The notes under the pieces are model-generated. The model was not told where the DNA came from, ran no database searches, and saw only the letters and a list, made by a program, of their open reading frames with translations. From NCBI GenBank assembly GCA_030704615.1, contig CM060734.1:28582001-28646000 (forward strand): DNA of 64,000 nt, written 5' to 3'. Made by a program: the position numbers and the translations under genes. This DNA is from Takakia lepidozioides (Eukaryota > Plantae > Bryophyta). Of this stretch, positions 1-64,000 are shown piece by piece (position 1 is the first letter of the stretch; each line of letters starts with the position of its first letter).

Positions 1-222
1 AGAAAAACAAACTTTATAACTGTCCACGTAGAGCTACACGGAAAGAAACAACGAAGAACCCTGGGGTTGTTAGGAGGAGGAAGAAGTTCATGACTCCAAA
101 GGACTGGCCCATAACAAAGAGTACAAGGAAGAAATTGGTTGCATCCACAGAAGATCCAAAGAGAAATATGAGAGAAATGAAATGAAATGACACTTTATAG
201 CATCTGCACAAAGATGCTAAAG

Positions 223-965
223 CTGCCCAGCAATTAGACCCCAACAGGGCTAAGGCCTTAGGATTTTGAAAGTTGGTGAACAGAGGTTCAGGGACCACAG
301 CCCCCAGTTTGGATGGAACAAAAGGGTACAGACACTAACATTGTTTCACTAGAGGGGCTTACCTTGATATAAACAATGAGTTCAGGCTTTCCAGATTTCC
401 TCTAGAAAGCCCTTCACACAAGCATCAATCTGCTGTGTGTGAGCTGCCCAGCAATTAGACCCCAACAGGGCGAGGGCTTTAGGATTTTGAAAGTTGGTGA
501 ACAGAGGTTCAGGGACTACGTTCTTGATGGTCCTGAAGAAGGTCGATCTCTGATGAGAATACCCCGCACATTGTATCAGAAAATGGATATCGTCTTCAGG
601 CCACCCCCACATCAGGCATTGACACTCTCTTTTTTCTCTCTGCATCTGTTTATTGATCAAAGGTGGAACTCCCAGCCAAAGTTTAATTTTCAGTCGAGTA
701 CCGAGGGTAGGTAGGCCCTTCAGATCATCCTTTAGGTCCTCACCCATGTCACAAACTGGGTGTTCAGGGAAGTTTTATATCTGCATACGTTTGTTCAGAC
801 ATTCTTTGTATTTCTGCCATGGCCTTAGACACTTCAGAGCAGGGTCAGTTCTTCCTGCCTAATTTTCAGGTACTGAAAATCTCCTCTACCCTTTTCCTTC
901 AGGACTTGGCCTGTTTAACAGGACAGTCTTGCTTCCAAGAAATAGAGTTGACCATCTTAGCGTTA
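223..965 (-). mobile_element. 3' fragment(s) of an RTE-X-like LINE, probably inside an intron of the LIN-like gene
   Basis: ORF 382-747 reads GTRLKIKLWLGVPPLIN...CQCLMWG..ED.IHFLIQC, a decayed C-terminal CCHC region of a non-LTR ORF2. Near-identical sequence occurs at 51050-51780 and 52880-53480. 223-298 is a local duplicate of 443-518. Confidence 0.75.
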
Positions 966-1003
966 TGACAGCGCTACCTTGCAATACTTTAATAAGAGAT
1001 CTG

Positions 1004-4000
1004 CTACCTCTTCAACCAATAAGTGATCAAGAAGAGTACCTCTGTGGCGGTGCTCAAGTCCGCCAGAACAGAAAATCTGGTATTGAATTTAATGCTCGAT
1101 CCTGAAACCTTGGGAAGATCTGAAATAACTTCAGGCACCTTCATCTGCTTGCCTTGTGCAGGTTGACCACAAATATCGTCATCGCATTCATCAGGACATA
1201 TAGCCAAAATTTGGTGGTGAGTTTGCTTAATTGCATTCACAAGCTCACAGAGCTTCTTGGAAGTGATCCCCCGGCCATCCTTGTCAGCAAGCCTTTCAAT
1301 AAAAGTCTTTGCCTCTCTTGAGTTCACTTTCCCAGAGGAGATCTCGTCCCATACTTCTAAAAGTTCCCCTTGTGTAATTTCATCTTCATCTAAGTACAGG
1401 CCAGTACCCTTGTCTGGCTCTCCTGACAAGAGAGGACTGGTGGGTTCTGTGTTTGCAGGAGAAAGCTCTATTCCACTCTCTTCGTTGTCCACAGGAGCAA
1501 GGTCTCTCAGTTTCTGTTGTTCTTCCTCAAATAAGGAAGAAGATGTGGAAGTACTTGTGGACCTGCAATTCGCAATTAGACAACATAGAATCTGAGTTGG
1601 AGCAATGCTCACAAATATCTCTTTCAGCAACGCAGATATGTGATCTGGAGCAACTACATGTGAGCTGTGAGAGTGTGTCTCTCAACCTCTAAATGCCAGT
1701 CTCTCTCTCCCTTCCCTCCTCTCTGACATCTCCCAGCATATCAGCTTTTCTGGCTGAAATTAGTGGATTTACACTTCTTTGCACATATCTTCTACATTTC
1801 TATGGCTCTGAATCGTTGTGAAAAGGCCTGCAATGTCCAGGTGCCAGTCACCAGGCCTCCAGGCAGCAAGTTCTCAATAAACTCCAAAAGAAAGGATAGG
1901 GTCACATTCACAACAGCATTGGCTAGAAGGAATCTCTTGTCTAAGTTACAAAGTCTGCCCAACCAACAGACGCCCGAGTTAACCAAAAACAATCCCTCGG
2001 CTCTCCAGTTTCAATCAGCATATGATGATAGCATTCCAACAACTTGTAATGTTGAGGTGTACTGCTCTGATATGCAGAGAACATACTCAATTCATTTGCA
2101 CCCGCACATGCAAAATACAATGTGTGGGCACTTACAGAGAGTCTGTTCTCCTTTTTCCATCTGTTCCCCCATCAGATCCAGCCTCTACAAGTGTATCCAA
2201 GGGCATCATTCCAGGTGTTGCCCACACCTGCCCCCCGTTAGACGTCTCATGCTTAGGAGTTGTGGGCGGCTGGGCCTTGGGAAGACTTGGTTCATCCCCA
2301 CTTTCAGCACCGCTGGCTTCATAAGCCATTGAATCCTTGTAGTATTGTGCATATTGCTGCGTATTCATGTCTAGACAGTCCTGGTATAGCTTGTTCAGTA
2401 GCTCCAGTCGCAATACCTGTTCCTTCCTCAGTTCTCTTGTTGGCCCCTGGGCATAGCGAAAACTCGCCGTCAGGAAACTTTACGAGCTGACCACTGCATA
2501 ACTGTACTCCTGACAAATCCTAGACTGAAGTTTCTCAGGTGGAGCTCAGCAGAAGAGCACCAATGATGGGGTAAAGTTTGGCCAGAACTCAGGGTTGCTG
2601 TCAAACTACAGATAAATTTTGAAGTCTCCTTCTCAGCAACTTTCCCATGGAAACTGCCAACAAGGCTCTGTTGCAAAGTTATTGACAGCATGAGAACACT
2701 CAGTCCACCAAAAGGACGTCTTAGTGTTCATTTCCTGCAACAAAGAGCCCCCCAACCACTTACTTCATCCTGTGTCTCAGGTGTGTGTTGTCCTTTCTTG
2801 CTCTCTACCTGCCTCCCTCTCTCAATCACACATCATAACTTGGTTACAGCACCACCTCTGCATTAGGCAGTCATTGAAAGTGCAAAGATTGAGGCCGGAG
2901 CCAACTTACCCCAGTTTTGATAGAATCCCCACTCTCCTCCAGCTTCTGCCTGCCTTCCTTGTGAGCATATGTCTTTGATGAATGAGAGGCCTTCATTATG
3001 TTGTCAGACTCCCCCTGGTACCAGATTTTGATGTTGGCAAGGTGGGGAAGAAAGATTTGTTCCCAGAGGTCAGGTGCAAAATCCAGGCGAGCATAGGTGG
3101 GGTCTATGAGGAACATCTCAAGCAGATGGCCGGCTACATAGAAATCTTCATTGCGAAGCTTCCACACAAAGGCAAGGTAGAGGTGAGCCCACGCAGCAAG
3201 ATAAGTGTTGGGGACACCAGCAGTAAACCGTTTTGGATCGAGCAATGCCGGCACCTGTTGAAGTCAATCATTCTTCTTAGATCTGCAGATAGTGTGTCAA
3301 GAGATATCCCTCACTATCCAACTTGTCCATCTTTTGAAGGCCCCAAAAGACCTGGAAATCTATATGCTGAGAGCTCACAGCCCAACAGACTGTCGTTGAG
3401 GGTTTGCCGGAGTTCAGCCAAACTATTCAACCATCTATGATTATGCACCATCCAAGGGGTAGGCTTCAGTAACAACTATTGAATGGCCAATAACCAGGTG
3501 GGGAGTATGCAAGAGCATTTCTTCCTTTTATTTGTGCTTCCTCTCCATGACATTACATCCAGCACTCAAGACCCCATTGTCTGGACTTTATCATTTGCTC
3601 CCATGAATTGTAAGAGAAAGCTTTCCAATTGCTCTGAGACAGGAAGAAAGTGATTTCTGCCCCAATTTTGTAGTGGCCGATTGAAAACTCCGTCGTGCAA
3701 GCGTGGACGTGCAATGCGGCAAATCATTATAATTTCACTGTTCCCAACACTCGCCATGAAAAGAGGTGAAGCGTGTGACGTTGAATCAGGTGGGGTCAGA
3801 GAGTTTGTATACTTCCACGTGAAGAAAGGGAAATCTCCCTAGCTATGATTGCAGTTCTGGGAGTTGGAATGCATACCTGTAGCATCTTCTCGGAATGCTC
3901 CAAACGAGCTGCCCGGGCTTCGTGGTTGGTGGTCTTCAGAGCAGATTCCAATCCCTCAATACCCCAATCTAGATTGGCCAGTACTGCCTGCTCAGGGTAT

Positions 4001-4215
4001 TGCACTTTCAATCCAGATTCCAACTGCAGCCTCCCTGAGCATTTCCTCTTCACAGCTTGCCGACTCTCATTGTGCAAAAGGTTGGATAGAGCCCATCCTC
4101 CCATGACCGAGATTACTGCCCGAACTACTGTTGTATCTAGCTGAGTTGTCTCCACAGGTACCACCCGGCGATCCAAATTCTCGTGGTTTGTCATGGGCTC
4201 TCTCAGCTGTGCCAT
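1004..4215 (-). CDS. LIN: LIN/CERBERUS-like E3 ubiquitin ligase, N-terminal exons: 4215-3877, 3254-2910, 2446-2136, 1562-~1040. U-box/WD40 exons are not seen and are probably left of the window
   Basis: Peptides QAVLANLDWGIEGLE..ARLEHSEKMLQV, TAGVPNTYLAAWAHLYL..WKLRN..LEMFLIDP..R.DFAPDLW..FLPHL and LY...LD.NT..YA.YYKD...LP.A.PP.TP.HE match the LIN N-terminus as I recall it. GT-AG junctions have compatible phases (0,0,2). The end of exon 4 is unresolved. Confidence 0.88.
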
Positions 4216-4979
4216 AAGACATCACCAAGGTTAATAGATAGATGAGCTGCGACCCGTTCACATTCACGTATCTGGTGGCACACCGCAGTGATTTGAGTGG
4301 AGCTGAGTCCTCTGTAACTCTCTGGAAAATGCCATCATTGGATCACCTCGACACTGGCGACACTGAAGAGCTCAATCTTTATTGCAGTATGTCTTCCTTC
4401 TACACGATTGGCAAGGAATCCCTATCCATTCAATGGAAACAATATGTACCTCATGTCTTCCAGCCATCACTTCCTCTGTCCCTGAATTACCTAGACTACC
4501 TCTCAGGTGTCCCAAAACAGGCAGCCACGCCGCCTTCACATGCAAGCACATTATCCGAAATTTCCAAAACTTCTTGATCCCGGAACCACTCTACCATCCC
4601 CACCGAAAGCCTCAGTCACCGAGACCAAGCGATGTAGGAAGAGAGACGGGCTCTCACCCATAAAACGGAGCGAACAAAATACAGAATTCCGCTATGCATT
4701 GGACGGTTCGCGCTCACAACACAGAATCACTTAAAAGAGTCCCTTGCTGTGAGCGGAACAGCGATTGACCACGGCTGCTTGTCCGCTTGTGAGAAACAGC
4801 TCATCTAGCAGAGAGAAGCAGTGCATCTCAACCTTGGTAACAAGAGCCACAGAAGAGAAAGCAGCTGGAGGAACAGTAAGAAACCTCCACCCTGGCCAGC
4901 GAACGAGCGAGAGACAAAACCCGACTACTCCCACACTCGCGAGGAAGACAAACCAAAACCCAAGCCCGCAGGGGAGCCA

Positions 4980-5340
4980 CAGTGTCAGACGTCTTTCTGT
5001 CATCCCACGCCATCGCTCTTCCGTCCGTCGCCGGCGCCGTCGACCTCGTCTGGGGCCTGCGGCGGAAACTGCGACAGCGTCATACAGGCTCGGGCCAGCC
5101 GCGGCCCAGGCTCGGACGCCCTCAGCGACGAGGGGCCGAGGGCGAGCGACCGCGCGCGGCGCGGTCAGGCGCGGCCCGACCGCGGACTGGCGGGCAGCCG
5201 GCTGTCGGCAGCTTCGCAGCAAAATCTGGCGCCAAATTCAAAACTGCTGCCCGCCTTTAATGCCCCTCATTCCCCCTTTACCGCCCTCCCCACATGCTCG
5301 GGCGCTCTGACATCCATCGACATCCACCCGCGCACGGTCC
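4980..5340 (-). promoter_or_regulatory. GC-rich island, probable promoter/5' UTR exon of the LIN-like gene
   Basis: CpG-rich stretch ~0.8-1.1 kb upstream of the ATG at 4215. The overlapping ORFs are low-complexity Arg/Ala/Pro-rich shadows. Confidence 0.4.
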
Positions 5341-6752
5341 CCCGATCGCAGAATTCATCCATACATCCATCCCTTCCACACGTGCGACTCTGGACGGATG
5401 ACTCCACTCCGCTGATTTCATCCACAGACCCACCCTGGCCCCTCCATTATTTGGAGGAATGCCAAGCTCCAAAGAAAGTCTGGCAATGGGCCCTACATCC
5501 CTATTCACACCCATCGACTTTGAAAACATGGCCCCCTCCGTTTCACCCTCTGCCACTCTCGGGCCCATGACAACGTCTCAAACAGTTCGTCGGCGGAATC
5601 AACTCAGTTGCTGGATAGTTATGCGAAGCACCTTTCGGTTTTTTATTCCCACAAGTCTTCTCACAATTGCGTGTGCGGAGTTGACCGTATTCAGGTTCGT
5701 GACATGCACCACCAACTTATGCATGTAGGTACTTACGCTCGCAAACGACGCGGATCACAACACCACAGTGTCGGTTCAACATTCTCCTTTGCCCGAGTGC
5801 TCATCCGGATTGTCCGCTCACAAGTGCGACGGATAAATCCACAAAATATGCGTGACATCGATGACTTCCGCGCACGCCAATGCTCCCCTTAAAACTTCTA
5901 GAATCCCAAAAAGAATAAAGGAACGTTGCGCCTTCCAACGCATCCAACTGGACGCCAGGATTTGAACCCCAGATCACGTGGGTGGGTGGCAGGCGTAGGT
6001 TAAAGCGTGTTGTGGGCGGCCAGAGCCACAAACATAACTGGGCTTATTAACTGAGCCTAACTGAGCGCAGTTAAGTTAGTGTGCAGTGATGTCACATCGC
6101 TGGCTGTGTCACGCCATCCCTGCCAGGCCGTCCTCATCACTCTCCCCCACCCACCCCCCCTTCTCTCTTCTAACTTCACTCCTTTTCTCTGCTCCTCTCT
6201 GTGTGCCAAGTCTGGTGTGGGCAGAAAGCTTGTGTGTGCAGGGCTGCTGTTTCGGTGGTCCTTGTCATCACCAGCAACTGCAGTTGTTGGCATGCTGCAA
6301 TGTGAGGACTGATATGGCAGCTTGAGCTCTTCACTTGCAGTGTACTGTAAAATTCCCTTTGAAAGGGAGAGCATAGGTACTGGCCTCTTGGCTTCTTACA
6401 TAATATCAGCCCACAGGGCCAACTCTGCCCCAAGTTATGGTGGTCCTCAGACTGATGATGACGATAATAGTTATGACAGTCACATCAAACTTTCTATGAT
6501 GCAATGGATCATTGTCAAAAATGACAGCCAGTGCAAGATTGGGTCTCCTCTCCTAGGCTCTTGGAGGGGGTTTGGAATTGTGCAGGAGCACAATCCCCGG
6601 TTACAGAGGTAATTTGTTTGAAAACGGAAATATAAGTCATAAACGGACATACGTTATGGTAATGCAATTACATGGTAGGTGTTTAGTGTTTACATATGTA
6701 TACATATACGAGGACGGAACTGGTTCAACTGCAACAACTTTGTTATATGTAT

Positions 6753-7663
6753 CAATGTTGGACTGGTACATAGGGCATGGCCGGGCATCAACTAGGGTAT
6801 CAACCGACCCAGCTGGTATTGGCTGTTGTAATAATATTAGGGTTAAATAACCGAACAGCCTGATATTGACAAGTCCAATACCTAGCTCAATACCCTACAT
6901 AGGCTAGTATTGACAAAGGCAATACCCGTGCTACAAAAACAAGGACTATAGACTTGGTATAGCATCTAGATATGAAGTTGGGGCTGGTGCACAAGTCAGG
7001 GGTAGGGCATGTCCGGCCCCAAGGGCACGCCACTATTTTTCATTTTTTAGCACATGTCGGTAGGGCAATGTCGACTGGCATTAACAACCTCGACAAATTA
7101 GTGCTAATTTTAAGGAATTGGCCGAATGATGTGCCAACAGATTGCAAGGTTGTTGAGCAAGGGATGGATTTCTTTTTGTCGGAAGACAATATGATTGATG
7201 AGTACGAGGACCTCATTGCAGATGCTGGCATGTTTGACAATGAGGCTTGCAATCAGTTCTCTATTAACAAAGCTCGATTCACTTTGCGTACTAAAATCTG
7301 CAACAGTATTATGTAATGCAAAGTCTGATATTTGCAACAGAATATTTAATTTCTTTGTGAAATCAAGTATGCCTCTAAATTAAAGGCATATTACCGATTT
7401 GGTGGTTATTTTAATTTTAATTTTAATTATTTATATCCGGGTTGATAACCGGCGGTATTACGATTGGAATACCCTCCCACCCCCCCCCCCCCCCCCCCCC
7501 CACAAACAAGGAAAAAAAAAAAAAAAAAAAAAAAACTATTGATACCCATCCACAAATCAAAAATCATACTACTATTCAGGACTGGCGGATATTAAAATTA
7601 AGTGAATATTCCAATACTGTGGAACCGGCTGGTATTAAAAAAAGTAATACTCGCCCAACACTG
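6753..7663 (+). mobile_element. Non-autonomous hAT element with a transposase C-terminal remnant
   Basis: Termini CAATGTTGGAC... / ...GCCCAACACTG; 8-bp TSD atatgtat (6745-6752) vs gtatgtat (7664-7671). Internal peptide NLDKLVLILRNWPND..C.......F...ED..IDEYE..I.DAG.FD resembles the tail after a hAT dimerisation domain. Confidence 0.75.
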
Positions 7664-9524
7664 GTATGTATGTGGCAGCCAACTTAACTGGTTTCAAGTC
7701 TCTCCTTCTTCTACTTCTTATAGTGAAACACAAAATCCAACACCCTCGCATCTTCGTCTCTAAATTTTGGTTGAGACTATAGTTGGCTATGTACATCTGC
7801 CAAGCACGGATCAAAATTATAGCGTGCAGGGAATTAAAGGTTTTCCTTGCACATCTTTTGTTGTATCATTAGTATCCCTTTGAGTCTCTTGCCATGTTCT
7901 CAAGATCCAACACATTCAACCAAAAGAGCGACCAGAGGATTCCGTTGCCACACTTGAATCCCTTCATAGCTTGCCCATATAGAGTCGACTCCCATTTAGC
8001 GTTATCGACTCATTGCATGTGCAAAGCAGGAGCCTATGCATTAAGATAAAAAGTCATACCAAGGATTGAAGTATACAGAGTGTGAATTAGCCGAAGTATA
8101 ATAGAATTGAGTATAAAATGTCAGCAGGTGCATAATGTATAATGGTATCTGTTTATGCATCAGAGACTACATGTAGAGTCTTTCCGACAGCCAAGATTGG
8201 GGCCAAAAAACATAGAAGCGCTAACATATAATATGGATGAACCGGATGAAAATGGATGAAAATGTGACATTTATTTCACGGGCAGTATGACAATGTTCAT
8301 TTAAGATAATAGATAAACAGATAGAAAAGTTTTACTTTAAATTATTGAGAGGAAAAAAATTGAAACCAGTAAGGGAGAAGTTGCACTGTCAAGGGCATGG
8401 AAATGCTGTCCGGGTTGAAAATCACTACGAATTTCCTTCCAAATGTTACTATCTACACTTTGCTGGTGAAATTTCTGTAGCACCGAATATAAATTGAGAA
8501 GAGCTTATTGATTTACTAGAAATCGGCAGTTTCAAGGATGCAGTAAGGAGGTTTTCTTTCCCTGAGCTAGCACCAGTTATCCAACATTGTAGAAATGGTG
8601 TATAACTTATGTGTATTCGTAGGTCCAAGGATACCAAGGATACCAAGGATACCTGCGGTCTGGTTAGGACCCTTGGAAGCATGGAGGTCACCGGCTACTA
8701 CCAGCCTTGTGTGCCATGGAGCTCTCCTAGGATATTGGAGTGGCGGCAAGTTGCTTCTCTTGTTCTATAATTGTGGCAAGTGATTATTTCAACACTTGAT
8801 GAAAGCGGTGATTTCGACACATTAAAGAAATTGAACAAAGGATATATGCTTAAGGAACCCTTGATCACAAGAATTGTTTGTAAAAGGGGCTTTAATTTTT
8901 TTCCCCGAATAATCTGTAATAAAATCTAACCAGGGCCTCTGTCCCCTGTTTCTTTTTTTTCTTTCTTTTTTAAAACGTTTGTATTGCTGTAACTGCATGA
9001 ATCCATCGTGCAAGATAAAACAACACTATCAGTATAACTGAACAAATAGAATGGTGTTGAAAATGCTTGAAACCAAAAAATCTTTGAACTCTGAAAAAGG
9101 AAAGGGCGTGAAACATTCTGGGCATGGAGATGATTGGAACATGGAGGTTTGCTATCAATGTTGACAGTGAATTAGACAATCTTGTAATCTCACGGGCTTA
9201 TCATCCGCAAGACATTTTGCGGAGTCACTTTGCAAGCCCTGGCGCTGTCAACGGGTACAGGGTGCAAAATAAGGGATAGTTGGTGCATTTTTAAACAGGG
9301 GATGGTAGCAAGATATAAGCAAATATTGGGCATGAAGCAACGGGTAGGCATGTTTAAGTGGCTCTGAGAACCGGGTACCCCTAGTTTGTCATTAATAAGC
9401 TGGAAGTGGCCCCCCATACCTTACCAGAGAGGTAATGTGTGGCGGCTAGGGTGCATTTTTGGTTTAGAGACTGGTATAGTTAGGGTAGATTCTGAAAGTG
9501 CAAATATGAGAGAAAAACAATAAA

Positions 9525-9850
9525 GAATGGGTCATTTCAACTCTATTTTAAGAATAGAGAAAATCTATTTTAAGACTGGAGAAATGATGGGCCATTCTAT
9601 CTAAGAATGGAAAATGGTTATTTCAACTCTATTTCAGGAATTGGAGTTGATCATTTCAACTGTTGAAATGAGTCCTTCAAGTCTATTTTAAGAAATAAAA
9701 TTGGTCATTTCAACTATAAAGTCATATAAACTCTATTTTAAGATGGAGAAATGATCGGTCATTCTATCTAAGCATGGAAAATGAGTCATTTCAACTCTAT
9801 TTTTAGGAATTGGAATTGATATTGAAATTAGTCTTTCATTTCTATTACTC
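9525..9850. repeat. Degenerate tandem repeat of a GGTCATTTCAACTCTATTTTAAGAA-like unit
   Basis: About 8-10 imperfect copies. Related motifs recur at ~10668-10700 and ~11880-11985; probably transposon subterminal sequence. Confidence 0.55.
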
Positions 9851-9976
9851 TGATTTCATATAAAACTGGTGTAGAAGCATATCGCGCCGTAATGGAATAC
9901 AAAATAGCGCATCGGAAATGTAATTTCCAGTAGAATTTTCAGCCTTGAGTACGGATAGCGTGACATAATAAAAATA

Positions 9977-10100
9977 CACCAACAGTCAGTAGCTCAGTTG
10001 GTTAAGTGCACTGAGTGCCACCCAGATGATTCTGGGGTCAAATCTTGCTACTTGATGGGTGTGGTATTCTCTTCTCCCCCTCTTGGGCGGTGTCCCACTT
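9977..10100 (+). mobile_element. tRNA-derived SINE, family B (degenerate)
   Basis: A-box-like GTAGCTCAGTTGGTTAAG and B-box-like GGGGTCAAATC. The body ...CTCCCCCTCTTGGGCGGTGTCCCA is shared with 62785-62882. Confidence 0.55.
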
Positions 10101-10702
10101 GTTCGTCTCCATGGCGCATAAATGAAAGAGGTTATTTTCTCCTCTCACTATTCAGGGGCATGATTTGTGAGTTGTCGCTCCCAGGTGTTTCCCTTTTTTT
10201 TCTTTTTTTTTTAAATACATGTGGACATAAAACTTGTCGGTCGTTACACCAGCTCATATACCAGCCACCTGATACTAATACTGCTAAGAAGGTTATAATG
10301 AAGACCAATCCACCAATAAACTTCAACTTCAAGAGAGAGAAAGAGGAAATGTATAGCCGGACCTAAAACATAACTAGATCCCAATGCCAATGGCCCCTTG
10401 CGGTTGTCCCTTGCGCTTGCCATTCGTGCGTGCCCTTCCCACCTTGCTGCCAAAATCGACTCTCCCCCTTCTCTTGGAGTCCCTCTTATGCGCTCCCTAT
10501 CTGGACCCTCCATCTCTCCACAAACTCCCTCTTTAGCTATAAGCTTGCCAAAATGACCGCGCCACACCTATAGGTCCTCCTCCAATCTAGAACCTTCCCT
10601 AGCCAACTTTGGCATGCTATAGCCACCTTTATTCGGACAGTTTGCTAGATGTCCAATTTTCTTTGCTTATTTTAAGAAATGAAATTGGTCATTTCACCTA
10701 TA

Positions 10703-11362
10703 CTAGGGGTAACCTGTGCCGTTGGCCCAAGCGTTGAGTGTCATCTAAGCCCAAGTGTGCCCAAGTGTAAGATCTTCTAGTGCGTTTCCTATGTCGAGGC
10801 CCAAGTGCGACCTCTAGTGTAGCCTATGCCATTGGCCCATGTGTGAAGAATTGAAATCTAGACCAAGTGCAATTTCCTATGTATCCAAGTGTGTCTCCTA
10901 TATCGACCGTCTAAGCCCAAGTGCAATCTTCTATTCATGTATCCAAGTGCATCTCCCATGTAGAGGCCCAAGTGTCCAGTGTTATCTAAGCCAAGTGCAA
11001 TCTCCTATGTATCCAAGTATGTCTCCCATGTCAAGGCCCAATTTTATTTTTTTCATGAATTTATTGAGTAGTAATGTATCTAATCATATTGATATATCTC
11101 CGAGGCTCCAATCATTGTCCTAGGAAAGCCCACTTTGCTATTTTTCGTGAATTTCCAGCAACCAAAAGTACTTGAAATTTCATATCTCCCACGCCGCAGG
11201 TCCAAAAACCAGACCAAGCCGGTGCACCCCTCCTCATCGAGGGCTTTCCAACATTACCAAGCACTAGGGCTAGGGCCCCGCGGTTTGGGACATCTCAACG
11301 CTACAAAACAAAACAAAACAAACAAACAAACAAACAAACGCCTCGCTTCATATATTGATGGA
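10703..11362 (-). mobile_element. Non-autonomous Helitron
   Basis: Minus strand starts A|TC (11362) and ends with an imperfect hairpin GGGCCAACGGCAC, then GGTTACCC CTAG|T (10703). No TSD. Internal CCCAAGTG repeats and an (AAAC)n tract. Confidence 0.7.
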
Positions 11363-11553
11363 TAGTGATTTTGTTATGGAAGCCGATAAGGAGTTGGTTT
11401 TTATTCTAGCGACGACCGAAGGTCGAGAGCTCGTTTAGTGTAGAGCAGATATAGGGTGCCATAGTGCCACATCATCGTCGCCACGTTTCGTATGTCGTCA
11501 ATTTTTTTTATATCTGCCCGGACTGCCCGAAAATAACAGGGAGAGGTTGCAGC

Positions 11554-12356
11554 AAGTGTTGGACCGGTATATAGGTCTGGGGCGGGTATCAACTAGGGTA
11601 AGGGTAATGGTATGAACGATCATATCAGGCGGGTACGTGCAAGGGCAAGACCCGGCAATACCCAAGTGGGGCAGGATACATGGACTTCTAAAACCCTAGC
11701 ACAAACCAGACCAGTATGGTCTTCTTCCTCGCGCTACCACTCCAATACCATGTATGCGCCGGTTTAAGGGAGAGGATGCAGGGGTAGGGTTTAGGGTAGT
11801 TTTCATTAGGAGCATTTTAAATACAATGTATTAGTTTCTGCTCTTCAAGAGTGATAGAGAAGAGTTAGGGGCCCTTTGGGCTATTCAAATTGCCATCTCT
11901 ATATTGAAATGGGCCATTTGGTCTATTCAAATGGCCATTTGAATGGAATGAGCCATTTGAATAGTTCAAATGGCCATCTTATTTTTGGTATCCCTGTCGT
12001 ACTACCTTCGTGGCCGCCGGTTATTTTTTCCCTGTTATTGGTTGGAATTTACTATGTGTTCCTTGGCCTCGGCCTTTCATTCTTAATATGATTTAAAGGG
12101 CCTCTTTTTTTTCTTTTTTTTCTTTTTTTTAAGGAGTTAGATAGAATTGCACTAGTGCAGGTGGTACCAGACCCTGGCACATACCAGGCTGGTATGATTT
12201 TTAAAATTTTGTTTTATACCATACCATATACCATACCAGGCTGCCAAATTTACACATCATTTGTTACCAGTACCATACTGGTTTGAGAAATTCAACTCTA
12301 CCCCCAATACCTTTACCCTAGTGATATCAACAAACCATGATACCAGTCCAACACTG
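11554..12356 (+). mobile_element. Non-autonomous hAT element (MITE-like)
   Basis: TIR (A/C)AGTGTTGGAC(C/T)GGTAT at both ends; perfect 8-bp TSD GTTGCAGC at 11546-11553 and 12357-12364. The 5' end is related to the 6753-7663 element. Confidence 0.9.
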
Positions 12357-12525
12357 GTTGCAGCGGGGGGAAGGGACGATGATGGCTTGAGCGCGGAGGG
12401 GTTTCACACAGCGATCTCAGAGGGAGATCCTACATGGTGGATGCTGCACAACCTTTTCCATCCTGCAAATGTGGGCTCTTGGGTGTCAGGTTAGTCAGCT
12501 TGGGTGTTTCAATCCCTGCCTGCTC

Positions 12526-13570
12526 AGCTGCACCGTGGTGGTTCTCACAAACCAACCGACATTACCTGACTACAGACACATGCAGAGCACACAAGAGCTC
12601 ATTTTGGGTTCATGGTCGGTCAAATCCTCTATGGGGCCTCAAACAAGGTCAAGGACAATGTGGTGAGGGCACATTTTTCTTCGACCTATTTCAACCTGTT
12701 TTGCCCTCTCATCAGACTCGGCCCTGAGATGCATATGAATTCTGTAAGTTAGCTCATCGGGTGGATGCCTACTCAGCTACACCGTGGTGGTTCTCACAGA
12801 CCAATCCGACATTACGTGACTACAGACACAAGCAGAGCACACAAGAGGTCCTTTTGGGTTGATGGTTGATCAAATCCTCCATGGGTCATGACACAAGGTC
12901 AAGGACAATGTGGTGAGAGCACCTTTTTCTTCGACCTATTTCAGCCTGTTTTGCCCTTTCATCAGACTCGGCCTTGAGATGTATATTGAATTCTGTAAGT
13001 TAGCTCGTTGGGTAGATCTGCAGTGGTGGTTTGCAATGACCTTGACAAGTAACTGCCTATGTAGCAGCAGGAAAGTATCCAATAACAGAGATGAGGAGAA
13101 GCTTTGGAATGAACACTTTTCCGACCCCAGTCAATGGTGGGACAACGGAGACAAAAAGGTGAATGCCTGTTGGACTACAGAGAGAAGCAAATGCAATTCA
13201 GAATTGGAACTACTGTAATAAGTAGGGTTGGGGTGTTTGCTGGAAGAACTTCATGCCGTTAGTGTCAGCTGCTAGCAGCAAGTATTCATGATTTGTACGC
13301 AGGTAGGGATAGCTGAAGGACCATGGATAGAGGTCCAGATTCATCCAAGAGGGCCGGATTTCAAACACAAGATTAGTTCTAGTTCCCTGTGGATCAATAG
13401 CTACAAGAAATCTGCGTGGGTAGATGGTCAACTGGAGCTTTGCAGCAGCACAATTGATAGAACAAGGCACTGCTAATGAATGCACCTTCTTCAACACATT
13501 TCAACCAGTTTTTCCCTGTTATCAGAGTCGTCCCTAAATTTTCTTGTTGAATTCTGCAAGTTAGCTCTGA
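12526..13570 (+). pseudogene. Tandem OSB-type PDF-motif modules (organellar ssDNA-binding motif), decayed
   Basis: EEKLWNEHFSDPSQWWDNGDKK | GT..AG intron | IHPRGPDFKHKISSSSLWINSYKKSAWVDGQL (13090-13440). Two upstream ~248-bp duplicates (12526-12770, 12773-13020) encode frameshifted NP.LPDYRH....W..G.SNP.W. Each module is followed by a similar intron-like sequence. Confidence 0.7.
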
Positions 13571-14399
13571 TGGGGCAAGTTCAAATGGTGGAGGTCCCAC
13601 TTCAGGTGTTACCCTCTACAATGTTTGGAGAAAGGTGGGTGAAGAGGGAGAGAGGCAAATATGTGTGGAGCTCCCTATGAGCATGAGTTGAAGCCCTGCT
13701 AGAATAGAACATCTTGGGTTGTGAAAACAGAATAGTGGTAATTTTCTCCTCTTTCTTTTTGTCATGTTCTATTTTGTAGCGTTGTATCCCTCAAATGTGT
13801 GTGTGTGGGATACATTGGAATTCACGTACTCATAAGGCATTCCTCTGTTGTTGTCCCAATGTCCAGGTACTCATCGCAGTTACACTGATTATGCCAGCAG
13901 ATTCCAAGTCTGGTTTCTGGTTCTTGAGGGCTTGTTCATATGGAGTGTTTCTTTTACATGTCAGTATCTGGTGATGTTGCATTTTAATAAGTATAACATT
14001 CATGTTGATTGCATTTGTTTCATGTTTTGGTGTGCAAGCAGGTTGTTGAAGACACTATCAACATAGGTGAAGAAACAACCTCGACCCAAAAATCACAAGT
14101 TAATGGATGCTATGCCACAAAAGTCCATGTAAAATTATAATCTTGGAGCTGGTGTGCACTGGACACCAGCTAGTCCATCTGGACGACATTATAGAGTAGT
14201 CAAATCACTTGAGAGGGTTGTCAGCCCCCTCTTGGAGAATCTTTACATGAGTTCTTCTGTTCTGAGCCCAGGTTCTCAAAACATTTGGCAGTTGAAGACT
14301 GGCCAATCAGTTCTCGGGACGTGTGCAGGAAATCTCACTTGTTTTTGTTGGTGAGGTTTAATTTGCCTGCTACCATGCTCAAGGTCATTTGACATCAAT

Positions 14400-15416
14400 A
14401 TATTTTGCACTGGTCATAACCCCCCAACTCGTCTACATATTCATTTGAGGTTGCCCCATTGTAAATGTGAGGAGGTTGTGGGCGCAGATTGTTCATCCAA
14501 ATGACATGCACATCTTGAAGTTTTATGTGGATTGTGACGGTTGGCTTGTAATGAAGTATAAGAAATCGGCAACCAACGCTGACTGGCTTCCGAAGCAAGT
14601 CAAAATGTGGAAGGTTGCTAAGGACGGGAGGTCTCCCCTGCTACCCCAGGGGGTCCCGGAAACCTGTTCCACTGCAGCCTATTCGGGGAATAAAGCCAGA
14701 CGCCAGGGAAAAAAATGCCAGTATTGTAAATGGCCTTTCGAAGTACCGCGAAATTCTGGAGACTTGGGATGGATCTCGACAAGAACTACGAAAATATCAT
14801 GAAGAACTACGATGAGTATTGGAAGGATGTTCTTCTTGAACTTGGTAAGCCATTGCCTGAGCCAAAGGACAAGCTGGAGGAGGGGTTTTGGCCTTCGACT
14901 CTGTGGAAAGCTAACCATGACAGAGATGGGATTAGGGTTGAATGTGAGAGTCAGGAGGAGTCAGAGGAGGAAGATCGCAACCAGTTGGATCCCTATTGTG
15001 GGCCAAAGAGTCAGAGACCTAAAGAGCCGATGAACCCATTCAAAGATATTGAAATTGGAAACTTCGTACTTGTTCGACCACCAGACACAAAGACATATCC
15101 AGTTTGGATGGGTGTGACAATCTCAGGTGTTGTTCGTGACCGTTCAGATGAGAGATATCGGCAAGTCCTTCTGGAGTGGTGGAGACCTAAAGGTGCCGCA
15201 GCGGAGGAGGTGGACAGGTATAGAAACTGTTGGGACAAAGCTTGGGAGTTCAATGAATCTGATCCACCAAAGTGGATACATACGAACTGTGTGGTGTGGA
15301 CAATGCGACCTCGGAAGAACACCTCCAAGTGGAGCTCTAGACGCATTGGAAAGGCCGAAGCAATTAAAGTGAAAGCAAATCTATATGCTGCGAACGATCA
15401 AAATGAGTCTGATTAA
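14400..15416 (+). pseudogene. Frameshifted C-terminal portion of a probable DNA-transposon protein, ending in an SH3/Tudor-like region
   Basis: Three overlapping ORFs (14467, 14615, 14730) join into one protein-like sequence: H.LKFYVD.DG..VMKYK...DWLP...GFWP...IGNFVLVRP....YPVWMG...V.LEWWRP. It is intronless and followed by palindromic subterminal-type repeats. The superfamily is not established. Confidence 0.5.
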
Positions 15417-15431
15417 GCACAGTGTAGAGAG

Positions 15432-16742
15432 GTGCACGGGAGATCTCCCGTGCTAATTTGACGACAATATGTGTTAATGTTGATCTTACTGGTGATTACC
15501 AGGATTTTGTGGGAGCTCATTTGACAATCAGAAGTTCACCTTGAATTCTCTGTGTCGACCATTTGAACCTTTCAATTTTTGAACATCTATATCTCTAGCG
15601 ATTTGAACCCTGACTGCCTGCATCTCAGTGAAAGTTTAGTTCTGGTTGATTGTATTTTACGCACATAGCAAGGGAGGTCTCCGTGCTACAGATACTTGAC
15701 TATTGCAGACTGATATGATTAATATTCTCATTCACTATAGCGCTCATTGAAGAAAAAGAAAGGAAGTATGACGCCTCCTGAAGGAAGCGTAACTTATGGA
15801 GTCACTTCACCCCCAAGGGCTACTGCCTTCCGCTAGGAAGGTGGACACCTTCATGACAACCAGACTGTGGTTTGAACCCACAACCACATCCAACATGGTA
15901 TGTGCCCAGTACCACTGGGCTACATGCTGGTTGTCGTGCTCATTGAATAATATAGTTATGAGTCCCAATTTGGTTCGTTATCTGATAAGGATATGTCGGG
16001 GTCCGAATATCGTATTTTCTTCCCTAGCGGACTGTCCTTTTATATATCTATTTCAACGGTGGCCCCTTCTTAATCTAACCTTGTAAATTGTATCCTCGTG
16101 ATGTTGTTATTGATGAGGTCTCTCGTGGTATGTCTCGTTGTTTTTTTAATATTACTTACTGGATTCTTTTTTGATCTCCGGACAAATAGCTTTTGTTCTG
16201 ATCTCCAAAATTTTGAATTTTTGAATGGCCAGTGGATGTGAATGGTTGTACATTTTACTTTGTTTCCGTCTGACGGTTCAACACATTTTGTATGTCGGAC
16301 GGGGCCGATTTCCGACGGTGTTTGATGGTTTTCTCCCTTACACATAGTGCTCGGGAGATGTCCCGTGCTACAGTGACTTGACTATTTCCGATCATGATTA
16401 TTATATTTTTCTTAGAGCTCATTGTAGAATACCCTTGCGGAATGTCTTTCACTACTCCGATATTAACGGTGGCGCCTTATGACGCCGACGTTCTAAATTG
16501 TATTTTCGCGATTGTGCTATTGATTTCTGTTGTAGTAGGGGAGGTCTCCCCTGCTATGTCTCGACGTCTGTTCGGCAGTTACTGGATTCTTATTTGGTAT
16601 TCAGAGGGTGACAAATAATTGTTGGCTTACCGGACAGTTTTAATTTCTGGATGACCAGTTCATGTGAATGTTTCTAGATCTTACTTTCTTTTAATTTGAC
16701 GGCTTGACACTTCTCGTATTGAGCACGGGAAATCTCCCCTGG
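15432..16742. repeat. Dispersed palindrome GCACGGGAGATCTCCCGTGC(TA) family
   Basis: Copies at ~15434, 15668, 16115, 16348, 16537 and 16722, plus a degenerate one at 24814 just beyond the 7.8-kb insertion. Confidence 0.65.
15752..15937 (-). mobile_element. tRNA-derived SINE, family A, full length
   Basis: Minus strand has A box TAGCCCAGTGG, B box GGGTTCAAACC and a T/C-rich tail. 10-bp TSD GCTCATTGAA at 15742-15751 and 15938-15947. Four more copies in the window. Confidence 0.85.
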
Positions 16743-17156
16743 TGGGGGGAGGTCTGAAAGCACCAGCAGCAAGCTGACATTGTACTTGAAATTGTATTTG
16801 ACATGGTATCTGATCTTGTATTTGACGGTTCAATGCATTTCGTTTGTTATTTCATGTCCTCAAGATGACAAAGATTTTTCTATCCCTTAAGTTTCAATAA
16901 TTCAAAAACATTATTCCAATGTTTCTACCAATAATTTTGAGTCACGACCCATTGTGGTTTTAAAGCTCTTACTTTGTTTCGTATATGATATTGACATGCA
17001 TTTGTTACGTTTTCACGCCCGGTTATCAGCGTCACGTCCGTCCGTCAACGTCAGGTCACGTAAGACCTGACTCTGACGGGACCTCCGTCACGTCAGGTTC
17101 GGGGAATATTCTGGTAAAAACAGTAGCAGGTAAAATACTGCCACTTAAGTAGTCAC

Positions 17157-18233
17157 GTCGCCGACACGGTGGCGGTGGCAAATACATTTTGAAAATTAAC
17201 AAAATGAACGCGCCCGCCAATTATGGCGGTCGCATTGTTTTTCAAAATTAAAAAAGAAATAGCGACCGCCGTATTGGCAGTCGCTTCAATTTTATTTTTT
17301 TTAAAAGCAAGATTGGCGGTCGCACTGGCGGTCGCTTTATTTTTCGAAATAGAAAAAGAAATAGTGACCGCCATATTGGCGGTCGCTTCAATTTTATTTT
17401 TTTTAAAGCAAGATTGGCGGTCGCACTGGCGGTCGCTTTATTTTTCGAATTAAAAAAACAAATAGCGACCGCTATCTTCGCGATCGCTTCAATTTATTTT
17501 TTTAAAAAAACAAGATTGGCGGTCGCATTGGCGGTCGCCTAATTTTAAAAAGAAAACAAGCGACTGCCATATTGGCGGTCGCACAATTTTGTAAATATGT
17601 ACAGAACATGCGACCGCCATATGGCGGTCGAATAATTTCAAAAATATAAAATCAAATAGCGACCGCCATTGGGCGGTCGCTTAATTTAAAATATATATAA
17701 AAAAACAAACGACCGCCATATGGCGGTCAGTAAATTTAAAATTATATAAAAAAAACAAGCGACATATGAAAATAAAAGTGACTGCCAACCGGTGGTCGCT
17801 TGTTTTAAAACAATACAATATTTGCGACCACCAAACCGGCGGTCGCGTCAATTTTAAAATATATATTAAGTTTAAGCGACCGCCAGCTTGGAGGTCGCTT
17901 AAACTTGAAAATATAAAGATTAAAAGCGACCGTCTTACTGGCGGTCGCATTTTTATTAAAAAAATTAAAAATAAAAGCGACCACCATATTGGCGGTCGCT
18001 TTATTTTAAATATATTAACAAATGAAGCGACCGCCATACCGGCAGTCGCATTATATTTGAAATAAAAAACAATAGTGACCGTCATACGGGCGGTCGCTTA
18101 AATTTAAAAATATACAAAATAGAAGTGACCGCAATATTACACAAAATGAAAAGAAATAAAAGCGACCGCAGTAGTGGCGGTCATTTGTTTTTCATAAAAA
18201 ATAAAAATAGCGACCGTAATATTAGCGGTCGCT
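17157..18233. repeat. Left subterminal array: ~22 GCGACCGCC-N4-6-GGCGGTCGC palindromes, ~50-bp period
   Basis: Directly visible; units are separated by ~25-30-bp A/T-tract spacers. Three units are head-to-tail (TGGCGGTCGCA(C/T)TGGCGGTCGC). Confidence 0.95.
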
Positions 18234-18672
18234 TAATTTCAAAATTACAACAAATATGGTTGTACAGCCTTTTCGGGTGGGCGCTATTGGTTTGTCATTT
18301 ATTCATTTCATTTTCATTTCACTTTCATCCTTCTTGGATCATATATAAGGGAGGATGGTCACCAAGCTCCTCAGTTCTTTTGGCGCAAACACTTGAGGTT
18401 GTTTTGGATGTTCTCTTCCATTGAACGAGAGTGTAGCCCAAGAAGAGGGTGCGCACCTTTTGCCATTGTGACTTCCACCAAAGCCACTTCAGCAGATTGT
18501 GTATAAGCTCAACACTACAACCCACATCGACCCACTTAGGTTGCTGACAGGTGTAGAAGTGTTGGGCTATCGCATTGCACTCTATATTCACAACACGTTC
18601 ATTTAATATGGTGACCCTAGCATACTAGCAAAAGAGGGCTGGAAGGATGTTCCGGAAGAGTTCCGGTGGCCG

Positions 18673-20816
18673 ATGACGAGATGCAAAAAATTCGTGAAAT
18701 GGTACCACATCAATCGATTGTGGCCTTTGGATAAGCATGACGTGCAAACCCGAAACAATTACGCAGAGTCCAGGTCTTGCATGAACTTGCATTTCCAGCA
18801 TAGGGCGAATGAGGTGCATTGCACATTGTGGGGTCAACCTCTCTTAAAGGGCCAAATCTCGTACACCTTGGCAGTCATGTTGTACATGGAGGTCATACTC
18901 TTGCGTCCAGTGAATTGCAAACTGCTAGTAGGAGGAACGCAAGGTTGCTATACGATTTGGAGTACATCCCGGACACGTTCGGAATACAACCGGCTGCAAC
19001 GTTAGAGGAACAACTGGCGGAAAGAGACCAGCGAATCAGGACCCTACATGACCGACTAGACTGGCAAACACTGCGCATAGCCGAGTTGAAAGCTAGATTG
19101 CAAGACATGCCTCCAAACAATGAAGGCACTGTTGTCCACAATGAGGATCGAACAAACGTCGTGGACATGGACGCGAAGTTTGCGATGCCCGATCGCAGTA
19201 TTGACCTCATCATTCACGAAATTACGGACGTCCTTGACTCTGTGGCCGATGAAACCATGGTTGAGGAACAGCGAATTGTGGATGAGAGAAGGAGGAAAAG
19301 AAAAAAACCAGTACTGAAAACCGAGGAATGTTCGAGGGTCGTCATTCAATCGGAGATGAACCCGATATTAGATGTCGACCGCGTTACAAAGGAGTGGGAC
19401 ATTGTCATGGCAACTGCATGGCGCTTGTCCAAAACGCTGGAGATTCGGGCATGGGTCCCATTGAATGGCAATTGGAAGAATTGGGTACAATGAGCGACCC
19501 ATTTGGCCTAGCACGGGTAGAGTGGGCACTGTCAGGCTTGCAACGTGTCGCACGCATGTCGAACCGTAGCGTGGATAACATTTATGCCAACATGCAAAGG
19601 TATAACGATCTCCGCATCGCATCAAGCGTGTTCGTCGGGTATACCAATTGGGCAGATGTGGATTCTATGTTCGATCGATGTGAGCACAGAATTTCGGGGT
19701 CGAACAGAAGCATAAACTGGAAATTGGAGATAGAGGAAGAGTGAGACACCACAACAAGGATGACCAGCCACATCAAACTGGTCCAGAGGGAGGAGATACC
19801 ATGAGGCGTTTTGCCGTCATACAGTTTGTTCGATGTATAGGAATCTATATGGCCTAGAGGGATGTCATGTGCTTGGATCATGTGGACATATGTTCCATCT
19901 CACATGTCTTATCCCGCAAGCCTTGCGGACGAGCGCTTGCCCAGAATGTCATACACCAATCCATCGTCGTTTCTATGAGCTGGTGGGCTTGGAGGATCGG
20001 ATGCCCATAGGCTTTGAATACAATCGACACAACCTCCCATTGGATGGGCTACCATATACATTTCTGAATTGTATGCATTGGGGCAAGAACTTGGTATGGG
20101 ATGCAGACAGAGAGATGCATGACATACATGCCGGAAATCCGACATACATCAAAGATCCCCAGTATTTCTGGGTCACACCTGACTGGGAGATAACCATACG
20201 TACGGGAGGCATTCGAGATTGGTGGGAGAGAGAGCAGTTTTGCCGCAATCTGGGAGGGCATTGGAGTCAAAGAAGGTCCAGGTTTATCCGGCTCTCACAG
20301 GTTCCATGGGTGCCGGAGGAGAACGAATTGTATGACCGACAACCGATTGGGAGACATTTGTTGTTGTCCGAACTTGAAGATGCTATAATATGTCAACGCC
20401 GAATGAATGAGGCGTACGAGGCGGCTTATCGTCGAAACGACACAATGATTAAGGACAGGGCCCGCGAGAGATAGTTGGAAAGTTTCAAAAATACCATCAA
20501 GGCAGTTGTAGAGAAATGGAGGCGACTATGGACAGACCGTTATCATCATGTTTTAGGGGCTCTATTGCCGGATGTGGACGGCCTCGTTGCCGATTTGCAT
20601 GCAGCCCGAGCACTTGTTCTCGATCCACCTCCGCCACGTCGTGAGAGTGAAGAAGAAAGTCAACTTTCGCCACGAAGTAGGCGGATGCAGGCCAGAATTG
20701 ATCACATGCCATTGGGCCCCTCGTTGACCACGAGATCACGGTCGCAAGCTCTGGCAATTGGCAGTGCAAATCAGGCCACAACATCAAATTCCTTGTCCTC
20801 GGACAGTGACGACTAG
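18673..20816 (+). pseudogene. Decayed element-borne gene: N-terminal domain, coiled coil, RING-H2 finger, low-complexity tail
   Basis: ORFs 18673, 18819, 19328, 19833 and 20475 chain through frameshifts and C>T-type stops (TGA 19742, TAG 20472). RING-H2 pattern C-S-M-(Y for C)...C-G-H-M-F-H-L-T-C...C-P-E-C at ~19827-19955. Basic NLS-like RRRKRKK. Confidence 0.7.
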
Positions 20817-21264
20817 GCTTTTAATGACCGACAGCGTAATACATATACAATATGCATTTTTGTTGTACCTTGAATATTGTTGAAAAACACATCGATGACA
20901 TTCCGTCAATTTTGTATATCACAAATTTTGTTAATACACAATGCACATGTGCGGCACCTGCCAATTTCAATTGCATGAGCAACGTTTTCTTCACATTTAC
21001 ACTCGTGTGATGGGGAAGAAGTAGTTCACCCTGTAAACAAATTTACAATGGTGTCATATTTGGTCATGACGTGTATGTGGGTATTTGCAATGAACTCCGA
21101 AAACTGGAGAACAAGGAAAATTGATGTTAACCAATAATTTATAACGAGTTACGAACGGTCGTCTTCCAAACAAATTTCGCTTGGTCCCTGCGTATTTCAT
21201 AATTATTTCGCAAAATCTACGATCTTTCTACAAACATACCCACAAAGTTCTTAAAGCACAAAAT

Positions 21265-22680
21265 AATTTCGATTGATCTCATATTACACTGGGACATATC
21301 AGAGGGTACATTGAACACACTGGCCAAGTTTCAAAGCGAACGAAAATCATTTGGATGGGCAACCATCCGTTGGCCCATTGAACAAATTTTGATTGATCTC
21401 ATATTACTCTGGGGCCTCTTACATGGCACATTGAACATAGTGGCCAAGTCTCAGAGCGAACCAAAATCATTTCAATGGCCAACCATCCGTTGAGCCATCA
21501 AATGAATTTCGATTGATCTGATATTAGTCCGGGACCTGTGAGAATGTGTCTCAAATGTACTGGCAAAGTTTGGAAGTAAACAAAAATGATTTGGATGGGC
21601 AACCATCCGTTCACCTGTTGAATGTATTCCGTTGGATCTGCTATTGCTTTGGGACCTGTTGGACTGTGTTTCGCATGCTCACGATTTTTTTTTCATTCTG
21701 TGTTTGAATGGGGCGTGTAATGTAGGCATATACAACGTGCGTGCCAAATTTGGGAGCGATCAAAATTCATTTGGACCCAAAACCGCAGTTTCTTCCCTGT
21801 TTTGCACTCCAAACTTGATTTGTGTTGTACTTCATGCACTCTTCATAGAGAGTTCTGCAATAGTGAGCGAAAAGAGAACATTTTTTTTTTGGGGCATTTT
21901 TTATTGGTCCAAATTTTGGCGGGGGAATAGCGGTGGGATGCTGGAAGCCGCAGAACAAAATTGAGCCAAAAACAAAATCGATACGTGCCCAAAACCCCCA
22001 GTGCAAACCTATTTATTGGCTTAAAATAAATTTAAATTCAATTAAATTGTGGAATGGCTTGAGGGGGCAGCGCGTCGATGGGGAGGCAAATGATTTATTC
22101 GTCTGTTGTGTCTCCGCACATGTGTCGCACATATGTTCAAGCACATGCGGGCAAAAGAGGGGCTTCAACCACATCCGTTCAATGGGTGCAATAGCCGTGC
22201 ACGCATTGCAGGATTTCTTTTTCGGATTGAACAAAAACCAGATGACAAGTGAACGCCTCATTGGACAATTGAACGAATTTCGATTGATCTTGTATTACAC
22301 TGGGACGTATCAGATGGTACATTGAACACACTGGCCAAGTTTCAAAGCGAACGAAAATCATTTGGATGGGCAACCATCCGTTGGCCCATTGAACGAATTT
22401 CGATTGATCTCATATTACTTTGGGGCCTCTTACATGGCACATTGAACATAGTGGCCAAGTCTCAAAGCGAACCAAAATCATTTCGATGGCCAACCATCCG
22501 TTAAGCCATCGAATGAATTTCGATTGATCTGATATTAGTCCGGGATCTGATACATGGTATGTTGAACACAGTGGCAAAGATTGAATGCAAACGAAAATCA
22601 TTTGGATGGGCAACCATTCAATCGCCCATTGAATGAATGGGGTTTCGTCTTCGATTATACTGGGACCTGTTACATGGTAT
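21265..22680. repeat. Two blocks of 120-bp tandem repeats (21265-21665 and 22255-22680, each ~3.5 units)
   Basis: TTCGATTGATCT...TGGCCAAGT.TCAAAGCGAAC.AAAATCATTT.GATGG.CAACCATCCGTT recurs every 120 bp. The two blocks are offset by 1011 bp. Confidence 0.9.
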
Positions 22681-22692
22681 GCCCTTTGAAGT

Positions 22693-22987
22693 TCTTTTTG
22701 TAGTGTCTCTTGCCTCGTAATGCGGCGCTTCTCCATGTCCACTTTATCCAATATGTTGATATTCTCCACCTGGAACATATTCACATACGTGTGCAGAAAT
22801 CCTTAAAGAAACAAATGACCATCTCCACTTTTATAAGCCTCATCCCCAACTTTCAGTTTTGATGGTCATTTGGTTTTTTAAGTCTTTATATACGCATGTG
22901 TGGATATGTTCCAGATGGAAGATATTAACATTGGAAAAATAAGAGTTGGAGAAGCACCTCATTACGAAGCAAGAGACATTACAGAAG
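22693..22987. repeat. Long imperfect inverted repeat (~130-bp arms, ~37-nt loop)
   Basis: 22693-22823 aligns with the reverse complement of 22861-22987, e.g. TGTCTCTTGC.TCGTAATG.GG.GCTTCTCCA, CCA.CTGGAACATAT.CACA and CAAATGACCATC. Confidence 0.85.
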
Positions 22988-23775
22988 ACCTCAGCATGTT
23001 GAACATCTGGATGAAGAACCTTGCCCATCGTCGCTTCAAAGTTCTAGCGCTTCTAAAATGATCACATGTTTGTTGGTGGAAGCAGATCTCGTAGGCCACA
23101 TTGATCTCGTACCCATCGAAGACTCCCGTAGGCCATATGGAATGGTTCATGTGATACATTTTTACAAATGCGATGTGATACATTTGTGAAATGATATCAC
23201 ATCAACCGTTTAATGTGGCCAATGCACCTCTTCCACACCATGGCGGAAATGTTCGCCACTTGAAAGCACAAACACAAATAATCCGTGCAAACAATCTCAA
23301 GAATCATATGTACTGCAAGGTGTTTCATATTGCCGATGTTTATGTAGCCGAATTCTTTAGGAATCGTTTTGCTACTCCCATGCCAACAACATCAGGTCCA
23401 CTGCGACTGCCATATTCTGAATTCCGTATCAGCCACCACGGACATGAAACCAGGAACTTCGCACAAAATCTCCAATTCATTCAATTTATGGTGGGCCCCC
23501 CCAAAAAAAATGGCATTATTCTTGAAAAGGCGCGACAGGCCAATGACGCCTCATCACGTGTTAGCGCGGCGCGACTGGCCAGTCGCCCCTCGCCACGCGC
23601 ACCCACATGGGAGAGGTCAAGGGTTCAAAACCACCTCCCCCCATCCCATTTGTTTCGTTTTTCCTAATCCGTAGCACCTCGCCACGTGGCTGACCAGACA
23701 CCGCTTCATAATTAAAAAATTAAAAACAACACGCCACACGGCGGGTCCCTGGATTTCTAAGAAAAAGAAAAACAC

Positions 23776-24615
23776 GCGACCGTCGCATGGTGGTCACTAT
23801 ATTTATAAAAACAAGAAGAGCGACCGCCACATGGCGGTCGCCGTTTTTTTTTAATATATATTAAATAAGCGACCGCCACATGGCGGTCGCTGTTTTTTTA
23901 AAATATATATTAAATAAGCGACCGCCTCCTGGCGGTCGCTTAATTCAAGATTCAAAATATAAATAAGCGGCCGCCGCTAAATGGCGGTCGCTTCATTTTT
24001 AAAAATATATTAAGTAAGCGACCGCCAAACGGCGGTCGCTTAATTTAAGAATCAAAATCAAATCGAGCGACCGCCTCCAAATGGCGGTCGTTGTATTCTT
24101 TATTAACAAAAATAGCGACGGCCGCCAAATGGCAATCGCTGCATTTTTCAAAAATTAACTGAAGAAGCGACCGCCAAACGGCGGTCCCTTTATTTAAAAA
24201 TAAAAATAAAAATAAGCGACCAATGCTAAATGACGGTCGCTAAATTTAAAAAATATATATACCGACCGCCACATGGCGGTCGCTGTATTTTTACAAAATA
24301 TATCAAAGATATAATAATAATAATATAATAAAGTGCGAGCGACCGCCAATCTGGGCGGTCGCTTCATTTAAAACATAATAAACTTCAACTGACCGCCAAT
24401 GTAGGCGGTCGCTTATTTTAAAATATAATAAAATACAAGCGACCGCCAATATAGGCGGTCGTTTCATTTATAAATAAAGAAATTACCGGCGACCGCCAAT
24501 AGAGGTGGTCACTTAATTTAACAAAATATTAAATTACAAGCGACTGCCAATATGGGCGGTCGCTTTTATTTTAAAAATAATAAATTATATGCGACCGCCA
24601 ATATAAGCGGACACA
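23776..24615. repeat. Right subterminal array: ~17 GCGACCGCC-N4-7-GGCGGTCGC palindromes, ~49-50-bp period
   Basis: Directly visible; same unit as the left array. Confidence 0.95.
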
Positions 24616-24904
24616 TTTTTTTTAACTAATGAATAAATATTAATAATTGGCCACGTCTGTTTTACACCGTGGCTGCCATGTCATTACAAAGGATAGAAGT
24701 AAATCGTAAAAGTCAAATGTAAAAAAAATTACATGGGTAAACAACCGGATTCGACGTGACATGACGGCCGACGTGTCAACGCCATGTCACGTCAGGAATG
24801 ATAACTAGGTTTTCACGGGAAAGCTCCTCTCATCTTCTCTCCCCTAAACCATCATATAGTAATCGAATGATTTGTTTCGTGTAAGTTGCGAGAAACTACC
24901 TATC

Positions 24905-25559
24905 TCCCAACCTGGCCGCCGGGCCAACTTGGAGCTCCGGCTGCTCACCGGGGCATAACGGTCCCCCTTTGATCTCCCAAAGAACCCTCCAACGATTTGG
25001 AACCAGCGGAATTCCCTTTGGTAGTTGGCAGTCCGGAACAGCTCCCCACTCTTTGTTCGCTTCCGGCTCGCTCGCTTACTCACTAGTTTTTGGTCACCAA
25101 CGGGCTTGCACCGTTCTCGGGGTTACTACTCCCTATATATACTTCTGTAGCTGTCCGCGGGGGTTTCACAAACAACCATGCCATTTTATGGCGAACCACC
25201 ACGAACACCCTCGACTCCCGGTGATGAGTCGTGGTGAGTCTTGGCCCACCCACCACGGCCCCTATGGACTGTGATGAGTCCCAAGACTCCCCACGACTCC
25301 CACCACGAGGTCTCCGCCTCAGGGTGAGTCCTATGCCACCCCCACTAAGTCCCGCTAAGCTACCACCACCCCTTATGGAGCCACCCCCACCGCAACCCGG
25401 TGTGCGGGGCTCCACCTAGTGAGCGCCTCTGCCTCCTTGAGTGCCTTGGGCACTCAAGGGTGCTTCAGCCCCCCATACCTATCGTTGCCATTGCCCCCAC
25501 CACAGGGGCAGCCCCTCTTGTGTCCCGACCCCTTGCCCTCAAGGCAAAGGGCCACGACA
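24905..25559 (-). mobile_element. Truncated LTR of a third copy of the Galadriel-like family, inserted in the RT of the outer copy
   Basis: Homologous to 26920-27579. It ends precisely ...GGGCCACGACA and abuts CCGGTGCTATTC (the PVLF codons of RT). The left end is lost by deletion. Confidence 0.85.
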
Positions 25560-26850
25560 CCGGTGCTATTCGCAGACAAGAAGGATGGGACGCTGCGAAT
25601 GTGTGTCAATTACAGGGCTCTGAATAAGGTGACTATCAAGAACCGGTACCCTTTGCCAAGGATCGACAACCTCTTCGATCGGTTGGCAGGAGCGAAGTAT
25701 TTCAGCTTGATCGATTTGTGCTCGGGCTACCATCAAATCCGAGTGGCGGAAGGAGATGAGGAGAAGACCGCGTGCAGGACAAGATATGGTTCATATGAGT
25801 TCTTGGTGATGCCTTTTAGGCTCACCAATGCACCCGCGACCTTTAACATGCTAATGAACAGCCTTTTTCAAGAGTGGTTGGATGACTTTGTGATCCTATA
25901 CATCGACGACATCTTGGTGTACTCGAAAACAAAGGAAGAGTACCTCGAGAACCTCAAAAGGATGTTCCAGAAATTGCGGGAAGAGAAGCTGTATGCCAAA
26001 GCTTCAAAGTGTGAATTCAGGGTTACAAAAATGGAGTTCCTAGGGCATGTGATTACACAGGATGGGATCAAAATGGATGACAGAAAGGTGAGGGCGATCT
26101 TGGACTGGGAGCCTCCGACTTCGGTCTCAGGAGTGCGATCCTTCCTAGGACTCGCCTCTTATTACCGAAAGTATGTGAGAAATTTTGCCAAGATCGCGGG
26201 GCCGTTGTCAGACCTTCTGTGTAAATCCAAAGTCTGGATATGTAACACCTTTTGTGGCCAAGCTTTTGCTGAGTTGAAGCAGCGGATGGCGGAAGCTCCA
26301 GTCCTAAAAATCCCGGAGTTCGACCGTCCATTTGAGATTCATACGGATGCGTCGGACTTCGCAATTGGGGGTGTGCTCATGCAGGATGGACGTCCAGTGG
26401 CTTACAAAAGTAAGATACTGAATGAAGTGGAGCGACGGTGGCCTACGCACAAGAAAGAAATGAAGGCGGTGGTGCATTGCCTTGAGCTTTGGCGCCATTA
26501 TGTTGGTTCCAACCCGGTGAAGGTGTTCACGGACAATGTTACGGTGAAGTATTTTGCCACGCAACCTAAGTTGTCCCCAAAACAACTTAGGTGGCAAGAC
26601 ACTTTGGCAGTGTTCGACGTGGATATCCAGTACAAACTGGGACGGGACAATGTGGTGGCCGATGCTTTAAGTAGAAAGCAGCAGCTCATATTGGTGTACA
26701 GGGGCGAGACAACGCTCCAAAGGAAGATCCGGAAGGCTTACCGGAAGGATGAGATGACGAAGTCCGGGAGGCGGGACTTGAGGATGGGGGTAAAATCGCA
26801 GTTCCACTTGCAAAATGGACTGCTCCGGTACAAGCAAAAGCATCTCTATG

Positions 26851-27579
26851 TGTCGCGCACCTCACTTCGGTAAGCTCCCCTTCAAGTCATAGTTACTCGC
26901 TTTGATGCGCGCGCCTGACTCCCAACCTGGCCGCCCGGGCCAACTTGGAGCTTCGGCTGCTCACCGGGACATAACGGTCCCCCCCTTTGCTTCCCTCTAA
27001 ACCCTCCACCTAATTGAGACTAGGAGAATTCCCTTTGGTAGATGGCAGTCCGGAATAGCTCCCCACTCCTTGGTCGCTTTCCGGCTCGCTCGCTTACTCA
27101 CTAGTTTTTGGTCACCAACGGGCTTGCACCGTTCTCGGGGTTACTACTCCCTATATAAACTTCTGTAGCTGTCCGCGGGGGTTCCACAACCAGCCATGCC
27201 ACTTTATGGCGAACCACCACGAAAACCCTCGACTCCCGGTGATGAGTCGCGGTGAGTCTTGGCCCGCTCACCACGGCCCTTATGGACCGTGATGAGTTCC
27301 AAAACTCCCCACAACTCCCACCACGAGGTCTCCGCCCCCATGGTGAGTCCTATGCCACCCCCACTAAGTCCCGCTAAGCTACCACCACCCCTTGTGGAGC
27401 CACCCCCACCGCAACCCGGTGTGCGGGGCTTCCACCTAGTGAGCGCCTCCGCTTCCCTGAGTGCCTTGGGCACTCAAGGGTGCTTCAGCCCCCCATACCT
27501 ATTGCTGCCGCTGCCCCCACCACAGGGGCAGCCCCTCATGTGTCCCGACCCCCTGCCCTCAAGGCAAAGGGCCGCGACA
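26851..27579 (-). repeat. 3' LTR of the inner element
   Basis: TGTCGCG...CGCGACA termini; the PPT is adjacent at 27580-27591. Confidence 0.95.
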
Positions 27580-28485
27580 CACACCCCTACCAACAGGGAG
27601 TCGATGTCCTCATCGACTTGTCCATTTTGTAGAAACGAACATCCAAGTTGTGGCGTCCCACATCAAGGAGTTTGTTTCCGCACCATGGCGTCCCATGGCA
27701 AAGAACCAAACCCCACACTTGACTCTACTCTCCACTAGCTAGTTCGGCCGACTTCCTCCAAGTCCCGGCCAAGGGTGGAGCCTCTCCAGCTCCTCCCAGT
27801 GCACTCTTCTTGGCCTACTTCAAGGCCAAGGAACGATCCTCCCCGAGGATCGAATCGCCTTACTGCAACAACATTGCTTGCGATCGCTCATGATGCCGCT
27901 TTTGGCATCACCTTGAGCAAGGGTTCACCTGGAACCCTCTTTGACTAGGAAGTTAACCTTGAACCAACCGTGCGCCCCAATCACTACAATTGGGTCCGCC
28001 TTGGAATGCTGGCCTGAGGTACGGGAACACGCCGAAGCCGCACTACGACTTCGTTCCGAGGCTACACGATTATAGTACGTGAACGGAAGCACGTAGCTTC
28101 CGCGTTAGCCCGCACTACAAGACAACCCCCTCGGTAGCGCAGTTATAGTACGCGCACGCGCCAGGTGCGCACTAGCAAGTGAACTCCCAAAGAAGGCGCA
28201 AATTTCCTTGCCCCTTGGATGGAAGTCACCCGATTTCGGCACTGCGCAAACACACGATTAACCCAATTTACCTCTCCCACTTTTGTAAGCTAGCATGCAT
28301 TCTACACACTAGCCAACCACACCATGCATCACCATTCCAAACACAATAGGACGCACAATATTTGGAACCCATTTCCTTTATAACAAATTTTTGTACAATA
28401 CAAGTTGTTGCAATCGGATTCCTGAGCTAGCTAAACCGGGCTAAGCATGCATTTCCTCCCCCACGCTCCAAGGTTGATGTCCCCA

Positions 28486-31400
28486 TCAACGCTTCTTCCG
28501 CTTTTGAGGTCGCCCTTCGAAAGTTGCAACCGCCTCGGATGCGTTTCCCATTTCTGAGGCACGCACCCAAGATGCCTCCACATGATGATAGCCCTTCCAT
28601 TTGACGAGATACTCCGTTTCTCGGTTCTTGAACCTCCTCGACTTAAGTATTGCCTCCACCTCGTACTCAGGTTCATTTTCATGATCCAACAGCATAGGTG
28701 GCGGACGCAACACTTGATGTCGATTCGGACGCGCTTCATCTTTGAAGTAAGGCTTCAAAATGGAGACATGGAATACTGGGTGCACCTTGCTGTTTGCCGG
28801 CAGCTCCAATTCATACACATCCTCATTCATAACCTTCCGAATGCGAAAGGGTCCCGCATACGGAGGTACGAACTTCGGACTCACTTCCGGAGGTAGTCGG
28901 AAATTCTTGACGTTCAACCAGACCTCTGTGCCTGCCTCAAACTTCACTTCCCTCCGCTTCCGATTCGCCTGCCTTTCATACCGTTTCCTAGCTTTGGCAA
29001 TGTTGTACTTTGCGAGCTTCAACAAACGCTCGCGTTTTTCCAGTACCGCCGCTACTGCCGGTTCCTCAACGTCCTGGGCGGCCCAACTTGTCGGCACCAG
29101 AGGTGCTTTTCCATAGACCAATACGAAAGGAGAAACTCCCGTTGCAAAGTGTTTTGTGTTATTATAACATAACTTTGCCGCATCCAAGTGCTCCACCCAG
29201 TCTGATTGGTCTGCCAACATGTAATTCCGCATGATCTGCTTCACCACGGAATTCACTCTTTCCGTTTGGCCGTCCGATGTAGATCGGAAGGCGGTGCTCA
29301 TCTTGAGCCTCGTCCCCATTTTCTTCCAAAGTGCCCTCCAAAATTTACTTGTAAACTTTGGATCGCGGTCCGAGACAATATCCTTCGGGAGTCCATGATA
29401 CTTGAAGACGTGGACGAAGTAAAGTCGCCCCGTCTCCTGCACCGTTGCCGTCTCCTTGGTGGGGATGAAATGACCAATTTTACTGAACCTACCCACCACC
29501 ACCATGATTGCATCGAATCCTTTTGACAGCAGCATAGCAGTCATGAAATCCATCGAGACACTTTCCCAAGACCCCTCTGGAAGCGGCAAGGGTTGTAACA
29601 GCCTCGCTTGCTTTTTGTACTCGCTCCGATTTTGTTGGCATGTGGTGCATGTCTTGACATACTCCTCGGCCTCCTCCCTCAGTTTGGGCCAGAAATACTC
29701 TTTCTTCAAGAGTGCCGCAGTGCGCTTGGCTCCGCCGTGGCCCACAAGCGGGCTATCATGGCATTCTCTCAAGAGGCTATCCCTGATCCCTCCCTTCGGC
29801 ACGTAGAGACGTTTTTGCTTATACCGGAGCAGTCCATTTTGCAAGTGGAACTGCGATTTAACCCCCGTCCTCAAGTCCTGCATCACGGACTTTGCCAGCT
29901 CATCCTTCCGGCAAGCCTTCCGGATCTTCCTTTGGAGCGCCATCTCGCCCTTGTACACCAACAAGAGCTGCTGCTTTCTACTTAAAGCATCGGCCACCAC
30001 ATTGTCCCGTCCCGGTTTGTACTGGATATCCGCGTCGAACACTGCCAAAGTATCTTGCCACCTAAGTTGTTTTGGGGACAACATGGGCTGCATGGCAAAA
30101 TACTTCACCGTGACATTGTCCGTGAACACCTTCACTGGGTTGGAACCAACATAGTGGCGCCAGAGCTCAAGGCAATGCACCACCGCCTTCATCTCTTTTT
30201 CGTGCGTTGGCCACCGTCGCTCCACTTCATTCAGTTTCTTACTTTCGTAAGCCACCGGACGTCCATCTTGCATAAGTACACCCCCAATCGCGAAGTCCGA
30301 TGCATCTGTATGAATCTCAAACGGACGATCGAACTCCGGGATTTTCAAGACTAGAGCTTCCGTCATCCGCTGCTTCAATTCAGCAAAAGCTTGGCCACAA
30401 AATGTGTTCCATACCCAGACTTTGGATTTACACAAAAGGTCCGACAGCGGCCCCGCGATCTTGGCAAAATTTCTCACATACTTTCGATAATAGGAGGCGA
30501 GTCCTAGGAAGGATCGCACTCCCGGGACCGAAGTCGGAGGCTCCCAGTCCAAGATCGCACTCACCTTCCTGTCATCCATTTTGATCCCATCCTGTGTAAT
30601 CACGTGCCCCAGGAACTCCACTTTTGTGACCCCGAATTCGCACTTTGAAGCTTTGGCATACAGCTTCCCTTCCCGCAATTTTTGGAACACCCTTTTGAGG
30701 TGCTCCAGGTGCTCCTCCTTTGTTTTCGAGTACACCAAGATGTCGTCGATGTACACGATCACAAAGTCATCCAACCACTCCTGGAAAAGGCTGTTCATCA
30801 GCGTGCTAAATGTCGCTGGTGCATTGGTGAGCCCAAAAGGCATCACCAAGAACTCATATGAATCATACCTTGTCCTGCACGCGGTCTTCTCCTCATCTCC
30901 TTCCGCCACCCGAATTTGGTGATAGCCGGAGCGCAAGTCGATCCGGCTAAAATACTTCGCTCCTGCCAACCGATCGAAGAGGTCGTCGATCCTTGGCAAA
31001 GGGTACCGGTTTTTTATAGTCACCTTATTCAGAGCCCTGTAATCGACACACATCCGCAGCGTCCCATCCTTCTTGTCTGCAAATAGCACCGGGGCTCCGT
31101 AAGGTGACTTACTCGGCCGGATGTACCCCTTTGACATTAGATCCTTGAGCTGAGTCTTCAGCTCGACCAACTCTCTGTGGCTCAACCGGTAGGGCGCCTT
31201 GGCAGGCGGTTCCGATCCCGGTATCACCTCAATCTTGTGGTCAACTCCTCTTCGCGGTGGCAAGCCGCTTGGTAAATCCTCCGGCATCACTTCCTGGTAT
31301 TTCTCCAAAATCCCCTTGATCCAATCTGGGCTCGGCTCCCCATCGCCTTCTCCTTTCACTTCTCTAATGTAAAGCAAAAACTGGGGCCCGTGTGCCTCCT

Positions 31401-33048
31401 CCACGGCCCACTCCTTTGCTGACAGAAGGTTTATTCGCCCTCCCATGGATTTGGGCGTTTCTGACACTCGTAAAACCTCGCCACCATTCCCACATGGCAG
31501 CGTGACTACTCTCTTGCGGCCATCTATGACCGCTCCGGATTTGCTCAAAAAGGTCATCCCCAAAATGAGATCCACTCCATCGATCTCGCAGATGGTGAAG
31601 TTCTCACGTCCCTCCCAACTCCCTAGTTGAAGGGGAACATCAATCGCCAACCTTGTCGCCAACTGTGGTTCTCCTTTGGCAGAACGTACCTCAATAGAGG
31701 CCCCCACGTCACTTGTCGGGAGTCCCAGCTTTTGTGCCGTTGCCGGTGTCATGAAGGAGTGGGACGCTCCTGTGTCCACCAACAACGACACATTAGTTCC
31801 GGATATTATCCCATCCACGAACAATAACTGACTCCCTTTTCGTAAGGCGCCAGTTTCCTGATACAACTCACAAGAAAATTTGCCTACCTTGCAAGTCCTG
31901 GCGACCACCGCTTCCACCAAGCGACTGATGGTATCTTCCGACAGCTCCGTGGTCGCCTGAGTCATGTTCAATTGCCGGGGCTTCGTGCACTTCTTGGCCA
32001 TGTGCCCGGGCTCCCCGCAATTGAAACACACTCCATCAAAGGTCACATTCTGTCCGCCATAAGCCGCTCCACCCGCTTTTCCTTTTGAAGCACCGGGTGC
32101 CGCCTTGACGTGTGAAGGCCCTCCCTTCGATTTCCACGTGCCAATGTCGCCGCGTGACCTATCCCACTTCTTTTCCAGTCGAAAGGAGTCACCTTCCCGC
32201 CGGGTCTTCTTGTGGTTCAGCTCCGTACGGCCTTGTTTCTCACCCCTAGGGACATTCGAGAAACATTCAGCCCTCTCAATTGCCTCGTTCAAAGTCTTGG
32301 GTGGCTTCTCCTCCAACTTCCGCCTGGCCCATGGGGCCAGTCCCGCAACAAAGTTGAAGACCATTTCTGGTTCTGCCATGTCCATGACTTCGAGCAACAG
32401 CACATTGAAAGCCTGGACATACCCCCGAATGTCATCTGTTTGCTTCAAATTCCTCATCTTGTCCCGGGCAAGCCAGGACGCGTTGAGGGGCACAAACTGT
32501 CTCTTCATCAATTCCTTGAACCCACTCCAGTTCAAGGTTTCCGGACTTGGACCTCGGTCGTGAAGGCGTTTCTGCCACCATTGTTGAGAATAGCCCCTCA
32601 AATAGGTGGGAGCCACTTCCACCCGATCCTCGTCACTCAACTTGGCCGCCCGGAAGTACTGCTCTAGCTCCAGGAGCCAGGTGTTGAGTGCCTTCCAATT
32701 TCGGACGCCCTCGAAGGTGCCGGGTTCCTTAGGCTTCACCTTAAACTTTACCTTAGTGGAAGTGGCATTAGCCGCCTTCAACACGTCTTTTAACGTCCCG
32801 CCAAACTGCGCCAACAACCCTTCCCAAAAGGCAGCCGGCATGGGAGGCATCTCTTGGTTTATCGGAGCTCTCAAGGATTCCTCGGGCTCCGACTCCTCGG
32901 ATTCCTCCCGCTCTTGAGCGGTCTCGTTTTTGGAAACATGCATCGCTTCCTCAAACGGCCGCCTCGGTGACACGTCGCTCCCATCGGGCTCACCGGGATC
33001 ATCATCTTTTGGGCCGTTCCGCTTTCGCTTCGGCTTGCCCGACCCCAT
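28486..33048 (-). CDS. Gag-Pol polyprotein (gag, zinc knuckle, aspartic protease, RT, RNase H, integrase, chromodomain), ~1520 aa from the first ATG
   Basis: [14 protein letters not shown]; [10 protein letters not shown]; YIDD; TDASDFAIG; H-x6-H...CTTC; SMDF/SDRD/GQTE; GPF; [10 protein letters not shown]...YLVKWKGY...SW. Confidence 0.95.
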
Positions 33049-33089
33049 GATGAGGCCAATCCCAAGGACGATCGCGTACTGAACTCTAA

Positions 33090-33101
33090 GCTCTGATACC
33101 A
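33090..33101 (-). other. Primer-binding site for initiator Met-tRNA
   Basis: TGGTATCAGAGC lies two nt downstream of the 5' LTR. Confidence 0.92.
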
Positions 33102-33103
33102 AG

Positions 33104-33832
33104 TGTCGCGCACCTCACTTCGGTAAGCTCTCCTTCAAGTCATAGTTACTCGCTTTGATGCGCGCGCCTGACTCCCAACCTGGCCGCCCGGGCCAACTTG
33201 GAGCTTCGGCTGCTCACCGAGACATAACGGTCCCCCCCTTCGCTTCCCTCTAAACCCTCCACCTAATTGAGACTAGGAGAATTCCCTTTGGTAGATGGCA
33301 GTCCGGAACAGCTCCCCACTCTTTGGTCGCTTTCCGGCTCGCTCGCTTACTCACTAGTTTTTGGTCACCAACGGGCTTGCACCGTTCTCGGGGTTACTAC
33401 TCCCTATATATACTTCTGTAGCTGTCCGCGGGGGTTCCACAACCAGCCATGCCATTTTATGGCGAACCACCACGAAAACCCTCGACTCCCGGTGATGAGT
33501 CGCGGTGAGTCTTGGCCCGCTCACCACGGCCCCTATGGACCGTGATGAGTTCCAAAACTCCCCACGACTCCTACCACGAGGTCTCCGCCCCCATGGTGAG
33601 TCCTATGCCACCCCCACTAAGTCCCGCTAAGCTACCACCACCCCTTGTGGAGCCACCCCCACCGCAACCCGGTGTGCGGGGCTTCCACCTAGTGAGCGCC
33701 TCCGCTTCCCTGAGTGCCTTGGGCACTCAAGGGTGCTTCAGCCCCCCATACCTATCGCTGCCGCTGCCCCCACCACAGGGGCAGCCCCTCATGTGTCCCG
33801 ACCCCCTGCCCTCAAGGCAAAGGGCCGCGACA
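33104..33832 (-). repeat. 5' LTR of the inner element
   Basis: Matches 26851-27579. TATA-like TATATATAGGG on the minus strand near 33401-33412. Confidence 0.95.
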
Positions 33833-36051
33833 CTACGTGCCAAAGGGAAGGATCAGAGATAGTCTCTTGAGAGAATGCCATGATGGCCTGCTTGCGGGCC
33901 ACGGCGGAGCCAAGCGCACCGCGACACTCTTGAAGAAAGAGTATTTCTGGCCCAAACTGAGGGAGGAGGCCGAGGAGTATGTCAAGACATGCACCACATG
34001 CCAACAAAATCGGAGCGAGTACAAAAAGCAAGCGGGGCTGTTACAACCCTTGCCGCTTCCAGAGGGGTCTTGAGAAAGTGTCTCGATGGATTTCATGACT
34101 GCTATGCTGCTGTCAAAAGGATTCGATGCAATCATGGTGGTGGTGGGTAGGTTCAGTAAAATTGGCCATTTCATCCCCACCAAGGAGACGGCAACGGTGC
34201 AGGAGACGGGGCGACTTTACTTCGTCCACGTCTTCAAGTATCATGGACTCCCGAAGGATATTGTCTCGGACCACGATCCAAAGTTTACAAGTAAATTTTG
34301 GAGGGCACTTTGGAAGAAAATGGGGACGAGGCTCAAGATGAGCACCGCCTTCCGATCTACGTCGGACGGCCAAACGGAAAGAGTGAATTCCGTGGTGAAG
34401 CAGATCATGCGGAATTACATGTTGGCAGACCAATTAGACTGGGTGGAGCACTTGGATGCGGCAAAGTTATGTTATAATAACACAAAACACTTTGCAACGG
34501 GAGTTTCTCCTTTCGTATTGGTCTATGGAAAAGCACCTATGGTGCCGACAAGTTGGGCCGCCCAGGTTGTTGAGGAACCGGCAGCAGTGGCGGTGCTGGA
34601 AGAACGCGAGCGTTTGTTGAAGCTCGCAAAGTACAACATTGTCAAAGCTAGGAAATGGTATGAATGGCAGGCGAATCAGCGGAGGGAAGTTAAGTTTGAG
34701 GCAGGCACGGCGGTTTGGTTGAACATCAAGAATTTCCGACTACCTCCGGAAGTGAGTCCGAAGTTCGTATCTCCGTATGCGGGACCCTTTCGCATCCGGA
34801 AGGTTATGAATGAGGATGTGTATGAATTGGAGCTGCCGGCAAACAACAAGGTGCATCCGGTATTCCACGTCTCCCTTTTGAAGCCTTACTTCAAAGATGA
34901 AGCGCGTCCAAATCGGCATCAAGTGTTGCGTCCGCCACCTGTGCTGTTGGATCATGAAAATGAACCTAAGCACGAGGTGGAGGCAGTGCTTGAGTCGATG
35001 AGGTTCAAGAATTGAGAAACGGAGTATCTCGTGAAATTGAATGGCTATCATCATGTGGAGGCATCTTGGGTGCGTGCCTCAGAAATGGGAAACGCATCCG
35101 AGGCAGTTGCAGCTTTCGAAGGGCGACCTCAAAAGTAGAAGAAGCGTTGATGGGGACATCAACCTTGGAGCGTGGGGGAGGAAATGCATGCTTAGCCCGG
35201 CTTAGCTAGCTCAGGAATCCGATTGCAAAAAACTTGTATTGTACAAATTTTGTTATAAATAAAATGGTTTCCAAATGTTATGCGTCCTATTTTGTTTGGA
35301 ATGGTGATGCATGGTATGGTTGGCTAGTGTGTAGGATGCATGCTAGCTTACAAAAGTGGGAGAGGTAAATTGGGTTAATCGTGTGTTTGCGCAGTGCTGA
35401 AATCGGGTGATTCCCATCCAAGGGGCAAGGAAACTTGCGCATTCTTTGGGAGTTCACGTGCTAGTGCGCACCTGGCATGCTCGCGTACTATAACTGCGCT
35501 ACCGAGGGGGTTGTCTTGTAGTGCGGATTAACGCGGAAGCTACGTGCTTCCGTTCACGTACTATAATCGTATAACCTCAGGACGAAGTCGTAGTGCGACT
35601 TCGGCGTGTTCCCGTACTTCAAGCCAGCATTCCAAGGCGGACCCAATTGTAGTGATTGGGGCGCACGGTTGGTTCAAGGTTATCTTCCTAGTCAAAAAGG
35701 GTTCAAGGTGAACCCTTGCTCAAGGTGATGCCAAAAGCGGCATCATGAGCGATCGCAAGCAATGATTTTGCAGTAAGGCGATTTGATCCTCGGGGAGGAT
35801 CGTTCCTTGGCCTTGAAGTGGGCCAAGAAGAGTGCACTGGGAGGAGCTTGAGAGGCTCCATCCTTGGCCGGGACTTGGAGGAAGTCGGCCGAACTAGCTA
35901 GTGGAGAGTAGAGTCAAGTGTGGGGTTTGGTTCTTTGCCATGGGACGCCATGGTGCGGAAACAAACTCCTTGATGTGGGACACCACAACTTGGATGTTCG
36001 TTTCTACAGACAAGTCGATGAGGACATCGACTCCCTGTTGGTAGGGGTGTG

Positions 36052-36779
36052 TGTCGCGGCCTTTTTCCTTGAGGGCAGGGGGTCGGGACACAAGAAGGGC
36101 TGCCCCTGTGGTAGGGGCAGTGGCAACAATAGATGCAGGGGCTGAAGCACCATTGAGTTCCCAAGGCACTCAAGGAGGCGGAGGCGCTCACTAAGTGGAG
36201 CCCCGCACACCGGGTTGCGGTGGGAATGGTTCCACGAGGGGTGGTGGTAGCTTAGCGGGACTTAGTGGGGGTGGCATAGGACTCACCATGGGGCGGAGAC
36301 CTTGTGGTGGGAGTCGTGGGGAGTCTTGGGACTCATCACGGTCCAATGGGGCCGTGGTGGGTGGGCGGGCCAAGACTCACCGCGACTCATCACCGGGAAT
36401 CGAGGGTCTTTGTGGTGGTTCGCCATAAAAGGATAGTGTTGTTTGTGAAACCCCCGCAGACAGTCACAGAAGTATATATAGGGAGTAGTAACCCCGAGAA
36501 CGGTGCAAGCCTGTTGGTGACCAAAAACTAGTGAGTGAACGAACGAGTCGGAAAGCGACCAAGGAGTGGGGAGCTATTCCGGACTGCCATCTACCAAAGG
36601 GAATTTCCACTAGGCCCAAATTGGTGGAGGGTCTTTTGGAGGAGTAAAGGGGGACCGCTATGTCCCGGTGAGCAGCTGAAGCTCCGAGTTGGCCCGACGG
36701 CCACTTTGGGAGTTAGGCGCGTGCATCGAGTGAGTAACTATGACTTGAAGGGGAGCTTATCGAAGTGAGGTGTGCGACA
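36052..36779 (+). repeat. 3' LTR of the outer element
   Basis: Reverse-complement homolog of the inner LTRs, visibly more diverged; TG...CA termini. Confidence 0.9.
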
Positions 36780-36784
36780 CAATC

Positions 36785-38960
36785 TTTGCAAGTGTGTTGG
36801 ACATACCTTGTCAGAGGTACGTATCGAGTAACAGGTCAATTGAAATTGATTGAAAGGGTGAACCCATTGTGATGTTCAAATGATTTTTTATTGCTTGCAA
36901 ACATTGCGAGTGTATTGGACATACCTTGTTGGACGCAATTGGTTTAATCCACTCGATGATGGTTTGTATTTTCTTCTGATCCATAAAGACGCATTTGTCG
37001 AAAATAATGTAGCCCAGAAATTCGACCTCAGATTGATGGAAAGACATTTTTCCAACTTGGCATATAGTCTTCTTTCTCTTAATTTATCAATGACAAGGCA
37101 CATGGCGGCCATGTTCTTCTTCATTCTGTGAAAATATCAAAAATTCGTCCAAATAGATGACTACAAAGTCATCTAAAAATTCTCGAAAGATGTCAATCAT
37201 CATATGTTGGAAAATTGCTCGAGCATTCTTTTATCCGTACAAGATTATAAGCTCATCTCAAGTCAATTTTGGTGAAAATATTCGCTCGTCCCAACTGGTC
37301 GAGAAACCCAAAAAACAGCGACAACGGATAACGATTTTTAATTATAACTTTGTTGAGACCGCGATAGTTTACACACATGCGTAATGATCCGTCCTTCTTT
37401 TTCACAAACAAGATAGGCGTCCCTGCAGATGATTTTGAATATCGGATGAAATTCTTCGACAAATTTTCATCAATGTATTCACGTAATGCAGCCAACTCCG
37501 TCTGGGATAAGTTATAGATTGGGCCGAATGGTGGTTAGGCTCCTTCTTGTAACTCAATTGCACAATCATAAGGTTGATGTTCTGGCAATATGTCTGCATT
37601 TTTCTTCTCGAAGACATCCTTGAAATCTTGATATTGAGTGGGTAATGTTGAAGTATCTTTGTCTGCTGTGGTCTTCATTAGAGTCGCGTAAAGTGCAAAT
37701 GTCGCATTCTTTTGGGTAGCTCTAATGAAAGCTCTAGCTCCAAGGAACATGGGTTCAATACCTTTGATATTTCTACATTTTTGTCTTGCAGAAATTTTCG
37801 CGATCGCCAGTCGATGTCAGGATTGTGAAGTACGAACCAGGGAAGTCCAAGGATCAGAGGATTCGTTGAAGACTGGATGACGTTGAAACAATATGTAATG
37901 CTTGATCTTTAAGCTTCACTTCAAGTGGTCGAGTTTCATGGTCAATATTTCCTGATGCTAACGGTCGTCTATCGATGACTTCAACGGGGGCCGAAAGTTT
38001 CTTCTTTACGAGCGTTAAATTGTATTGCTTCGCAAAGTTTTTGTCAATAAAATATGCTGAAGCCCCTGAGTCCAAAAGTGCTTCTACAGAGATATCTCGA
38101 TTTTGCACTTTGATTTTTACCGGAACTGTGAAACAAGGTGCAGGGTTTGGAGGTAGAAAGAGACATTTTTTTTGTGAGGAATTTGTGGTGTCCAGCCGCA
38201 TGGTCCCTACTGTGACTGGACATCTTCGTTTTCTGACCTCATCGTATCGAACACTTGAGTTGCGCCCCGACCTTTGAATCTTCTCTTGTTGGGGCAGTTT
38301 AATGCTATGTGATCTTCTTCTCCGCAATAGAGGCATCATCCATTCGAGCGCCGTGTTTGTTTTTCTTGTGGCGTCAATGGCTTCAATCGAACAGCATCAA
38401 TCTGCACGGGATCACTACCGGATGTCTGATGGATTGTTGTGTTGGGTGCCGTAGTAGCAGCGGCATAATGCGTCGTTGACCATCCAGATCGCTTCTCTTG
38501 ACATCTTTCGAACAAACGATTATCGCATGCAATGACTTGGGTGATGAACGTTTGGCATTGTCAGCAACAAATATTTTACATCCTCTTTTAGCCCACATCG
38601 AAACTGACTAATGATGCTATTCATTCCAGTCAAGGTCCCACGCAAGTTGTCAAAATTCGGCAGCATAAACGGAAGCAAGACGTGCTCCTTGTCGAAGATT
38701 TCGCATCTTTGTCTCTGCAACTCTCTCTCATCATTATCTCCAAATGTTGTAGTGAACTCGGACATGAACGCTTTAAAATTGTATAGTAAATACAATTTTT
38801 TTTCTAATAGCGATGCAAACCAAGATAGGGCAGTGCCTGATAGAAGGGTGCCCACGAATCCCACTTGAATACCTTCATCGGGGTAACCTTGTGGATGTAG
38901 TCGTAGGAACAATCGTACTTGTTGAACAAAATCGCGATCGCGAGGAAAAACGCGGAATAA
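36785..38960 (-). mobile_element. Old degenerate Ty3/gypsy (Tcn1-like chromovirus) gag-protease-RT remnant
   Basis: FVQQVRLFLRLHP..YP...VGFVGTLLSGTALSWF (gag); ALLDSGASAYFID (protease); LPEHQPYDCAIEL and [34 protein letters not shown] (RT). Many frameshifts. Confidence 0.85.
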
Positions 38961-39737
38961 CCACTCTGTCAACCACTCATTTTGAGTGGGAAAAGACACC
39001 CAACCTCTCTGGCCCCAGAGTGGTATAGATCCAGTGGATCTTGACTCAGCAGTGGTTAAAGACATGACGTGTCCAAAGTGGTTAAAGACAGTGGTTACGA
39101 TCACTTGCCTCCGAGTCCAGCTGTTCGCTTACGTGTCACAATGGTAAGCCAAGTCACGTCTGACGTGTCACAATGGTAAACTAACCACTTCATAATATAA
39201 ACCACTTCCACCGTATGCGACGTGGACGCAGCAACTCCGTCGATCATACTTAGCAATGGACGGACACGTGTCCGTATCTATATGGACACGTGGCCGAATC
39301 CAGTTAGACGATTATGGGCTCCATTATCTGGACACGTGGCGATATTGCAAATGAGCACGTGCCCTATTTTAGGGATGTGCTGAAAAATGCAATGACTTCC
39401 CAAACAACTCTGTGAGTGAGACTTAAATGACTCTAATAGTCATGCATGATTCGAGAATAAACAATGTATATTATCACTGAATGTGTGGTTCTAATAGTAT
39501 TGATGTGTACTAAAACCACTTACTGAGTGGTTCTACCAGTATCAATGTAGTGGTTAGGTTGTGTGCTAAAACCACTGACGAAGTCATCCAGTGTGTCCCA
39601 CCAAGTAGGAACCATGTTTTTGAATTATTACTACCAGAGTGGTATGTAAGTGATTGGGGCTACATCTGGAGGAGTACAACCACTCTTGCATACTGTCATA
39701 GTCTTACATATACCACTGACAGAGTGGTGTGTAAGTG
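38958..39737. repeat. AACCACT/AGTGGTT short inverted-motif cluster, probable DNA-transposon terminus remnant
   Basis: More than 15 ACCACT or AGTGGT motifs in both orientations, e.g. AACCACTTACTGAGTGGTT at ~39514. Confidence 0.45.
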
Positions 39738-39884
39738 ATTCATACATTCCCATATAATTCTCCTATAATTCCCATACATTCGAAATGAATATGCAAATCC
39801 AAATACTCTTGAAGCTTCACCATTCAAAAAACAGAATAGAATCCAAGACAGTAAGTGTTGAAACAGAGTCAACAAAATCCAGCC

Positions 39885-40590
39885 ATGATAAAGGGTGACA
39901 TAGCTATTGATCCACAGGGAATCATAGGTAACCTTACGCTTGAAATCCGGCACTCTTGGATGAATCTGGACCCACACTCCATCCCTGCTCCTTCAGCTAT
40001 CCATGCCTCTGCACAGACCATGCATACATCCTTGCCTTGCTGCTAGCAGCTGACAATGACAGCTTACATCTGTTCTAGGAAACACCCAACTCAACTAGAA
40101 TTCAGCAATAGGGTATTTCACCCTACAAATCGGACATTCATCTTTGGCTTGCTGCTAGCAGCTGACAATGACAGCCTAGAGTTGTTCCAACAAACACCCC
40201 AACCCTATTTATCACACTAGTTCCTATGCTCAATTGCATCTGCTACTCTCTATAATCCAACAGGCATTCACCTTCTTGCCTCGATCGTCCCACCATTGAC
40301 TGGGGTCAGAAAAGTATTCATTCCACAGCTTCTCCTTATCTCTATTACCTGTTTCTGGATACTTTCTGTTGTCACATTGACAGTATCATGTCAGTCATTC
40401 CAAACTATCAAAGGTTCACTCAACCAGCTAACTTGCAGAATTCAACATGGCCGATTCTGATAAGAGGGAAAAACAGGGTGAAATGTGTTGAAGAAGGTGC
40501 CTTCATTACCAGTGCCTGAGTTAATCATTGTGCCGCTGCTGCTGCGGTTTCTAGTTGACCATCTACCCATGCAGGTTTCTTGTAGCCATT
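39885..40590 (-). pseudogene. Second locus of OSB-type PDF modules, an inverted paralog of 13020-13570
   Basis: WINGYKKPAWVDGQLE (40575-40530), shared intron-like sequence, then DKEKLWNEYFSDPSQWWDDRGKK | intron | IHPRVPDFKRKVTYDSLWINSY. Confidence 0.72.
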
Positions 40591-40599
40591 GATCCATCT

Positions 40600-41217
40600 G
40601 GTACATTTCCAGCTTTGGTGATGCAACCATGCACCTCCGATGCCCTTTTCCAGGGCTGCCAGGCTTGCACACGCACTGCAAACGCACACAAATATGATGT
40701 GGTCGAACTTCACCCCTTCCCCCATCATTTGCTTTCAGGTCTCCAAAGCCCCATCTAGTGCCCCTACTCTGCACACCCTGCAAGCATCACATTCCACAAC
40801 ACCATATCTCATTCAGCCATAGTGTTGAACACTCCCTTGGCATCCTCAATTCTACCATATTTGGCATACATGGCCACCAGAGCAGTGTTCAGGATGTCAT
40901 CTGGAACAATTGCAGATTTGATCATGTCACCAGGGATCTCCTTGCCATTTTCCAGGGCTGCCAGACACACTGCAAACACACACAAACCTTATGTCGGCGG
41001 GCTTCACCCCTTCCCCCATCATTTGCTCATAGGTTGGAGCCTCCATCCCGCACCCCTGCTGTGCATACCCCGCAAGCATCGCACTCCACGACACCACATC
41101 TCGTTCAGCCATAGTGTTGAACACTCCCTTGGCATCCTCGATGCACCCACATTTGGCATACATGTCCACCAGGGCAGGGGCAATGTTCAGAATGACATCT
41201 GGTAACCTGACAAACAT
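40600..41217 (-). pseudogene. PLS-class pentatricopeptide repeat fragment (two decayed ~300-bp triplet units)
   Basis: ALVDMYAKCGCIEDAKGVFNTMAERDVVSWSAMLAGYAQQG...MMGEGVKP and NTALVAMYAKYGRIEDAKGVFNTM...FVCVCSACASLAALEKG, with stops and frameshifts. Confidence 0.85.
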
Positions 41218-41227
41218 TCTCCTTTTA

Positions 41228-41420
41228 GAATTGTTCCAGCAAATGCCCCAACCCTACTGACTTAGAGGCTGTAGTGTCCAAAGCCATGTCCGTTTCCAGA
41301 AAATTGTCTGATAAAAATGAAGTTAGGCAGAAAACTTCCCTGGACTGGTTTCTAGTCTGTGACATGGGGGAAGACATCATGGATGACCTCAAGGGTCTAC
41401 CCACTCTCGGCACCACTTCA
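41228..41420 (+). mobile_element. Short RTE-X-like LINE fragment
   Basis: Reverse-complement homolog of ~51445-51610 (DLEAVVSKAMSVSRKLSD; MGEDIMDDLKGLPTLGT). Confidence 0.7.
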
Positions 41421-42159
41421 AGTGGACTAGGTTGATCTCTGCTACTCCCACGCTGTTTGCTAGGATGCATCTGCAGCAACTTCCACTAGGTCAGTGGTAG
41501 CAGATGCAAAATCATCAATCTAAATCTCATACCCAACTCTATAAGAAAGACTTAGCAAGAGCAACTTGTGAAAGCGTCCAGACCTGCAGATGTGCTAACA
41601 GCATCACGAGTAGAGCATATGAGCCAATTCCACCATGATAGACCTGAAGAATACAAATAGGTTCATTAACAAGTCAGATGACCAGCCAACGCTAGGAACT
41701 AAGATCCACAGGGACAGGACACAACACATCCAAAATGGCAGGTATACATATTTCAAGAGGTCCTCCAACTTCAATTGAAAACTCCAACATACGCTACACA
41801 CAATGAGGTATGGAAGGATCGACATTCCCATGCCATCTGACTGAGAAATTTTAGGGCTATTCCACATTCGCAATCCCCACTCCCCAGTGCATACAGGCTG
41901 CTTAAGGTTTCTCGCAAAATCGATGTTCACGAAATCTGTTTCATGATGTTACGTAATTGTCTTCATTGGGTGCGTCTTTGCTGTTAAAAAGGGTTTCCTG
42001 CAGTTCTCTTACATGAATATCATATGCAAAACAAATAGCTAGACATACTTCTGGTACTTCTGCTCCTTCTGGTCTAGCAGAGGTAAGAAAGCCCACCTCG
42101 TCAAGCTCTCGCTGCTGTAGGAATATCTTCAACACAAGACACAAAGGCTTCAAAGGATT

Positions 42160-42545
42160 GGCCTACGAAAAGAAATGGAAAAGTGGTCCGACGGTTTGAG
42201 GCAGGTGCGGAGCATGAGTGCAAGATTGAGTCAGCCAAAACCCTGCAGTGTCGGGTGACCCAGATGGTCGATGGCCCCCTCCAGGCTACGGGCAGGTGTA
42301 TAGTATGGTGACATCGAGATCCTGTTCTTCATGACAAGGCGTACGAGGTAACTATTTCCAATTTTCCAGTTTGCACTTGCCCAAACTTCAAGAACACAAT
42401 CTCGAGTTCTCTAGGGAAGAGAGGGAAATTTGTGCCGTGCAAACATTTGTACATGTACATTCACATGATGTTTTGTGATCCTAAACGAGACACATACATT
42501 CACCAATGTATGATAGGACCCAGTGATGTGTTGTGCATGAGTTTG
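42160..42545 (+). pseudogene. SWIM zinc-finger fragment, probably transposon-derived
   Basis: From 42330: HDKAYEVTISNFPVCTCPNFKNTISSSLGKRGKFVPCKHLY, which fits CxC-x(n)-CxH. Confidence 0.65.
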
Positions 42546-43503
42546 AGATGTTATCGGGATTCAGATTGCAAAGCCTTTGCTGTTTTTGTGTCATGCCCTG
42601 TGCCCCATGACTACTTGGGCAGACATGAAAATGGCTTCATGTTGGTTGGTGTCAACACATTCTTGAATGAGATCAATCTTGGTTTGCAATCAATATATTG
42701 TTTTCCACTGTGCAATTGAAGTCAATTGTTTTCTTCCAACCATGTCTCCTAACCAACGTCATGATAGATTCAATGGCAACACTTTCTTGAATGAGATCAA
42801 TCTTACATAAGCCTTCTGTAATGACATTGTTATCCGACATGTGAGGTCCAACCAACCCAAATTACGTGAGGCAAAATCAGTATAACTTTGAGTTCGTGGA
42901 TGGCGGACTTCATTCAACATCATTCATGTTGTTTCACAATGAATCTTATTGCAATCATCCATGCTTCATTCATCCACCCTTTTCCATCCAGCATTCATCC
43001 TACATTCATGCTACATCCATCCGTTCCCTTTTCTCATTCATCCTTGTGAATTTCATCGCACAATCCTCTCAGAATTTCGTGCATGTCACTCGACATCTTA
43101 GGTCCCAGGCATGGTTCTTTACCCTCCGATCCCCTCAACATTGCCCCCACGGAAATAGGCCCTAATTTTACCCAGTTATAGGCTCCGCTTCCCTTATGGG
43201 CTTATGCTTAAGAAATGCGCTCACGCTTAGAGCGCGCTCACGTGCTAGCTTCCCTCGAAAGGGGGCAGTACCCGCAAGGGGAAGATGCTCTTATTTACGT
43301 TAGTTTCGGTTGGCGTCATAAGATAACTCAACTGTCTTAACTTATATGCGAACAAGTTCATGAATGAAACCAGCCCCAAGATCTCATGGCAGTTGAGTGA
43401 AGCACAGTCTGCCCTAGATAAATGTTAACAGTTGGGAGTAGAAAAAAATAACATTTAGACAAGGTTAATACATTAACAGGTTATGAAGGGGTTAATTGTA
43501 GCA

Positions 43504-44148
43504 GGAAGACAATAGGAATAATGTAAGAACTTAATGGACGTGTGTGATCTGACGGTACTTTCGCCAGATTCCGGCAGCCTGGGCTCCTCCGGCGGGGCCC
43601 CTGTCAAAACCTCCCCACCCCCTCTTACCTCGGTTTCACTATTAAATACTTTAGAATCCAAGTGGGTTTCATGCTGCGGTGGGTAGCATGATGGTAAGGT
43701 GGTAGCGTCATAGGCGGCAAGGTTCCGCGTTCGATTCTTGATGGGAGGCGCTTGTGTGTAACCTTGGTCGGTGTAACCCTCCAATCGGTGTAACCCTCTG
43801 TAATCCTGGTTTCTCATGTAACTCTCGTTAGTCCATTTTATACTTAACCAAATTTGGACTTAGTCAAATTTCGAGACCAAGTGTGAGTTACATCGAGAGG
43901 AGTTACACTCCATTCTGTGTAACCCCGAGTGGAGTTACATACCTCGTCGTGTAACCCAATGTAACCCCAAGTGGAGTTACACACCTCATCGTGTACCCCG
44001 ATGTAACCCCAACTCGAGTTTACACTCCTTCAGTTCCATGTCACTCTCAAGAGAGGGTGGGGAAGATTTGACATGCCGGAAACGGCGTACCATCCTGTCA
44101 GAGGTCGCACGTGTGCATTAAGTTCTTACATTATTCCTATTATCTTCC
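43504..44148. mobile_element. Non-autonomous MULE (Mutator-like MITE)
   Basis: Long TIR GGAAGA(C/T)AATAGGAATAATGTAAGAACTTAATG...; perfect 9-bp TSD ATTGTAGCA at 43495-43503 and 44149-44157; internal GTGTAACCC/GAGTTACAC repeats. Confidence 0.9.
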
Positions 44149-44870
44149 ATTGTAGCACATTAATATTTACAGAATATAACAATTAAGAAATATAAAATTT
44201 ATGAAATTAACACTTATGAAATAAAGTGTAATATTTGGAGTCATTCAATTATGGGAAGGAAATACGAATCGATTGTAGGCTGATGAGTATCACTAAGATG
44301 CATATCATCGAGTTCTTTCTCTAGGCATTTCATGGCTAAAATAGTTTTCATAACATCATAAGGCATTTGTTCCAAATATTGAGCAATTGTAGCTATGGCC
44401 ATTTTGGCATACAGGGGCTGGAATTTCAGTGGCAGGTGTGTGTTCTTCCTCGTTATTGACCATATGCGGAGCTTTCAAAACCCACCAACTCCAACAGATC
44501 ATCCACAGTCACTTCATAAGGGTTGTTAAGATCAAACTCAACCTCTTAATGTTTGGGCATCCATATTAGGTAAAACCGGGGAAGTAGTATTACGAGAGAC
44601 GAAGGAAAGGTGCCTCAACAATGCAGCGATGTCACCCAAATCTTCATCATTTGGCCTATGAAGCCTTTATGGTGCACTTAACATTTACTTAGGGCAAATT
44701 AATGGAGAGGGGAGTAAACAATTGTTAACAAATAACACTTAACATTTGCTAGTGTTCACAAGTAGGGGAGTAAATTTTTCTTGATGTTTATGGTAGTTTA
44801 ACGTTTATAGAGGTAACATTTATCCAGGACAGACTGTCACGTCTCGCACCCACACATGTGAGGGCACCTG

Positions 44871-45323
44871 GACACCAAGTTGTAGCCCAGTGACCTAATG
44901 GGCATACCACCTAGGAAGTGGTTGTAGGCTCAATCCACCCATTGGTGTCACAAAGTTGCAGTCCACCTTCCTTATGGAAGGCAATAACCCCTGGCCCAAA
45001 GCGACACTGTAAAACATTGGGAAATTTTTTTCTTTGTAATTCAAGGAACCTCCCTGGCCAGAAGCCTGGTGCTGCCGATTTCCAGGAAGTACCTTCCCCT
45101 TTTGGAAGAGTCCCCTGATTTGCCGGGTCATGGAAGCTTCACTACGTGTAAGAAAAATTTCCCAGTTTTTCACGTTTGGGAAGGGTCGTTCCCACGGCCC
45201 TTCCTCAATTTTTCGAGCCGGGCGGGCTCCGCCCTGTTGCCAGTGCTCTCAAATTCAGGAAGGGCCTTGGGAACGATCCTTCCCTAATACATAATTTACG
45301 CTTCTTTGGGGAGGCGTCATACT
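44871..45323 (+). mobile_element. SINE family A copy interrupted by a ~280-bp insertion
   Basis: 5' part 44871-45007 and 3' part CATAATTTACGCTTC...GGAGGCGTCATAC 45290-45323 match the other copies. Confidence 0.65.
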
Positions 45324-46444
45324 GGTATTTACAAGGGCACCGATGTGTTCTGCCAAGAGGCCACCAAGGGTTTTAGGCGGGGTCCAAGAACCCGAATTGA
45401 AACTGCTTTGAAACCCGCAGTCCCCGGTAATCACACGTGTGAACCCAGCGTTTACTCGCAGGAACCGGCTGTTTCGAGTCCTGCAGGAGGCAGGTCCGGT
45501 TCAAACTGGAATCTCCGGTTTACCGGGGCCAGGCTGGTAATTGCAACAACAGTGGAATGACAGGAAAGACAGCTGTTCACAATAATAACCTTGCTAACCT
45601 TGGTTCTGATGGACGAGCGACGGATGAGATTTTGTGGATGTAAATGCATATCCGTTAAAGCCTACATAGTTACACGTGTCGGATAAGGCCACGCCGGCCG
45701 CCACTTCGGATATTCCACCGTGTCCACCGGCTACCAACAGTCGTGAAAGCAAAACCTTCGTCGCGTGGGGGTGCACAGCCGGTTCAACGACCGGATAGCC
45801 CGGTTCAGGTCCTCCTACGGGTGGTCCCAATGTGGGATGGCCACGTGGACGCGAGGCCACTTGTTGGGGACTTGGGGTCATGCCTCAAACCCTGTTCTCA
45901 GCTGCTCACTATCTGCTTCCTCAACTTCTTTCGCGATCTCCCATTCTTTGAGGACCGTGGGTTAGATTGAAGAGATCTATTTGCGTGGGAGCAAGAGAGT
46001 GAGTAGGATTTCAGATTTTCTTGTGGTTTTCTGTACCCTTCGTTTCGGTCTGTCGCTGTGCATTGCTGGAGGTTTTCTTGATGTTATGTTCTTTTTCGGA
46101 AGATTCGGGGGTTGGAACAGATTGTGGCTTGCGAAGGAAAGCTAGGATCCGTGTTCTCTGTCTCATCCCGTACTTACATTTTGTGTTTTGTACACACTTT
46201 CCCTGTTTTGATAGTTGATCCTGGTCTGGGACTCCATGTGGCTGAGGCCTGATGTATGTCTGATGTTTGTGAACATGATCGGGGTTGATCATTTGGATTA
46301 TTCACAAACTGTAAGACCATGGGACCCTCTCTCCGTGTCGGGGGCTTTTAATTTGCATTTCATTTCATGTCGCAAATGCCTGAATAGGTAGCCTAGCCTT
46401 ATGTGTTGCAGGATTAGGGCGGAGTAAGCACGACGAGGAGGGAG

Positions 46445-49400
46445 ATGGCAGTGATGGAGCGCTTGGTGGGAGCATCGATGGTACCAGTTGCGGCAGCATT
46501 GCCATGCTTGTATCGCACTCCGTCATCTGTACCGACAGAATCTGCTCCTTTATGCAAAAATTTCAACCTGGGAAGAAGGCGCTCTCCCCTTTTTTTAGCC
46601 TCGTCGCCAGCCGGTCCCGGCTCCATCTCAAGGGCCTTAGGTATGTTGGCAGATGTGCCTCACACATGGCTTTTTGGGTTAAAATATATTGCTATTCTGC
46701 TGATCTAAATAACAACCTCGAATTTCCTTCACATTCTAACGTTTGTTAATCTGAAATAAATGAGATTGCAACTCCGAGGTCCAATTGGGTAATCTACATT
46801 GAGTTGCTAGTCAATTTTGAGTTCTATTTGTAGTTAGCGGGCATCGACCTCGATTGGCATGGATCTTGTCACGGTGTGCTACTTAAACGATCTCTAGAGA
46901 ACGTAACATTAGCTTTAAAACTCGAATGACTGTAAGTTGTAATTGCCAATGTAGTACTTTCTGTATCCCTCCTACATTAACAACTATATTGACCAGATTT
47001 GGTTATGGGGGGTCAGCTACATTAGTTTCGGATGGGAAGTTGAGGTCAATTTTAGGTTAAACAATGTATTGAACAAACCCGTGATCTTTTATTCAACTTT
47101 AATGGATGTCTCAGCTTTTTTCTCTCCTCCAGTAATGTCTGGAAGTAGAGGTTTTCTTGGGCTGTTTGCCTTTCTTTGTGTTCTGTTTGTGTCGAGGGAC
47201 TTACAAATTGAATTTGTTGAAGTAAGGGGTTTTGACTGATATTAGTGGAACCCAAGTTACCAGAGTTAAAGTGACGACAGACATTGTGCTGGCAATAACT
47301 GTAGGCGCAGTACACAAAAGTGAGGAGGACGAGTGTGAGGACATAGATTCTTCAATGACAATGGACACTTGCAGGGCTTAGGTTGCTTCAAATGTAGGGT
47401 AAAGAGCTCTCTTGAACTCTTCCAAAATTGAACGTGCTGGAGTTTGGCATTCAAATCATCTCTATGGACACTCTCTCATCTTAGCCACTTGATGGCTATA
47501 TATCTAGTCTGATGTATGTTATTCTGGTAGATTTTGAGCTCCATACGTTCCTGTGTGTTGATGCTAACCCTTAATGTAATGACTGGGGCCAGTCTGAAGA
47601 CTCTTTGCTAAGCAAACTAGGATGGAATGGGAGGGTCAAGTCATCTCCCAGAACCTCGTGCGAGTGCAAAAATTTCATCTACCAGGAAACTGCACCACTT
47701 ATATTCTGCAGAGTTTGCTGCTTGTTGCTGAGGAGAAGCCTGAAACTCAATAAGGAGGGAGTGTTTCTTTTATGACTAGGGGGGCTAAATTCCAACTGCA
47801 GACACACCTCGTCTTTTTGGCTAGGTGCTCGGCATGTACCATGTCTGCCACAGTTTACTGTCTGTGTATCCTTACTAGTCATTGACAAATGCCAGGTGTA
47901 TCTGATGAGACAAGTACTGTCATGGGGAAGTGAGGGCGCAGTCACAGGTTGGCAGCGATGGCACAGCAGTGGCAGCGACCACGACTGATTTCAAGCATGT
48001 GCTGCTCCCCATCATGGACCAAAATCCTTATCTGTCTGAGGCTACCCGCCAGGTTTGGACTCTCATGTGCACTTTTCCTTGCCTGCCTATGTCTAGTCTA
48101 AAGTTTCGAAAAGTAGGAACTTCAGAGGGATGTATCTCTCTCTTTCCTTGCTTGATGTTTCAAGGCAAAAGTAGTTTCCTGATGGAAAGTTCCGGCTCTT
48201 CTCTTCTAGGCTGCTGCCACCACCACTGCCCTTGCAAAAAAGTATGGCGCCGACATCACTGTCGTCGGTACGTCTCTATGTGTCACTTTCTACAGTGGGG
48301 TATCCATCTGTGTTGTTCTCCGCGTGTGTGTGGGTCTCAAACCCCCTTACCCTCTTGCCCCTCCTTCCATTTCTCTGGAGGTAGTGTCTGAGTGCATCAG
48401 GATGTATTGCTTAACTTAAATGGTGTGTCTGTGGAGCAGTGATTGATGAACATAAACCAGATTCGACGTTGGACCATGACATCCGGATGAAGAACATTCG
48501 ATGGCATCTTGCTGAAGGTCTGTTGGCCGTAATTTTCCTGCTGATTTGTTCAGGATTTCGATTCTGCATGGGATTCTTTGGTTCTGTTGTGGCCTTCCCT
48601 GACTTAGCAATTCCTGTCCTAGAAAGAATTGAAGCTTACGGATTATTTTCAACCTGTTTCCTTAACTCCGGCATTCTATTCTGCCTTGTGTCCTCAACGT
48701 CTGCCACTCAGCTAGTGAGAATCTGGATCCACAGATGGGGATGGATTTTGTCAAGTTAAGTGGGTTAAATCCCTGAAACTCCAGCTTAAGTTTCTTAATG
48801 TTACGTTACATGTGTGAATCCAGCTGGACAATTGGCTGCCCGGAAAATGGATCAGAAATTGGATATTGTCTTGGTTGCCCGCATATCGGGCAATGACAAT
48901 CTCCTTTTCCTCTCTGCATCTGTTTATTGTTCAAAGGTAGATCCCCGCCCTGAGTTTAAATTTCACTCTAGTGCTGAGGGTAGGTATGCCCTTGAGATCA
49001 TCCTTAAGGTCCTTGCCCATGTTACAGCCTGTAAAGTATTAATCCCTCTGCAGTGGAGAAATGTAGTGAGACCCAAAGCTTTGCATTTAGCCGATTGAAT
49101 CACTTTTTGTATATGTGCATCCCAGTTACAGCTGGAGGAAAACTCAAATGATTAATATATGTGTAGGAAGGGACTACAGGGATCTCTTCATTACGCCATT
49201 TCCATTTGACATCCCCTCCTCCCTCCCCGCGGTCATTGAATGCCACCACTACATTTACTAACATTAGCTTCTAGCTTCCACAGGTGAAAGAACCTCTTCA
49301 CTCAATCAATCAACTCCTGGAGATTGGATGGGGTATCCCCTAGGCCTGTGAAATCATCCGCAAACGGAAGACACTGGTGTGGTGGCATCACCCACCTTTA

Positions 49401-52400
49401 ACCCAAACCCCTCACTTTCCACATTTTCAAGAAAATGATTAATGAAAACATTGAAGAGCAGCGGGGAGAGGGTACAACCTTGTGCTTCACCTCAATGAAT
49501 AACAAAGAAGTTAGACTTCTGTCCATTGACTGTCATACAGGTTGCAAACCATTCTCCACATCTTTTCCCCTGACCCCCGAAGACCAAAGCCTGAGCCACA
49601 GCCTGCCACGCCATACTCTGTCATAAGCCTTTTTAATCAAGTATGGGGTGACCCTACGGTAGAGACCCTGCCCTTCTCTTTGACAGACTGAAGCGATTCC
49701 CTTCCGTTGGAGACAAAGAGTCATTGTCAATCTGTATAAGAAAGTCGACAGAGAAGAGCCTGGGAACTATCGGGGCATCATGCTCCTTAGCACAGTTGGC
49801 AAGCTATTTTGTAGGATAATAAGCAACCGTCTCGAGGTTGAACTGGAGTCTAGAGTTATCGTTACAGCAATTTCCAGAGGGGTATACAGAGAAGCAGAAG
49901 CGTCGATTGGTTGAGAAGACTGCTTTCATGAAGGTCAGGCTGGCTTTCAGAGACATAGGGGCTGCACCGAACATATCTTCACTCTAAGCCAGATAAGGAA
50001 AATTGAAGGGAAGCCCACTTTTATCAATGCCATCAGGTACACCTGCTTTACAGCCGCTTAGCTTGGAAGCTCTAATGGGCAGGTTGTACCCTTTTAAGAT
50101 ATAATCCATTTTGTCAGGCTGTCTTGGAGTATAGGAACAGTTTTTTCTACCGTGTCCTTCCATTCTTTAGAGGGCCCCGCACTATTACAGTTAGATTCAC
50201 GGCCAAGAAGGCTGTAGTGTGTTTCAAAGGTTTTGACGATGTCAACCGTGGAAGTCACCACTGCACTCTTATTATTCCTTAAAAGCATGTACTTGCTGGC
50301 GATTTTTCGGCCTCTACAATTGCTGTAAGGCAACCAGAATCTCTTATCATTACCACCATGGTGGTTCAAGTTAATGTCTCAGTACAAATCCTCCAATATA
50401 ATTTCTTCTGAGCCACAAGCTGGTGAACTTCTTTGCGCATTTGGTAATATCTAGACCACATCTCTTTGTGAGTTTGGATATTACAGTAGTCCATAGAAAG
50501 TGCCTGTCTCTCAGCAATGTTGGGCATGATCTCTTTGGTCCACCAATTTGCTGCTCTACCGCAGACTATTCCCAAGAATCCACAGCTCGTTCGACTTTGC
50601 TTCTTGCATCACCTAAGCAGGAAGAGAGGTCTTGGAGTGATTGGATGAAGTGTGGGAGAACCTCATTTGAGGCCTGGACATATTCTGTCTGGACCTCTTC
50701 CTTCTGGCAATTTTCTATGCGCCACTTTCGAAGTGAACGTTTCACAGATCCTTTGGTGTTCAGAATACACCTTTTGATCTCAGTCCATACAAGAAAGTGG
50801 TCAGAAGATCCAATATCATTTCTATCAACTGCCACTTTGGCACTCCGGGGGAACAACTCCTTATCCACAACAAGATAACCAACAGTGGACCGTTCCCCAG
50901 TTTGGCTTTGTTAGAGAGAGAGAGAATGTACTCGTAAGGCGTTGTTTGCCGTAGCCTTGTGGCGATTGACCCCGCGGCCAGTTTGAGCGGAACACAAAGG
51001 GACAAACTATCTTTGTCAGGGGCTGATGCTGGTAGCATGACTTACCTTGGAACAGACAATTGATCCGAGTTTCCCAGATATCCTCTAGAAATCCCTTCAC
51101 ACAAGCATCAATCTGCTGTGTGTGGTTTGGCCAATAACTAGGCCCCAAAAGGGTCTGGGATTTTGCCTCGAGACTTTCAAAGTTGGTAAACAGAGGTTCA
51201 CGCACAATTCCCTTGATGGATTTGAAGAGGGTATCTCTCTCGTGAGAGTACCCAGGACAATGAATCAGAAAAGGTTAAAGAGAAGTTCAAGGGCCTCTAT
51301 CATGGGGTCGCGGCCATGCTTGATAAGCTTGTTGATTATTGTCTTCAGATTGCCCACACAACGGGCAATTGCAATCCCTCTTTCCTCTCTGCATCTGTTT
51401 GCTGTTCAAAGGTAGGCTTCCCGCCCTGAGTTTAAATTTCAGTCTAGTGCCGAGGGTGGGTAAACCCTTGAGGTCATCCATGATGGCCTCTCCCATGTCA
51501 CAGACTGGAAAACAAGTTCAGGGAAATTTTCTGCCTAACTTCATTTTCATCAGACAATTTCCTGGAAACAGACATGGCTTTGGACACTACAGCCTCTAAG
51601 TCAGATTTTTCCAGCAGGGTCAAGACTTGCGGGCTTAGATTCAGATCCTTGAGAATCTCTTGTACTCTCTTCCGCCAGGACTTAGCCTGTTTGACAGGGC
51701 GATCCTGCATCCAAGATATAGAGTCGATGAACTTAGGATATCTGATATTAGACATATGTTGCAGCTGACCCACCATCTGACCTTGAATTCATCTCGTCGG
51801 GAGCTTAAGGAACGGATGTCAAACTCACCCTGAACAGCCCCGTTGGCTGTTTTGGAGCATGCTGACATGCACTTCTTAAGCACCCCCACTTGAATGGATT
51901 CTAGAGACTTAGCCTGGTTGGAGTTATCAGCTCCAGATGCGTACTCCAAGGCAGGCCTAATAACGGGGCAAGCATGGTTTTTTTTACTTTCAGAGTTGAT
52001 CCCTCTGCAGTGGAAAAATTTAGTGAGACCCAGCGCTTTGCGCTTGCCAAATTGAACGACTTTTTGTATGTGTATCCCAATTACAGTTGGAGGAAAACCT
52101 AATGCCAATATATGTGTAGGAAGGGAGGACCGGAATCTCTTGGCTTCCCCACTGCCACTTGAGATCACCTCCTCCTTCCCCTCGGTCGTTGAATGTCACC
52201 ACTGCGCATTTACTGACGTTAGGCTCTAGCCCCCAAAGGTCAGAGTATCTCTTCGCGCAATCAATCAACTCCTGGAGATGGGAAGGAGTCTCCCCTATGC
52301 CTGCGAAGTCATCCGGGCTGGTATGGTGGCATCACCCACCCTTACCCCAAATCCCTCACTTTCCACATCCTCGAGCAGTTGATTGATGAAAACATTGAAG

Positions 52401-52722
52401 ATCAGAGGGGAGAGGGTTCCTTGAGCTACACCTTGGTCTATGTCAAAGAAGTTAGACTTCTGTCCATTAACAGTGACACAGCTTTTGGTGTGAGCATACA
52501 AGTTATGGACCACTCTCCACATCTTTCCCTTGATCCCAGATGACCAGAGTCGGAGCCATAGACCATCTCTCCACACTGTGTCATAAGCCTTTTTGACATC
52601 CAAGAAAAAGCCAAAAGTGGGTTTCCCTTCTTTTTTCCTTCCCTGGATAATCTGGCTTAGAGTGAAAATATGATCCACACAGCCCCTGTTCTCTGAAAGC
52701 CAGCTTGACCTTCGTGGAAACA

Positions 52723-52757
<35 letters not shown>

Positions 52758-54168
52758 TTATACTCTTAAGACGTTGTTTGCCTTAGCCTTGTGGCCACAG
52801 ACCCCATGCCCAGTTTGGGCGGAACAAAAGGGAACAGATGCTACCTTTGTAAGGGTTCACTCCGGTATTGTGACTTACCTTGATAGAGACAACTAGATCG
52901 GGTTTTCCAGATATCCTCTAGAAAGCCCTATACACAAGCATCAACGTGCTGTGTGTGAGCTGCCCAGCAATCAGACCCCAACAGGGCCAGGACTTTAGGC
53001 TCAGCCTCAAGATTTTGAAAGTTGGTGAACAGAGGTGCAGGGACAATGTTCTTGATGGTCCTGAAGAGGGTCACTGGTGAGATCCCGGAAAATCAGAAAA
53101 TGGATATTGTCTTCAGGTTGCCCGCACATCGGGCAATTACAATCTCCTCGGTCTCTCTCCATCTGTTTATTGTTCAAAGGTAGGCTTCCCGCCCTGATTT
53201 GAAATTTCAGTCTAGAGGGTAGGTAGGCCCTTGAGATCATCCTTCAGGTCCTCACCTACGTCACAGACTGGAAACAAGTTCAGGGAAGTTTTATGCCTAA
53301 CTTCATTTCATCAGGTAGTCTTTGGGCATCGGACATGGCTTTGACACAACTCCCTCCAAGTCAGCTTCATCCAGTAGGGTCAGTTCTTCTGGACTAATAT
53401 GCGGATACTTGAAAATCTCTTTTACGCTTTTCTACTAAGGCAGCCTGTTTAACAGGATGGTCTCGCTTCCAAGAAGTAGCGTCGATGTTGTTTTTGTGGA
53501 TGTCTTGAGAACAATTTTGGATTTTGTTATTGATTTCAGACTGATGTTCCAATAAATTTCAACGATGAATAAATCACTATTTTGTTCTCAACTAAATACT
53601 TTGTCGTTTCTTAAACCAAAACTATGGTTTCATGTGTTGATTACTATTAGAGCCTTAAGTAGCCAAAGAGTGACTGGCTGCTTTGCTAATGAAGACCATA
53701 GCATGCACCCCACCACTATAGCAAGCCCTACAAAGAAGCCTCAAGCCCTTAGATGGATGTTGTATTTCCTTGCTTCATGTATCTGAACCATTTACAAGTG
53801 GCTAGCAAACAGTAAGCTGGAAGCAAATGCAGGTCTTGGGACAGACAGGGAGGCGATGCCACATTGGGCCCTTGATAGCAGGGTCTGTTTGGTTGACCTA
53901 AAGATTTGGAGCTTCCAGTTCAGAGGATGTGTCACGAGGGACTTGGCTAACAGTTACTTAATTTTCAAGTGTAGGAGGCTTTGAAGAGTTCAAGTTGATG
54001 GAAAGGCTGGGAGATGGAAAGCGGCCAGCTGCTGTTATAGGGGAGGTAGCTGATGACATGGGGTTGGATTTGGTAATTTTAAGTATGGAGGCAATACACT
54101 CAAAGCACGTAGACAGCAATCTGCTAGCTGAGTTTGTGCCCTGTCCCGTCCTTTTACTACCCTTATGA
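46445..54168 (+). CDS. Universal-stress-protein-like (adenine nucleotide alpha hydrolase fold) protein with a probable plastid transit peptide; exons 46445-46640, 47931-48052, 48210-48267, 48440-48517, 53975-54168
   Basis: The phase-compatible GT-AG spliced product reads FKHVLLPIMDQNPYLSEATRQAAATTTALAKKYGADITVVVIDE...NIRWHLAEGGFEEFKLMERLG.GK.PAAVIGEVADD..LDLVILSMEAIHSKHVDSNLLAEFVPCPVLLLPL*, a conserved green-plant protein. The N-terminus is Ser/Ala/Arg-rich. The exon 2 acceptor is weak. Confidence 0.88.
48860..53490 (-). mobile_element. Cluster of RTE-X-like LINE fragments filling intron 4 of the USP-like gene
   Basis: RT motifs GCVDHIFTL, FLDVKKAYDTVWRDGLW and GVAQG..LSP (52295-52710); endonuclease tail GSSDHFLVW (50800); a plus-strand RT piece NYRGIMLLS.VGKLF (49700-50020); two 3' ends with (TC)n tails at ~50913 and ~52727. 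Confidence 0.85.
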
Positions 54169-57059
54169 TGTATTGATGCTAGATTGCTTTCATTTTGCAT
54201 GCCTCAGATAGTTAAGAAGGTTTCTTACAACTGGCCTCATGAGTTACACTTTGTAATCTCTTGCATACGTGGCTTTGACAGTTTTGAGGTTCTGTGCTTT
54301 GAAGCATAAAAGTTCATTCTAATGCCAGAGAGCCTCTTTAAGGGATTTGAGACGAAAAGACAGTACTTAACACACTTGCAACTATACAATTGGAGAGAGA
54401 TATGCACTCAGGTTGTAGCCAGTGATTGTAGGGCATAGCAGAATACAAGTAGGACACCCACCCTACAGGGCAGGTTGAGGATTCTCGGCCACCATAGTAA
54501 TAAACTCAGTCTGGATTGCAATACACACAAGTGATAACCACTCCAACCAGAAGATGGCTCAACCCTCCTTAAAAATCAACGACATATGATGCCAAAACAG
54601 TTTGGATTGATTAGCGAGGGGAACAAGGAAAAAAAGAGTAAAGAGATCCAAGACAGTTGGGAAAGGTGTAGCAGCCGCATCCAAAAGTGAAACAAGAGCT
54701 TCCCACCCTTGCCTCAATAGAATCCACAGTCAACACAATTTAAGATGGCCACAACTTCAGCCGTGATAATCCCATAAATATTTTCTGACTCCACGGGATT
54801 TTGACTGTCTACTCGTTGCTAACAAAAGACATCTACTGTAAACCAACAGCAACGTTCCTAAAGAGAAGTTAAAAGAGCCACCTTGATTGAAGGATGCCAC
54901 ACGCGTACAAACATGACTCTCTTATGTGGAGAGGGTTTCTTTTCTGTCTGATTATCTGTGACTTTGCAATTAGGTTTTGTTGTCACTTCAGACATCCACA
55001 CCTATAAGCAAAACAAACAAGGCTCGACATACACGTAGGCCCTGCCATCTACATATGTAAGACATAAATTTGGAATTCATATATTAGGATAAATTGATAT
55101 TTTTTAATTGTTGGTAAAAGAATGCTTATATTCTCGCTGCTTTTTGAGGCTGTCCTGCCAATCCTGGCAGCCCTGCTATCCTTTTCGCTCGGTTCTTGAA
55201 TGATCCTCTCTTGATCGTCGTGGTAGGTCTTCGTCTGAGCTTGCTGGCTTTGATTCTAATCCGTCATTCGGGAGTTCGCATCTCGCGTGCTTCTGCTATC
55301 GCTAGTGCTCGTGACTTCTCCTCGTTATAGCTCTCAATCGTAGGATTTATCATTCATCCTCTTGGATGGTTCTCTCTCCGTTAAAAGAACTCTGGGTTCG
55401 TCCCTCACAGTCAGGTGTGCATGCCTTATGGCCCCACAGAGGTTTATTTTTTTCCCGTTATTAATGAAAGACTGGGGCTTCATCCCCTTAAAAAAAGAAA
55501 AACAAAAAGACACTAGACATAGGATGCGAGTTGTATGTGCCAGCCTGATGTGCCAGCCTGCCGGTACGGTCGCCGGAGCACGCCCTTGGCAGGGCCCGCG
55601 CGCCGTGCCATTATTGCGGGAATTATAGTACAAAACATAAAAATTCTTAGGAATTGTTAGAAAGCGGTGGGTAGCCTGGTGGCTAGATGCGTTGACCATT
55701 ACTGCGGGGGTGTTGGCATGCCTAGCCTATGGCGCGATTGAAATAGGATGTTAAGGATATGATTGAGGTATCAATTTTCTAAGTCCCTTAAGCGGATCTC
55801 CGCTTCCCTGTTCCCAATCGCTGCTCCTCTGTTCCCACATACATATACTGCTCCCCCATGTGTCTGCCGCTCCCATGCTCCGCTGTTTTACTGCTTCGCC
55901 CCTCCAATAACAGGGGAGCGGAGGAGCAGGGAGCCAGCGTCCGGGAAATAATTTCAGTTGAACCAGCCAGTAGCCGCTCATTCCCAGCAGCAATCGGCTA
56001 AGTGGGTTGGGCAGTCGGTTGCTGCCCCTTAGTGGTAACTATACCCGGTCAATTTCCGAGATAATTTCTTTACAACCGGTAATATTCCTAATGATTTATT
56101 TTGTGTTCAGCTATAAATCCAGCCCTTATAAATATCAACCGGTTGACAACACAAGTGTCAAATGCACAACAATAAGTAAATAATAATAATAATAAATAAT
56201 CACAACCAGTTTTAAGCAATTCAAACAAGTGAAGAACATTGTATCCTTATAGAAGTTGGACCTGTCAATGCCTTCAAACCACATGGAGAAGAATTGAACC
56301 CGCGTGGACAGGTGAGCTGTGATAGCAGGCAGCGAGTGCAAGCAGGCGTGGGGCTGGGGCTGCGAGAGCAACGTCCAGACTTAGTAGGGTTTGCCCGCGG
56401 GCCCGCCCTCTTTGAGTTCAATATTTTTTCACCTAAACGCCCTTCCTTGGATGTAACCCGGCCTGGCACGTTGGATTTCTGCCATGTGGTGGACTTCGAC
56501 GGCCATTTCCATTTTTTGTAATATAAGGGCCGGAATCCGTCCAGGCCTTGCCAACTAAGGCAGATTTCCTGTCTGTAATGAAATGGAAAGGCAAATATCC
56601 TTCCTAAAAGTAGGGCACCCGGTTGATTTCCACTTGGCCATTTTTTCCCTCGGATCCATTTCCTGAGGTTTCATATTTCATTCGGAAATTCTGGAATTCA
56701 GTCGGCTAGCATGTAACTGGCTGCCGGTTCTCCCCGGACGTCGCAGGGAGCAATAACAGGGGAGCAGGGGAGCGGTGGAACGGGAACATGGGAGTGCCGG
56801 GGCGGGAACATGGAGCGTGGGACCCTTGGATGGGCGTGAAGCATACACGAGGGAAGCAGGGGTGGGGATTTGACCGGGGTCCCACGGGGCCCTCTGGTTA
56901 GCTCCGGGGATCGTACCGGCAACCCTCGCACGCGCATTAAACTCCCATCCTGTCTAGTGTAAGCCGTATAATTGTTGTAATGGTCAAAAATCTAGCAACA
57001 ATGCTATAGCTATAATGTTGCATCGGATTAATCTTTTGTTGGATGAATAAAACGATTAA

Positions 57060-57760
57060 CATGGTTGGGTAGTTTGAAAGCAATCTACAGCTGGTTGCGT
57101 ATAGAGATCCAACGCTTTTTTTAAATGACACATTGCATTTTGTCACGGAAGCACAAAAGATTGGCTGTAATTCAAAAGAAAAACCATTGAATCAAAGAGA
57201 TAATCTCCGGCAACATATGAATAGTCCCGCACTTGAAATTGGTTTTGTATATGAGATTGTCTTGTTATGAAAGACGGGACTATGGGCTCGAATGACCCCC
57301 ATGGTTCGATCTATCTTCAAAGACCATTTGGAATGGATGACGCTTGAACTGTCCACCACATTTAATCATGATTCTTGCACTCGTTCGAGACCAATCAAAT
57401 ATCAGACAAGAAAGATAATCGGATAACCAAAAAATAGATGTGAAGTCTCCACACAATCCTCCATTGGTCGCACGTATAGACATTTTTTCAATATACCCTT
57501 CTAGTGTGCTGACTTGTCCATTATGCAGAGACAGAAGAAATTCTAGAGAAAGTTGTCTTCGACAATTTATAGCTGGCTGGATATGGAAATCCAGCACTTT
57601 CTTAAAATGACACATTGTATTTTGTCGTAAGCACATAAGATTGGCTGTAGTTCAAAAGAAAAGCCATGGAATCAAAGAGGCAATCTCCGACAACAAACGG
57701 ATAGTCATGCTGTCGAACCAACCCTTCTTTTGACAACTGTGTATCAATGTCCCGCTCCCT
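57060..57760 (-). pseudogene. Tandem OTU-like cysteine protease (deubiquitinase-type) domain remnants
   Basis: YPFVVGDCLFDSMAFLL...(frameshift)LRQ...YIEKM......CGDFTSIFWLSDYL...I......F......GH. A second partial copy YSYVAGDYLFDSMVFLL lies at ~57230-57080. Confidence 0.65.
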
Positions 57761-58215
57761 GTGTTTGGCATATCTAAATGTGACGAACAAGAATGATGGA
57801 ATATCAACGTGGAGTATCTGTACGGATTTCAAATGCCCAATGTTTTTTTCCTCAATATAGCACTCAATTCCAACACCAATATATACAACACTGAATACTT
57901 TTGCACCGATATTGGCACTTAAGCCAAAATGTCAGAACAGAATATCCAAAACCATGACTAGATGTTACTTGAAATCTCCCTGAACTTCTTGGTTATGCTC
58001 ATCCATGAGATTTTCGATACAACATTACACTTGAATCCGATCCATATAATATTTACTTTCTACAATCAATGCATTCGAGTCTATGCATGATCAAATATTA
58101 GATTTGAAAACAATACGTGGTGCAATATATATACACTATAGTAGTACTGAACATGTTTAAACAACTTTGATATGTACTAGATAGCCTATATACTGAAGTA
58201 TGTACCATCCTTAAA

Positions 58216-60700
58216 CTATATGCAGTTCTTATTCAGGTCCGGGAAGTTCCAATGCATGGTACCTCGGTGCCTTCCACCTGGCATTCTCTCTATCTTTCCC
58301 TCCATGTCATTTAACCTATAGGAGAACATATACTGACTAACTGAAGAAACTAGCAAACAATACCATGAAGTGTTTGTAGATAAGGGTATGCGTACCCAGT
58401 GCAGTTTCGCAGATACGTCAGTGTTGAGAAATAAATTGCCAACATATGCTTGAATCTCCACTGTGTAATGTGTGGCTATTTTGTTGACTAGCACCTCCAC
58501 CTATTCCTTCCAATAATTAGAAAAAAACTAAACTGTAAACTCTCTTTCTGTGCCCCTCTCTGGCACTGTATGGCAGTGTCGTACCTGTTGTGGATTGGTC
58601 ACAGGTGGTGATGATCTACATGCTTTGATAGAAAAAATTGACTGTGCAAGATGAGAATTTCTACACTTCAAAATTGTTTTGGTCTAACCTTACATTGCTC
58701 TTCAGATATCCCAAGTAAATATAACACCCTATTACATGATGAGCAAAGACATTCGAGTCACCGAGTGTTGACTGGGACAGTTAACAACAGAAGAAATACA
58801 TCTAATGCTTGTAAAGTTCACACCCATGGTTGAATGGACTTCTGGACTGCACTGAAATCATGGTCTTCCCTTGCAACCAGGGAGTTATCTACTTCATTCT
58901 CCTCTAATGTACCTTTTTTTTCTTACCCTATCCCAGTCCCTTTCCATGAGGTGTGACACATAGTGTGGCCATAGCCGCATCCTATCTGTGCTAACAGGTG
59001 GACACACGCTAGCCTCCATGTGCAGACTGTGTATTTCCATTTGGATCTCATTTACATTAAGGGGATAGATGTATCATCTAGAATAGGATGATGTCAATGG
59101 CATGCGACTCGTGGGCAGGAACCCCTAGTCAAATATATAGCATACAACGTTCAGAAGGTATTGTCCATTACTACATCTCCATGGTCTTCACACTTGTTCC
59201 TTCATTTTCTTGTGGAAATTTGGGGTTTAGGGTTTTGAACACATTTTGCAATACCCAGAGGCACAACATGTTAGAAGTCCACAGACCTGAACTTTTCCTT
59301 GATACAATACCCCAGGCAGCACTGTTTGCAGCCCCACTGTCAAGCCCGGACAGTAACAACTAGTGCACACTGTTGCGGCGCTGATCTGCACAAGCACACA
59401 TCCATAGAAGAAAAGGAGAAATGGGGAAAATGGGGTGATAAAAAAAAGGAAGTCTATCAAGCACATTCTCGAAACAAGTGGGTAGCTCTCTGCATCAAAT
59501 GGCTTCTTTACCAAGTTTCACTCCACATTCAGGAAACAATGCCAAAATATGTGAGCTCCTGTCCACTATCATCAGACCTGAATTCTTGAGTAAGCCAGTA
59601 CTGGAATAGGCATCATGCGAATGTAGTTGCGGACATTGAAAAAAGAGCGTGAGCACTCAAACAAAGGACTGGGTCTTCTATCTGGCCTTCAGTTGGCCAT
59701 AGCAAATGCATGGGATATATAATCTGGGCTCCACAAAATTTCAGGCCATTTCGTCATATGTAACTAACCTAGTTGGCGAATTACAAAACTTACAAAACAT
59801 CAGTTCCGACTCTCAAGTCAAGCTTTTACTTGAGCACTCTTGAAGTTAAGTGCACTAAACATCAGCTTAAAGCAGTCACGATCATTTTCAAGATTAAAAC
59901 CAAGCGATTCAATGAAAATGAAGCTTTCCTGTTTCCAATATTGCAAGGTCTTTGGGACCACATACTGGCGAAGTAGTTGGGTATATGTAGATGAATATAT
60001 TGATCAAACTTTTTTAAGAGAAGCTTGCAACCTGGTAGCCTACCTTTAGAACATGGAAGCTTTCTCTCAGTGTCAGGCAAAGATCTTGAATAGCCTGTGC
60101 AATCAGGGAGACAATCTTCAAAAGTATTTTGCAGATGTTTACAAACATGGTCACTATGTTTTGTTAAGACCCAGGTTCACGAATTGAATCTAACTTAGAG
60201 ACCTGACTTGACGAAATCCGAGTGCACTTACGTGATCCGACATACGGCCCGAGGTAGTAATCTTACTCGTACTGCACTACTGGCAAATCTTCGTCACTAG
60301 TAGAGAGCTGACCGTGCCTGAGGTTCCTTTTGAATCAAACCAAAAGCTGGAGTCGAGTTGAGGCAACGCGTATTAAGAAATCGAAATGAAACCATTGGTG
60401 TTGCAAAGTCTCCCTTCAGACGCCGACGGTTTGATGATTCCTGGTGTTCAAATCGACTAATGCATAACAGCTGCCAGCTCGCACATTACAAAAAATAATA
60501 ATCACAAAACTGTGTAGCTCTTGGACAGCAGTATAAATTGCAAGATGATGAACTTGTATGTAGAAGCATCCCTGGAGACAAAATCGCTTCTTAATTTGCT
60601 TGGATGTTCTCGTGGACACTCAAAATCATGCAAACCGCTTTTGGTTCCCACATACAGACACCAGAGATACTATCGCCTGTCTTTCGCTTCAGACTGCAGT
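58216..60700 (-). other. Possible unidentified multi-exon gene or pseudogene
   Basis: Several short AG...GT-bounded open segments, e.g. AIQDLCLTLRESFHVLK (~60095-60045) and VEVLVNKIATHYTVEIQAYVGNLFLNTDVSAKLHW (58500-58396). No family was recognised. Confidence 0.25.
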
Positions 60701-62399
60701 GGAACTGACCGCTGGAGCACGATATCCCTAACTTATAATTTCACTGCAAGTTGCGTGGCCCTGAATAATCAGTTGCACGGAGTTTATAACAGGGACATCA
60801 TGTCATCCTCCATGAAAGACCTGATATTATCGCTTCAAACAGATAGAATGAGAGAAAGATCTGAGCACGATGTGAGATGAGTGAACAGTGACCTCCTGAT
60901 CGAAAGCTACACTAAGGAGGATAAACCAGGGCTCAGACCCAATTTTGCATCGCACATGCCACAGGAAAATCCATGGCAGTCTTCCACACGTATGGACCAG
61001 ATGTCATCCATAATGCTTAATTCCATTCATCAATCAATTTTACCAACGGTGTGGAACAGATTCATCCTACGCCTTAGGACGTACCACAGTTTGAAATGTC
61101 ACCTAATCCATGGATTTATATCCATCCATAATTAATGTGGGATCCATTGGAGATTCATTTACAAAGTTCATCTCATAGTACACATTCATCCATAAATGGA
61201 ACACATAAAGAGTACAACAAACCTGTGCCCAACATAACGAGCTTGTGCCCAGGTGGGACCCATTCAAGATATAAGGTCTTTAGGTACTTCCATGCAAGTG
61301 AATCCGCAGTCCCTGCTAAAGGCAGGGCCAACAAACCCTAAAGAATGGGTCCTAACTTGAGTCATCAAGTTATAAGGCCAAGCAAAAAATAGGAAAGATA
61401 GTGATGCTTACAAAGGGGCGACCTCCTGCAAGCCAAACAGAACCGTAAACTCACAAGATGGAAACATTTTTGGTGGAAAGGGCGTGGCCCAGCAATTTCT
61501 ATTAGCCCATTTCTTTTTCTTAAAATTTATTTAATCTTCTCTTAGGAAAAAAGCTTCTCTTGAAAAGGATAGATCCGTCTTCCTGAGCGGCCTCTTTTTT
61601 TTTCTGATGTGTGTAGGTACTTTTGTGGATAGCTGAAAGTTTGTGCAGTGTCATCCAGAAAAGAAAAGAGAGGTAAGGCATTCATTACGTTGGATCCTGT
61701 TCTTGGAGCCTAGGGATGATGCTATTCATCATTCGTTCATGACCGTTGGTGGAATTGAATAATCCCTGTAGCAGCCTTGTATGACATGCTCATATACTTT
61801 TAGTTGGGTACTCTATAGGTCATAAAGGGGCCGTGGACTTTATTCTCCTGTTTATTTTTTTGGAATAATTAGGCTAGGTGTAGGCCCTTCCCCCCAGGAG
61901 AACCATACATGAAAGCTTTCCCTTCATACAGCTCAAGTTGATTCTCGGAAGCCTATCGGGCGTCCGCAGGCGCTTTCGGGGCATTCTTGGTTCATTCGCA
62001 AATTCAGTATTACCTTGCGTGACTTGCTGGTGGCAAGTAGCATGCAAAGGTTAGATGTTAGAAGTATCCCAGCCGCCACCTCTCGACCGAGGTTCGATGT
62101 GGTGCAGATCCACCAGTTCCCCATTTTATAATGACTCTCCATAGACTATACACCGGTAATCACACCTGCGCGGTAGACTTCCTCTTTGTACGGAGATAGA
62201 ATTATAAGCATTCTGCGCTTCTAATAATAGCTCTGGTCCTCGCTTAGGAGGTATGGGTCGAACCCTTGTTTCAGGGGTTTGACCATTATTGTGCCAATCA
62301 CATCTTTAATTTGGGTCATGATCTTGAACTCCATGGGGTGTCCTTTCAACTAGCCTTAGCCTTAAAGGCTGGCACTTCATGTTTTAAAAAACAAAAAAG

Positions 62400-62660
62400 G
62401 AAACCTGGGAGCGACAGCCCACAAATCAGGCCCTTGAGGAGGGGGAAAAATTAACCCCCTTTCATTTATGGGCCATGAGACCTACAGGACGATCATCGCC
62501 CAGACATACCGTCACGAACAATCCCACACACGGGCAGGACGATCATCGCCCAGACATACCGTCACGAACAATCCCACACACGGGCAGGGCAGCGGGTTTG
62601 AACCACGGACCACCAAAGCGACACACTGTGCACTTACCAGCTGAGCTACCACCCGATGTG
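62400..62660 (-). mobile_element. tRNA-derived SINE-like element with an internal exact 50-bp tandem duplication (62485-62584)
   Basis: Minus strand reads GGTAGCTCAGCTGGTAAG (A box) ... GTGGTTCAAACC (B box). Confidence 0.55.
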
Positions 62661-62784
62661 CATGTTTTAATCAATATCGTTTTGAGTTTTATTTTTGTAA
62701 TTATAATTATACCAAATAATTCCATTTTTATTTTTATTTTTATAATTTGGTATTTTTTTCAGTTCTCTCATAAAAGACCAATGG

Positions 62785-62882
62785 AGAGAGCACTAAGTGC
62801 TACCCATTTCATTCTGGGTTCAAATCCTGCTACCTTGTTGGTTGTGTATGATATTCTCCCCCTTCGCTTGGGTGGTGTCCCA
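62785..62882 (+). mobile_element. SINE family B fragment
   Basis: B box GGGTTCAAATCC and a body similar to 10010-10100. Confidence 0.5.
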
Positions 62883-62916
62883 TGAGCCTTGAGCTCCACT
62901 ACTTGTGAAAGACGTT

Positions 62917-63435
62917 GACAACCAAGTTGTAGCCCATGTGGTCATGGGCAGAGGGCACATACCACCTTGGAAGTGGTTGTGGGTTCAATCCAGGGAAAGG
63001 TATCCAGTATCCACTTACCTACTCGAAGGTACCGTACTTACCTAGCTTATTAGGCAATAATTAATTCAAAATCAAGTGCCTAATTAAATTTAGAACATTT
63101 TTGGAAAATGTGCCTAAAACTTGGAAAAATTTCCTGAGAAGTGCCTAATTGCTTGAAAAAATGTTTTTATGTTTTTTGAAAGAAAATTACCTCAACAATA
63201 GGTTTTGAGGGAGGTAAAAAACAATTGTTCATTTTTATCCAGGATAACTGTAATACATGCCTAATGTTTGGAAATTACCTAGGTGAGGTGCCTAAATAAT
63301 AAAAACGAATCTGCCTAATAATATTTCATTTTTATTAATTATTAGGCGCGGAAGTGCCTAATAAGCTAGGTAAGTACGGTAGTCACCTTTGGGGTAAAGA
63401 GACACCATAATTTACGGTTTCTTGGGGAGGCTCTA
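62917..63435 (+). mobile_element. SINE family A copy interrupted by a MITE
   Basis: 5' half 62917-63031 and 3' half 63382-63435 are contiguous in the family consensus. Confidence 0.75.
63032..63379. mobile_element. Tc1/mariner(pogo)-type MITE
   Basis: Perfect 25-bp TIR CCGTACTTACCTAGCTTATTAGGCA; TA duplicated at 63030-63031 and 63380-63381; internal TGCCTAA repeats. Confidence 0.9.
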
Positions 63436-63479
63436 TAATTTATATTTTAACTTTAGTGAGAGGAGAAAATAACCTCTTT

Positions 63480-63640
63480 CAGAAAAGAAGTATGATGCCT
63501 CCCAAAAAGGAAGTGTAAATTATGGTGTCTCTGTGACCCCGAAGGACTGCTGCCTCCCAGGGACACCAATTGTTGGATTGAACCGACAACCACTTCCGAG
63601 GTGGTATGTGCCCGTCACCACTGGACTACAACTTGTTTCT
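63480..63640 (-). mobile_element. SINE family A copy with an internal deletion
   Basis: Aligns with 15752-15937 and 63738-63903. Confidence 0.75.
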
Positions 63641-63737
63641 CACCTCTCACTATAATTAAGGGGCCTGATTTGTGAGCGGTCACTCCTTTGTGTATATGTG
63701 TGTTTTTTTTCCCCCAAGGAAATATATAATAATACAT

Positions 63738-63903
63738 TTGATGCCTCCGGAAGGAAGCGTAAATTATGGTGTCTCTTCACCCCGAAGGATTACTGCCTTC
63801 CGCTAGAAAGGTGGACACCTTTGTGACACCAAGGGTGAATTGAACCCACAACCACTTTCGAGGTGGTATGTGCCCACAACCACTAGGCTACAACTTGGTT
63901 GTC
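63738..63903 (-). mobile_element. SINE family A copy
   Basis: A box TAGCCTAGTGG and B box GGGTTCAATTC; colinear with 15770-15935. Confidence 0.8.
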
Positions 63904-64000
63904 TCCCCCAAGGAAGCCTTGTTTCCTTCTCAAGAAAAAAAAAAAAGAAACAAGTCACATTCCGTGGTTTTATGAGCCAACGAGCCGTTAAAGTTTTAAA

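Follow-up and report, generated by a model that had tools for sequence, protein, structure and literature searches.

Boundaries and contents of the element

The window analyzed here, a 64-kb stretch of DNA from Takakia lepidozioides, contains a mobile element at positions 17018–24809 that is flanked on both sides by an exact 8-bp direct repeat, TTTTCACG (Table 1). The element ends in 11-bp terminal inverted repeats (TIRs), CCCGGTTATCA on the left and CCTAGTTATCA on the right, which match each other at 9 of 11 positions. These two ends are the only zero-mismatch occurrences of the pattern CCYRGTTATCA in the window, although the pattern was taken from the same data, and a shuffle control therefore does not constitute an independent test. 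An 8-bp target site duplication (TSD) and imperfect TIRs of this form had both been predicted for the locus. The length of the TSD and the boundaries are read from one copy (n = 1): no further copies of the element were found within the 64-kb window, and the junction, sought there as an empty site, has no second copy in the window. On the right, the flanking DNA turns into a gypsy LTR 87 bp past the TSD.

Table 1. Features of the element and its target site, in positions of the window.
Feature	Position	Strand	Remarks
Left TSD, TTTTCACG	17010–17017		Read from sequence
Left TIR, CCCGGTTATCA	17018–17028	+	Read from sequence
Left subterminal stretch	17029–17170	+	Short motifs GTCACGTC, ACGTC, and CGTCCG
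Left palindrome array	17171–18232		~20 units of GCGACCGCC-N4-5-GGCGGTCGC, ~50-bp period
TATA-like box, TATATAAG	18342–18349	+	Between left array and RING gene; read from sequence, putative function
RING gene piece 1, conserved N-terminal domain	18607–19002	+	44% identical to P0001 residues 45–146
RING gene middle, coiled-coil-like stretch	18813–19741	+	Two further frames (18813–19490 and 19286–19741)
RING-H2, conserved C-terminal domain, and tail	19764–20813	+	
120-bp tandem repeat block A	21265–21684		~3.5 units
120-bp tandem repeat block B	22261–22695		
Long inverted repeat (hairpin)	22693–22988		~140-nt arms
Right palindrome array	23776–24610		~17 units, spacers of 4–6 bp
Right subterminal stretch	24611–24798	−	Short motifs GACGTGAC and GTCACGTC
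Right TIR	24799–24809	−	Reverse complement is CCTAGTTATCA; read from sequence
Right TSD, TTTTCACG	24810–24817		Read from sequence

The interior of the element encodes no recognizable transposase. Pfam searches of 42 six-frame open reading frames (ORFs) from the interior identified no transposase domain, those of hAT, MULE, and KDZ included, and no homology to TnpA or TnpD. Relaxed Pfam searches of the minus-strand ORFs between 20.8 and 23.8 kb did not detect remnants of a transposase or kinase, and tblastn of the window with an intact hAT transposase from a related metagenome contig (L003, described below) gave no match at E≤1, which is the expectation for a nonautonomous copy. The element was inserted with an 8-bp target duplication, has short inverted ends, and has lost its transposase. 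It is a bounded nonautonomous DNA transposon, as had been proposed, and with its transposase lost it could have moved only with a transposase supplied by a full-length copy.

Two further internal features agree with the original prediction. The two ~400-bp blocks of 120-bp repeats are 87% identical to each other over 396 bp (21265–21660 and 22276–22671). The long inverted repeat forms a predicted hairpin of ~300 nt (−69.8 kcal/mol, z = −13.4), for which Rfam returned only generic long-hairpin or low-complexity matches, far below the cut-offs.

Palindrome arrays and the RING-family gene

Both arrays are composed of the same unit, GCGACCGCC-N4-6-GGCGGTCGC, in which a palindrome of 22–24 bp recurs with a period of 49–51 bp. 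In the first third of the left array, some units take the form of direct GGCGGTCGC pairs in a 102-bp super-period. Twin arrays of one palindrome had been predicted, and within the window they are confined to the element: zero full palindromes lie outside it, where the number expected by chance is also zero. Short motifs of the GTCACGTC/ACGTC type are likewise present at both ends, within ~140 bp, and the arrays and short motifs together are mirrored at the two ends. Among half-site substitutions, 42 of 67 are C>T or G>A changes, the pattern expected of methylated, silenced DNA.

The order of array, TATA box, and RING ORF is common to four lineages (the window and contigs L001, L003, and L007), with the array motif being specific to each lineage. 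In the three contigs, ~300–400 bp separate the TATA box from the ATG. Because the arrays occur directly upstream of the TATA box of the RING gene in all four, they look like putative subterminal protein-binding sites that double as a promoter region.

The RING-family gene itself lies on the + strand at about 18607–20813 and is readable only as separate pieces, which were searched individually and kept unjoined. Piece 1 has a stop codon directly upstream and no in-frame start codon. The coiled-coil-like middle is far shorter than in relatives of ~1,100 amino acids. The RING piece is interrupted by an in-frame stop at 20472–20474, and the second zinc-ligand Cys is now a Tyr. Due to this substitution, which leaves the C3H2C3 ligand set incomplete, the Pfam RING scores of this copy are 16–18 bits, as compared to cut-offs of 27–31. 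With its frameshifts, stop codon, and lost zinc ligand, the gene is a pseudogene, consistent with the decayed coiled-coil/RING-H2 gene that had been described at this position.

Despite this decay, the pieces match a conserved protein family (88 cluster representatives, best E 5e-48), whose full-length members are encoded by single, intronless ORFs of ~1,040–1,230 amino acids. Intact relatives score above the Pfam zf-RING_2 cut-off of 27.3 bits (P0003, 29.4; P0004, 35.2; P0005, 31.8 bits), and the family RING has profile matches in the PDB to RNF24, RLIM, and Arkadia. A model of the RING superposes on RING E3s at 1.2–1.3 Å over 47 residues. By its signature, C-x2-C...C-x-H-x2-H-x2-C...C-x2-C, and its modeled fold, both of which it shares with E3s of the RNF24, RLIM, Arkadia, and EL5 type, the family RING is a RING-H2. 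Unlike in these E3s, the RING is embedded in a protein of ~1,100 amino acids in which neither the N-terminal nor the post-RING domain matches a solved structure, and the RING in the window is broken.

The strongly conserved N-terminal domain is preceded by a K/R-rich stretch resembling a nuclear localization signal. Structure prediction gave a confident model of this domain (core pLDDT ~96), yet comparison of the model to solved structures revealed no match to a DNA-binding or any other fold (Foldseek pdb, best E ~5; VIA-align wide, best Z 3.5). Fold searches with the post-RING domain similarly gave no convincing match to solved structures, and no usable match was found in the ESM Atlas.

Probable relationship to hAT elements

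Elements of the hAT superfamily have an 8-bp TSD, short TIRs of ~10–25 bp, and a transposase with a DDE core and a C-terminal hAT dimerization domain. In two of the two metagenome contigs that have enough flanking sequence, which are independent of each other, the RING gene adjoins a hAT transposase, head-to-head in L003 and tail-to-tail in L005. The L003 contig has an intact 1,031-amino acid hAT transposase (DUF659, 1e-32; Dimer_Tnp_hAT, 4e-10) and an intact 1,184-amino acid RING gene; short-motif arrays separate this pair of genes and also occur on the flanks. In L005, the neighboring gene encodes the C-terminal 382 amino acids of a transposase of the L003 lineage (Dimer_Tnp_hAT, 5e-7), and this fragment aligns with the L003 transposase at E 7e-43, unusual tail included. 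The TIR of the element was not found in the metagenome loci.

The presence of RING-family genes beside hAT transposases, together with a TSD of 8 bp and TIRs that are short, points to hAT as the most likely class of the element, through an indirect link that runs via the cargo gene in distant relatives (42–49% identity). The original prediction held that the element fits none of the known classes cleanly. This is correct insofar as its ends, CCCGG on the left and CCTAG on the right, depart from the (C/T)AG start of hAT elements, whereas the neighbors of the RING relatives, the TSD, and the TIRs fit that class. The ends of hAT elements commonly read YARNG, or (C/T)A(A/G)NG, which is frequent but not universal. 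The target site, TTTTCACG, matches only half of the hAT preference nTnnnnAn. An affinity to Zisupton/KDZ elements, which had also been considered, finds no support, as the 42 ORFs of the element have no KDZ domain and the RING relatives adjoin hAT transposases instead. The exclusion of CACTA elements stands, with CACTA/G termini and a 3-bp TSD both being absent.

We consider it probable that this dead, nonautonomous element arose by deletion within a hAT lineage in which a RING-H2 helper gene accompanies the transposase. Full-length members of the lineage would carry both genes, and an internal deletion would have removed the transposase from this copy. The kilobase-long arrays of phased palindromes may be subterminal protein-binding regions, read by the transposase of the family or by another element-encoded protein in order to recognize and pair the ends, and the left array may also supply the promoter of the RING gene with its upstream control region. 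The RING protein may be a nuclear, ubiquitin ligase-like accessory factor.

The element resembles nonautonomous hAT elements of the Ac/Ds type in having an 8-bp TSD, short TIRs, an internal deletion of the transposase, and repeated short motifs inside both ends, and in having cargo relatives that adjoin DUF659- and hATC-containing transposases. It differs in its ends (CCCGG/CCTAG as compared to YARNG) and in its arrays, which consist of ~1 kb of a 22–24-bp palindrome phased at ~50 bp, whereas hAT elements have a few hundred base pairs of scattered hexamers. The lineage also carries a large RING-H2 gene; we found no paper describing a RING helper gene alongside hAT transposases.

An alternative that retains the same element class, and that comes close to the cis/trans system suggested in the original prediction, takes the arrays to be sites for the RING protein or some other helper instead of the transposase, in a self-targeting, VANC-like regulatory or anti-silencing system. 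Lineage-specific motif arrays always precede the RING promoter, the palindromic form of the sites is matched by a protein whose long, coiled-coil-like middle might mediate dimerization, and the K/R-rich stretch ahead of the N-terminal domain resembles a nuclear localization signal. However, the confidently modeled N-terminal domain lacks a solved counterpart, DNA-binding or otherwise, and family members differ in the pI of this domain (5.9 to 9.6), such that positive charge is inconsistent. The 4–6-bp spacers inside the palindromes also speak against a rigid dimer, and the reading of subterminal repeats by hAT transposases has precedents in the AAACGG motifs of Ac and in Hermes. We regard such a role of the arrays as rather unlikely.

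It is unlikely that the element is instead a nonautonomous MULE with a helper of the same RING family. A 9-bp reading of the direct repeat (GTTTTCACG) is possible, and MULEs, which have TSDs of 9–11 bp and usually long TIRs, are the elements best known for combining accessory genes with motif arrays (VANDAL elements with VANC, and MULEs carrying Ulp1). The 9-bp reading, however, leaves the two ends unequal in length, TIRs of 11 bp contrast with the long TIRs typical of MULEs, and at both loci with enough flanking sequence the RING family is found beside hAT rather than MULE transposases.

An origin from an undescribed superfamily of DNA transposons, with a transposase other than those of hAT, MULE, CACTA, or KDZ elements, would accommodate the noncanonical ends and the absence of a transposase from this copy, but it is very improbable given that relatives of the cargo gene adjoin ordinary hAT transposases and that an 8-bp TSD with short TIRs requires no new class. 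The chance occurrence of a TSD and TIRs on either side of a pseudogene and a local satellite, with no mobile element at all, is compatible with the single copy in the window but has a negligible likelihood, as the exact 8-mer repeat abuts inverted 11-mers that are the sole two exact matches in 64 kb, each end mirrors the other in its array and short motifs, and the cargo family is linked to transposons elsewhere.

Accessory proteins and motif arrays of transposons

The element, a probable derivative of a hAT lineage, shares aspects of its organization with transposons of other classes. In En/Spm (CACTA) elements, subterminal TnpA-binding repeats overlap the element promoter, and the accessory protein is distinct from the transposase. 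The element similarly has, at both ends, arrays whose short motif occurs in direct as well as inverted pairs, a 5' array that may act as the upstream control region of its own gene, and an accessory protein separate from the transposase. Unlike En/Spm, it lacks CACTA ends, a 3-bp TSD, and TnpA/TnpD homology. VANDAL Mutator elements encode VANC anti-silencing proteins and have tandem target motifs. The likeness here lies in an element-encoded accessory family that is accompanied by arrays whose short motif is particular to the lineage and changes from one related element to the next. VANDAL elements belong to another class of transposon, and the RING-H2 protein has no similarity to VANC.

We put forward, as a speculative and, on balance, doubtful proposal, a two-part self-recognition system in the hAT lineage of this copy. 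The RING-H2 helper, whose conserved N-terminal domain resembles no known fold, would dimerize through its coiled coil and be recruited to the phased palindrome arrays at the ends and promoters of its own element, where ubiquitin ligation would counter host silencing or control the transposase, and the helper would co-evolve with the array motif across lineages. Such a system would be analogous to VANC or TnpA but would operate through ubiquitin.

Accessory genes that act for the benefit of the transposon itself are well documented in Mutator and CACTA elements, while to our knowledge they are hardly documented in hAT elements. In several plant-like lineages, hAT transposases are accompanied by the RING-H2 family, a large, conserved, and intronless gene family with two domains of unrecognized fold, and in every case the gene lies behind a short-motif array specific to the lineage. 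The dead copy in the window is of value as a clean and bounded example, providing the ends, TSD, and array layout. If the RING protein or the transposase reads the arrays, these elements would offer a new and tractable example of how a transposon recognizes itself, one that could tie ubiquitin signaling to transposon control.

Probable assignment of the element to hAT

The 7.8-kb element is flanked on both sides by the octamer TTTTCACG, with terminal inverted repeats (TIRs) directly inside these target-site duplications (TSDs), as the original prediction had proposed. The left TIR reads CCCGGTTATCA and the right end is the reverse complement of CCTAGTTATCA; the two match at 9 of 11 positions and both abut the TSD. 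The pattern CCYRGTTATCA has exactly two exact matches in the 64 kb, which are the two ends of the element, inverted to each other. Motifs of the GTCACGTC/ACGTC type lie within ~140 bp inside the TIR at both ends. A 9-bp duplication, GTTTTCACG, is also readable; because it would make the ends unequal, the 8-bp TSD is kept as the more economical reading of this single copy.

JGI metagenome contigs were scanned for relatives of the RING gene, yielding nine loci, two of which (L003 and L005) had useful flanking sequence. L003 (13.5 kb) carries an intact 1,184-amino acid RING gene head-to-head with the gene for an intact 1,031-amino acid hAT transposase (DUF659, 1e-32; Dimer_Tnp_hAT, 4e-10), and arrays of a CGGACGG-type motif fill its flanks and the 1-kb intergenic space. 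In L005, the 3' end of the RING gene lies tail-to-tail with the C-terminal 382 amino acids of a transposase from the L003 lineage (Dimer_Tnp_hAT, 5e-7). This fragment matches the L003 transposase (E 7e-43), including an unusual long tail: a ~380-amino acid acidic, serine-rich extension that follows the hAT dimerisation domain and is conserved between the two to the last residues.

The element was predicted to fit none of the known classes of DNA transposon cleanly. That view is not supported, as RING relatives adjoin hAT transposases in these two loci and the element has an 8-bp TSD and short TIRs, which together make hAT its best and, as judged from sequence, probable class. The assignment is held at this level because the link through cargo-gene relatives is indirect, the ends depart from the usual hAT YARNG pattern, and a single copy is at hand.

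Downstream of its RING gene, L003 has tandem units of ~2.5–2.6 kb. One and the same CGGACG-type array opens every unit (positions 8715-8738 and 11321-11344 agree exactly), and each unit contains long inverted repeats. By eye, a GTCAC-type motif at L003:1-15 resembles window:17031-17046, 13 bp inside the left end of the element; on this reading, the contig may start, through an assembly break, almost exactly at its transposon's terminus.

Features of the element, its flanks, and related metagenome loci
Feature	Sequence	Positions	Strand	Remarks
Direct repeat, left flank	window	16022-16293 vs 16432-16719		~270 bp, 65% identity
Microsatellite, left flank	window	16775-16826		12-bp
TSD octamer	window	17010-17017 and 24810-24817		8 bp, exact
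Left array	window	17171-18232		~20 units
RING gene piece 1	window	18607-19002	+	conserved N-terminal domain
Short coiled-coil-like stretch	window	18813-19490 and 19286-19741	+	two further frames
RING-H2 and conserved post-RING domain	window	19764-20471 and 20475-20813	+	two pieces
120-bp repeat, two blocks	window			each ~400 bp, 87% alike; 3' of RING gene
Hairpin	window	22693-22988		~300 nt; -69.8 kcal/mol, z = -13.4
Right array	window	23776-24610		~17 units
Ty3/gypsy chromovirus nest, right flank	window	24904-36717		begins 87 bp beyond TSD
LTR copies	window	24904-25560, 26919-27580, 33172-33833, 36051-36717		~660 bp; last inverted
gag-pol ORF	window	28486-33102	-	intact, 1,538 aa, chromodomain
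RT/RNase H and integrase fragments	window	25419-26873 and 34086-35015
hAT transposase with extension	L003	700-3795
hAT transposase with extension	L005	1559-2704
N-terminal domain	L003	4822-5421
Tandem units	L003	8640-13537
Inverted repeats in tandem units	L003	9575-10065 vs 11533-12006

The RING protein family and its decayed copy

A HMMER scan of 1.84 billion representatives returned 88 relatives of the RING protein (best E 5e-48, 48% identity), and a word-indexed search returned 16 long family members. Full-length members are single ORFs of ~1,040–1,230 amino acids with a common layout: a K/R-rich leader, a conserved N-terminal domain of ~130 amino acids, a long variable coiled-coil-like middle, the RING-H2, a conserved post-RING domain of ~150 amino acids, and an acidic/basic tail. 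The RING of intact members scores above the Pfam cut-off, with profile matches to RNF24, RLIM, Arkadia, and EL5, and its predicted model superposes on RING E3 structures (1.2–1.3 Å over 47 residues). Certain Trp, His, and Arg residues of the N-terminal domain are invariant, and the domain was modeled with a mean pLDDT of 86.9 (~96 in the core). It has no Pfam family, and no solved fold matched the model (best Foldseek E ~5; best VIA-align Z 3.5 among 48,161 chains), making it a candidate undescribed domain. A structure search with the post-RING domain likewise gave no match.

The window copy is a single plus-strand gene (~18607-20813) that was read as separate pieces only. An in-frame stop divides the last two pieces, and a stop lies immediately upstream of the first, which has no in-frame start codon. 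In the RING, the Cys that should serve as second zinc ligand has become Tyr, and as a result the Pfam RING scores fall below cut-offs. By its sequence, the gene is a pseudogene. The prediction of a decayed coiled-coil/RING-H2 gene is thus upheld by its several frames, stop, and lost zinc ligand, and the predicted 120-bp repeats, long hairpin, and lack of a transposase were all confirmed. Transposase and kinase remnants were sought in the element and none were found; nor was any repeat of the element's sequence found elsewhere in the window. Rfam matches of the hairpin were to generic long-hairpin models only, far under cut-offs. Also downstream of the RING gene is a stretch of ~0.8 kb that has no recognisable content.

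Palindrome arrays and their proposed working

Both ends carry arrays of one palindrome, as predicted. Half-sites GCGACCGCC and GGCGGTCGC pair with spacers of 4–6 bp and recur with a period of 49–51 bp, separated by A/T-rich filler; in the first third of the left array, palindromes alternate with direct GGCGGTCGC pairs in a 102-bp super-period. The exact full palindrome occurs six times in the window, all within the element (none expected by chance). The half-sites depart from their consensus 67 times, and 42 of these changes are C>T or G>A, a pattern that would be expected of long-methylated DNA.

In four lineages (the window copy and metagenome loci L001, L003, and L007), a lineage-specific motif array stops just upstream of a TATA-like box, itself ~300–400 bp ahead of the RING ORF. 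The motif is the GCGACCGCC palindrome in the window, GCGGACG..CGTCCGC palindromes with a 52-bp period in L001, CGGACGG every 12–14 bp in L003, and a 61-bp unit plus CGGACGCG palindromes flanking the TATA box in L007. The arrays may be subterminal protein-binding regions, in which they would resemble Ac/Ds and Hermes, and would overlap the element's own promoter, as TnpA sites do in En/Spm. The right array, which adjoins no gene here, may have preceded a gene lost in deletion. The window copy has a dead cargo gene and no transposase, so any movement needed transposase in trans. The hAT transposase is the default candidate for binding the arrays. Binding by the RING protein instead is unlikely; the pI of its N-terminal domain ranges from 5.9 to 9.6 across members and therefore provides no positive sign of DNA binding.

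That hAT elements have subterminal repeats is textbook knowledge, and a dead, non-autonomous copy such as the one in the window is nothing unusual. Neither a conserved RING-H2 helper gene nor kilobase-scale phased palindrome arrays are textbook features of hAT; a literature search returned no description of either in hAT.
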